Shown: positions 1 to 64,000 of the stretch, one piece after another | How positions within the stretch are numbered: position 1 is the first letter of the stretch | Layout: each line of letters starts with the position of its first letter | Origin: Heterodontus francisci | Taxonomy: Eukaryota | Assembly: GCF_036365525.1 (NCBI RefSeq) | Contig: NC_090395.1 | Span: forward strand, 65,311,326 to 65,375,325 | Direction: 5' to 3' | Length of the DNA stretch: 64,000 bases | Notes under the pieces: model-generated | What the model saw: only the letters and a program-made list of their open reading frames with translations | What the model was told of the DNA's origin: nothing | Databases searched by the model: none | Made by a program: the position numbers and the translations under genes

Positions 1-551
1 GCACCCATTCAGTTTCTGTTCTGATGCAATTCATTTTTGCTGAATTGAAGTAACAGACAGTGTTTTTCTTCAAATCTATTTCAGTTCTAAACATTAGTAT
101 TTCACACAGTTTGCCTTCTAAGAGACAAATGTGTTCTAGGTTCACTATTTTTCTATGCAGTCTTCAGAAGGAACTCTGTGTGAAGCGCCTTGGATCATTT
201 TAACAAGTTGCATTATATCGCATCGTTAACTTAGTGTTCTAAATAAAAAGGAAATGCAGTTAGATTCCTGCCATTGATAAGGAGCTAGAGTTTCAGGAAG
301 GTCAGAGCTGCAACAGGGTAGAAGTAACCAGATGGGAAAGCACAGAAAGAAGAAAAGGCGATTGAAGATACAGGAGAAGCAGATGAATATCATAAAAATG
401 AACTGATAAGATCAAGTGTCGTTTACCTTTAGCTCACCACAACAGAATTACAGGTGATAGAGTCAGTCATGGTTTCTGGTCTTCACCAGCACAGTTGACA
501 AAAATAGTTTTAATAACATTAAGGAATAAGATTTTAATAAAAGAGACTTAC

Positions 552-591
552 TTGATACAAACGTAAGAATCAAAAGAGCAATTAATTCCAT
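552..591 (-). CDS. Signal-peptide exon of CD300/pIgR-like gene C (rest of gene off left edge)
   Basis: ATG...MELIALLILTFVS + A|gtaagt phase-1 donor; paralogous to the gene B leader region; ETS motifs just upstream. Confidence 0.75.
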
Positions 592-672
592 AATTCTTGA
601 CTGTTTCTGGTGGTTGAATTAACTGTGACCATAAGCTGTGCTGTGTTTTCTTTGAGTCGGTTGGTTTTTGAA

Positions 673-734
673 GGTCACTTCCTTATTCGTCCAGTAGTTA
701 AATAGACCATTTCCTTTTTCACAATAAGGAAGAG
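673..734 (-). promoter_or_regulatory. ETS/PU.1-like GGAA motif cluster upstream of gene C leader
   Basis: AATAAGGAAGTGACC and GAAAAAGGAAATGGT on the minus strand about 80-130 bp 5' of the ATG; conserved in the paralog at 25160-25220. Confidence 0.5.
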
Positions 735-841
735 GTCTGGGGCCAAGTGCAAACGCTGAACCCATGCTCCCCACCCTGAATAAAGGACTGGGTTCTTATT
801 TTAGGTGGTTTGTGACACCTACTCTCCATAGCATTCAGAGA

Positions 842-2728
842 GGGAGACCTAGAGGAGTATAGAATGTGTAGTGGGGGGTGGGCGGCGGGGTGGGGGATAC
901 TTAAAAAGTAACTAGGAGAACGAAGAAGGGATATGAAAATACACTGGTGGGCAAGATAAAAGAAAATCCCAAGGCATTTTATAAGGATATTAAGGGCAAG
1001 AGGATAACCAAGGAAAGAATAGGGCCCATAAAGGACCATAGTGGCAAAGCTATGTGGAGCCGGAGGACATAGGTGAGGTTTTAGTTGATTACTTTTCATC
1101 TGTTCTCACTGTGGAGAAGGACGATGTAGGTGTAGAGATCAGGGAGGGGGATTGTGATATACTCGACAGAAGTAATTACCTGAAAAGAAGGAAGTATTAG
1201 CTGTTTTAGTGGGCTTAAAAGCGGATAAACCCCCAGGCCCAGATGAGATGTATCCCAGTCTGTTATGTGAGGCAAGGCAGGTGATAGCAGGGGCTCTGAC
1301 ACAAATTTTCAAATCCTCTCTGGCCACATGAGAGGATTGGAGGACAGTGAATGTGGTACCATTATTCAAGAAGGATAGCAGGGATAAACCAGGTAATTAC
1401 AGGCCGGTGTGTCTAACATCGGTGGTAGGGAAACTATTGGAAAAAATTCTGAGGGACAGGATTAATCTCCACTTGGAGAGGCAGGGTTTATTCAAGGGTA
1501 GTCAGCAGGGCTTTGTCGGGGGAGATCGTGTCTAACAAACTTGATTGAATTTTTCGAGGAGGTAACTAGAAGTGTAGATGAGGGTAAAGCAGTTGATGTA
1601 GTCTACATGGACTTCAGTAAGGCTTTTGATAAGGTCCCGCATGGGAGATTGGTTAAGAAGGTAAGAGCCCCTGGAATCCAGGGCAATTTGGCAAATTGGA
1701 TCCAAAATTAGCTTAGTGGCAGGAGGCAGAGGGTAATGGTTGAGGGTTGTTTTTGCAATTGGAAGCCTGTGACCAGTGGTGTACCGCAGGGATCAGTGCA
1801 GGGACCCTTGCTGTTTGTAGTGTACATTAATGATTTAGACGTGAATATAGGAGGTATGATCAATAAGTTCACAGATGACATGAAAATTGGTGGTGTTGTA
1901 AATAGCGAGGAGGAAAGCCTTAGATTACAGGATGATATAGATGGGCTGGTAAGATGGGCGGAGCTGTGGCAAATGGAATTTAATCCTGAGAAGTGTGAGG
2001 TGATGCATTTTGGGAGGACGAACAAGGCAAGGGTTAGGTAGGTTAGGATGGTAGGACCCGAGGAAGTACAGAGGGTCAGAGGGACCTTGGTGTTCTTGTC
2101 CATGGATCACTGAAGGCATCAGCACAGGTAGATAAGGTGGTTAGGAAAGCATAGATGGATACATACCTTTATTAGCCAAGGCACAGAATATAACAGCAGG
2201 GAGGTTATGATGCAGCTGTATAAAATGCGAGTTAGGCCACAGCTGGAGTACTATGTACAGTTCGTTGCCTGGGCTGGAGCATTTCAGCTATGAAGAGAGA
2301 CCTGATAGGCTAGGATTGTTTTCGTTGGAGCAGAGGAGGCTGAGGGGGGATCTGATTGAGGTATACAAAATTATGAGGGGCATTGATAGAATAGATAGGA
2401 AGAAACTTTTTCCCTTAGCGGAGTGGCCAATAACCAGGGAGCACAGATTTAAGGGAAGGGGCAGAAGGCTTAGAGGGGATTTGAGGAAAAATATTTTCAC
2501 CCAGAGGGTGGTTGGAATCTGTAAGACACTCCCTGAAGGGGTGGTAGAGGCAGGAACCCTCACAACATTTAAGAAGTATTTAGATGAGCACTTGGAACGC
2601 CATAGCATACAAGGCTACGGGCCAAGTGCTGGAAAATGGGATTAGAATAGATAGGTGCTTGATGGCCGGCACAGACATGATGGGTTGAAGGGCCTGTTTC
2701 TGTGCTGTATAATTCTTTGACTCGATGA
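842..2728 (+). mobile_element. 5'-truncated CR1 (HER1-like) LINE
   Basis: RT fragments (GNYRPV, GVPQG, FTDD), CR1 C-terminus, degenerate ACTCTATG-type tail; absent at the paralogous site near 25309. Confidence 0.9.
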
Positions 2729-3235
2729 CTTAGAAGTAAAGTCATGAAATCTGTTTTGTTTTCAGGCATAATGTACTGTATTCACATACAATACTGTTTT
2801 ATACTCTTGTTACACATTCACACTTCTACAAGCTTTCTCACACATTTATAAAAAGAAAACATTCTCCGCTGATTCTATTATCACCATGGCAACAGAAAAC
2901 AGGCCACCGAGGAAGTTTTTTTCACCAACAGAAAAATAACTTTCTAATCAAAATTCACCCCAAATCATTGGACATCATTACCTTAAACTCCAAGAATTAA
3001 ATGACTTGTGATCTGTGAAGGTGATTTTCTCCCACCCGCCACTTTTTGACTACAAGTGGGATTTATGCCATTATCCATTCGTGTAAACTGGGATTGAGCT
3101 AATGAGAGATGTTAATGGGCCTGAGGGTGGCAATTTGTAATATTTTTTCCCCAATTTTCTAGAAGTGTACATGTGCAGGACTTAAACAAGCTATGATGTG
3201 TCTTCTAATTAACAAGAATACTGGTGAATGAAGCA

Positions 3236-3327
3236 ATTATTTATTTATTTTTATTTAGAGATACAGCACTGAAACAGGCCCTTCGGCCCACCGAGTCTGA
3301 GCCGACTAAGAACCACCCATTTATACT
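3236..3327 (-). mobile_element. 3' part of HE1-like V-SINE split by an RTE insertion
   Basis: CR1-derived tail (GGGCCGAAGGGCCTGTTTCAGTGCTGTATCTCTAAATAAA on minus); continues at about 5870. Confidence 0.7.
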
Positions 3328-5850
3328 TCTTCTTTGGCCTCCTTATCTCGAGAGACAATGGGTAAGCGCCTGGAGGTGGTCAGTGGTTTGTGAAGCAGCA
3401 CCTGGAGTGGCTCTAAAGGCCAATTCTAGAGTGACAGGCTCTTCCACAGGTGCTGCAGAAAAACTTGTTTGTTGGGGCTGTTACACAGTTGGCTCTCCCC
3501 TTGTGCTTTTGTCTTTTCTCCTGCCAACTGCTAAGTCTCTTTGACTCGCCACACTTTAGCCCCACCTTTATGACTGCCCGCCAGCTCTGGCGAACGCTGG
3601 CAACTGACTCCCACGACTTGTGATCAATGTCACAGGACTTCATGTCGCGTTTGCAGACGTCTTTAAAGCGGAGACAAGGACGGCCGGTGGGTCTGATACC
3701 AGTGGCGAGCTCGCTGTACAATGTCTCTTTGGGGATCTTGCCATCTTCCATGCAGCTCACATGGCCAAGCCATCTCAAGCGCCGCTGACTCAGTAGTGTG
3801 TATAAGCTGGGGATGTTGGCCGCCTCGAGGACTTCTGTGTTGGAGATACGGTCCTGCCACCTGATGCCAAGTATTCTCCGGAGGCAGCGAAGATGGAATG
3901 AATTGAGTCGTCGCTCTTGGCTGACGTACGTTGTCCAAGCCTCGCTGCCATAGAGTAAGGTACTGAGGACACAGGCTTGATACACTCCGACTTTTGTGTT
4001 CCGAGTCAGTGCGCCATTTTCCCACACTCTCTTGGCCAGTCTGGACATAGCAGTGGAAGCCTTTCCCACGTGCTTGTTGATTTCTGCATTGAAAGACAGG
4101 TTACTGGTGATAGTTGAGCCTAGGTAGGTGAACTCTTGAACCACTTCCAGAGCGTCGTCGCCAATATTGATGGATGGAGCATTTCTGACGTCCTGCCCCA
4201 TGATGTTCGTTTTTTTGAGGCTGATGGTTCGGCCAAATTCATTGCAGGCAGCCGCAAACCTGTCGATGAGACTCTGCAGGCACTCTTCAGTGTGAGATGT
4301 TAAAGCAGCATCGTCAGCAAAGAGGAGTTCCCTGATGAGGACTTTCCGTACTTTGGACTTCGCTCTTAGACGGGCAAGGTTGAACAACCTGCCCCCAGAT
4401 CTTGTGTGGAGGAAAATTCCTTCTTCAGAACACTTGAACGCATGTGAAAGCAGCAGGGAGAAGAAATTCCCTAAAAGTGTGGGTGCGAGATCACAGCCCT
4501 GTTTCACGCCACTCAGGATAGGAAAGGGGTCTGATGAGGTGCCGCCATGTTGAATTGTGCCTTTCATATTGTCATGGAATGAGGTGATGATACTTAGTCG
4601 CTTTGGTGGACATCCAATCTTTTCTAGTAGTCTGAAGAGACCATGTCTGCTGACGAGGTCAAAGGCTTTGGTGAGATCAATGAAAGCAATGTAGAGGGGC
4701 ATCTGTTGTTCGCGGCATTTCTCCTGTATCTGACGAAGGGAGAACAGCATGTCAACGGTTGATCTCTCTGCACGAAAGCCACACTGTGCCTCAGGGTGGA
4801 CGCGCTTGGCCAGCTTCTGGAGCCTGTTTAGAGCGACTCGAGCAAAGACTTTCCCCACTATGCTGAGCAGGGAGATTCCACGGTAGTTGTTGCAGTCACC
4901 TTAATTTTTATAGAGGGTGATGATATTGGCATCGCGCATGTCCTGAGGTACTGCTCCCTCGTCCCAGCACAGGCATAGCAGTTCATGTAGTGCTGAGAGT
5001 ATAGCAGGCTTGGCACTCTTGATTATTTCAGGGGTAATGCTGTCCTTCCCAGGGGCTTTTCCGCTGGCTGGAGAATCAATGGCATCACTGAGTTCCGATT
5101 TTGTTGGCTGTATGTCCAGCTCATCCATGACTGGTAGAGGCTGGGCTGCATTGAGGGCAGTCTCAGTGACAACATTCTCCCTGGAATACAGTTCTAGGCT
5201 CAACCCAGCGGTCCATTTGTTTGCGTTGGTCAGTGATTATGTCCCCTGATTTAGATTTGAGGGGGGCGATCTTCTTGATGGTTGGCCCAAGAGCTCTCTT
5301 AATGCCATCATACATTCCTCTGATGTTTCCGGTGTCAGAGGCCAGCTGAATATGACTGCATCGGTGTTGCCAGTAGTCATTTGCGCAGCGCCTGGCTGTT
5401 CTTTGTGCAGTGCTTCTGGCTGCTTTAAGTGCTACGGATGTTAACTCACTGGGGGCTTTCTTGTAGTTCAACAGTGCAATGCGCTTTGCGGCTATGACAG
5501 GTTCCAGCTCTTCATTATGAGATTGAAACCAGTCTGCATTTCTCTTCGCACGTTTGCCGTAGGTGGTCAAAGCTGACTCATAGATGGCGTCTCTGATGTG
5601 GGCCCACTTGGTCTCAGCAAGCCCTGTGGGAGTGTTTTGAAGGGCTGTTACAAGTGAATTTAGAAATTTTTGTAACAGCTGTGGATGAGAAATTCTGCTC
5701 ATGTTGATGCGCGGGTGGCCCTTCTGCTTGGAATGATGCAACTTCTTTGGTCTGAGTCTAACCTTGCTGCACACCAGAGAGTGGTTGGTGTCGCAGTCCG
5801 CACTGTGGAAGCTGCGTGTGATTTGAACACTGTTTAAGGAGGCTCGCCTG
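3328..5850 (-). mobile_element. RTE-clade (BovB-like) LINE, 5'-truncated, relatively young
   Basis: 481-aa RT ORF 3413-4858 (QCGFR, AFIDLTKAFD, GVKQG, LFADD, C-terminal CxxC) plus upstream ORF pieces; GAA-type tail. Confidence 0.9.
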
Positions 5851-5869
5851 TAGGGTTATACTATTTACT

Positions 5870-6121
5870 ATTATACTATTAGTATTGCCCGACAGTAATC
5901 CCATATTCCCTACCACTTACCTACACTAGGGGCAATTTACAATGGCAAATTTACCTATCACCTGCAAGTCTTTGGCGGTGGGAGGAAACTGAAGCACCCG
6001 GCGAAAACCCACGCAGTCACAGGGAGAACTTGCAAACTCCGCACAGGCAGTACCCAGAATTGAACCCGGGTCCCTGGAGCTGTGAGGCTGCGATGCTAAC
6101 CACTGCGCCACTGTGCCGCCC
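5870..6121 (-). mobile_element. 5' part of HE1-like tRNA-derived V-SINE
   Basis: Head GGGCGGCACAGTGGCGCAGTGGTTAGC, B box GGTTCAATTC, V-domain-like core. Confidence 0.8.
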
Positions 6122-6567
6122 ATGTGCGACATGATAACCAAAGGTAACAGAGAATAACTGACCAGAAGGTCATGTAGCAAAGGCAAACAGTATGTTAATA
6201 GTGTGGTGAAAGACAAAGCGTTGGTACAGAGAGGGTGTTAATTGACAGAAAAATGAACAGCCCTGGCCCCAAGCACAAACATGAAAAAAAAAGTGGATAG
6301 GTTCAGTGGAAACAAACTAAACACGCCAAAGTAAAATAACCAAATAAAAAGAAAAAATAACTAAAAATAAAAAGGGAAACATTTTTGTTTGACTTCTTAA
6401 CTTTTTGTTTGGTTTTGCTTTTTTGTCGTGCCACTTTGTATTTTCGTGCTGTCAATGAAAGTCATCAAAACAATTTGTTTTTCTGAGCTTGATTGTCTGA
6501 GGCCTAGAGACTGTCAGTGCTTGAGTTAACAAGCCAAAACGTTGAATAATTGTTTCCAAATAGTACG

Positions 6568-8235
6568 GGTGGAATTTTCAAATAATGATCCCTGCTGAAA
6601 CAACAAGACTATTAAAGGGTTGGGCACCCATTGACAGCTTCAGTGGGCTTTGCCCAGGCTCTTTAACTCAGTCACGGCATTAGCATCCCATTTCTGGGTT
6701 CTCCAACCAATCAGAGAGGACAGGTGGGATGGCCCACCGAATCTGTCAAAAGAAGGTTTTGTAATTAAAGGGACCCTGGAATGGGTCAGAAGGGCTCAAC
6801 TGCACATGGATTTTTGAGCTGCAGCAACCACAGGAATGGAGAGGAGACATGGGAAGGCTGCTCCCTGGGTCACTCACTCTTACCTTGAGGTCCTGCTGTG
6901 GGATCTGAGGGACTGCAGGAGGTGAGCTGCCCAAAGATGGGAGGAAGAGGACAACCTCACCAACAGCAATTGTGTGGTCCCTCCAACCTCGAGACAGTAC
7001 ACCAAGAGGATCCAGAACCTCAGGAGGCTAGGAAAGGGGAGTGGCATAACATTTCCAGCTGCCAAGCACCACACTCAGACTTTCCCAGCATCCTCCTGCA
7101 CAGCAATCGTCAGACAACACACCTGACAGATTCACTCATTTCTCTGTCTACAGGCACCTCACATTCCCAACTGAGCAGACAATACTCACACTCACCCTCA
7201 TCCTATTGCCCTCCTGCACACATGCCTCACAGTTACCCTCCCCCCCCAAACGTTTTCCTTCATTCCTATTTACACAAAGCCATTTCAAAGACTCATTACT
7301 CTCTACTTTCTCTCCTTGCAGGAGAAAGGAGCACACAACTTGAGGCAGAGTCCCCTTTGGTGGTGATGGGGTGGGGGCAAGGGGTTACCCTCCGGTGACA
7401 GGCACCTAATGGGCCACTGGCAATGGGTGCACACCTAGCTCACTGGGAAGGAGGTCTTGTTCCAGAAGGCTGCAGATGGTGGCAACAACCTGCTGAGAAG
7501 AGCTGAGCCTCCTGTAGCACTGCTGTTAACAAATGGCGAGAGAGTTGATCCTCTGCCTGTAGACCCTGTGTTGGGGATTTTGCCTCCTTGAAACTGGACC
7601 TCTGAGACCGTCCCCTCTGCCCTATGGAGCTGCATGCGGCTGAGGAAAACGCAGCTGTTGCTGCTGCTAGTGTTGCTCCTGCTGCAGATGTTGATGTTGC
7701 TGCTGCTCTTGCTCTTTGTCAGAGGCGCAAGGTGAGGCTGCACAAACTGCTCCCATGCCGTGGTGTAGGCTGATGGTGAGTGAAGTGCAAGACAGGTGAA
7801 GTGATTTCCAAGACGTTGGCAATCAGCTGTCAAGCAGTGATAGCATTCTCTGAGATGGAGTGCAGTGAGCAGCGACCTCTCAGCTGACCCTGGCTGCAGC
7901 CCTTCAATTTCACTGATCAAAGGCTTCCCAGCCTGTCAGTTTCACTGAAGAAGCACTCTCCGCTGTGCACTCACCATGGTGACCCTGGCGAGTTCCACAC
8001 AGCTCAGAACTAGGTCCACTGGCGGTTACAGCCAGAATCCTTGGTTCAAAGAGTACTTAATTGCCTATTTGAATATTTAAGTGACTTACCTGACAGTTGC
8101 ACGTTGGTTCCCCACTCTCCCTTAAACCTGCCTGGGCGGGACGATGTCGGTATCCTGATCTGATGTGACTTTTAGCGGATTTAACTCTCCGGACACACCT
8201 AAACCCACCTCCACTTCCCTGTAAAAACTCCCCCG
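6568..8235 (+). mobile_element. Degenerate PIF/Harbinger-like element (Myb/SANT-like remnant)
   Basis: GGGTGGAATTTTC...GTAAAAACTCCCC imperfect ends; frameshifted similarity to Harbinger Myb/SANT ORF at about 6850-7040. Confidence 0.4.
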
Positions 8236-9244
8236 ATCATTTGGCGATATTTCCAAACCATAATATGACACCTTTTTAACAGGTTGGTGCTGGTTAATGA
8301 AAAGTAGGAATCAATTATTTGTTTGATTATCAATTATTATTACTATCAATTATTATCAGTTGTAAATATTTCAAAAAGCAACTGCTCCATAACATAAGAA
8401 TTCAGCAAATCGTAACTCCTCTTTTTATTATTACAGAAGTAATTCACACAATTTCTATAGACCTGACAAAGCATTTCATATTGTCATAAAATACAAAAAC
8501 TACAATATTGAAAAATAACTACTGAAAGAAAGTGAAAATATTCTGGACATTCATGTATGATTTAGTGAATTTTCTGTCTTGCCTTCAAATGCAGCTCTGA
8601 TCCATTTGTATTCTCTGTTTCCATATAACCCATCATTTGCTGGCCTGGAAAACTGAATAAAATCTAAATGGAAGAAATTGAGCTTAAATAAATGAATTGA
8701 CATTTCAAGACATTCTGGCGGGTGTGCGGGTGGGTAGGGATATTCTGGTGTAAGTGCTGAGGTTCACCTGCCATTAACTCTGCTTCTGACACTGTTCGAC
8801 ATTCCTGGGGTTAGGGGAGCTTTCTGTTGTGCATGTGGGTGCCCACAGCACTAGGGCACATCTTGTGTGCCAGGTTGCACAACGTAACATATGGTGCCTG
8901 GTCCAAGAGAGGTGATGGTGCTCCTTCCCATCCCCTGCTCAAGTTCGCCCTTGTGTGGGAGGAGGGATGCATTTTTATTACAAAAGAATTCATTCCGTTC
9001 TGGCCGAGACATCCAGGTTTGTTATCTGAGTTAATGGTCTACTGTTATGACAGTTCCATCTTAGGACCATTGGAAGTCTTCGCTCCTTCCTATGCCTCTG
9101 GCTTGATTGGCAGAGACTCAAGGCCCCACCTTAGTTAATTATTGTAAAAGCCTGAGATGGTGCTGCAGAGTTTCACGATATATGTGGCGGTAGCACAGAA
9201 GCAGAAATTTTACCTTGTTTTGCCCATAGATCAATTATATATTG

Positions 9245-9480
9245 ACAACAATATCACTTGCACTTACATAGCTCCTTTACTGTAGGAATAGGTCCCAAGA
9301 TGCTTCACAGGAGCATTATCAAACAAAATTTGACACCAAGCCACATAATGTGATATAAGGCCAGATGAGCTTGGTCAAAGAGCTCGGCTTTAAGGAGCAT
9401 CTTAAATGAGAAAAGAGAGGTAAAGAGGTGGAATGGTTTAGGGAGTGAATTCCAAAGGGCCAGCGCCAATGGTGGAACAA
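9245..9480 (-). mobile_element. L2-like LINE 3' fragment
   Basis: LWNSLPKP motif; 3' end shared with 22150 and 46490-46745. Confidence 0.6.
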
Positions 9481-9943
9481 GTAAATAAACACTCAAGTGG
9501 CATTAAAATATTATATAGATAGATGTTCTTCGACACACTTGATCTGAGGTTACACCCTTTGTTTGATACTGGGTCAAGCAGCGACAAAACTACAGTCAGT
9601 TCTGTTCTGTAACCAGTCACATCAGTCAGTAACAGATGTACGTGAGTAGTTTGTATCAGCTGCCTATTTTGATTTTTTCTCTCTTGGATTCCCACATGAA
9701 ACTGAGAACCCCCCACTAACCGGCATTTTTAACCTTTTTGTTGATAAGCACAAATTTTACCCCAAAAAGCCATTGTCATAACACTAGATTGGTGACAATG
9801 CATCCCTCACAAAACTAATGAGCAGCAGTTATTTTCTTTTGGGTTATTTGCTGCTTTTCCCGGCAAGCTTGAAATTGCTTGAGCTTTTGGGCTGAAATGA
9901 AATAATTTTGAATATTACAGTGATAAGATTTAAAATATTATAC

Positions 9944-10059
9944 CTGGGCCTTCTGCAAAGCGTGTATAGCATGTGACTGAAGCTGTGCAAACAGCCAAAT
10001 CACCAAAGAGAATCCAACGGAATATTGCCCATATATGGTGACTCTTCAGTTTATCTTCT
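9944..10059 (-). pseudogene. Gene B transmembrane exon (charged, activating type)
   Basis: cag|A EDKLKSHHIWAIFRWILFGDLAVCTASVTCYTRFAEGP G|gt; the phase-2 start matches the upstream stalk exon. Confidence 0.75.
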
Positions 10060-11260
10060 CTGATTGCACAAGGAACTGTAATTAATAAACTACAAAATAT
10101 TTTATACCCAAAGTTGAGAAATTCATTTAAATCACATTCATACGTGACCTTTTTCAGCCTCCCAAGAAATTGTGCAATGTAATATTGAATGCACTGAGAG
10201 TTGTGCAAGTATGGGGTGACTTTCCAACATGTCCTCACGTCTAGGGGGTCTTGAGCTGTCTGTGAACTCTGGTAAAATTGAACTTGTATACTCCAAACAC
10301 ATCAGTACACTTTTGCAGAGCACACATAACCAGGACAAAATCCACAAATGAAATACACAATAGGACAGTAAACTGTATTTCTAAATGTTAACCAATACAT
10401 TGGTTTAGATTTTGAGGAATTCTGATAGTCGGAAGTATCAATTCATGGGCCAGAAAGGTTCAGTTTTTGTCACATGTAACATTGATCCTTTTACCTTAAC
10501 AGTAATGTTTATCTTTGTGCTTGAATTTAAATTAGCATACATGTGAATGGCTTGGCCAGAGCTAGCCAGGTCAAAGATATAATGCGACAATTTTTATTTA
10601 GTTAACCATCTCATGAATAATGAACATGGAAAAGTGCCTTTCAGGAGTCCTTGAAATTTGGTTTATCAAAAAAAGGGAACTGGCCTGAATCAATAGCATC
10701 TTCGATCAATAGCTTAAACTGAGAGCCTCACTGCCCCTTAGAATACTGAAGCTCGACATTGTAGTCAGGCCCATAAGAAAATCCTTAAAATATTCTGTGA
10801 TCTATCATTCCTTACTTATGTTTATGTCAAAAATCTCACAGCAAAAAAGAGAACAGGCTGCTCTTCTCATGTGCTGATCAGCATTCATCCATCCAAAGGA
10901 TAGGAATTAATATGGATTCAGAAAGCGAAGATCCAGCATGACCAACCTTCTTGATGTTTTTGAGGAAACAACATCTCAAGTGAACTGTGGTAAGTCTTGT
11001 TCTGAGGTTTAGGTATTTTCTGTCTGCTATCAATGTCAAACTAAGTTTTTATTTTTGACTTTTTGAATAAAAGATGGTTTTGCTACTCAGGAATTGTGTA
11101 TAATCCTATTAGCTTTGGTTGCACATGGTGACACCACTATTCCCATCCAGAATGGAGAGGATTGGATAATTTCCCTATCAGTCATCCCTGGAGACTCTGA
11201 GTTATTTACAGAAATACGGTAAAGATGTGCAATATTGATTTCAACTTTTAAGACACTAAC

Positions 11261-11338
11261 TTGTCTGTTCCTGTGCTGTGAAAAGTGGTGACCGCCTCAG
11301 TAGTTCCTGCTGTCCTGGTGGTTGGGCCCAGTGTTGAC
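11261..11338 (-). pseudogene. Gene B mucin-like stalk exon 2
   Basis: ctccag|G STLGPTTRTAGTTEAVTTFHSTGTD AA|gttagt, phase 2-2, 78 bp. Confidence 0.7.
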
Positions 11339-11589
11339 CTGGAGACAATACTGCTGCACGTGACTGGGATTGATTTTAAGCATACCAACACCTGAACTTT
11401 TCAACACTGACTGTTGAGAAAATGGACAGAAGAAAATGGAACTTTTTCTGCAAAAGTGGAATGAAGTGTTTGGAGTATACAAGTCCAGTTTTACCAGTAG
11501 CAAAGCCCACTTCTGGTGTGCTCTGGAATAATTGCTCTCGGACTCCGTCAACAGAGGACGATCAGCCCAGGGAAATATGAAGGATATGT

Positions 11590-13359
11590 GCAGGCAGAAT
11601 CAGGAGAATTTATAATGGGGAATAGAGAAATGGCAGAAACGCTAAATGATTACTTTGAGTCTGTCTTCACTGAGGAAGATACAAGAAATCTCCCAGAATT
11701 AGAGATCCAAGGGATTAGGGGGAATAAAGAATTGAAGGAAATTAGGATTAGTAGGAAGGTTGTATTGGAGAAATTAATGGGGCCGAAGGTTGATAAGTCC
11801 ACAGGACCTGATATTCTACATCCAAGAGTGTTGAAAGAGGTAGTTATGGAGATAATGGATGCATTGGTGATCATCTTGCAAAATTCTATAGATTCTGGAG
11901 TGGTTCCTGCAGATTGGAATGTTGCAAATGTCACCCCATTATTTAAGAAGGGAGGGAGACGGAAAACAGGGAATTACAGACCTGTTAGCCTTACATCAGT
12001 CATTGGGAAAATGCTAGAATCTATTCTAAAAGACATGATAAATGGACACTTGAATTACAATGATCTGATTGGATATAGTCAACATGGATTTATGAATGAG
12101 AAATCATGTTTGGAGTTGTTGGAGTGTTTTGAGGATGTTACTAACAGAATTGATAAAGGGGAGTTGGTGGACGTGATATACTTGGATTTTCAAAAGGCTT
12201 TTGATTGGTTAGACAAATTAAAGCACATGGGATAGGAGGTAATATACTGACATGGATTAAGGATTGGTTAACAGGCAGAAAGCAAAGAGTAGGAATAAAC
12301 AGGTCATTCTTGCATTGGCAGGCTGTGAATAGTGGGGTACTGCAGGGATCAATGCTTGGGCCCCAGCTGTTCACAATATAAATCAATGATTTGGATGTGG
12401 GGACCAAATATAGTTTTTCCAAGTTTGCAGATGACGCAAAACTAGGTGGCAATGTGTGTTGTGAGGAAGATGCAAAGCAGCTTCAAGGGGATTTGGACAG
12501 ACTTAGTGAGTGGGCAAGAATGTGGCAGATGGAATATAATGTGGAAAAATTTGAGGTTATCCACTTTAGTAGGAGGAATAGATGTGCAGAGTATTTCTTA
12601 AATGGTAAGAGATCAGAAAGTGTAAATGTACAAAGGGACTTGGGTGTCTTTTCAATAAGTCACTGAAAGCTAACATGCAGGTGCAGCAAGCAATTAGGAA
12701 GCCTAATGGCATGTTAGCCTTTATCACAAGAGGATTTGAGTACAGGAGTAGTGAAGTCTTGCTTCAATTGTGTAGAACCTTGGTTAGAGCGCACTTGCAG
12801 TACAGTGTGCCATTTCAGTCTCCTTACCTTAGGAAGGATATTATTGCCATAGAGGGAGTACAACGAAGATTCACCAGATTTGTTCCCGGGATGGCGGGAC
12901 TGTCCTATGAAGAGAGATGGGGGAAACTGTGCTTGTATTTTCTAGAGTTTCAAAGAATGAGAGGTGATCTCATTGAAACCTACAAAATACTTAAAGGGAT
13001 AGACAGGGTAGATGCAGCTTAGATGTTTGCCCTGGTTGGGGAGTCTAGAAGCAGGGGACACAATTTCAAAATAAGGGGGAAGCCACTTAGGACTGAGATG
13101 AGGAGAACTTTCTTTACTCAGAGGGTTGTGAATCTTTGGAATTCTCTACCCCAGAGGGCTGTGGAAGCTCAGTCATTGGGTATGTTTAAAGCAATGATTG
13201 ACAGATTTCTAAATATCAATGACATAAACGGATATGGGGATAGTGTGGGAAAAAGACATTGAAGTGAATGATCAGCCATGATCATATTGAATGGCAGGGC
13301 AGGCTCGATGGGCTGAATGGCTTCTTCCTGCTCCTTTGCTCCTATGTTCCTGTGTTCCT
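11590..13359 (+). mobile_element. 5'-truncated CR1 LINE
   Basis: RT ORF fragments 11516-13262; tail CCTATGTTCCTGTGTTCCT. Confidence 0.9.
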
Positions 13360-13651
13360 CGGACATCTCAACATGGCACTGTGGAAAAGGTGAAACACCT
13401 AATGCTATCAGTCTTATTTAGTTAATCTCTGGAAAGAAAATGTGGGTGTGCTTGGAAATCCTTGAAATCTGCTTTAGTGCCAGAGCCGAAAAGAATCAGA
13501 TCAATTATAAGTTTCACCACAGATTACCAAGGGTAGTGAATCTGTATATTATTTTGTCCCTCCAGTTCAACATTTTAAAAAGGACTCAGTTAGTTGAAGA
13601 TTACTTTCATACTTATGACACAACATTGAATTCAACTTTTAAGAGACTAAC

Positions 13652-13778
13652 CTGGTTGTTCCAGTTCTGTGAAAAGCAGTGGTGAGAGCTGTAGTAACAG
13701 AAGCCTCAGTAGTTTCTGTCACCTTGGTGGTTGGGCCCATTGTTGACCTCTGTACTGGGCCAATAACAGATGAACTTG
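13652..13778 (-). pseudogene. Gene B mucin-like stalk exon 1
   Basis: SSSVIGPVQRSTMGPTTKVTETTEASVTTALTTAFHRTGTT AG|gttagt; acceptor weak, so start uncertain. Confidence 0.65.
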
Positions 13779-14529
13779 CTGATCATTTTATCCCGAAAAG
13801 CACTTTTCATATACAGTTTACTCCTCTTAATTGAGTCATATAATGATCTAATCAATCATTTTTAACAGGAAATTCCCACTTTGTATTGTTTGTGTTGCTT
13901 AATTCAAATGATCAGATCATTCCTGCTTTTTTAGGGAAACATTTGACTGAATTAGCAGCACTGGACTGTGGCACAAAAGGATGAAATCAGAGACACCGAC
14001 AACAATATACATGGCTAGTGAATTTCAGCTCGGTGGCTACTAGATGAATATCTGGTGCTGGTTTTCCTCCTCCTGTGTGAGTTGGCAGAGGTTCTGATCT
14101 CAGAGCGATCGATTGGCATTGGGGAAGTGACACGATAACAACGGGTCGTATTTTACCAGTCCTCTGGAGACAGGCTGGGAGGTGGGAGGCTGCAGAAGAC
14201 GGCAGTGGAAGGTGTTAGGACATGAGTCCATGTTTCCTCGCTGCCATGGGATATTACCAGTGACGGGAAGCTCAACGGTGCTGCCACCCGCCGAGCAGAT
14301 GCGGACGGCCAATTAAACCAATTTGTTGCTCAATTAAAGGCCACTTCCCATTCTGGCAGCCTCCCAGTGGGTTCCTGAGGCAGGGGTCCTCCTGTATGGC
14401 GTTCCCTGGCCCATGCAGGGATCCCCAGAGTAATTGTCCGCCCCCGAGGCCACGTTGCCACAGCTGGAGGGTGCACCCCTACAATCGGGTCCGTGTGCCT
14501 GGCCCCAGCTTGGTAAAAAAAAACTTAAA

Positions 14530-14720
14530 TAAAAGCAAAATACTGCAGATACTGGAAATCTGAAGCGAAAACAAGAAATGCTGGAAATACTCAGCAGGTC
14601 TGGCAGCATCTGTGGAGAGAGAAGCAGAGTTAACGTTTCAGGTCAGTGACCCTTCATCAGAACTGGCAAAGGTTAAAAATGTAATAGGTTTTCAGCAAAT
14701 GAAGCTGGGGTGGGGCAAGA
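14530..14720. repeat. Short interspersed Penelope-associated terminal repeat
   Basis: AAAATACTGCAGAT..GGAAATCTGAA..CAGCATCTGTGGAGAGA; related copies near 29440, 32210, 40015, 50290 and 52970. Confidence 0.5.
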
Positions 14721-15269
14721 GATGACTTACCTGGCCTTCAAGGGTGCCTCTGGATGGGGGTTGCCTCTCCTTCTTCCTGCATCCTCAGCAGTGGCCACTT
14801 CTATCGGTTGTGCTGCTGAGCTATCAGCCCTCTGATTGGGCTGGCAGCTTGGAGAGGCGGCCCCCATCCTCAATTGGACAGCAATACAAAATAAAATGCT
14901 GCGTCAGGCCACCTGCCTGCGTGGGATCAAGTCCCGCTATCGGTCACGGTGGCAGGACAGCCCTTTCGATGAGAAAATTCCGGCTGTGAACAGAACAATT
15001 GCCAGCGAAATCCTTTCAGCAGGAACATGTTTTTCCAGTCTGTTTCTCTTCCCTCCTTCCTGACGGAGTGGAAAGATCTTGCTCTGGAAATCCAGTGTCC
15101 CCATGAGCCGGGTACCCCAGTAAATGGGCGTCCACCCCTTTGGTGCAAATGAACCTGCCCCTGGGATTTGGCACAGGGTTACTGTCAGAGCAGACTGGGG
15201 AGAATCTTTGGTTTCAAATGTTTACATTTGGGCAGAATAAACTAAATAGAAATACATTAGTCATCATAT

Positions 15270-15571
15270 CTTCAGAAACCTCTAATTCTACAGAAATCTT
15301 GATATCTAGTTCAAATATTGGCTTTATTATTACACACCAGTATTGTCCTTCACCATTCATTAGGTGATCCATGGTTACTGAAAATATCCCTTGTGTTTTG
15401 TTATCAGTCAGTGAAACTCTTCCTTGTTCTGGTTCATCAGTAGAAACCACAACAGAAGCGAGAGGATATTAATAACCTTTACGCCATTGTTTAACATGGT
15501 CTTTGAAAATCCGATCATACCAACAGTCCACAGTGACTGATCCTCCCAATTCTCCGTGAACCTTCATGAAC
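15270..15571 (-). pseudogene. Gene B Ig V-set exon, CD300/pIgR-like, disabled
   Basis: KVHGELGGSVTVDCWYD..KQWRKGY*..GRVSLTDNKTQGIFSVTM..GQYWC..LEVSE; in-frame TAA, frameshifting deletion after the acceptor, donor GT>AT. Confidence 0.85.
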
Positions 15572-16063
15572 CTGTTGGCATATTCATGATGAAAGATTAT
15601 TAACAACTCTGGCAGGATCAACAAAAACAGTATTTAACCAAATAAACACTGCTATTCCTGTTGTTATGGCAATCTTCATTGTAATTGCAGATCGAATCCC
15701 ATTTTTAATATCAAATTCTTTCTGATGAGTCTCATGTCACCAGCACTGTTACTGAAATTATTGCATATACTCTGGTTTTGATCCTAATTTTCCTCAATAT
15801 GGAGTCCTGTGATTTCCTGTTGTGAGCTGGTTGTGGAGCCAGATTCCCCACAATCACTGCATTCTGAGAAAATTATTCCTGTTGTCATTGTTGATTTATA
15901 TTCTTTATTGATACTGATCATTGCTATTAAGGAAGACTAAAAATCTTTCAGAGAAACAAATTCTTTCATTCTTTCTGACAGTTTCTTTCGGTCTGTTCAT
16001 TAGTTTATTTCACTTTCTACAGTTGAGTTACCTGGGCCTAAACTGCTTTTTCTGATCATAGGA

Positions 16064-19000
16064 TAGGTTGTGGCGTAGTGGTATTATCACTGGACTAGTA
16101 ACCCAGAAACCCAGGGTATTTCTCGAGGGACATGGATTCGAATCCCACCACGGCAGAAGGTGGAATTTGAATTTAACTATTCAAAAATCTGGAATTAAAA
16201 CTGGTCTAATGATGGTCATGAAACCATTGTCGATTGTTGTAAAAACCCATCTGGTTCACTAATGCCCTTTAGGGAAGGAAATCTGCTGTCCTTACCTGGT
16301 TGGCCTACATGTGACTCCAGACCCACAGCAATGTGGTTGACTCTTACATGCCCTCTGAAATGGCTTAGCAAGCCACTCAGTTGTACCTCACCGCTACAAA
16401 GTCAATAAAAAGGAATGAAACCGGACGGACCACTCGTCATCGACCGAGGCACCGGAAACGACAACGGCAAACCCAGCCATCGACCCTGCAAAGTCCTCCT
16501 TATTAACATCTGGGGGCTTGTGCCAAAGTTGAGAGAGCTGTCCCACAGACCAATCAAGCAACAGCCTGACATAGTCATACTCACGGAATCATACCTTACA
16601 GACAATGTCCCAGACACTGCCATCACCATCCCCGGGTATGTCCTGTCCCATCGGCAGGACAGACCCACCAGAGGTGGCGGCACAGTGGTCTACAGTAGGG
16701 AGGGAGTTGCCCTGGGAGTCCTCAACATTGACTCCGGACCCCATGAAGTCTCATGGCATCAGGTCAAACATGGGCAAGGTAACTTCCTACTGATTACCAC
16801 CTACTACCCTCCCTTAGCTGATGACTCAGTACTCCTCCATGTTGAACAGCACTTGGAGGAAGCACTGAGGGTGGCAAGGGCACAAAATGTACTCTGGGTG
16901 GGGGACTTCAATGTTCATCACCAAGAGTGGCTCGGTAGCACCACTACTGACCGAGCTGGCTGAGTCCTAAAGGACATAGCTGCTAGACTGGGTCTGCAGC
17001 AGGTGGTGAGGGAACCAACACAAGAGAAAAACATACTTGACCTCGTCCTCACCAATCTGCCTGCCGCAGATGCTTCTGTCCATGACAGTATTGGTAGGAG
17101 TGACCACTGCACAGTCCTTGTGGAGACGAAGTCCCGCCTTCACATTGTGGATACCCTCCATCGTGTTGTGTGGCACTACCACCGTGCTAACGGGGATAGA
17201 TTTCGAACAGATATAGCAATGTAAAACTGGGCATCCATGAGGCGCTGTGGGCCATCAGCAGCAGCAGAATTGTACTCAACCACAATCTGTGACCTCATGG
17301 CCCGGCATATCCCCCACTCTACCATTACTATCAAGCCAGGAGACCAACCCTGGTTCAATGAAGAGTGCAGGAGGGTATGCCAGGAGCAGCACCAGGCATA
17401 CCTCAAAATGAGGTGTCAACCTGGTGAAGCTACAACCCAGGACTATCTGCGTGCCAAAGTGCTTAAGCAGCATGCGATAGACAGAGCTAAGCGATCCCAT
17501 AACCAACGGATCAGATCTAAGCTCTGCAGTCCTGCCACATCCAGCCATGAATGGTGTTGGACAATTAAACAACTAACTGGAGGAGGTGGCTCCACAAATA
17601 TTCCCATCCTCAATGATGGGGGAGCTCAGCACATCAGTGCGAAAGAGAAGGCTGAAGCATTTGCAACAATCTTCAGCCAGAAGTGCCGAGTTGATGATCC
17701 ATCTCGGCCTCTTCCCGAAGTCCCCAGCATCACAGATGCCAGACTTCAGCTAATTCAATTCACTCCGCGTGATATCAAGAAACGACTGAAGGCACTGGAT
17801 ACTGCAAAAGCTATGAACCCTGACAATATTCCGGCAATAGTACTGAAGACCTGTGCTCCAGAACTTGCCACGCCCCTAGCCAAGCTGTTCCAGTACAACT
17901 ACAACACTGGCATCTACCCTGCAATGTGAAAAATTGCCCTGGTATGTCCTGTACGCAAAAAGCAAGACAAGTCCAACCTGGCCAATTACCGCCCCATCAG
18001 CCTACTCTCAATCATCAGTAAAGTGATGGAAGGTATCATCAACAGTGCCATCAAGCAGCACTTGCTTAGCAGCAACCTGCTCAGTGGCGCTCAGTTTGGG
18101 TTCCGCCAGGGCCACTCAGCACCTGGCCTCATTACAGCCTTGGTTCAAACATGGACAAAAGAGCTGAACCCAAGAGGTGAGGTGAGAGTGATTGCCCTTG
18201 ACATCAAGGCAGCATTTGACTGAGTATGGCATCAAGGAGCCCTAGCAAAACTGAGGTCAATAAGAATCAGGGGGAAAACCCTCCACTGGCTGGAGTCATA
18301 CCTAGCGCAAAGGAAGATGGTTGTGGTTGTTGGAGGTCAATCATCTGAGCTCCAGGACATCACTGCAGGAGTTCCTCAGGGTAGTGTCCTAGGCCCAACC
18401 ATCTTCAGCTGCTTCATCAATGACCGACCTTCAATCATAAGGTCAGAAGTGGGGATGTTCGCTAATGATTGCACAATATTCAGCACCATTCATGACTCCT
18501 CAAATACTGAAGCAGTCTGTGTAGAAATGCAGCAAACCTGGACAATATCCAGGCTTGGGCTGATAAGTGGCAAGTAACAATCGCGCCACACAAGTGCCAG
18601 GCAATGACCATCTCCAACAAGAGAGAATCTAACCATCTCCCCTTGACATTCAACAGCATTACCATCGCTGAATCCCCCACTATCAACATCCTAGGGGCCA
18701 CCATTGACCAGAAACTGAACTGGAATAGCCACATAAATACCATGGATACAAGAGCAGGTCAGAGGCTAGGAATCCTGAGGCGAGTAACTCACTTCCTGAC
18801 TCCCCAAAGCCTGTCCACCATCTACAAAGCACAAGTCAGGAGTGTGATGGAATACTCTCCACTTGCCTGGATGGGTGCAGCTCCAACAACACTCAAGAAG
18901 CTCGACACCATCCAGGACAAAGCAGCCCGCTTGATTGGCACCCCATCTACAAACATTCACTCCCTCCACCACCAACGCACCGTGGCAGCAGTGTGTACCC

Positions 19001-19355
19001 TCTACAAGATGCACTGCAGCAATGCACCAAGGCTCCTTAGACAGCACCTTCCAAACCCGCGACCTCGACCAACTAGAAGGACATGGGCACCAAATGCATG
19101 GAAACAACACCACCTGCAAGTTCCCCTCCAAGTCACATACCATCCTGACTTGGAACTATATCACCGTTCCTTCACTGATGCTGGGTCAAAATCCTGGAAC
19201 TCCCTTCCTAACAGCACTGTGGGTGTACCTACCCCAAATGGACTGCAGCGGTTCAAGAAGACAGCTCACCACCACCTTCTCGAGGGCAATTAGGGATGGG
19301 CAATAAATGCTGGCCTAGCCAGCGATGCCCACATCCCTGAATGAATAAAAAAAAA
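16064..19355 (+). mobile_element. Near full-length single-ORF APE-RT LINE (CR1/L2-group) with a tRNA-derived SINE-type 5' head
   Basis: A box TGGCGTAGTGG 16071-16081, B box GATTCGAATCC 16135-16145; ORF 16415-19293 (APE motifs TESYL, GDFN, SDH; RT motifs QFGFR, GVPQGS); poly(A) end. Confidence 0.9.
16415..19293 (+). pseudogene. Endonuclease-reverse transcriptase ORF of the tRNA-headed LINE
   Basis: ORF pieces starting at 16415, 17003, 17237, 18023 and 18317 share one frame, separated by single stops; one frameshift near 18535. Confidence 0.85.
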
Positions 19356-19369
19356 TAGGGACATCGAAA

Positions 19370-21420
19370 TATTTGGAACAGGTGTGGGCCACTCACCTGC
19401 CTTAGCTGCATCTCCCTCGACACCCATAGCTATCAATAATCTATCATTCTCAGTCTTGAAAGCTTCACTTGTCCCATAATCCACAGCTTTTTGGGGAGAG
19501 CTTTAAAAATTTCTTTTAACTTTTATATGAAAAAGTGCCTCCTGATTTCGTTCCTGAATAACCCAGCTCTACTGTTAAGATTATATCCCCTTGTTCTTGA
19601 TTTCTCCATCTGTGGAAATAATTTCTCTGTATCCACCCCATCAAATCTTTTTAAGATTTTAAATATCTTGATCAGATAAGCTATCAATCTTTAAACTCTC
19701 GGGAGTTCAAATCAATTTTATGTAACCCCTCCTCGTAATTTAACCCTGTAAGCCATGGCATCATCCTGGTGAATCTGCATTGCAACCCCTTCAAGGCCAA
19801 TGTATCCTTCCTGAAGTGTGGTGCTCTGAGCTCCAGATGATGTCTGACCAACGCTTTCTACTACTGAAGCATAACTTCCTCTCCGTTGTAATCAACCCCT
19901 CCTTGAGATAAAGAACAACATTCCATTAACCTTTTTGATTGCTTTTTCTAACCTGTCGACTAGCTTTAATGATGTGTTTACTTGGACTCCCAATTCTCTT
20001 GAGGATGTAACTAGTAGAGTTGATGAGGGACAGCCAATGGATATGGTTTATTTGGACTTTCAGAAGGCTTTCGACAAAGTCCCACATAAGAGATTAGCAT
20101 GTAAAATTAAAGCGCATGGGATTGGGGGTAGTGTATTGCGATGGATAGAAAATTGGTTGGCAGACAGGAAACAAAGAGTAGGCATAAATGGGTCTTTTTC
20201 CGAATGGCAGGCAGTGACTAGTGGGGTACCGCAGGGATCGGTGCTAGGACCCCAGCTATTCACAATATACATTAATGATTTAGATGAGGGAACTAAATGT
20301 AATATCTCCAAATTTGCAGATAACACAAAACTGGGTGGGAAGGTGAGTTGTGAAGAGGACGCAGAGAGGCTTCAGGGTGATTTGGACAAGTTGAGTGAGT
20401 GGGCAAATGCATGGCAGATGCAGTATAATATGGATAAATGTGAGGTTATCCACTTTGGTAGCAAACACAGGGAGGCAGATTATTATTTGAATGGCTATTA
20501 ACTGAGAGAGGGGAATATGCAACGAGACCTGGGTGTTCTCGTACACCAGTCGCTGAAAGTAAGCATGCAGGTGCAACAGGCGGTAAAAAAGGCAAATGGA
20601 ATGTTGGCCTTCATAGCAAGAGGATTCGAGTACAGAAGCAGGGATGTTTTGCTGCAATTGTACAGGGCCTTGGTGAGGCTACACCTGGAATATTGTGTGC
20701 AGTTTTGGTCTCCTTATCTGAGAAAGGATGTTCTTGCTATAGAGGGAGTGCAGAGAAGGTTTACCAGACTGATTCCTGGGATGGTGGGACTGACGTATGA
20801 GGAGAGATTAAGTCGGTTAGGATTATATTTACTGGAGTTCAGAAGAGTGAGGGGGGATCTCATAGAAACCTATAAAATTCTAACAGGACTTGACAGGGTA
20901 GATGCAGGAAGGATGTTCCCGATGGTGGGGGAGTCCAGAACCAGGGGTCATAGTCTAAGGATACGAGGTAAACCTTTCAGGACTGAGATGAGGAGAAATT
21001 TCTTCACCCAGAGAGTGGTGAGCCTGTGGAATTCGCTACCACAGAAAGCAGTTGAGGCCAAAACATTGTATGTTTTCAGGAAGGAGTTAGATATAGCTCT
21101 TGGAGCGAAAAGGATCAAAGGATATGGGGGGAAAGCAGGAACAGGCTACTGAGTTGAATGATCAGCCATGATCATAATGAATGGTGGAGCAGGCTCGAAG
21201 GGCCAAATGGCCTACTCCTGCTCCTATTTCCTATGTTTCTGTGTTTCTTTGACCCTCTACAGTCTCTAGTTTCTCACCATTTAAATGCTGTGATTTCTCT
21301 TTACTTCACACTTGCCCACATTGAACTCCATTTGCCTTGGTTTTGCCCACTAACAAACAATCTGTCTATGTCCCTTTGCAACGACCTGTTTTTATCTGCA
21401 CTACTTACCAATGCTACCTC
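19370..21420 (-). mobile_element. Old degenerate CR1 remnant interrupted by a younger CR1
   Basis: Degenerate CR1 3' sequence at 19370-19995 resumes at about 21250. Confidence 0.55.
19996..21249 (+). mobile_element. 5'-truncated CR1 LINE
   Basis: RT ORFs 19935-20501 and 20517-21152; tail CCTATGTTTCTGTGTTTCT. Confidence 0.9.
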
Positions 21421-22149
21421 AAAGCTGTTTGGCTGCGCAGCCACCCGAAAGTCTCCACACTGGTCGTGCACAAGTCAGCCCCTTGAAAGTACCGCAGCCA
21501 TGCACTTAGATAAATTATCACACATGCACAGCCATGCACTTAAATAAATCACCTGCACGCTCTCAAAAGAAATTAGAGGGAAAGTTGCTGCTTACTGTTG
21601 CTCCTAACATACTGTGAGTTGCAAACTTATTTTACAACCCTCTATTGCTTCATCCAAGACATGTTAAATGTAGTGAAAAGTGAGACCCAGCACAGATTAC
21701 TGGAGAACATCACTTATCACATCGTGCCAATCTCAGTACCTACCCGATAGACTCACTCTCTGTCCCTTACCTCCCAACCAATTTTCAACCCAAGTCAAAA
21801 GGCTACCTCCAGTTCTGTGTGTTCTCATTTTTGCGAATAACTTTATGTATTGAACTTTCCTGAATGCCTTCTGAATCCAAATCTATTCCATCAAATATTT
21901 AGTTTGTATTGATCTGATTGAGATGGCTCCCGTAAAAATTCCCTCTTAGATTTTCCCTGTGCTATCAACCAATCCTTGTGAAAGAGGATAGGCAGTTGAC
22001 CAGATTCAAGGCTGTTGCCACGCATCTCTGTGAGTGAGTGTTAAGGACTCTAGGCAACATTTTGGCGTTAGTAACAGTATGTAGTTCATGTGCATATTGC
22101 AAATCGCTGACCTCGAAGTATCTTGTGAAGTTGCTTATTCAAATATTGT

Positions 22150-23280
22150 TCAACAACAACTTATATTTACATAACGCCTTTGACATATTAAAATGTCCGA
22201 AGGTACTTCACAGAAACATTATATAAACATTAAGAAGTGAAGATATCTTGGAGAGTTTGGGGCTGGAGAAGATTGCAGAGATAGAAATGGAGGGATTTGT
22301 AGAAAAGGATGAGAATTTTAAAATCAAGCATTGCCTGTCAGGGAGGCAGTGTAGGTCAGCAAGCACAGGGATGATAGGGAAAGGGACTTGATGCGAGTTA
22401 AGACATGGAGTGCAGTGCTTTGGCTGACCTCATGTTTCCAGAAGGTACAATATGGTAGACCAACCAGGAGTGCATTGGAATAGTCAGGTCTAGAGGTAAC
22501 AAAGGCATGAACCAGCGTTTCAGCAGCAGATGAGCTGAGACAGGGGCAAAGTCAGGCGATGTTCTGGCGGTGGCAGTAGGCAGTCTTAGTGATGGTGTGA
22601 ATCTGAGGTCAGAAGTTCATCTCGGGGTCAGATTTGCCACCGAGCTTGCAAACAGACTGGCTTAATCTCAGACACTTTCCAGGGAGAGGAATGGAGTCAG
22701 TAGCTAGGAAATGTCGTTTAAGTGGGACCGTAAATAATGTCTTCAGTCTTACCAATATTTAATTGCAGGAAATTACTGCTCATCCAGTACTAGATATTGG
22801 ATAAGCAGTCTGATAGTTTAGCAACAGTGGAAGAGTCGAGAGAAATGGTGGTGAGGTAGGGCTGGGTGTCAATACTGTACATGTGAAAATTAACGCTGTG
22901 CTTTTGGATGATGTTGCCGAGGGACAGGTAGAGAAGCCGTTGCAATTGATTCTCTGGTTACGATTAGATAGGTAAGAATGGAACCGGGTGAGAGCAGTCC
23001 CACCCAGCTGGATGACTGTGGAGAGGTGTTGGAGGAGAATGGTGTTGTCAAACCGTGTCAAAGGATGCAGACAGGTCAGGAAGGATGAGGAAGGAAAGTT
23101 TACCTTTGTCACAGTCAGGTAGGATTTTATTTGTGACTTCGATAAGAGCTGTTTTGTTACTGTGGAAGAGACAGAACTTGATTGGAGGGATTCAAACATG
23201 GAGTTCCGGGAAAGATGAGAACGGATTTGGGAGGTGACAACACGTTCAAGAACTTTGAAGAGGAAAGGGAGGTTGGATGG
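22150..23280 (-). mobile_element. Degenerate L2-like LINE
   Basis: SNLPFLFKVLERVV..MFESLQS RT remnant; (GTT)n tail near 22150. Confidence 0.75.
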
Positions 23281-23881
23281 ATCCCAGCATGGATTGGGTA
23301 CTAAGAAAGGCATAATTTCTGTGGAGGCATGATATCCAACACAGTAGCAAATTTAAAGGGATGTTGTACCAATCTTTAACTTACCCAATAATTGAGCTGC
23401 CAAACTATGCAAGATCTCCTCCTTCACAGGAGCCAGAAAGGAGGCAGAACCAAGCTGTGAGCACCCACTATACAGGCACTCCTGAGGTAGATATAACAGG
23501 AAAATTGTTTTTCTTTTCATGCAGGAAAGCAATGAGGAATGTTGTGTGAAGACGGGAAGGTTAAGATAGTTTCTTTGTGACAATGCTGCTTTGTCAACAC
23601 ACAAAGAGGATTGCAAAACATCATGGATGACTCAGGTAAGAACATGACCGGTGCAGATTGGTTCACAATGGAACATTTGGGATATTGTCATAGAGGGGTT
23701 GTAGGGCTCATCATGAAAAGCCGCAGGATTTATCGGCAAGAGTTGGTGCTGAGAAATATGATCAAATAAGTCCAAGTAAACTCATATGTCACAATACAAA
23801 TGTATTAAACAATTAAATTATTTGACCTTCAGAAGTTGGGTAAAACACAATATGAAGAAACACTTGAGACACCCACTCAGT

Positions 23882-24489
23882 GGCTGGAATTTTACATCGG
23901 GGTGGAGGCCCCACCCACTGGCTTAAAAGTTGGAGCCTGCCTCCGATGGCCTGGGAGCCATGCAGAAAAGGCCCTTAATTGGCCTTGGGTGGGACTTCTG
24001 CCCCTCTGAGGAAGGAAGTCCCACCTCCAGGAGTTTCCAGCCAATCAGGGGGCAGTGGCCACTGCTGGGACCCAGCTTCAGGAGGATCATGGACATCAGT
24101 GCTGAAAATGTTAATTGGGTTTTGGGCCTCACCGGAGACAATCATCTGGGCCCCGGCGATGAGGGATGGGGGTCTATCAGGAGGGAGGTGTGAGGTGCAT
24201 GAGCGGGGGCGGCAGGAGCTGCTCCCTCTTGGGCCTGCAAGGAGGCTGCCTGGTGTCACTGTTGACAAAGTGCCTATTGCAGTGGTGGGAGAAGGCCCTT
24301 TGGCAATTAAATGGCCACTTCAGGGCATCAATTGGCCTGGGGTGGGTGGGCCATTTGTGACCTCTCTCGCCAATTGTAAAATTGCAGCGGGGGGTGGGAA
24401 GGAGATCGGAACAGCAGCCCCTACATCCCATACAATTTTATGCCTTCCTGCCTCCAACCGACTCCTGTGGGGGGCGTAAAATTCCAGCC
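23882..24489. mobile_element. PIF/Harbinger-type MITE
   Basis: Perfect 14-bp TIR GGCTGGAATTTTAC/GTAAAATTCCAGCC, 3-bp TSD AGT; empty site in the paralog at positions 1-30. Confidence 0.85.
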
Positions 24490-25028
24490 AGTATCTGTTC
24501 TGATGCAATTCATTATTGCTGAACTGAAATAATGGATTTTCTTTCCCTCCAAATGCACTTCTGTTCTAAACACAAATATTTCACACCGTTTGCCTTCTAA
24601 GAGACAAATGTGCCCTCGGTTCAACATTTTTCTATGCACTCAGAGAGGGAACTCCATATGAACCGCCTTGGATCATGTTACTAAGTTAATGGTGCTATAT
24701 AACGCATCTTGTTGTGTTATACCAAAAAGAAATGCAGTCAGTCTCTTTCCATTGATTTTCAGGTAGGACAGAGCTGCAAGAGGGCAGAAAGAATCAGAGA
24801 TGCAGCAGGAAAGGCCAGGAAGAAGCAAAGGAGGATTGCAGATGCTGGAGAAGCAGATGGGCATCGCAGCAACAACAACTGGCAAGGTCATGAGTGGTTT
24901 ATCTTTAACTCAGCACAACAAAACTACAGGTGACTGAGCCAGTAGAAGTTTCTGGTCGTCTTCAACTCTGATTACAAAAGTAATTTTTAGTAACACTAAG
25001 GAACAAGATTTTAAAAGAAGCGACTTAC

Positions 25029-25058
25029 TTGATAAAGACATAGAATCAAACAAGCCAT
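25029..25058 (-). pseudogene. Gene B leader exon (frameshifted)
   Basis: ATG MACLILCLYQ|gtaagt; 1 nt shorter than the aligned part of the gene C leader, so it ends in phase 0 instead of 1. Confidence 0.7.
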
Positions 25059-25829
25059 TGCTCTGGACTGCTTCTGGTGGGTGAATTCACCGTACCCAGA
25101 CATCGTATTTCAGCAGTGCTGTCTTTGAATTGGTTGGTTTCCTATAATGTATTTGTGTAGGCCACTTCCTTATTCATCCAGTAATAGAATAGACCATTTC
25201 CTCTTTCGCAATAAGGAAGAGGCCTGAATCCATGCTCCCCACCCTGAATAAAGGGCTGGGTTCTTACTCTAAGTGGTTTGAGGCACTTACCTTCCAAAAT
25301 ATTCAGAGATTTAGAAGTAAAGTAATGCAACCTGTTTCATTTTCAGGCATATTTATCAAAACTCTAATACGCTCTATTCATGTACAATACTGTTTTCTAC
25401 TCTTCTTACACATTCACACTTCTTCCACATGTTTTCTCATACATTTATAAAAAGAAAACATTCTCAGCTGATTCAATCACCATGACAACAGAAAAATGGC
25501 CAATGAGGAAGTTTATTTTTGACCACCCAAAATCATTGGAAATCATTACCTGGAATTAAATAACTTGTGATCTGTGAAGATGATTTTTTCCCACTTTCTG
25601 ACCACAAGTGGAATTTGTGCCATAAACCAGGATTGATCTACACTGGAGCAACTAATGGTGGGAGGAATCTCCACGAACAGTAGCGCTCTGAAAGGGCCCC
25701 TTGAAGTTCTATCCAACCTACAACTCGAGTACCTTTTTAGAATAGGCTTCTATTATTGATCCTGTTGACAATTTATGGTTTTTATTCAAAATTTTATTGC
25801 CAGGCATGCTCCCTTAATGTTATAGAGTC

Positions 25830-26125
25830 ATAGCATGATAGACATTCGGGCCATCATGTCTGTGCCAGCTGAAAAAAGAGCTATCCAACCGATTCCCACT
25901 TTCCAGCTTTTGATCCATAGCCCTGCAGGTTATGGCAAAAGTGCACATCCAAGTGTTTTGAAATGCGATGAGGGTTTCTGCCTCAACCGCCCTTTCAGGC
26001 AGTGAGCTTTAGACCCCCACCCATCATCTGGGTGAAAAAATTTCTCTTCGAATCCCCTCTAACCTTCCTACCAATTACTTTAAATCTATGCCCCCTGGTT
26101 ATTGACCTTGCTGCTAAGGGGAATA
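25830..26125 (-). mobile_element. CR1 3' fragment
   Basis: [22 protein letters not shown]. Confidence 0.75.
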
Positions 26126-27279
26126 AATTGAAAAAGGAAGGTTCCCTCGCGGTAGCCAATAGCAGCCTCTCTACTTCAATAGGCATTGAACCAGCCATCG
26201 ACTGCTGCGCGCTCCATCATTTGCCCACAGACTCCATTTAATGTCTCAAATCGATGAAATACCCACAAGGCTTTGCACCAAACAGCCCCTGGAAAGGCTG
26301 AAATTTATACCTTTCAAATATTTACCGATTATTTCAAAGGCTGACCAAATTTTTTGTCCCCATATGTGACTACATACCTTTAAATGCCAACTCCTGTAAT
26401 TTATCCAGAGCCCTTGAAGGATGCTGGTGAAGCAGTTTCCCACCCTGTCCTTTAGGTGCTCTGTCATTGACAGGCCCATTATGGCATGGGAACTTGCTTA
26501 GATATCCAATTAGGACCAATAGTGAGAAAACTCACAGAAAATCTACACTGTAATTGGAACAATGTCACGACAAATGTCAACAAAATGTCAAATGCAGCTT
26601 GCCAGTTTACAGTTTTGCATTTGCAGAATAATCTTTGAGACGAGGCAACAGAATGGACATGAGGTGAGCATCGTGGACACAGTGTGTGTGGCAACAGTAG
26701 AGACTGAGTGATAGACAAGCATTATGTCATTTTTTGTTTTCAGTGTCCTTTTAGGCACTGATTTACTTGTTTGTTCTATTCTAGGCAACCTCTAACTAAA
26801 AAAACTACTCCTGCATCTTAGCTGCCAGTTTCCAGCCCAGGCCTGAATCAGGTCAATCTCCTGACTGACTATCCATGTGTCTTTCTATCCTCCATTTTCT
26901 TTGTGTTCCCAGTAAGTGCGAAGGTTGTCCCTCTAACTTCTTCCTCATTCAGTAATTTGCCAGTCACTAAAACAGACCACAGATCAATTCTCCTCCCTCT
27001 CTATAGGTTCAGAAAAAGATTTCCTACTCTTCTCAAAATGAATAGCAGCTAATGATAGACTTTTTATGAGCCTTGAACTCATCAATTTACCTTCATTGTC
27101 TCAGTTTAAAGTAGATTTTGAGTGACTACTTGCAACAAACTGGCTTATCAAGCTTCAATGCATACTTTTGATGCCTGACCCATTAACAGATGAGCTGTTT
27201 ATCACAGTGGCTGAAGCCTATAGCTTTTTAATCCTGTGCAAAATAACCTTGTTTTAAAATATAATGCTAAAATATAATT

Positions 27280-28045
27280 CATTCCCAAATCCGTTGCACA
27301 GAGGAAAAAAAAAGTGCTGGAGTGGTAAGTAGAGTCCAGTGACAGACACTGATCAAGTAGTTTGCTCTGCAATGGAGGGTGTTGAGCTTCTTTAGATTTG
27401 TTGCAATTGCATTCCCTCAGGAAAGCCATGAGTATTCCAACAGTCGAACCTTGTAGATGCTGGAGAGACTTTAAAGGCTCAGGAATGATCCACTTTTTAC
27501 ACAGCATCTGGTCTGCTTTGTAGTAGCAGTCCAGTTAATCCTGTAATCAATGTTGACCTCCAATATTTTGATGGTAGGGGACTTGGCACTGCTGACGTCA
27601 TTGAAGGTCCTTTGTTCTGAGGTGGTTGTAGTTATCTCGTTGCCTGGCACTTATATAGCGTAAATGTTGCCAGACATTTGTTGCCAGGTCATGTTGTGGT
27701 CTGGCAAGGCTGCTTCATTATTAGAGGAGATGTGAATGGAGTTGGGTACTATAGGACACAGTAATTTTTTTTCTCTGCTTGTAAAGTAATAGTCCCTGAA
27801 CCATTTCAGATTTATCTAAGGTGATCACTTAGCACCAATGGAACAACAGCCGTGTTGATACTATACACAGAATAAGTAAATAATGTACCATGAGTGATCA
27901 AAAGTACACATGACCAAAAAGAAAAGTTGGATTAGTTAGTTTTTTTATCCTTTCATGGGATGTGGGCATCGCTGGCAAGGCCAGCATTTGTTGCCCATCC
28001 CTAAATGCCCTTGAGAAGGTGGTGGTGAGCTGCCTTCTTGAACGA
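27280..28045 (-). mobile_element. Degenerate fragments of the tRNA-headed LINE family (body 27280-27750, tail 27940-28045)
   Basis: Similar to 18540-19350, including the AGGGCA(A/T)TTAGGGATGGGCAA tail. Confidence 0.6.
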
Positions 28046-29104
28046 TTGAGTGTTATACGAGACTGGTAGTCATTGCCATGCTTTATTCTATTTCTATAGC
28101 AGAGCAGCATTGAAGCATCAGTATTTAAAAATCTATCCCTTTGAAGTTCAAACGTGAATTTTAAGATGTTGCTTCGACAGGTAGAGAGTACTTGGCACTG
28201 TTCAGTGAACTGGTTTACAAAACCATGTTACTGTAGCATGCAAGTGCTTTGTAATCTTGCAGGACATGGGCATATTGTTATCTGAACAAATGTTATTACA
28301 GATCTTTGGGCGGTCATTTTCAGAGAATTAATGCACAGCCTAATGAAAAATTCTTTTTTAAGCACTAAAAGTTTCATTTTTTGCCTTCTTGTGTCTCACA
28401 TTAATCCAATGATCGTAGGTTCTGAGTGTATTTAAGACCAGCGTCATTACATAGTGATTGACTATTTAAATTGCATCAGCTGACATGTCATCTGAATACT
28501 GCATCACCTCTGTATAATAAAATATACACTGAATGATTGTTACCAAATATCAGAACTTGCATTATTTAGGTGACAATTTATTAGCAAAAATACTTAATTT
28601 GTTAACAAATTGAACCTCAGTCTTCTGTTGCCATTGCATGTGGAGATGTGCAATTAATTTGATATGTGATCAATGTTTATCAAAAGCATCTTTGTGTGAA
28701 TTTATAAAGGCAATGGAAGGCAATTTACATAGTAATTATTAGCAGTGATATCAGTGGATGAACACACAATTTGTCTGTGATATTTCTCTGAATGAAACTT
28801 TAATATGGGCATAAGTCCATTTATTTTATGAGTTACTAATAATGGATAATGGATTGCAATAGAAAAGCTTTGTGCATTTGTCTGTTAATAACACCAGCAA
28901 TAATCTCTTAATTTCTTCAAATACCACACAGGCTATAGAATTGAAGCTGTCAGCAGAGATGAAGACATTGACTAAAATGGGACTTTCAGACTGTCCTTTA
29001 TAAAGATAGCGTTTAAGTTTAAGGTATCAGTAACAGAAGCATTACAACTGAAATGCAAGTGGGGTGCATTGAACATGCTCTGAAACAACGGCGGTACTCT
29101 GGAA

Positions 29105-29233
29105 TTAGACAGGCGTCTTCTGTTCACGGTGATGGTCATCATAAATATAAGTGGGAAAGTCTTCTTCTGTCTGAATGCTGGATTTGATTGTTGCCATGTC
29201 ATATGTGATATCTTGGCCATCATCTCCAAAAGA
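29105..29233 (-). CDS. Gene A terminal cytoplasmic exon
   Basis: ttttttaaaag|SFGDDGQDITYDMATIKSSIQTEEDFPTYIYDDHHREQKTPV*; phase 0 matches the previous exon; Tyr motifs. Confidence 0.65.
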   Translation of the reverse strand, partial: SFGDDGQDITYDMATIKSSIQTEEDFPTYIYDDHHREQKTPV

Positions 29234-31309
29234 CTTTTAAAAAAGCGTCCATAAATTATTGTCATCATACACGTCAGTTGATTTCAAATAGAAGAAAATT
29301 TAACACTTGCGACTGATTAAGAATTCTATTATAAAATGATATATTTCTTTTGTTTTACTTTCTTCCATAATTTAATTGAGAAGCTGGAATAAATTAGATG
29401 AAGGGGTTACAATTTTTCATCAAGCCCATGATGAAAGATCTTTGACCTGAAACATTAACTCTGTTTCTCTCTCCACAGATGCTGCCGGGTCGGCTGAGTA
29501 ATTCCAACATGTTCTGTTTCTATTTCAGAATTTTTAAACAATCTCTTTTATTTCAGTGTAAATATATGAATGTAACATTCCAACTTGCATTCCAATTGAT
29601 CCGTGCTAACTGCTTGGTACTATCAGTGACATGGATAGTAGGGATCAGTTAGATCCAAAAATCACTTCATATAACAAACACAGAAGACAGCCATTACACC
29701 TTCGCTCCAAAAACTGACAGTTTAAGTAAGTTGAAAGCTTGGGTCTGGTCAAGGTCTGGCCGCTCACAAGCCTTGAACTTAATTTACGAGCAGATGCAAT
29801 TAAGGGTATCAGTTGTTGAAGACGACCCAATGCTTATCTCTTTCTGTGTGTTTCTTGTCCTCTCACCTCCCTGGAGACCTGGGGTTTCAACCTTCTAACA
29901 TCTGCAGCAATAATTTTGCTTTAGGAATGGAGGACTGGTTTATTCTCGGCTACAAATCTTCAGCTCAAGCCCCAGGAAGCAAAAAAAGGGGCAGGAGCGG
30001 TGTGGAGGTGAGCAGACTGTGGTGGTGATGTGAAGCCTGGGATAGAGTGACTGAGAAGAATGAATGAATGGGAAAGAGAATGAGAGCGAGCCAGCAGCGA
30101 TGTCAGGAGGCACTGAGCAGGGAGATTAAGATTGGGAGTTGTAAGGAAAAAGGTTGGGACTAGAAGGGATTGAGATGGGATAATATTGCACCACCACCTT
30201 GATGAGAATTAAGCTCTAGTGCTTAATGTGAAGCTGCAAAGATAAAAAAAAAAATCAACACTGGGCCCGGATTCTCCTGCCAGCTGCAACTCCAGAAGAG
30301 GCAGCTGGGCAGTTAAAGGGGCAGAAGCGTTGCGAAGATTGACGCATTGTTTGCATGTTAGCCTTTGGTAGGGATTGAGGCCTACAAAGCAAGGTAAGCG
30401 AGGATCAGAATGAAGGAGTGGAGGCCCTCTCCCTCTTTGGAGAGGCTTCAGAGCTGTTATTGCTGTTTCCTGAGACCGACAGTCACCATCTCCATGGCGA
30501 GCTTGGGACGCAGCAGTAAAAAGTGAAAGGAAATCTGCCAGCACCTGGGCCTTGTTAGCGCTTTCTATTCTTTGCCTGTGGCACACAGGGAAGAACTGGC
30601 TTCAGTCAGGGAGGGTGTGGAGAAGCAGTCGGGTGGTGAAATCACTGCCTGAATTTTCCATCACAGCCATAGCTTGATAACACACAAAGGGACATTTTCC
30701 TGCAGGGATTGCAATTGCGACCTGGAACCCATGTTCATTTTACCCCCTCCCCAGCCTGAGGATGCCGAGTACAACGGTAGATCCCTAACTACCTACTGGA
30801 TTCTTGGTCATTGTCAATCACTCCAGGTGGTGTATTTATGTATTAAGTCACTGGAGGGCAGCAATAGTACTTATTAAAGACTTGCCTGACCAAACATCTG
30901 GCTGCTTATGTTTTGCTTTCCATTGCAATCATTGATTTAATTATGAATTGGTTCAATCGAGGAAACTGTCAGAACTTAAACATGAATTCAATGTTTAAAG
31001 GTGCCTTTCATCACTTAGTTTTAAGTTGTGCAATCAAATATCATTGACTCAGTGTATGGCATTTCTTTCTCTTGTGGTTTAAAAGGCTAATAGTGAGATT
31101 TATCCCATTGTTATTTTAACCTCCACATTAACCCACTTAAGATGAACATTAACGTCACACTGATTGAAAAATCTGGACTACAGACTGAAATTGGGTAATA
31201 AAGGGACAAGTGAATTATTCCATCCTAATTCAAGTTTCAGTTCTTTGTTAAAAAGAAGTTTTGATTTGAATTGATTTTAACCTAAGTACAGAGATTTACT
31301 TGTACTTAT

Positions 31310-31770
31310 TTCAATTTAGTATACGATATTCGCTGCTCACAATGCAGTCTCCTCTACATTGGGGAGACTAAATGCAGATTGGGTGACAGCTTTGAGGAAC
31401 ACCTCTGTTCAGTCCACAAGCATGACCGTGAGCTTCTCGATGCGTGCCATTTTAATTCTCCACCCCACTCCCACTCTAATCTCTCTGTCCTCGACCTCTT
31501 ACACTGTTCCAATGAAGCTCAATGGAAGCTTGAGGAACAGCACTTCATCTTTTGATTAGGCACTTCACAGTCTTCTAGACTCAACAGTGAGTTCAACAAT
31601 TTCAGATCATAACCTCTGCCCCCTTTTTTAGGAGGCAACTGTTGGTGTTGATTCTGCTTTTCCCATTTATACCTTCTCTAGAGATACCTTTGGTTCCTTG
31701 ACTTGTCCCAATACTATCTCCTTTTGCCTTGTACCATCATCCGTTTTGCCATTTAATCTCTCCTGCCTTC
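31310..31770 (+). mobile_element. Penelope-like element GIY-YIG fragment
   Basis: LVYDIRCSQCSLLYIGETKCRLGDSFEEHL. Confidence 0.75.
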
Positions 31771-32432
31771 CAGGGGCAGTCCTCCTTTTTGAGGACTCTT
31801 TGGACCATGAAGGGGCTGCCTGGCCGCAATGGCCACCCTCACAGTAACGGTGATGCCTGCCCTCACCGACAACTGCACCCCCCTCCACCTCCTCGCTGGT
31901 GCCCCCAGACCCCACTTATCTGCTTGCGAGGGCACACATCCATCAATGTACTCTCATTGGTGCAGTTCCAGCAGTGGCCACCACGCCCAGTGACGCTGCT
32001 GAGCTGTTGGCCTTCTGACTGGGCCGGTAGCTGTTGGGAGCTGGCCACCAACCTTAATAGGATGGCAGGCCCGGCGGCAGCCACTTAATTGGCTGCTGCC
32101 TGTAAAATGTGGGCCCAGGTCCTAAAGTGGGGTCACCACCCCCTGCCCCCACCACCCCAGCTTTTGGCGCCAGTGGTGGGACCCCTGCTGGCTCAAAAAA
32201 ATCCCAGGCATTAACTCTGCTTTTCTCTCCACAGATGCTGCCAGACCTGCTGAGTATTGCCAGCACTTTGTTTTTATTTCATATTTCCAGCATCTGCAGT
32301 ATGTGCTTTTGTACAGAGATAATTGGCTTATTTAGTTTTCTGACCATAAATAAATTGACAATTAAATGAGGATAGGTATGTGACTTAAGTTAAAAATCTG
32401 ACATCAAATATGTTGCTGTGTGAAATTCTTAC

Positions 32433-32488
32433 CAGATCATTAAAGACTGGGTTAGATTCTTCCTTTGTATGTTTTGATCCTTTCTTAC
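32433..32488 (-). CDS. Gene A cytoplasmic exon 1
   Basis: ttcttag|GT KKGSKHTKEESNPVFNDL|gtaaga, phase 1-0. Confidence 0.75.
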
Positions 32489-32744
32489 CTAAGAATGATA
32501 GAAGTATAGATGACAAAGACATGACTGTAAAGTTGAAAAATAATATTGTGAATCCATTGCTGTACATATTTTAATGATCTACACTGTGCTTTTGCATTTG
32601 CAACAGACATGTTTACTAAAAAGTAACATCCTAATATCAAAGATCAAAATGGGGAAATAGAATCGGATATGTAAGTTCAGAAATTACTCTTTTGCAATAT
32701 TTATAGCATACTAGCATTTAGAACAGTTGTATGATACTCCTCTG

Positions 32745-33260
32745 TCTTTTCTTTTTCTTTTTCTTTTTGGGCCTCCTTATCTCGAGAGACAATGGATACG
32801 CGCCTGGAGGTGGTCAGTGGTTTGTGAAGCAGCGCCTGGAGTGGCTATAAAGGCCAATTCTGGAGTGACAGGCTCTTCCACAGGTGCTGCAGAGAAATTT
32901 GTTTGTCGGGGCTGTTGCACAGTTGGCTCTCCCCTTGCGCCTCTGTCTTTTTTCCTGCCAACTACTAAGTCTCTTCGACTCGCCACAATTTAGCCCTGTC
33001 TTTATGGCTGCCCGCCAGCTCTGGCGAATGCTGGCAACTGACTCCCACGACTTGTGATCAATGTCACACGATTTCATGTCGCGTTTGCAGACGTCTTAAT
33101 AGCGGAGACATGGACGGCCGGTGGGTCTGATACCAGTGGCGAGCTCGCTGTACAATGTGTCTTTGGGGATCCTGCCATCTTCCATGCGGCTCACATGGCC
33201 AAGCCATCTCGAGCGCCGCTGACTCAGTAGTGTGTATAAGCTGGGGGTGTTGGCCGCTTT
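32745..33260 (-). mobile_element. RTE LINE 3' fragment
   Basis: Highly similar to 3328-3825. Confidence 0.9.
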
Positions 33261-33729
33261 ATGGCCATACTAGTCTGTCTTTTAACAGGGACATTAACCC
33301 ATTTATTTCAAATATATAAATTTTTGTCTTGGTGGTAATCTGCTGGAGTGGAACACCTGTCTTTTAGAGAGTCATCTGTGTGTTAATTCCAATGAAACCA
33401 AATGAAAATATTGCATTACTGGCTGGCAATGATCTGAAACTACTTCATTTGGAATCCCATATTTAGTAAAATGCTGATTGCAATTGCACTTGAACTCATG
33501 GTACTTGTTTACTGACGTCTACAATGATTTGAACGAAATTCAAATTCATCAAACGTAACTTTCCAGCCTTGTCTGTTTAGAACATCATACTTACACTAGC
33601 TTGTTGCACACTTCTTGTATATACTCCATTGTATATTGTTCTCTTTTTATGGCTTTATTTAAATCTGTAGGGTCAAGACATATTCTTATTCATTGTTTAA
33701 CTTGACGACTGCTGCTCTAGAGAATCCTG

Positions 33730-34170
33730 CAGGTGTCAGCTGTGGCTCGGTTGGTAACAATCTGAGTCAGTAGCTTGTGGGTTCAAGTCCCACCCCAGAG
33801 ACTTGAGCACAAGGACAGAGCCTGATACTCCAGTGCAGCACTGAGACAGTGAAGCACCATTGGAGATGTTGTCTTTTGGATGAAATGATAAACTGAAGCC
33901 CCTGTCTGCCTCTCAGGTGGGCGTAACAGGTCCTGTGGCACTATGTCGAAGGCGAGCAAGGGAATTCTATCCACTGTGTCCTGAACAATATTTATCCCTC
34001 AACCAATTCACTAAAAAACAAACAGATAAGCTGGTCATTGTCATGCTCTGTTTGTGGGAGCTTGTTGTTACACTTCCTACATTTACAACAGTTCAGAAGT
34101 ATTTCATTGGCCAAAAAGCACTTTGGAATGTTCTGAGATGCTGTATAAATGCAAGTACTCTTTTTTTCTT
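33730..34170 (+). mobile_element. Deu-SINE (SacSINE1-like)
   Basis: tRNA head (TGGCTCGGTTGG, GGTTCAAGTCC), Deu-like core CCCTGTCTGCCTCTCAGGTGG...AATATTTATCCCTCAACCAA, L2-type tail. Confidence 0.7.
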
Positions 34171-34582
34171 TACATCTAATGTTGGTGCTAGGCTCTTTTC
34201 AGTATAGTCGCTGACCCCGGCCATTTAAGCTGCTCAGGAATCTGTGATTATTTAGTGACCACGTGGAGTTTATTTTACCCTCTGGGTGGAAAAATGGGTA
34301 GCGCTTGTATTTTGATCTGCGAGATCCTGCCTCACTTCAATCCAATTTGTAACTGTAAATTAGGCTTGGAATTTCCTCGGAGCTGCTTGTTCACAGTCTA
34401 TCATCATAACCTTGCAGAAACCCCACTTCCTCGGATTCTGCCACTCTCTTGACCAAGTTACGGCTGGTGAAGCAGGAGCAGCTCTGAGGATATTCCCGGC
34501 CTCTCTCTTCGGTTTATCCAATTGGAAGCAGAGAGCTTTTTCTTGAATTTGGAATTGGAATTTTCTTAGTTGTGTAACTTAC

Positions 34583-34692
34583 CAGCTGCAGTTTTCTTTC
34601 TGTGTCTTATGACAAAAATAGTAGCAGTAAGGAACAGTACAATCAAAATTCCGAGCACAGAAACCACCAGCATAGTGGAAAGGTTTGTGGTG
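34583..34692 (-). CDS. Gene A transmembrane exon (uncharged)
   Basis: tttcacag|C TTNLSTMLVVSVLGILIVLFLTATIFVIRHRKKTAA G|gtaagt, phase 2-1. Confidence 0.85.
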
Positions 34693-35404
34693 CTGTGAAA
34701 CAGAAGAGTGGAAAGCTTATTTCTGCAAAGTGAAGCTCATTTTCATTCTTTGAGCAATACAGCCTCTCTTTCCAAATTTCCCAATGTCCATATCCATTCT
34801 GTACTGCTAAAAGTGATGATGTTTGCAGGGTGCATTTCCACAGGCATCAGTTGCCTACTGGCACCATATAAATGGCCACTGGTCAATATTCATGCGTGAC
34901 CCTTGATAGTGACTATTAACAGGCTATTCAGCTGCAGTAGAATCACAGATAACTCCAATCCTGTCCTCACTTAATATCCACAAGAAACCTTTTCCAGCAG
35001 GTTGCTGGATAGCGATCAGGAGAAGAAATCCTGAACCATCCTCCCCTGCATGAACGGAGTCCATTTCTCCACAGAAGGTACATGAGCAGTAGGCCTTAAG
35101 GAGAACCGAGTTAAATCTAGAAACATATGAGCATTGTAACCATGCCACGGATCCAATCACACTCATAAGCAGTGCCAGGGAGATCTAGCTTCTTTAAATA
35201 GTGCAAATGAACTGTAACACATGTGAATACACACAGTTAGAGATGGACAAGTGCAGCCACAATTTATAGAATCACAGAGGTTTACAGCATGAAGGAGGCC
35301 ATATGACCCATCGTGTCAGTGCCAGCTGACAAGGAGCTATCCAGCCTAATTCCACTTTCTGGCTCTTGGTCTGTAGCCTTGTAGGTTATGGCCCTTCAAG
35401 TGCA

Positions 35405-37205
35405 TATCCAACCAAGGAAAGAGTAGGGCCCATTAGGGACCAAGGTGACAATCTGTGTGTGGAGCCGGAGGACATAGGTGAGGTTTTAAATGATTACTTC
35501 TCATCTGTGTTCACTATGGAGAAGGACGATGTAGGTGTACAGATCAGAGAGGGGGATTGTGATATACTTGAACAAATTAGCATTGAAAGGGAGGAAGTAT
35601 TAGCTGTTTTAGCGGGCTTAAAAGTGGATAAATCCCCAGGTCCAGATGAGATGTATCCTAGGCTGTTATGTGAGGCAAGGGAGGAGATAGCAGGGGCTCT
35701 GACACAAATTTTCAAATCCTCTCTGGCCACAGGAGAGGTACCAGAGGATTGGAGGACAGCGAATGTGGTACCATTATTCAAGAAGGGTAGCAGGGATAAA
35801 CCAAGTAATTACAGGCCAGTGAGTCTAACATCAGTGGTAGGGAAACTGTTGGAAAAAATTCTGAGGGACAGGATTAATCTCCAGTTAGAGAGGCAGGGAT
35901 TAATCAGGGATAGTCAGCATGGCTTTGTCAGGGGGAGATCGTGTCTAACAAACTTGATTGAATTTTTTGAGGCGGTGACTAGATGTGTAGATGAGGGTAA
36001 AGTAGTTGATGTAGTCTACATGGACTTCAGTAAGGCATTTGATAAGATCCTGCATGGCAGATTGGTTAAAGAAGGTAAGAGCCCAAGGGATCCAGGGCAA
36101 TTTGGCAAATTGGATCCAAAATAGGCTTAAAGGCAGGAGGCAGAGGGTGATGGTTGAGGGTTGTTTTTGCGAGTGGAAGCCTGTGACCACTGGTGTACCA
36201 CAGGGATCGGTGCTGGGACCCTTTCTGTTTGTAGTGTACATTAATGATTTAGACATGAATATAGGAAGTATGATCAGTAAGTTTGCAGATGACAAGAAAA
36301 TTGGTGGTCATAAATAGTGAGGAGGAAAGCCTTAGATTACAGGATGATATAGATGGGCTGGTAAAATGGGCGGAGCAATGGCAAATGGAATTTAATCCTG
36401 AGAAGTGTGAGGTGATGCATTTTGGGAGGACGAACAAGGCAAGGGAATATACAATGGATGATAGGACCCTAGGAAGTACAGAGGGTCAGAGGGACCTTGG
36501 TGTACTTGTCCATCGATCACTGAAGGCAACAGCACAGGTAGATAAGGTGGTTAGGAAGTCATAGGGGATACTTGCCTTTATTAGCTGAGGCATAGAATAT
36601 AAGAGCAGGGAGGTTATGGTGGAGTTGTATAAAACGCTAGTTAGGCTACAGCTGGAGTACTGTGTCCAGGTCTGGGCACCACACTATAGGAAGGATGTGA
36701 TTCCCCTGGAGAGGGTGCAGAGGAGATTCATCAGGCTGTTGCCTGGGCTGGAGCATTTCAGCTATGAAGAGAGACTGAAAAGGCTGGGCTTGTTTTCCTT
36801 AGAATAGAGAAGGCTGAGGGGGGACATGATTGAGGTATACAAAATTATGAGGGGCATTGATGGGTTAGATCGGAAGAAACGTTTTCCCTTAGCGGAAGGG
36901 TCAGTTACCAGGGGGTATAGATTTAAGGTAAGGGGCAGGAGGTTTCGAGGGGATTTGAGGACAATCTTTTTCATCCAGCGGGTAGTTGGAATCTGGAACG
37001 CACTGCCTGAAGAGGTGGTAGAGGCAGGAACCCTCACAGCATTTAAGAAGTATTTAGATGAGCACCTGAAATGCCATAGCATACACGGCTACGGGCCAAG
37101 TGCTGGAAAATGGGATTAGAATAGTTAGGTGCTTGATGGCCAGCACAGACACGATGGACCGAAGGATCTGTTTCTGTGCTGTATAACTCTACGACTCTAT
37201 GACTT
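35405..37205 (+). mobile_element. 5'-truncated CR1 LINE (same subfamily as 842-2728)
   Basis: RT ORFs 35366-37119; tail ACTCTACGACTCTATGACT. Confidence 0.9.
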
Positions 37206-38014
37206 CTTAAATGTTATGAGGATTTCAGCTTTTACCATCCTTTCATGTGGTGAGTTGCAGATCCCCACCACCCTCTTGATTTAGCAGTTTGGTTTGACTA
37301 CAGAGAGATACACTGAAATTTATTTGGTACCCAAGTCATAACCAGGAAATAATTTTAAGGTAATTGGTGAAAGAATTAGAGGTGGCATGAGGAGAAAATT
37401 CTTTATGCAGTGCGTATGATCTGGAATGTACTAATTGAAAGGGTAGTGGAAACAGATTCAATAGTCACTTTCAAAAGGCAATCGGATAAATACTTGAACC
37501 AGAAAAATTTACAGGGCTAAAGGGAAAGAGCAGGGGAGTGAGACTATTTGAATAGTTCGTTCAAAGAGCTGGCATAGGTATGACTGGCTGAATGGCCTGC
37601 TTCTGTGCAGTATCATGCTATAATTCAACAAGAAGTGGAATAGTGTAAGAGTGATAAACAGGGACAGAGCACGGCCTGCGTAACCCATGCAATTGCACGA
37701 GGCCTTGAGCCAGTGTGGGGCCCTGTGTGGATCCAGTGAAAGATCACCTATTCAGAGCTACATTAAAGCACAAGTCTACAGGGCATGTGTCCAGGGCCCC
37801 TGTGAACAGCTGAGGCTCAAGCATCAACTTGCACTGGCTTACATCATCAGCAGCAGGCGGTGGACAGGACTAAACATTCCTAAAGCAAAAAATACTTGAC
37901 TGGGTCCATCAATAAAATAACCACTTAAGCGGTTGTTGTTTCTTTTGTTCACTCCAATGGCCAATGAACCTTTGGACCGATAACTCTGATGGCCCACAAA
38001 CTGATGATAGGTGC

Positions 38015-38908
38015 TGTCATGCAGACCCCCACCTGCCAAAAATGAGGCATATTAATTTTGTCACATGAATATTGATTCTAAACTGTTGCTGGAGTGAAGA
38101 AACAACTTGTTTAAAAAAAAATCACCAAACTCTTGGCTGGAAGAACATTTGCGTACTAACAGACAGTAATTGTGGAGACAAAGGACTATTCCCAGGTCCA
38201 CTTAAGCCACCATGGACTTTGATCACCAGACACTGAAGGTGAGGGAGCTCACATTCCAGGATGACTGCTAAGATGGCAGAATCCACAAACAGAAGTGATC
38301 AAGCCAGCCAGTCACATGACTAACCTGCTGGGCAACCTGGGGTTTTTTTGAATTGTGAAATGCAGAAGACTGTTTTGAACTGGAAGCTGAAACAAGTAAG
38401 GCTTTCGCCTGCTGTCTCTCTTTCTCACTTTCTCCCAAGCCACCGAACCCACGGAAGGCACGTAAACCTCAAAAGAAAAAAGACTCCTACATCGGAACAA
38501 GTTGTAGCGTGAATTGGGCATTGGGCCCCAATGAATTGCAAGACTTACTGGCAACCAAAGACTCCACATTGAACTTAAAGGACTGTAACTACTAGATATT
38601 GCCTCAAACTTTTCCCCTTTATTCCTTCTATTTTTTCTGTATCTATCTGCATGTGCATTTATCGCGTATGCATGCTAGCGTGGTAGCGTTGCATATTTGT
38701 AGTCGTTAACTGGATTAGAGTTTAAGATTAATAAGCTTCTACCTTTCTTGTTTAAACCTAGGGAAACTTGCTCGATTTCTTTGTCTTACAATTGGATCAG
38801 TGAACAAGGATTCACTAAGGGGGAACTAAAAATATGGTGTTTTTAAAATTAATCCCTGTTAGGGTTAAACCCTAGGGAACCCCTAGACCTTCTCACCTGG
38901 CCTTAACA
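38015..38908 (+). mobile_element. Solo LTR (Gypsy-like)
   Basis: TG...CA ends, near-TSD GTGC/ATGC; 3' third similar to 43500-43782. Confidence 0.65.
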
Positions 38909-40457
38909 ATGCGAAAACAACATTCATTGTACATCAGCTTGTGCTGCTTCTGTTCCTTCCCCCTCCAAAAGAAATGCATGATCAAAGATAATGGTGCAAG
39001 CTGTTAATTGTAATGCAGCCTGCTCACGTTTATAAACTAAAATTGCTTGCCTTTTCTAACCTCAAAGTTGCATTCTTGCCATAGGGCAGAAATCGATTTC
39101 AACCTCTATTGGAGCGAGCTGCTGTGCTATGTATCATTGGAACTGCAGTAATGTGCTTGAAAGAGGAGTAAAGGAACCTTAATGCTATTATTAGTGGTGT
39201 AAGATAAGGAGTAATACATCTAGAGCATCATATTCTGTTACAAGGCCATTCAAAAGTGCATTTTACGCATCTAATGAATGTGGCATATAATGCAGACCAC
39301 TAATGATAGTGTTTTTTGCTAACTTTATTGCATATTGGTGACTAACCAATGTCAGTGCACTTTTCTTAGTGCTACTGTCTAACATGGCAAGCTTTAAAGT
39401 ACCATACCTTTGCGAAGTATGACCAGATCAGATATAAAACCTTAGTTCTCTCTGTCTCAGCTGTCCACTTACCCTCCTGCAGTTACGGATGAGGTAGGGG
39501 AAAGACAAGACAAATTGAGTTCACTGCTATTCTACTAGACTTTAATGCAGCTGAAGTATGAAACGTTGGTTTCTGAGATATCATACGGCCCATATACTGA
39601 CATAACATTGGCATTTCAAGATCTTTATAATCGTTCATTGTGATTATACTCTTGTATTAACTATGGCATCATTTTAACAACCCCTTGTATATTACCCATT
39701 GCAAACTTTGGCTGTCCTTGTTCTTCTAGGTGGACGAGGTTGCAGGTTTGGAAGGTGCTGTCGAAGGATGCATGGTGAGTTGCTGCAGTGCATCTTGTAG
39801 ATGGGATAGACACAATGAGCTGAATTTTACTTGCCCTCCAGCATTGGGGATCATGGTGTGGGGGCCTGGAAAATTCTTCTGAGAGAGGCCTGCCAAAACC
39901 CCCAATGCCGAGAAGGCCCTACTGGATTTTACTGGTGGTGGCGAGGCCTCAGTGTGGGTCTGGCGGGGCCTTCATTTCAATATGTTAATAAAGTTTAATG
40001 AATGCATGGTCACAGACCTGAAACGTTAACTTTGCTTCTCTCTCCACAGATGCTGCCAGAACTGCTGAGCATTTCCAGCACTTTTTGTTTGTGTTTCTGT
40101 TTTTATTCCTGCTGGTTTGGGGATTGCATTCACAATAGTTTCACAGCTTCCCCAGTCTGGATCTGTCTTTATAACAAACTCTTTACCTGCAACTGGATGA
40201 AGTTACCTCAGAACTTTAAAGGAACTCCAACATTTTCCTTCAAGAATAAAGACCCTAACACAAAATTGATCCCACCAGCCAGTGTCAATGGTGAGTACCA
40301 AAAATATCAAGTGCAATAAATTGCAACTTTACCTGCAAACCTAGCTGAGTGAATAACTTCTCAATGAAAAATCAAAAGGACCTTGCGAGTCTGGATAGGC
40401 CAGGGTTGATTGGGCAATCACAGTCAAGCAATTCCTGATTTATTTATTGTAAGGCCA

Positions 40458-41390
40458 CAGAGTCATAGAGTTTTACAGAACAGAAACAGGCCCTTCGGCC
40501 CAACGTATCCGTGCCGGCCATCAAGCACCTAACTATTCTAATCCCATTTTCCAGCACTTGGCCCATAGCCTTGTATGCTAAGGCGTTTCAACTACTTCTT
40601 AAATGTTGTGAGGGTTCCTGCCTCTACCACCCCTTCAGGCAGTGCGTTCCAGATTCCAACCACCCTCTGGGTGAAAAAATGTTTCCACAAATCCCCTCTA
40701 AACCTCCTGCCTCTTACCTTAAATCTATGCCCCCTGGTTATCTAAGAAAAGTGCACTGACATTGGTTAGTCACCAATATGCAATAAAGTTAGCAAAAAAC
40801 ACTATCATTAGTGGTCTGCATTATATGCCACATTCATTAGATGTGTAAAATGCACTTTTGAATGGCCTTGTAACAGAATATGATGCTCTAGATGTATTAC
40901 TCCTTATCTTACACCACTCCTTATCTTACATCTCTGCTAAGGGAAAAAGTTTCTTCCTATCTACCCTCTCTATACCCCTTGTAATTTTGTATAACTCAAT
41001 TAGGTCCCCCCTCAGCCTTCTCTGCTCTAAGGAAAACAACCATGGCCTATCCAGTCTTTCTTCATAGCTGAAATGCTCCAGCCCAGGCAATGTCATGGTG
41101 AATCTCCTCTGCATCCTCTCCAGTGCAATCACATCCTTCCTTAGTGTGGTGCCGAGAACTATACACAGTACTCCAGCTGTGGCCTAACTATTGTTTTATA
41201 CAGCTGATTATATCATAACCTCCCTGCTCTTATATTCTATGCCTCGGCTAATAAAGGCAAGTATTCCTTATGCCTTCCTAACCACCTTATCTATCTGTGC
41301 TGCTGCCTGCAGTGATCTATGGACAAGTACACCAAGGTCCCTCTGACCCTCTGTACTTCCAAGGGTCCTATCATCCATTGTATATTTTAT
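40458..41390 (-). mobile_element. CR1 3' fragment carrying a templated insertion
   Basis: CR1 C-terminal ORF pieces; interrupted at 40742-40930. Confidence 0.85.
40742..40918. repeat. 177-bp inverted copy of 39193-39369
   Basis: Reverse-complement match with one mismatch seen. Confidence 0.9.
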
Positions 41391-42458
41391 TGGCCTGGTA
41401 GGAATCAGTTTTTTTTATGAATGCCATCCCTAAACCAGCAGCAATAAAAATAGCATTTGACTTGCATCTGGCTCCGTAATACAGCATAATATAAATTGGC
41501 AGGTAATCCATCGAACCTTATGGTCGTATTTTAAACAAAACCAATTTTGAAATAAATTCAAGCTGTTAGCTGTGCCCAGATGAGATGTTGTGTTAAACAC
41601 CATGTCAGCCACATTGAATCAGCACTCCAGATGAAAGTTTGATACTACAGTAGCTCTTACATTAAATTGTTTACATTAGAACCAACTGAAAAGCAATAGC
41701 CAGTGATAGAAAACAATCCCTGGTCTCCCCTATAGTTCATCGAGCAGGTGGACTAAGCAACAAGGCCCATGAAGCTTCCAGGTTCCTGCACTGCCGAGTT
41801 ATCGAAGATTAGTTGAGATAGCAGATGGGGTGACACAATTACTTTCAGTGCCTCTGGGTCAGGAAAGGGAAAAATAATTACATAATCAAAGACTCCTGCT
41901 GGAAATGTGCATGTACAAACATAGGACAGATTTGAGGGCAGATTTGGGTTTAGCTGCGAGGCAACCTGGGGTCAAATAGATTTCTGATGATGTCAAGGCT
42001 CACGCATGAATAGTGGACACAAGAGGATTCATTTCCCAGCAATGAGTCAACAGCTTCGGGAAAGAAAAGGTGAAAACTAGCAGGGTCAATAGATATAACA
42101 AGAAAGCATGTTTATTTTTTGGAAACACTCTGCTGACTAAACCTGTTTCCCAATATTCTTCTGCAGTGTGAGAGCTCTGACTTTGAGCTATTTGTTAAAG
42201 AGGACTTGGATCAATGTCTTTGTCCTCCTTCCTAGAAACAGTGGTCAACCAAAGCCACTACTCCAGGCTGGGATCTATGTTTTGATCTTGTCCAGAGGGC
42301 TTGGGACAACCCCTGAAAGATAAGCATCAGACTGTTGTATTTCTCCTATTTGTGTTAGAGCAGGCAGCGATCCATCAATATTGAGCAACAGGGTTCTGTT
42401 CTGGAATGCTCAAAAGAATATGAGTTTCATTCATTTACTTATTGATTCATAAAATTAC

Positions 42459-42537
42459 CTTTTATTTTTCCCGCTGATTTTTTTCTGAACTTCATTTGAC
42501 AGTATTGGTGTCAGAAGAGTTGTTGTTGCTGTAACAG
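42459..42537 (-). CDS. Gene A stalk exon
   Basis: gcttttacag|CT VTATTTLLTPILSNEVQKKISGKNK AG|gtaatt; phase 1-2 bridges V2 and TM. Confidence 0.75.
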
Positions 42538-42945
42538 CTGTAAAAGCAATAACCAAGTAAGTGTTTTGCTGATGTAAAAGTTTATGTCCGGTTTCCTGCA
42601 CATTGGGACAAAAATATCCTTTTTGCTTTGGCTGAATTTCTTTCAGCTTGTACTGTACTCGAAACAACATTACACAGAGTTTTCTGTGATCTAGGCTCTG
42701 CAATACACAGAAAATACATGGTATGCTATGTCAGATGATTGTCAATTGAACTGCATGGGGAGGTGATCCCGGACACACTGGTGTTATCACAATGTTAATG
42801 TCGGCTGGATGTGAAACATTCAACAACAACAACTTGCATTTATATAGCTCCTTTAATGTAGTAAAACACCACGTGGTGCCAACTCCAATTTTCACAGATG
42901 GATCACATGGAGGTATAAACCACCCTGTCAGTGTCAAAGATTGCC

Positions 42946-43782
42946 TGTATTCAATATTGATAAAGGGACCAGCTGTTTCTTAGAGCTTTTTGGGGAAGGG
43001 CGAAAGGACATTCATTGAGAGCCATTGATTTTGTAAGAGACAAACCTCCACCACCTCCCCCCCACCCCCCACCTCCCCCCTACCAATGAGTGTGGCTGGA
43101 GAATTTTTGAAATCAACAATCCTCCCCAGAAGATGTTGTTTCAAACAAAGAGCTGGTCACATGACTTACTCGCTGGCCATCCTGGGAACTGTTTGAATTG
43201 TGCCTCGCAGAAAGGTTTGGGGCAGACTGCAATTTGAAGACAAAAGATAAGGGAGCTCTCTCCCTGTCTCTCCATCTTAAACAAAGTCCCAGGGACCCAT
43301 GGTAGCAGCTTAAGCCTCAAGACAGAGGACCTCTTCAGATTTCTGGTACCAGAGAAGCCAGTTTGAAAGTGTGTACTGGGCCCCAGCAAGAACTGCAAGA
43401 CCTTAACTCTAATCAAGGACTTTACGTCAAACCAAAAGACAGTAACTGAATTCCATTTACTACTCCAAACCTCTTTCTCCCCCCTCTGTCCCTATTTGTG
43501 TGTGTATTTATTTCGTATGGATGCTAACATGGTTGTGTCGTGTATTTTAGTAATTTTAACCGGGCTAGAGTGGTAAGGTTCATAAATTTACATCTTTCTT
43601 GTTTAAACCTAAGGAAACCTGTCTGATTGGTTCATTGGCAATTACAATTAGAGAGCAGTGAGCAAGGACTCACTGAGGTGAAGCTAAAAACACTGTGTTT
43701 TTAAAAGTTAAACCCTATTACAGCCAAACCAGGAAAGAGGCAAGAGGGGAGCCTGAGACCCCTTCCTCACCTGGTCAGAACA
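42946..43782 (+). mobile_element. Solo LTR related to 38015-38908 (5' end uncertain)
   Basis: Shared CTTTCTTGTTTAAACCTA...CTCACCTGG..AACA terminus. Confidence 0.55.
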
Positions 43783-44899
43783 GGCCCATCTGAACCATCT
43801 TGGTGATCACATGGGCTGGTTGAAATTAGGTCAATTATCACCTTAAATGGATATTGGATTCGGTTGTTTTTATACTTTATCAAGATCAAATTCTGTCGCA
43901 GATTAAATTCCTTTATTATTACTCAAATAATCTATCACTATTTAAGGACTTACACAGTTTAGATTTGAGAGATTCATTAGTAATAGTTACTGCTGGCTGT
44001 TATGTATGTTTGCTTCCTCTCTCTCAGGGTCAGTGACCCACATTCCAGGCAGCTGAAAGTAGTGTTGTTCCGAATACCTAGTCCTTTCCAATCTCTTAGT
44101 CACATCAGTACAACAGCCTACATTTCCATAGGAAAATGCTGCTGGCATTTAGTGACCCACAATGGTGCTTGTCAGATTGAACACTTCTGCTTTTCTCTTC
44201 TGTGGCAGTAGATTTCTCCTATGTCTATACACGTGCTATTCAATGACCTTTTGAGAGAAAAGAAAAATTTGAGCTGAATAACTATATTAAAAAGGGGTAT
44301 GTGGCTTTTATTATATAATTTTTATGTGTTGATCGTGTGGCTCATCTGCATAAAACTAGAAAAAAATGTGATCCTATATGCTCTGGGTCTGCACCATCAT
44401 TGTGCCTACATTTTTAAACTGAATTTTAGAACCAACATGTTGCCTTTACCCTCAGGAGGAGGTTAAGAAACCATATACATTTTAATGCATTCAGCAAATA
44501 CCAACTAAATGATGAATACCAATGACAGATGTGAGTCGTACTAAATTAACTGACAGTTGAGCTGTACATTGTTGCATATTTAATGGTGGTACCTCCATAC
44601 GCAGAATTAATACTAAAATATCACTTGCTCTGAGGAATTATAGTTTATGACAATGGCTACAAGTCACATCTAAGCCAGTAGAGAAACCATCCTCATGTAA
44701 ATTGTACATTATCTTATTTCCGATTGGAATGAACAAATAGATAAGAATAATAGCATGTAGCAATTGGCAGAACTTTAAACTGATGAAATGAGTTAATTTA
44801 ATTTAATTAATGACTCCACAACAGAAAAGCACATAAAAATGGTATAAAGCCGCACACCTTATTACAGCTAATATAAATAGCTACTCTACTGAAACTTTT

Positions 44900-45250
44900 A
44901 ATAATCTTTAAAGTTATGAAGGGATTTGATAGGGTCGATGTAGATAAACTGTTTCCACTTATGGGAGATTCCAAAACTAGGGGCTGTAAATATAAAGCAG
45001 TCAGTAATAAATCCAATAAGTATTCAGAAGAAACTTCTTTACCCATGAAGTGATGAGAATGCCGTGAATTGTAGAGATGCATTTAAAGGAAAACTGGATT
45101 AATATATGAGGGAGAAAGCAATAATAAGATATGCTGATGGGATCAGATGAAGTGGGATGGGAGGAACCTTGTCTGGTACATAAAAACTGACATAGACCGG
45201 TAGGGCTGAATGGCTTGCTTTTGTGCTGTAAATTCTATTGAATTTTATGT
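44900..45250 (+). mobile_element. Degenerate CR1 3' fragment
   Basis: CR1 3' motifs (GGGCTGAATGGC..TGTGCTGTA..TTCTAT). Confidence 0.6.
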
Positions 45251-45373
45251 ACTATGACACTGAAATTAGGCTTGGGTTTCATGCATATCCGTCCAAAGTC
45301 GATAGGGAAGGCAATGAGCAAAGGTAACAAGATGGAGACACTGGTTTTCCTGCTGGAATTAGTCAAAATGTAA

Positions 45374-45804
45374 TTTTTTTATTCGTTCAGGGGATATGGG
45401 CGCCACTGGCTAGGTACTGCCCATCCCTAATTGCCCTTGAGTAGGTGGTGGTGAGCTGCCTTCTTGAACTGCTGCAGTCCTTGTAGCAGTTTGATACAAC
45501 TGAGAGACTCGCTAGGCCATTTAAGAGTCAACCACATTGCTGTGGATCTGGAGTCACAAGTAGGCCAGACCAGATAAGGACAGCAGGGTTCCTTCCCTAA
45601 AGGACATTAGTGAACCAGATGGGTTTTTACATCATAAAGCAATGGTTTCACAATCACCACTAGACTAGCTGTTTAATTCCAGATATATTAATTGAATTCA
45701 AATTCCACAATCTGCCGTGGTGGGATTTGAACCCATGTCCCCAAAGCATTAGCCTGGGGCTGTGAGTTACTAGTCTAGTGACATTACCACTATGCCACCG
45801 CCTT
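45374..45804 (-). mobile_element. tRNA-derived SINE (MER131/Meta-like core) sharing head and tail with the 16064-19355 LINE
   Basis: A box TGGCATAGTGG, B box GGTTCAAATCC, core AAACCCATCTGGTTCACTAATGTCCTTTAGGGAAGG, LINE tail, poly(A). Confidence 0.85.
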
Positions 45805-46489
45805 CCCTTTAGCCTGTTGAGGGTCCTAGGCTTCCCCTATCGGACGTGTAAGGTACATGCCAATTTTTCACCTGTAATTTCAGGTAGCCACCTCTGTTTT
45901 GCTTCTATAGTTTCAGGTTGCCTATCCCAAATATTGTCCCTGGGGCTAGGGAAAGGATCATTGTCCTGGGTCCCATCCTGTTGTACTTCTGGCATGGGGC
46001 CAAGAACTTAGCGATGTTGGGCCCTAAATATGATACAGGCATGTTAGCAAGATTCACACTGAATTACATTTGTTATAAACTAACCTCAGCAGAGGACATT
46101 GTGCCATTTCGAAATAATTTTGAGATTGATAAATTGAGGAACTGAGCTTAACCAAAAATCACAAGTAAGCCAATTTGAGAAATAAGGTCAGTTGCCAATT
46201 TGTTTACCGCAGCAGAGATGTCTCAACTAACTACAGAAAGACAAGTCAGCACTGCAGAAATGAGGCACTTTTTCCTATAGCCAAACATGCTGGTTTCAAG
46301 CACTCCCAAATCAACACAAGATACAGAGTAAGATGGCTTCAGATCTGTCCCAACAGGATGTCGGAACGACAGCCGTAAAAAAAAAACTGGTGCTCTGGTG
46401 AACTGGGACACATGTTTTGCACATCAACCTTTCTTATAATCTTTAAGAGATGCTCTACAGACAGTTTTATTTCAACGATCTTCATCACT

Positions 46490-46745
46490 CCACCATTGGT
46501 GGCTGTGACTTTAGCTCCCAAATTCCTATGCTCTAAAATTCCCTCCATGAACCTCCCCATTTCTCTATCATTCTCTCCTCCTTTAAGATACTCCTTAAAA
46601 CCTACCTCTTGGATCAAGCTTTTGGTCACTTGTCTTAAAATCTCCTTATGTGGTTCAATGTCAAATTTTGCCTGATAATGCTCCTGTGAATCAGTTTGGG
46701 ATATCTTACGACATTTAAGACACTATATAAATGCATGTTGTTATT
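46490..46745 (+). mobile_element. L2-like 3' fragment
   Basis: Ends CACTATATAAATGCATGTTGTT. Confidence 0.6.
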
Positions 46746-47214
46746 ATACTGTGCATACTAGGAACTGAAATTAAGCAAACATTGTACCTATATTTCAAAA
46801 AAAGAGATGAATCTGATCCAGGTTTGCAGGCCTAAAATCAATAAAAGGTAAAATAATGGAAACTATTCTAAGGACATGGCCCGTGGCAATGTGGAGAAGT
46901 AAATGGAAAAGCAAATAGAATTTTGAGACTCATTGCCAGAACATGGAATGCCATGCAACAGAAGGCATGCTGATGTCTTCTAGTGCATTCATTCTTAGCT
47001 TTTGCCATCAGATCACTATCTAGTCCAATGCATTGGCAGAATTGCATGTGTGTGTACATCACGACACCCCAAATTCCATGGGCATGGCCAATGCTCAGGG
47101 TGAACATCCAGATATGTTGCTGCGTAATAGTAGCAGGCACTTAACGGAGGAAGGAAAATCTTTAGAGTGTCACCATATTGCTCTGAGTGGGCAACGCACA
47201 GGCCAGTTGGGCCT

Positions 47215-47892
47215 AACATCAACATCCGGTGGACACCATTGACCAGAAATCTATCTGGACCAGCCATATAAATACTGTGACTACAAGAGCAAGTCAGAAG
47301 CTGGGAATTCTGTGGCGAGTAACTCAGTTCTTGACTCCCCAAAGCCTGTCTAGCATCTACAAGACACAAGTCAGGAGTGTGATAGAATAGTCCTCACTGG
47401 CCTGGATGACTGTAGCTGCAACAACACTCAAGAAACTCAACACCATCCAGGACAATTAAGCAGCCTACTTGATTGACACCCATCCACCACCTTAAACATT
47501 CACTCCCTACATCACCGGTGCACAGCGGCAGCAGTGTGTACCATCTACAAGATGCACTGCGCAACTCACCAAGGCTCTTTCGACAGAACCTTCCAAACCC
47601 ATGACCTCTGCCACCTAGAAGGACTAGGGCAGCAGATGCATGGGAACACCACCATCTGCAAGGTCCCCTCCAAGCCACACACCATCCTGAATTGGAACTA
47701 TATTGCTGTTCCTCCACTGACTCTAGGTCAAAATTCTGCAACTCCTTCCCTGTGGGTCTACCTATGCCACACGGACTGGAGCAGTTCAAGTAGGTGGCTC
47801 ACCACCACCTCCTCCTCAAGGGCAGTTAGGGATGGGCAATAAATGTTGGCCTTGCCAGCAACTCTCACATCCCATGAACAAATAAATAAAAA
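47215..47892 (+). mobile_element. 5'-truncated copy of the tRNA-headed LINE family
   Basis: Colinear with about 18680-19355; A-rich tail. Confidence 0.85.
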
Positions 47893-48419
47893 TATTTAGT
47901 AGCCTTATTTTTTCATTTTGATCTAGGAATGCTGGTCCCCCTCTGGCACTTGTTCCATTAGAAGTTACATTATGGGACCCAGGACAATGGCTACACCTGC
48001 TGTCAGTAGACATGGAGGTGTTTCTCCTGGGATTCCTGAGGAAACTAGTTATGCATTCTAGACACTCCCCGCCTAGTTTCTGCTGAGATGGAAGACTGCG
48101 GAGGGTGGGAGGGCTTTGGTAGAAGAAATTCCTGACCCACTTGGCTGAATTTGACCCCTCCCTGTAAATGGGGCAGAAACCTGATGGATCCATTTTCTAC
48201 TCGCAGAATTCCAGCACCTCCACCTGTACTGGAGCAAGCGGAATCTCCACTGTATAAAAACGTCTTCACTAACGGATCAAACAAATTACAATAAGCCTGT
48301 CAAAAAATGCTTTTTTTAAAAAAAAAGAGCATCGCAATAGACCCTCTTAGCAGAACATTTAACACTTTATTTAAGTATATAGGAATTACTCATTGGGACG
48401 AAACGAATGTTTATCTTAC

Positions 48420-48740
48420 GTTCAAGAACGTTCAGTTGTAGGGGAACCATGTCGTAGCCGATCACTGTTATGCCGCACCAGTAAGATCCCGCATCTTCCA
48501 TGGATAATTCGGTCAAGGTTATGGCAAACACTCCACTGGTCTGGTTATCTGTAGCAATTATCCTTCGGCCCCTGTTTACATCCAGTTTTTGAGTTCTAGC
48601 AATCACACTGCACAATTTCCTCTCTGACCCCTTGCACAAGTACTTCTCGTAGTCCTTGTAATATGATACTGGATAGTGACACCTTAAGGTGACAGCTTCT
48701 CCTAAAGTCCCATTCACTTGTCTTGACCCAGTTAATCTGT
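48420..48740 (-). CDS. Gene A Ig V-set domain 2 (CD300/pIgR-like)
   Basis: ctcgcag|AC RLTGSRQVNGTLGEAVTLRCHY..KYLCKG..C..DAGSYWCG..LNVLE C|gtaag; 321 bp, phase 1-1, open. Confidence 0.9.
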
Positions 48741-49050
48741 CTGCGAGAATAGAGAACAATATATAATTGCTTAAGGTCATGAAGAGCACCTGCTGGCAAT
48801 ATAGTGTGACAGCTATCTCAGAATCGAGGTATTTTACAGCACAGATGGGGGCCATTCAGCCCATCATGCCTATGCTGGCTTCCTGAAAGAGTTGTCCACT
48901 TATCCCATTCCCTTCGCTCCATAGACTTATCAAATGTTCCTTTCAAGGATGCTCGGATCCTTTCTGCTTTACAAGTCAAACAGAACCCTGAAAGATCTTA
49001 TGAAGTGACAGTGATAGATAATTCATTTGTTTTTAAGCCAAACAGTTCAC

Positions 49051-49141
49051 CTTGGTGGACAGTTTTAGGACTTATTCTATGTTCAACTTCACCTTTGAAC
49101 ACTAAAGCATCTTCCAGCATTTCTGTCACTTCAGTTATAAC
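49051..49141 (-). other. Putative gene A inter-domain linker exon 2
   Basis: ttctttag|VITEVTEMLEDALVFKGEVEHRISPKTVHQ G|gtgaac, phase 0-1. Confidence 0.4.
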
Positions 49142-49790
49142 CTAAAGAATTATTTAAAAAAAATTGCATATATAACAAATCATATCAGAGTGAGAGGAAA
49201 GAACAGTCTATAATAAAAATGTGCAAATGACAAAGTGTCAGGATTTAGTTGAAAATTGGACACATGTATTTCTTTGTAATTTTTCTAATGGTGCTAAGTA
49301 GATCTACATGTGTATTCTGTTTTAGTTCCAATATCTGAGCTCTCTATTTACCCACCTTTGAGTATGAACTTTCCTCCATGTCAACTGCCAGCTCATTGAA
49401 CTGTCAACTGGTCAGCACTCTACAAGGAATAGCAGCTTCATCGCCAGGATTGGAGCTTGTCAACATGAACCTGCCAGTCACAAGGGACAGCTGCAGACTG
49501 GCAGAGCCAATTCGATGAGTTGGAGAGAGAACTGATGGTTAATGGAGTCTTATTTGGTTGTGCGCAAATTTCTCCAGGAAAACATGCCCCAAACATTCCT
49601 TAAAAAATACATTACCAAGTTTTATCTTCAACATCTTCAGCCTTTCATGTGCTTATGTTCTTTTTCTACAAATATAAATGAAGGACAGATGGATTTGCCA
49701 ACTGCTTCAGTTATAAAGGCTTGTAATAATGGTATAGATTTTTGCCTGCCTCTTATTGAGGAATGAAACTCTGACTAAAATTGTTCTCAC

Positions 49791-49850
49791 CTTGAACATC
49801 TCTTCGAATTCAACTAATTTCCTTGAATTTGGAAAGGGTTACAATGGGAC
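49791..49850 (-). other. Putative gene A inter-domain linker exon 1 (frameshifted or stop-containing)
   Basis: aatgcag|GTCCCATT...TTCAAG|gtgaga, 60 bp; TGA in the phase-1 frame. Confidence 0.4.
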
Positions 49851-50602
49851 CTGCATTTGAACAATATGTAGAATACGGTTTTTAACAACTCTACTTGGAT
49901 CCCCCACTCTGACCTTGAGAATGTAATTAACTATGCTTCCAATTTCCACCATTCCTCGCTTTCATACGATTCTTCTCTGATTATTTCCTTCCCTCTATTT
50001 CTGTCTGCCTGTCTCTCTGTTGATGGGCATTCCACAGATGCCAGCGACGACCTGGAATATGCTACTTCCCACTCCTTTTCCTGTCAGGCTCCGTCCCTTC
50101 TTCCAAGTTTCTCCATCCACAATCACAACTCTGCTGTGCTGACTCCACCTTTTGCAGCAGAGCAAAAACACCCTTCTTCCTCAGTTATGTCCATTGCATT
50201 TCCATGTGTCTCTGCTCTCACCCTTCCTCCTCCTTCTGCAGCAATAGGAGTCCTCTGTTTAACTTTCAGTTTTAAGATTCTATCCAAAACATTAACTTAC
50301 ATTTTCTCTCTACAGATTGTGACTGATTGAATATATAGAATTGCTGTTTTTATTTCAGATTTCCAGCATGTTATTTTTTGATCATTTAACACAATTTTAA
50401 TGCAATTCTTCTGAACTATCAGCCAAATGTATGGGTTGCTTATTTTTCCTGAACATGTATTTTAAATCTGAGAATCTTTTTATTAATCTCTGAGCAAGAC
50501 TAAGAATGTTTTCTGTTTAAACAGATAAGAGCCACAGGGAATACTTCATTTCTTGGAATGCTTATCCTGTACTTGAAGTAAATAAATGGTGATTCATTTT
50601 AC

Positions 50603-50932
50603 CTTCAAGAACATTCAATTGTACAGGAGCCATTTCATCGCGGCCCAGCATTGTTATCCCACACCAATACCATCCTGCATCTTCGCGTGATAAATGTTTC
50701 ATTGTTACAGAAAATATTCCACTGGTTTGGTTGTCCACAATGAACAGTCTGTTGAATCTTTCCTGCTGTAGTCTTTGAGTGCGAACCATCACTGTGCATG
50801 AATATCTCTGTCCTCCTTTACACCAGTACTTCTCGGAATTCCTGTTACTTGGTGTGCTGTATTGACAGTTGACAGTGATGGATTCTCCCAGATTTCCGTT
50901 CACAATCCTTGGTCCCACTATTCCGTGTGAAC
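50603..50932 (-). CDS. Gene A Ig V-set domain 1 (CD300/pIgR-like)
   Basis: ttccaacag|GT SHGIVGPRIVNGNLGESITVNCQY..KYWCKG..C..DAGWYWCG..LNVLE G|gtaaa; 330 bp, extra C-C' disulfide pair. Confidence 0.9.
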
Positions 50933-51859
50933 CTGTTGGAACAGAAAGCAATCGGTTGTGTCCTGACCATGCATTTGAAGAAAGCATGGATGAGGGAAAA
51001 ACCGCTCGATTTAGTGGATTCTTCCACTGACCATTTATAACTTGGCCTATCGTGGGCAACTGAGTGAACACTTTTTGACAAGATCCTTTTTGCTGACAAA
51101 TCACTAGAGTGCAAATTCCCTGAAACGCCTTACTGAAATATTAGTACTACATGTTGAATTTGTAACAATTTGTCCCGATGTCTGTAAGGATTTGGACACC
51201 TTGTTAGTTTTCAGCACTAAGTCCTTCCTCCAATCTTATTACTTTGGTTACACTCTGTCAGAATTCCTCCTCCCATCTGCATGAAAAATGGGAAGTAAAA
51301 TATTGAAAAGTAAACACATACCTTTACCAATTATTCAACTCAACAGCGATGTTGACTCTGTTAAATCGATAGTAAGCATAAATGAATACTTGATGGTTCA
51401 GTGGGGCTGCTTTTCATTCCCCTGCCGGGCGGGAATAAGCAGTTGCAGGATTAAAATGACAGCACAGCACTGACCATCAAATTCATGTCAGCATCTGGGT
51501 CACCATCATTTTTCCAGGGGCTTTGAAACGGATGGCCCAAGTGCCTGCCAGAAACATGACGTCAATAGGACCCAGATGCAATTTCACATTCCCAGTGTGT
51601 GGTGCATGAGTCGCATACCTAGGTCCATTGGTACTTGGTATTGAGTAGTCTAACCAGCAGTCCTTAAAGGGATACTGCAGCCCACTCAAACAAAGTATTA
51701 CAAAAAGGGATTTAAATGATTTCTATTGGTTGAGAAGGAGCATTAAAGCTCCCTCTGGCCGCTTAAATATTGCCCGCTCACCGACTTGTCTGACTTTCTG
51801 CAGGGCTCCTCCTCCCTTTAAATCACTTCCGCCAAGCTGCACTCTGGAGTAGAGATGCC

Positions 51860-52420
51860 AGGGGCTGGATTTTCATTCTGGGGTCAGGACCTTGACATCG
51901 GGTACATTTTCGGCTCCCGACCCTGCATCATGCGGCGCCTGAGGCCTGATGTGATTTTTGAATGGCTGGCCAATTAACGGCTCGGGTGCGTGCTCACCAT
52001 CCATTGAAGGATGGCGGACTGGCAGGGTGGGGGAGGGGGGGTCTCCCGAGGCTAGTGGGCCAATAGGAGGCCCTCGAGCCCTGAGAAATCGGCATCCCCA
52101 TCGCCAGAGGTAGGGCTGCCGATGTAGATAGGAGAAAATGGAGGCACCCTCTGAAAAGCTTTTAACAAGGATGATATTTATACTGGATACAGCCGCCAGG
52201 CCATCCTCACGTAGGGGAAAATGTCTCCACAGGGTTGCCTGCGTCTGCAACTGTAGCCATCTCATGGTTGTGGCCACGGTGGTGGGAGGTGTGCAGGGGG
52301 GTTGTTAAAGATGTTACATGGAGTGTTGGACTCCCTGTCTGCCGCCAGGAATCTGCCTCCATTCATCGGCCGGGTTTCGGCCTTGGTAGGGGCTCAATTG
52401 CCGACTAGAAAATTCCAGTG
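51860..52420. mobile_element. GC-rich MITE-like element
   Basis: GGGGCTGGATTTTC...GAAAATTCCAG imperfect TIRs resembling the 23882 MITE. Confidence 0.45.
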
Positions 52421-53589
52421 ACTGTCTGCACTGTGCCCTTAATAGGCTCTAAAGGCCTTAAGTAGTTACCCATGGCTTGTGGGCAGTTGCCCATCACTGC
52501 CCATACCCCCAACCATCCACGTCTCAAAAGGCCCAAGGCGGGAACACGCCAGGTATTTGTGGGCCCATCCGCCCCCAGTCGTGCCTCTGTGGCCATTCAA
52601 AATTTTGTCCCAGATGTCCTAACCCTTCTGATTAATGAGCTGCTCCAAAAGTGAGCAGTTGTTGAAGGTGGATGGAGCCTTGGACCACTTCCACCGGGTA
52701 GGTGGCAGGAACACTCTGCCCGCCTCCCACCCGCCTCTTGCCCGTCCACTGCCAAAGGGAATTGCTCACTTGAAAATCTACCCAATCGAACAAAAACTTA
52801 AACTTACACCAACAAAGAGTAAATCTTGCAGATCTTGTATATCATTCCTTCATTTAAAAGTGGTAATTAGCTGAGTATGGTTGATAGTTGGATGCGGGGA
52901 TCAGGAAATCAGTTGAGTAATATGGGGCAAAATGACTAAATAATTGGAGAAGTAAGAGTTCACCAGGAACAAAAAGAACAGAAAATGCTGGAAACACTCA
53001 ACCAGTCAATCGGAGAGAAAGAGGCAAGTTAATACTTTGGGTGCAGACTGTTCCTCAAACCCAAAATGGAATATGAGCAGAATAATGTAACAGATCAATC
53101 TCATTCAAGTAATGGATAGAAGCATTCAGACATTAATGAAGCAAAGAGTGGGTAAATAGCAAAGGAAGTGAGAGGCCTGGGAAAATCCCAGCTGTGGCCC
53201 AGATGTGCACCGTGTGAGAGGAGGTGATTGGGCAGAAGTTCCATCTCCTGCTTCTGCATGGGAAAACACCAATGAAAGGACAATTGGAATTAAGCCTCCT
53301 ACTTACTTTGCTGTTGTACATTCTTTGTTTCTTTAAAGCCTTAATACTTCTACCCATTATTTGACAATTATTTGCAACATCACACGATTCTTCTGTTTGT
53401 TATATACAACTTCTGCCCTCCTTTCTATGGTTGTGGTGAGTTGCTTGGCTGCATTGCTTAAGTAGGGTCCGCAGCTGAAATGTTGGGGCAGAATTTGGTG
53501 GGAAAATAAAGGTGAGTTTAATGTGCACGCCATTCTTAGTGTGAGCTCATTGATCATTCCTTACGGAGCTGATTGTCCAAGATGCCATA

Positions 53590-54070
53590 CTCCTTAATCT
53601 CTCAAAGTGACACATGGGAGATGACTAGAGAAAATTAAGTGGTATGTAATTAGTGGCAAGATAGCAAACTGGATTAAAAATTGATTAACTTGGAAAAGCA
53701 GAGTAGGAGTTAAGTGCAATTTTTTCATTGGCTGGAGTTGGGTAGTGGTGTATCTCAGGTTACTGTTCTGGGACCACTTCTGTTCACCGTGTATAGCTAT
53801 GATTTGGAAATAAACCGAGAGTGTATGGTGTTGAAATTTGCAGATTATACCAAAATAGGAGGGAGGTATAGTTAATTCATTAACAGATCAAAGGAAACTG
53901 CAAAGAAATATTGATAAGTTGGGGGAATGCGGCTAAAAGGTGGCAGATGGTATTCAATGTAGGAGTGAGATGCATTTTGATAATTCACTAATTATAATCT
54001 GAATGGAATTAGGCTCAGTGCTGTGGAAGAGGAGAGGAATTTAGCTCACAGGACATTAAAAACGGGGACA
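53590..54070 (+). mobile_element. Old degenerate CR1 RT fragment
   Basis: KFADYTKIGG-like remnant. Confidence 0.6.
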
Positions 54071-54500
54071 TGCCACTAGGTAAAGCCTGGTGGCTTCCTA
54101 AGAGAGTCGGGGGGTGGCGGTGTCCCTCCTTTAGAGGCAATCCAGGGCCGCTGGAGGGATCCCCAGGTGGTGATCACCAATTAATTAATTAATTAATCGA
54201 CAATTAATTTCCTGCCCACCATTAAGCAGCTTCAGGGGTCCGATGGAGGGCCAAGGCGGGGTCTCCCCCCACCTTCTGGCCCATTGCCAGGACCTTATGG
54301 TGAGAATAAAATGCATCCCTACATATTTCTATCTCGTGAGTTAGTCCGTGAGAATATCTGTCTGCTTGCAATAATCCAGTCCCACCAGAAAATTGACTCT
54401 CCTCTGTTTTAACCTGAACACTCAGATTCATGCTAAAATATTACTTACAGGTCAATTATTGAAACATTCATAAATGACCTCAATAATTACTTTCATATAC

Positions 54501-54534
54501 CTGGTAAGAGAAACGATAAAACCCAGAGCTTAAT
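54501..54534 (-). CDS. Putative gene A signal-peptide exon, with ATT at the expected start
   Basis: ATT KLWVLSFLLP G|gtatat, phase 1; joins V1 as ..LLPGSHG-IVGP, a plausible cleavage site. Confidence 0.6.
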
Positions 54535-55562
54535 TTCTTGGCAAAGTACAGTAAGTTCTGCGAGTATAGGTTCTTCTAAAATGTTTGTGTAAATAATGAA
54601 TTTTTTTCCCACCTATTCAACAAAGTTAGTAATAATTTTCAACAATTTACCTGTGCGTGATACACAAAAGGTGATTTTACAAATGACCTGCTTGAAGATT
54701 TTTGTTGACTTGCAAAGTCAGGACTCAGTTCCAGGCAGACCATATCCCGACCATGAATCAGGACTTTAAACAGGTCACCAATGTCATTGACATTTCATCA
54801 AATTCCATCTGATTGTACGAATAACAAATAGTCAGGATCTGTCCCCATTTCAAAAAGTCGGTTGCCATGGCTATTCCTTTCAGTAGTTACAGATTTGTTT
54901 AATCTTGACTTGTGTCATGGAAAATTACAAACATTTCTTTACAATAGTTTCAGCTCAAGGCAAAAGTATTACCTATGGGCTACTGACTATGACTTGCTTT
55001 TAAATATTGAACCATAATTCCCTCAGTATTCCTTTAAAACAAATATCTCTCTGGATGTACTTTAACCAGCATTTTTGGAAAAATAAAACTTAAGTTTACT
55101 TAAAGCTGGTTTCTCAATCACAGCTATTTCTGTGTTCTTTCTGAACCAAAGTTGCTGAGACCTGATCTGACAGTGACTGACCCTTTCCCCGACCTCCCCC
55201 TTTTCCTCCCTCCCTCCCTGTCAGACGCTCAGTGGGATCAGTAGGGTCTTTCTCAGTCATGAAGCTCTTTTTCTAAACTTAAATGCTTTACACATAACAG
55301 GTGAATGTTTAGTTTGCAAAACTTGTTTCTCTTCTCCTTTTGTTCCTTGTGAAGATCATCCAAAGCATAAACAAAAGATATACAATAAGGACTGTTGCAA
55401 TGCACAACTTATGCCATAAATGAGCAAAGTGTCATAATTTAAGAGCATCTCAAGTGAATTCTGAAGGTTTTATTCAAGAATGTGTTAAGTTGCATATTCC
55501 ACAGTATTCTGTTCTTAGAAATAGTGATGAGTTTTCAGAGTTTTTTCAACTCATTTTTAAAA

Positions 55563-58500
55563 GAACAAAGAACAAAGAAAATTACAGCACAGGAACAGGC
55601 CCTTCGGCCCTCCAAGCCTGCGCCGATCCAGATCTTCTATCTAAACATGTCGCCTATTTTCTAAGGGTCTGTATCTCTTTGCTTCCTGCCCATTCATGTA
55701 TCTGTCTAGATACATCTTAAAAGACGCTATCGTGCCCGCGTCTACCACCTCCGCAGACAACGCGTTCCAGGCAACCACCACCCTCTGCATAAAGAACTTT
55801 CCACGCATATCCCCCCTAAACTTTTCCCCTCTCACTTTAAACTCGTGACCCCTAGTAATTGAATCCCCCACTCTGGGAAAAAGCTTCTGGCTATCCAACC
55901 TGTCTATACCTCTCATGATTTTGTACACCTCAATCAGGTCCCCCCTCAACCTCCGTCATTCTAATGAAAATAATCCTAATCTACTCAACCTCTCTTCATA
56001 GCTAGCGCCCTCCATACCAGGCAACATCCTGGTGAACCTCCTCTGCACCCTCTCCAAAGCATCTACATCCTTTTGGTAATGTGGCGACCAGAACTGCACG
56101 CAGTATTCCAAATGTGGCCGAACCAAAGTCCATTACAACTGTAACATGACCTGCCAACTCTTGTACTCAATACCCCGTCCGATGAAGGAAAACATGCCGT
56201 ATGCCTTCTTGACCACTCTATTGACCTGCGTTGCCACCTTCAGGGAACAATGGACCTGAACACCCAAATCTCTCTGTACATCAATTTTCCCCAGGACTTT
56301 TCCATTTACTGTATAGTTCACTCTTGAATTGGATCTTCCAAAATGCATCACCTCGCATTTGCCCTGATTGAACTCCATCTGCCATTTCTCTGCCCAACTC
56401 TCCAATCTATCTATATTCTGCTGTATTCTCTGACAGTCCCCTTCACTATCTGCTACTCCACCAATCTTAGTGTTGTCTGCAAACTTGCTAATCAGACCAC
56501 CTATACTTTCCTCCAAATCATTTATGTAGATCACAAACAACAGTGGTCCCAGCACGGATCCCTGTGGAACACCACTGGTCACACGTCTCCATTTTGAGAA
56601 ACTCCCTTCCACTGCTACTCTCTGTCTCCTGTTGCCCAGCCAGTTCTTTATCCATCTAGCTAGTACACCTTGGACCCCATGCGCCTTCACTTTCTCCATC
56701 AGCCTACCATGGGGAACCTTATCAAACGCCTAACTGAAGTCCATGTATATGACATCTACAGCCCTTCCTTCATCAATCAACTTTGTCACTTTCTCAAAGA
56801 ATTCTATTAAGTTGGTAAGACATGACCTTCCCTGCACAAAACCATGTTGCCTATCACTGATAAGCCCATTTTCTTCCAAATGGGAATAGATCCTATCCCT
56901 CAGTAACTTCTCCAGCAGCTTCCCTACCACTGACGTCAGGCTCACCGGTCTATAATTACCTGGATTATCCCTGCTACCCTTCTTAAACAAGGGGACAACA
57001 TTAGCAATTCTCCAGTCCTCCGGGACCTCTCCCGTGTTTAAGGATGCTGCAAAGATATCTGTTAAGGCCCCAGCTATTTCCTCTCTCGCTTCCCTCAGTA
57101 ACCTGGGATAGATCCCATCCGGACCTGGGGACTTGTCCACCTTAATGCCTTTTAGAATACCCAACACTTCCTCCCTCCTTATGCCAACTTGACCTAGAGT
57201 AATCAAACATCTGTTCCTAACCTCAACATCCTTCATGTCCCTCTCCTCGGTGAATACCGATGCAAAGTACTCGTTTAGAATCTCACCCACTTTCGCTGAC
57301 TCCACGCATAACTTTCCTCCTTTGTCCTTGAGTGGGCCAATCCTTTCTCTAGTTACCCTCTTGCTCCTTATATATGAATAAAAGGCTTTGGGATTTTCCT
57401 TAACCTTGTTTGCTAAAGATATTTCATGACCCCTTTTAGCCCTCTGAATTCCTCGTTTCAGATTGGTCCTACATTCCCGATATTCTTTCAAAGCTTCGTC
57501 TTTCTTCAGCCACCTAGACCTTATGGGATTGAGGTTCACAAGGAGGAGGTGTTATCAATTTTGGAAAGTGTGAAAATAGATAAGTCCCCTGGGCCAGATG
57601 GGATTTACCCTAGGATTCTCTGGGAAGCTAGGGAGGAGATTGCAGAGCCTTTGTCCTTGATCTTTATGTCGTCATTGTCGACAGGAATAGTGCCGGAAGA
57701 CTGGAGGATAGCAAATGTTGTCCCCTTGTTCAAGAAGGGGAGTAGAGACAGCCCTGGTAATTATAGACCTGTGAGCCTTACTTCGGTTGTGGGTAAAATG
57801 TTGGAAAAGGTTATAAGAGACAGGATTTATAATCATCTTGAAAAGAATAAGTTCATTAGAGATAGTCAGCATGGTTTTGTGACGGGTAGGTCGTGCCTCA
57901 CAAACCTTATTGAGTTTTTCGAGAAGGTGACCAAACAGGTGGATGAGGGTAAAGCAATGGATGTGGTGTATATGGATTTCAGTAAGGCGTTTGATAAGGT
58001 TCCCCACGGTAGGCTATTGCAGAAAATACGGAAGTATGGGGTTGAAGGTGATTTAGAGCTTTGGATCAGAAATTGGCTAGCTGAAAGAAGACAGAGGATG
58101 GTGGTTGATGGCAAATGTTCATCCTGGAGTTTAGTTACTAGTGGTGTACCGCAAGGATCTGTTTTGGGGCCACTGCTGTTTGTCATTTTTATAAATGACC
58201 TGGAAGAGGGTGTAGAGGGTGGGTTAGTAAATTTACAGATGACACTAAGGTCGGTGGAGTTGTGGATAGTGCCGAAGGATGTTGTAGGGTACAGAGGAAC
58301 ATAGATAGGCTGCAGAGCTGGGCTGAGAGATGGCAAATGGAGTTTAATGCGGAAAAGTGCGAGGTGATTCACTTTGGAAGGAGTAACAGGAATGCAGAGT
58401 ACTGGGCTAATGGGAAGATTCTTGGTAGTGTAGATGAACAGAGAGATCTTGGTGTCCAGGTGCATAAATCCCTGAAGGTTGCTACCCAGGTTAATAGGGC

Positions 58501-60510
58501 TGTTAAGAAGGCATATGGTGTGTTAGCTTTTATTAGTAGGGGGATCGAGTTTCGGAGCCACGAGGTCATGCTGCAGCTGTACAAAACTCTGGTGAGACCG
58601 CACCTGGAGTATTGCGTGCAGTTCTGGTCACCGCATTATAGGAAGGATGTGGAAGCTATGGAAAGGGTGCAGAGGAGATTTACTAGGATGTTGCCTGGTA
58701 TGGAGGGAAGGTCTTACGAGGAAAGGCTGAGGGACTTGAGGTTGTTTTCGTTGGAGAGAAGGAGGAGGAGAGGTGACTTAATAGAGACATATAAGATAAT
58801 CAGAGGGTTAGATAGGGTGGATGGTGAGCGTCTTTTTCCTCGGATGGTGATGGCAAACATGAGGGGACATAGCTTCAAGTTGAGGGGTGATAGATATAGG
58901 ACAGATGTGAGAGGTAGTTTCTTTACTCAGAGAGCAGTAAGGGCGTGGAACGCCCTGCCTGCAGCAGTAGTAGATTCGCCAACTTTAGGGGCATTTAAGT
59001 GGTCATTGGATAGACATATGGATGAAAATGGAATAGTGTAGGTCAGATGGTTTCACAGGTCAGCGCAGCATCAAGGGCCGAAGGGCCTGTACTGCGCTGT
59101 AGTGTTCTAATTCTAATTCTAATTATGTATGCTTCCTTTTTCCTCAGCTAGTCTCACAATTTCACCTGTCATCCATGGTTCCCTAATCTTGCCATTTCTA
59201 TCCCTCATTTTCACAGGAACATGTCTCTCCTGCACGCTAATCAACCTCTCTTTAAAAGCCTCCCACATATTACCTGTGGATTTAGCTTCAAACAGCTGCT
59301 CCCAATCTACATTCCCCAGCTCCTGCCAAATTTTGGTATAGTTGGCCTTCCCCCAACTTAGCACTCTTCCTTTAGGACCACTCTCGTCTTTGTCCATGAG
59401 TATTTTAAAGCTTACGGAATTGTGATCACTATTCCCAAAGTAGTCCCCTACTGAAACTTCAACCACCTGGCCGGGCTCATTCCCCAACACCAGGTCCAGT
59501 ATGGCCCCTTCCCGAGTTGGACTATTTACATACTGCTCTAGAAAACCCTCCTGGATGCTCCTGACAAATTCTGCTCCATCTAGACCTCTAACACTAAGTG
59601 AATCCCAGTCAATGTTGGGAAAATTAAAATCTCCTATCACCACCACCCTGTTGCTCCTACATCTTTCCATAATCTGTTTACATATTTATACCTCTATCTC
59701 ACGCTCGCTGTTGGGAGGCCTGTAGTACAGCCCCAACATTGTTACCGCACCCTTCCTATTTCTGAGTTCTGCCCATATTGCCTCACTGCTCGAGTCCTCC
59801 ATAGTGCCCTCCTTCAGCACAGCTGTGATATCCTCTTTGACCAGTAATGCAACTCCTCCACCCCTTTTACCTCCCTCTCTATCCCGCCTGAAGCATTGAT
59901 ATCCTGTGATATTTAGTTGCCAATCATGCCCTTCCCTCAACCAAGTCTCAGTAATAGCAATAACATCATACTCCCAGGTACTAATCCAAGCCCTAAGTTC
60001 ATCTGCCTTACCTACTACACTTCTTGCATTAAAACAAGTGCACCTCAGACCACCACTCCCTTTGCGTTCATCATCTGCTCCCTGCCTACTCTTCCCCTTA
60101 GTCACGCTGACTTCATTATCTAGTTCCTTACAGGCTTTAGTTACTACCTCCTTACTGTCCACTGACCTCCTCATTTGGTTCCCATCCCCTTGCCACGTTA
60201 GTTTAAACCCTCCCCAACAGCGTTAGCAAAAGCACCCCCAAGGACATTGGTTCCAGTCCGGCCCAGGTGTAGACCGTCCAATTTGTAATAGTCCCACCTC
60301 CCCCAGAACCGGTCCCAATGTCCCAAAAATCTGAACCCCTCCTTCCTGCACCATCTCTCAAGCCACGCATTCATCCTGACTATTCTTTCATTTCTACTCT
60401 GACTATCACGTGGCACTGGTAGCAATCCTGAGATTACTACCTCTGAGGTCCTACTTTTTAACATGGCTCCTAACTCCCTAAATTCTGCTTGTAGGACCTC
60501 ATCCCGTTTT
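55563..60510 (-). mobile_element. Long CR1 LINE (ORF1 esterase 3' part plus ORF2), interrupted by a nested CR1
   Basis: ORF1 SGNH-like DGLHL motif 60198-60464; APE 59119-60174; RT 55641-57520; (TTCTTTG)n tail. Confidence 0.92.
57526..59122 (+). mobile_element. Nested 5'-truncated CR1
   Basis: RT ORFs 57426-59041, (TTCTAA)3 tail, TSD TTATG at 57521-57525 and 59123-59127. Confidence 0.9.
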
Positions 60511-60563
60511 TTATCTCGTTTTAAGTTTTAATCTCGTTTGCTATAGGCAAGGAGGACTCTCCT

Positions 60564-60954
60564 ACAAGTCTCTAACTTACTGAAAGGAATAGCCATGGTC
60601 AATGATATTGGTGACCTGTTTAAAGTCCTGATTCATGGTCGAGATATGATCTGCCTGGAACTGAGTCCTGACTTTGCAAGTCAACAAAAATCTTCAAGCA
60701 GGTCATTTGTAAAATCACCTTTTGTGTATCACGCACAGGTAAATTGTTGAAAATTATTCCTAACTTTGTTGAATAGGTGGGAAAAGAGTTCATTATTTAC
60801 ACAAACATTTTAGAAGAACCTATACTCGCCGAACTTACTGCACTTTGGCAAGAAATTAAGCTCTGGGTTTTATCGTTTCTCTTACCAGGTATATGAAAGT
60901 AACTATTTAGGTAGAATGTTTCAAGAATTGACCTGTAAGTAATATTTTAGCATG
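60564..60954 (+). repeat. Inverted duplicate of 54429-54898 including the leader-like exon (60855-60888)
   Basis: High-identity reverse-complement match; lacks about 74 bp (54791-54864). Confidence 0.9.
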
Positions 60955-61429
60955 TACCATTATGCCATGTCAGGTGCTTTGTCTTGAAAATTTCCTTACT
61001 AACAGTGAATGTACAGATATATGAAAATACAAACAATGATTGACAAGAAAAGACCCTCTGGTCTATCCAGCCTGTCCCACATAATTGGATATCATGTGTG
61101 TCACAATATATACATGCTCCCCCCGCACCTAAAACCATGTAATCTCCTGGGAGAAGTAAGAAACCAGAAAAAATACAGGCCAACTTGGGCAAGAAAACAT
61201 GGGAAATTTGTCTCCGAGCCCCCTCAGCGATAAAACTAGTCCAGGAGATCACTTTGACCCCGATAACTCTATACAGTACCTACCTTTTCATGTGAGATGA
61301 TCTCCACCCCAGCTAGAAATAGGCCCAGCTATCTCGCTTGGCAAAATTCAGCCAATTGGCATCCAGCCCATGTGAATTATTCAATTCATTGGCCCTTTCC
61401 ATTTGGGATTGGAATTCTTTTACAAAGTT

Positions 61430-63865
61430 AGTCGTAGAGCGCTGTTACATTGCTTCATGAGTGTATTACTGACTTCAGCACACCCTGGATCTAGGCATTG
61501 GTACAAGAGCTGATTGCCAGAGAGCTGTTGTCACCATCAGGGAGCATTTGACCAAATATCGTACAAAGAATTCCAAGCAAAATTGAGGTCAATGAGAGAC
61601 AAAAAGGAAAATCCTCCTGTGGCCGAATTCATATCTGAGACAGGAAGATGGTTGTGATAGTCAGAGGCCAACTTATTGTAGATTATATTGTTGTTGCCAT
61701 CCTCAGGCAACATCCTTGGCCCAACCACCCTCGGCTGCTTCTTCAATGATTTTCTCTGTGCATAAGGTCAGGAGTGAGTCTATTTGCTGATGATTGTACA
61801 CAACTTCACAGCTGTATTCACAACTCCTTTGATACTCCTGGTACAAAAGGTGAATTCACACGGGATCAGAGGTGAGCTGGCAAGATGGATACAGAACTGG
61901 CTCGGTCATAGAAGACAGAGGGTATCAGTGAATGGGTGTTTTTCTGAATGGAGGGATGTGACTAGTGGTGTTCCTCAGGGATCAGTGCTGGGACCTTTGC
62001 TGTTTGTAGTATATATAAATGATTTGGAGGAAAATGTAGCTATTCTGATTAGTAAGTTTGCAGACGACACAAAGGTTGGTGGAGTTACGGATAATGATGA
62101 GGATTGTCAGAGGATACAGCAGGATATAGATCGGTTGGAGACTTGGACGGAGAAATGGCAGATGGAGTTTAATCCGGACAAATGTGAGGTAATGCATTTT
62201 GGAAGGTCTAATGCAGGTGGGAGGTATGCAGTAAATGGCAGAACCCTTAGGAGTATTGACAGGCAGAGAGATCTGGGCGTACAGGTCCACAGGTCACTGA
62301 AAGTGGCAACGCAGGTGGATAAGGTAGTCAAGAAGGCATACAGCATGCCTGCTTTCATCGGTCGGGGCATAGAGTATAAAAATTGGCAAGTCATGTTGCA
62401 GCTGTACAGAACCTTAGTTAGACCACACTTAGAATATTGCGTGCAATTCTGGTCGCCACACTTCCAGAAGGACGTGGAGGCTTTAGAGAGGGTACAGAAG
62501 AGGTTTACCAGGATGTTGCCTGGTCTGGAGGGCATTAGCTATGAGGAGAGGTTGGAAAAACGCGGATTGTTTTTCACTGGAACGACGGAGGTGGAGGGGC
62601 GACATGATAGAGGTTTACAAAGTTATGAGCGGCATGGACAGAGTGGATAGTCAGAAGCTTTTTCCCAGGGTGGAAGAGTCAGTTACTAGGGGACATAGGT
62701 TTAAGGTGTGAGGGGCAAAGTTTAGAGGGGATGTGCGAGGCAAGTTTTTTACACAGAGGGTAGTGAGTGCCTGGAACTTGCTGCCAGGGGAGGTGGTGGA
62801 AGCAGATACGATAGCGACGTTTAAGAGACATCTTGACAAATACATAAATAGGAAGGGAATAACAAAGAACAGTACAGCACAGGAACAGGCCATTCGGCCC
62901 TCCAAGCCTGCGCCGATCTTGATGCCTGCCGAAACTAACACCTTCTGCACTTTCGGGGCCCATATCCCTGTATTCCCTGGGATATGGGCCCCGGAAGTGC
63001 AGAAGGTTTTAGTTTAGGCAGGCATCAAGATCGGCGCAGGCTTGGTGGGCCGAATGGCCTGTTCCTGTGCTGTACTGTTCTTTGTTCTTTGATAATGCAC
63101 CTGGACAACATCCAGGCGTGGTTGATGAGCAGCAAGTAACATTTGCATGACATAAAGACTATCTGCACCATGAAAAGGCCCAACCACCCCCACCAACAAC
63201 ACCCACCCCCCCAACCCCACCTCTTCCCTATTTCAGCAAAGCCATGTCTCCACCATCTACATCTTGGCACCACTGACTAGAAAGGAGCTACACCAGCCAT
63301 ATCAACACTGTGGATACAAGTGCAGGATGGAAGCTGTAAATGGAAAGTGTTCTGCAATGAGTGGCTCAACTCCTGACTTCCTTAAGAAGTCTGCATTATG
63401 TATAAGGCTCTAGTAAGATGGAATAACCATAAATTCCTTGGAAGGGTGCAGTTACAGTAACTCTCTGGGAGCTTCATACCAGCTGGAATAAAACAATCTG
63501 CTTGATTAATGCTCCTATCATTGAGTTCAATATTCATACCTTCCACCACCAGTGCACTGCGGTTGCAGCATGTACAATTTATAGCTTGCACTGTAACAAT
63601 TCACCGAAGTTAGTTGGACAGCAACTCACTGCCCTATAACATCTACCAGCAAGGTAATGGAAACACTGAGTCACACACCATCCTGACTTGAAAATATAAC
63701 CATTATTCCTTTATTGTCACTGACTCAATATCCTGGAATTTCCTACCTAACACCATTGTGGGAACACCACCATGAGGACTGCAAGATTCAAGGAAAGATG
63801 CCAGCACCACATTCTCAAGGGAACTACAGATGGGCAATGAATCCAAAATTGATGACATTGCCAGA
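61430..63865 (+). mobile_element. Old degenerate member of the tRNA-headed LINE family, split by the CR1
   Basis: Diverged similarity to about 18200-19330 on both sides of the CR1. Confidence 0.6.
61835..63086 (+). mobile_element. 5'-truncated CR1 with a fold-back 3' end
   Basis: RT ORF 61784-62650; TSD CTTTGATA at 61827-61834 and 63087-63094. Confidence 0.88.
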
Positions 63866-64000
63866 AAAGTCATCATTGGAAAGAAGCCCTGTTCTTATTC
63901 CTGTGGTAAATATGGTGTTATTTTAGCTATAATGCAGCTATAATTTATGATGAGAATTGGATAATAGTCATTTCTGTTCTTGTGCTACTAAAACATGCAA

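Follow-up and report, generated by a model that had tools for sequence, protein, structure and literature searches.

[quoted passage not shown] To our knowledge, neither a tRNA-like head nor a purge of T runs has been reported for the 'stringent' LINEs of the UnaL2 and ZfL2-2 type. In the current view, LINEs are Pol II transcripts and retroelements driven by Pol III are short and non-coding (PMC10886601). Among the systems closest to the element described here are the bipartite tRNA-SINEs (Bov-tA, AfroSINE, and SINE2-1_ACar with its partner Vingi-2_ACar; Kojima, 2018, PMC5786205), which are built from a head, a LINE 5′ segment and a LINE 3′ tail, and in which the described partner LINE is headless and the head is thought to have been added to a deleted LINE; the known cases involve RTE and Vingi elements (PMC5786205). 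Single-ORF stringent LINEs with SINE partners (UnaL2 with UnaSINE1, ZfL2-2, and L2-2_CM with SacSINE1, PMC5499810) are compact (~3.3 kb), encode one APE-RT ORF and no ORF1, have a 3′ stem-loop in common with a tRNA-SINE, and carry 5′ UTRs of their own with presumed Pol II transcription. Internal Pol III promoters derived from a small RNA also occur on non-SINE (LTR) retroelements, namely the TRIMp3 elements (Cassandra, Helenus and Ajax; PMC10886601), all of which are short (below ~1.3 kb), non-coding and non-autonomous, and whose autonomous partners are argued to need Pol II (PMC10886601). Finally, RT template switching produces chimeric retrocopies of the U6/L1 type, in which a Pol III RNA is fused 5′ of a LINE, and which are sporadic and lead no further, with junctions that vary and L1 sequence that is truncated.

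In a window of 64,000 nucleotides from the shark Heterodontus francisci (NC_090395.1; positions below are those of the window), the stretch 16064-19355 is an APE-type non-LTR retrotransposon (LINE) that can be set beside each of these systems. It follows the bipartite plan in that the middle of a related SINE corresponds to the LINE 5′ region and the end of that SINE to the LINE 3′ end, but here the full-length LINE copy is itself headed and has an ORF in which terminators of Pol III are avoided. Its likeness to the stringent LINEs is structural and is not an L2 assignment. With the TRIMp3 elements it has in common an internal promoter of small-RNA type on a retroelement that is not a SINE, although it is neither short nor non-coding, and in contrast to the U6/L1 retrocopies it has a fixed junction, which is placed within a shared leader and is found again in other copies.

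The element opens with a tRNA-like head (16061-16155, forward strand) that carries a type-2 Pol III promoter and was delimited from the sequence, by aligning it with the SINE copy at 45.8 kb, and by a relaxed ARAGORN search and an MFE fold. The A box, TGGCGTAGTGG at 16071-16081, matches TRGCNNAGTGG exactly, and the B box, GATTCGAATCC at 16135-16145, differs from GGTTCGANNCC at one position; the SINE copy has the consensus G there. The starts of the two boxes are 64 nt apart, and the element begins 7-10 nt before box A, where homology to the SINE copy sets in (~16061-16064 by alignment). Neither ARAGORN at default settings nor Rfam called a tRNA in the head; ARAGORN called a pseudo-tRNA (16067-16155) only at a relaxed threshold of 90%, and the MFE fold is cloverleaf-like with a z of +0.6. 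The head is tRNA-like only. It is followed by a SINE-type body (16156-16399, forward strand), which is also the leader of the LINE and was recognised by its identity to 45481-45798 on the reverse strand and by contig depth. This body comprises a hypervariable part (~16160-16232) and a strongly conserved core (~16236-16340), and aligning 16070-16399 with 45481-45798 gave 80% identity overall and ~93% in the core. The last 15 nt of the leader (16400-16414, forward strand) are LINE-specific: they are missing from the SINE copy and contain an AATAAA at 16404, 11 nt upstream of the start codon at 16415, which has a G at −3. Up to 16414 the leader contains nine upstream ATGs and its fold is unremarkable (z −1.4), so that the IRES role once suggested for its ~350 nt is unsupported.

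Downstream of the leader lies a single APE-RT frame of ~958 codons (16415-19293, forward strand, from the ORF list and Pfam), with the APE at ~16502-16948 and the RT at ~18035-18538 in the same frame. In the first ORF piece, the APE domain matches Pfam Exo_endo_phos over residues 30-178 (E 4.7e-11), and RVT_1 (profile positions 25-176) is split over two pieces, one above and one below the cutoff, because in-frame stops cut the domain. This nearly full-length copy is dead: besides a single frameshift near 18535 it has four such stops (16961, 17222, 17927 and 18221). The stretch 16064-19355 has no ORF1. The 3′ tail (19240-19346, forward strand), defined by alignment of four tails and by folding, is common to LINE and SINE and forms a stable stem-loop (−37.9 kcal/mol, z −2.9); it contains AATAAA twice (19302 and 19344). 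Its terminus, TGAATGAAT, which we take to resemble L2/MIR tails, is followed by an A run and not by a pure microsatellite. In this copy the run is an A9 (19347-19355, forward strand, read from the sequence), and at this same point other copies finish in longer A runs (loose contig ends at 19336/19337). The element flanks show no clear target-site duplication, the only match being of the ATA/ATAGG type, 3-5 nt long and uninformative. The first sense T run downstream is a T5 (19488-19492, forward strand), 133 nt beyond the tail, which would be the first Pol III terminator past the element. A preliminary description of this DNA had already named the two boxes and the SINE-type core, the single APE-RT ORF from 16415 with no ORF1, the poly(A) end, and a dead copy with stops and one frameshift, all of which our analysis bears out.

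The related SINE copy (45374-45798, reverse strand, found by alignment) consists of head, body and tail and is equivalent to the element minus 16400-19239: its segment 45481-45798 matches 16070-16399, its segment 45374-45480 matches 19240-19353, and the two are joined directly. It contains no T4, and a T4 lies 5 nt beyond its A tail. Several SINE junctions occur (16346, 16359, 16382 or 16384 to 19283; 16385 to 19252 or 19265; 16399 to 19240), and their variety agrees with a history in which SINEs may have arisen repeatedly by deletion from a headed parent. The concern raised earlier that the head-ORF junction might be unique to this locus applies to the head and not to the leader. At 16389 and 16446, contigs in four sequencing runs have the family-majority alleles and not those of the copy at 16064-19355; since these positions sit 45-89 nt inside the contig ends, the contigs bridge 16399/16400, and since the alleles are foreign to this copy, the leader/ORF junction is a family trait. 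Direct linkage of the head to the ORF comes from one locus, 16064-19355. The head-to-core stretch of this copy is a minor variant among the contigs, and therefore headed LINEs could be a sub-lineage.

The sense strand of 16064-19355 contains no run of four or more T, exactly eight TTT and 16 runs of four or more A, in line with the earlier count by eye of no T4, about eight TTT and about 15 AAAA. The T4-free gap around it (3,436 nt, 16052-19487) is the longest of 786 such gaps on both strands of the window, the next being 1,527 nt. Taken on its own, the zero count of T4 is only modest evidence, given expectations of 4.9 after mononucleotide shuffling (P 0.0055), 2.3 after dinucleotide shuffling (P 0.09) and 2.5 after synonymous permutation (P 0.048). 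The signal is far clearer within the ORF, which has four TTT compared with 13.8±2.6 expected under synonymous codon permutation, each of the four being a Phe codon in frame, with no TTT in the other frames. T|T codon boundaries number eight against 28±4 expected (z −4.9), and pentamers with at least four T number two against 13.4; none of the 2000-3000 permutations reached the observed T-run values. A, C and G runs in the ORF are normal. Ten control LINE ORFs in the window gave z values of −3.0 to +0.9 and kept their T4 runs, with the exception of one ORF of 204 codons for which only 0.7 was expected. Other LINE fragments in the window have 2-9 sense-strand T4 runs each, as had been stated for the neighbouring CR1s. 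In a sister family at 61.5-63.8 kb, TTT occurs 31 times and T4 seven times. The truncated copy at 47217-47892 is also poor in T runs, with one TTT compared with 4.9 expected and no T4. Together these data are strong evidence for a T-run purge that is T-specific, strand-specific and beyond base, dinucleotide and codon-usage composition. Of the earlier proposal of selection against Pol III terminators, the part that stands is the depletion itself, as judged against codon-level controls and against other LINE ORFs in the window; the absence of T4, on which it had leaned, contributes only modestly. Base and codon composition, which the preliminary description had named as one possible refutation, does not account for the depletion.

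The explanation that we favour, at a probability of roughly one half, is that the element is a Pol III-driven, single-ORF LINE with a SINE-type head, and that its SINEs derive from it by deletion. Recruitment of TFIIIC and TFIIIB by the two internal boxes would lead to initiation ~7-10 nt before box A, the very point at which the copy starts. Pol III would then traverse the conserved body and the entire ORF of 2.9 kb, followed by the 3′ stem-loop and a templated A run, and would terminate at the first flanking T run; the arrangement at this locus, free of T4 over 16052-19487 and followed by the T5 at 19488, is the one expected of a Pol III unit. The sense-strand purge, achieved mostly through synonymous codon choice and codon order, may let so long a transcript survive. 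Recognition by the RT would depend on the stem-loop tail at the 3′ end and perhaps also on the conserved body at the 5′ end, so that internal deletions from leader to tail would yield SINEs in which both the promoter and the ends needed for recognition are retained. The protein might be made by translating the uncapped RNA, at low efficiency, or RT might be provided in trans by rare read-through RNAs of Pol II. We are more tentative about the fullest form of this model, which seems doubtful although it deserves consideration: an autonomous coding family, among the most abundant repeats of the shark genome, transcribed from end to end by Pol III from a tRNA-derived promoter, with an ORF recoded to lack terminators, one uncapped RNA acting as both template and messenger, and SINEs as its deletion products. 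Several points count against a Pol III reading: an uncapped RNA would serve poorly as an mRNA with nine upstream ATGs, the fold of the leader is unremarkable, a clear target-site duplication is lacking, the T4 count is marginal, and the head is seen joined to the ORF at a single locus and may mark a sub-lineage. In addition, Pol III is deemed poorly processive, which is held to keep such elements under ~1.3 kb (PMC10886601). We found no precedent for a Pol III-driven LINE with a SINE-type head in the literature searched. Overall, the interpretation given in the preliminary description is partly supported. If it is true, a headed LINE would break the division between Pol II-transcribed LINEs and short, non-coding Pol III elements, would imply that SINEs can be born directly when such a LINE loses its interior, would offer a natural test of the maximal length and translatability of a Pol III transcript, and would change how 'chimeric' SINE-LINE consensus sequences in cartilaginous-fish repeat libraries should be handled. 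Whichever polymerase transcribes the element, the avoidance of T runs at the codon level is a clean signature that can be checked.

The copy could instead be a recurrent SINE/LINE chimera, an explanation that we consider rather unlikely. The LINE masters would then be ordinary Pol II elements with the body as their 5′ UTR, the SINE would have arisen by addition of a tRNA head to the 5′ and 3′ ends of the LINE, as in the origin of bipartite SINEs, and an RT copying LINE RNA would switch within the ~250-nt shared body to abundant SINE RNA, ending at the Pol III start of the SINE. RTE and Vingi provide documented examples of SINE bodies that go back to LINE 5′ UTRs (PMC5786205) and template switching is an accepted origin of chimeric retrocopies (PMC5499810); the 5′ end predicted in this way equals the observed one, the family-wide leader/ORF junction is equally compatible with it, and a single headed full-length copy has been verified. 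However, chimera formation leaves the strong, T-specific purge of the sense-strand ORF unexplained, the head-proximal variable region is a minor variant whereas switching predicts the bulk SINE type, and the loose ends listed include no other LINE 5′ end that is prominent.

Less probable still, and in our view distinctly unlikely, is that the headed structure is real and Pol III irrelevant to it, the SINE module serving as a Pol II internal promoter, a 5′ UTR or an RT-binding 5′ element, and T runs being shunned on account of U-tract-binding proteins, cryptic polypyrimidine/3′ splice sites or U-rich polyadenylation elements. LINEs in general are Pol II transcripts (PMC10886601), Vingi and RTE gene-writing templates require both cognate UTRs (PMC13708176), the conserved body core suggests a non-promoter function, and the element has AATAAA hexamers near its 3′ end and a poly(A) terminus. 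Yet this copy begins at the expected Pol III start without a parental upstream flank, an AATAAA lies 11 nt 5′ of the start codon, other LINE ORFs of the same genome show no T-run avoidance, and the polypyrimidine argument predicts a depletion of C runs that is not seen. Chance adjacency or misassembly, with a SINE fragment lying just upstream of a separately inserted LINE, is exceedingly improbable. Nested and adjacent insertions are frequent in this repeat-rich window and a convincing target-site duplication was not found, but chance adjacency needs a 3′ truncation of the SINE exactly at the start of its own tail, no SINE tail is present after the LINE A run, and the junction is bridged by contigs from other copies in four runs. 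The idea that the LINE had inserted into a SINE was also rejected, for want of a SINE tail after the A run.

Two short motifs, sought in the literature searched as a clue to a Deu or V domain in the body, gave no match. Protein-pattern and DNA-pattern scans of metagenome, genome and viral contig collections also gave none, and DNA of the family appears to be absent from those collections. Related proteins, 940-1000 aa long, contain PF00078, PF14529 and PF03372, and PDB matches were limited to distant L1 and R2 RTs (E ~1e-14). This elasmobranch family is very abundant, with ~800,000 contigs per sequencing run. Contig depth is not readable as copy number or expression; all runs consist of contigs, which cannot show transcript starts, strand or ends, and two that are labelled 'RNA?' may be DNA. 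The body is the 5′ bin with the highest contig depth and has many indel variants among the contigs. As is typical of LINEs, contig depth climbs from 5′ to 3′ and 5′-truncated copies have a common 3′ end; within the window, an independent 5′-truncated copy lies at 47217-47892 (forward strand, 82% identity to 18682-19355), and a further truncated copy lies at 27940-28043.

We find that one retroelement copy spans 16061/16064-19355 on the plus strand, as read from the sequence. As the preliminary description had proposed, it opens with a tRNA-like head, whose A box (16071-16081, TGGCGTAGTGG) matches the consensus exactly and whose B box (16135-16145, GATTCGAATCC) carries one mismatch, followed by a non-coding body that ends at 16399. 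Fifteen LINE-specific bases, AATAAA among them, separate this body from the ATG of a single reading frame (16415 to 19293), and the copy ends in a structured tail and an A9 run (19347-19355). Both the reading of the frame and Pfam, which returned an apurinic-type endonuclease (E 4.7e-11) and also reverse-transcriptase segments, support the earlier assignment of a single APE-RT ORF from 16415, and the element leaves no room for an ORF1. The copy is indeed dead, with in-frame stops at 16961, 17222, 17927 and 18221 and one frameshift near 18535. Neither ARAGORN at default settings nor Rfam called a tRNA in the head. Because a tRNA was called only as a pseudo-tRNA (16067-16155) at the relaxed 90% threshold of ARAGORN, and the minimum free energy fold is cloverleaf-like with a z-score that is not significant, the 5' end is most aptly described as a tRNA-like head whose promoter boxes are intact. 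A stable stem-loop at the 3' end (z -2.9), together with the TGAATGAAT terminus, hints that the element may be an L2-type 'stringent' LINE. The nearest named protein matches are Heterodontus francisci (horn shark) gene models with LINE fragments inside, which places the host among the elasmobranchs. A large set of further relatives (P0020, P0173-P0196) consists of compact LINEs whose single APE-RT ORF encodes 940-1000 aa, on assembled contigs only 3.1-4.4 kb long; these proteins are 30-43% identical among themselves.

Recounting the sense strand of 16064-19355 gave no run of four or more T (T4, the Pol III terminator), eight TTT and 16 runs of four or more A, close to the by-eye counts of none, about eight and about 15. 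The T4-free stretch actually extends over 16052-19487 (3,436 nt). Of all 786 gaps between such runs, counted over the two strands of the window, it is the longest; the median is about 100 nt and the second longest 1,527 nt. Among plus-strand gaps, the one ranked fourth in length (47004-47907) spans a second copy of the family. Taken alone, the absence of T4 is weak evidence (expected 4.9, P = 0.0055 by mononucleotide shuffle; 2.3, P = 0.09 by dinucleotide shuffle; 2.5, P = 0.048 by synonymous-codon permutation), whereas the broader T-run signal is strong. When synonymous codons were shuffled with amino-acid sequence and codon usage held fixed (2000-3000 permutations), the ORF held four TTT runs against 13.8±2.6 expected, eight codon boundaries with T on both sides against 28±4 (z -4.9), two pentamers with at least four T against 13.4 and no heptamer with at least five T against 8.8; the first three values were reached by 0 of 2000-3000 permutations, the last by a fraction of 0.007. 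Each of the four TTT is an in-frame Phe codon with a base other than T after it, and none occurs out of frame; runs of A, C and G, like A-A codon boundaries, match the permutation expectation. Phe is encoded by TTT in 21% of cases, and most other NNT/NNC pairs use 32-53% T, Tyr (16%) being the exception.

Applied to ten further LINE ORFs within the window, among them an intact ORF of 481 codons and the sister family at 64-73% nucleotide identity, these tests gave z-scores of -3.0 to +0.9. These ORFs retain T4 runs, except one of 204 codons in which only 0.7 was expected, and TTT per codon is about eight times commoner in them than in the element. In addition, the independent truncated copy at 47217-47892 (+) has one TTT against 4.9 expected and a TT observed/expected ratio of 0.70. 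Since the T-run counts fall below the permutation nulls, the controls lack comparable depletion and the second copy is biased too, base and codon composition does not account for the depletion. The pattern reflects selection against U runs in the element's family, at the RNA or transcription level.

Logan contigs from four runs (three organisms; the two that bear the label 'RNA?' are possibly DNA) were aligned at 80% identity or more. About 800,000 contigs matched per run in each of two large DNA runs, depth climbing from 5' to 3', and the family is among the main repeats of the sampled genomes. A base absent from the window copy makes up nearly all contig depth both at 16389 and at 16446, and in every run these sites lie 45-89 nt from the ends of such contigs. 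Contigs of other copies thus cross 16399/16400, which makes the leader/ORF junction a family feature. The preliminary description had asked whether the head-ORF junction might be unique to this locus: its leader/ORF part recurs in other copies, and head-to-ORF linkage was seen directly here only. The contigs do not connect the ORF with the head, which lies 270 nt further 5', nor do they reveal where RNAs begin or which strand they come from. Scans of metagenome, prokaryote-genome and viral sequence collections returned no further copy. The segment that joins the head to the conserved core (about 16160-16232) is hypervariable among copies, indels of 1-4 nt being numerous, and contig depth there is about 30-fold below that at 16300, so that the window copy carries a minor variant. 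The leader core itself (16236-16340), about 93% identical between the two window copies versus about 75% for the head, may be a named conserved SINE domain (Deu or V).

The window also holds a SINE (45374-45798, -) whose alignment covers 16070-16399 and passes straight on to 19240-19353, so that it equals the element minus 16400-19239. Internally this SINE is free of T4, and one T4 stands 5 nt past its A tail. Similarity between the two begins 7-10 nt 5' of box A, at the expected start of a type-2 Pol III transcript. The joint in this SINE (16399 to 19240) is one of several, as Logan contigs join 16346, 16359, 16382 or 16384 to 19283, and 16385 to 19252 or 19265.

The most economical reading, to which we give roughly even odds, is that the family's retrotransposition template would be a Pol III transcript running from the head into the flank. 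It would start at the head and end at a flanking T run, here T5 at 19488, and even weak T3-type pause sites would accumulate over 3.3 kb, which would account for the purge of TTT alongside T4. A bipartite model (Kojima, 2018; PMC5786205) builds a SINE from a head plus the 5' and 3' parts of a LINE; its partner LINE lacks a head, whereas here the LINE copy is itself headed. If the LINE were likewise headless, headed LINE copies would be chimeras formed by template switching within the shared body; such an origin agrees with the anatomy but gives no reason for the T-run purge. Possibly, instead, the element is transcribed by Pol II and U tracts are shunned for some other reason; this agrees badly with the normal C runs, with a copy that begins where Pol III would initiate, and with the lack of the T-run bias in further LINEs of this genome. 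Chance juxtaposition of a SINE and a LINE was rejected, because the A run is not followed by a SINE tail and other copies share the junction.

The suggestion that the leader serves as an IRES found no support, because it holds nine upstream ATGs and its fold is ordinary (z -1.4); rare Pol II RNAs may instead provide reverse transcriptase in trans. LINEs are regarded as Pol II elements, and Pol III-promoted retroelements have been argued to be length-limited and non-autonomous (PMC10886601). No tRNA-headed LINE appeared in the literature searched, and such an element, if confirmed by a genome-wide census and transcripts, would depart from that view.

In the upstream flank (15910-16017), the sole contig of run X1, and likewise that of X16, shows 12 differences over about 110 nt. 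These runs may sample a different individual or species; alternatively, the flank may have a paralogue. The downstream flank (19356-19555) is moderately repeated, its contig depth being about 1,100 or more versus about 20 upstream, and the element therefore borders directly on another repeat or lies at its margin. At least eight LINE fragments of other families, at 3413-5774 (-), with the intact 481-aa ORF at 3413-4858 (-), 11531-13223 (+), 19962-21146 (+), 35228-37095 (+) and 55611-60102 (both strands), served solely as T-run controls. The sister family (61535-63842, +), a 5'-truncated copy with an open piece of 288 aa, is 64-73% identical in nucleotides to 18202-19308; its T-run content is normal (31 TTT, seven T4), and its final 910 nt (63011-63920) are T4-free.
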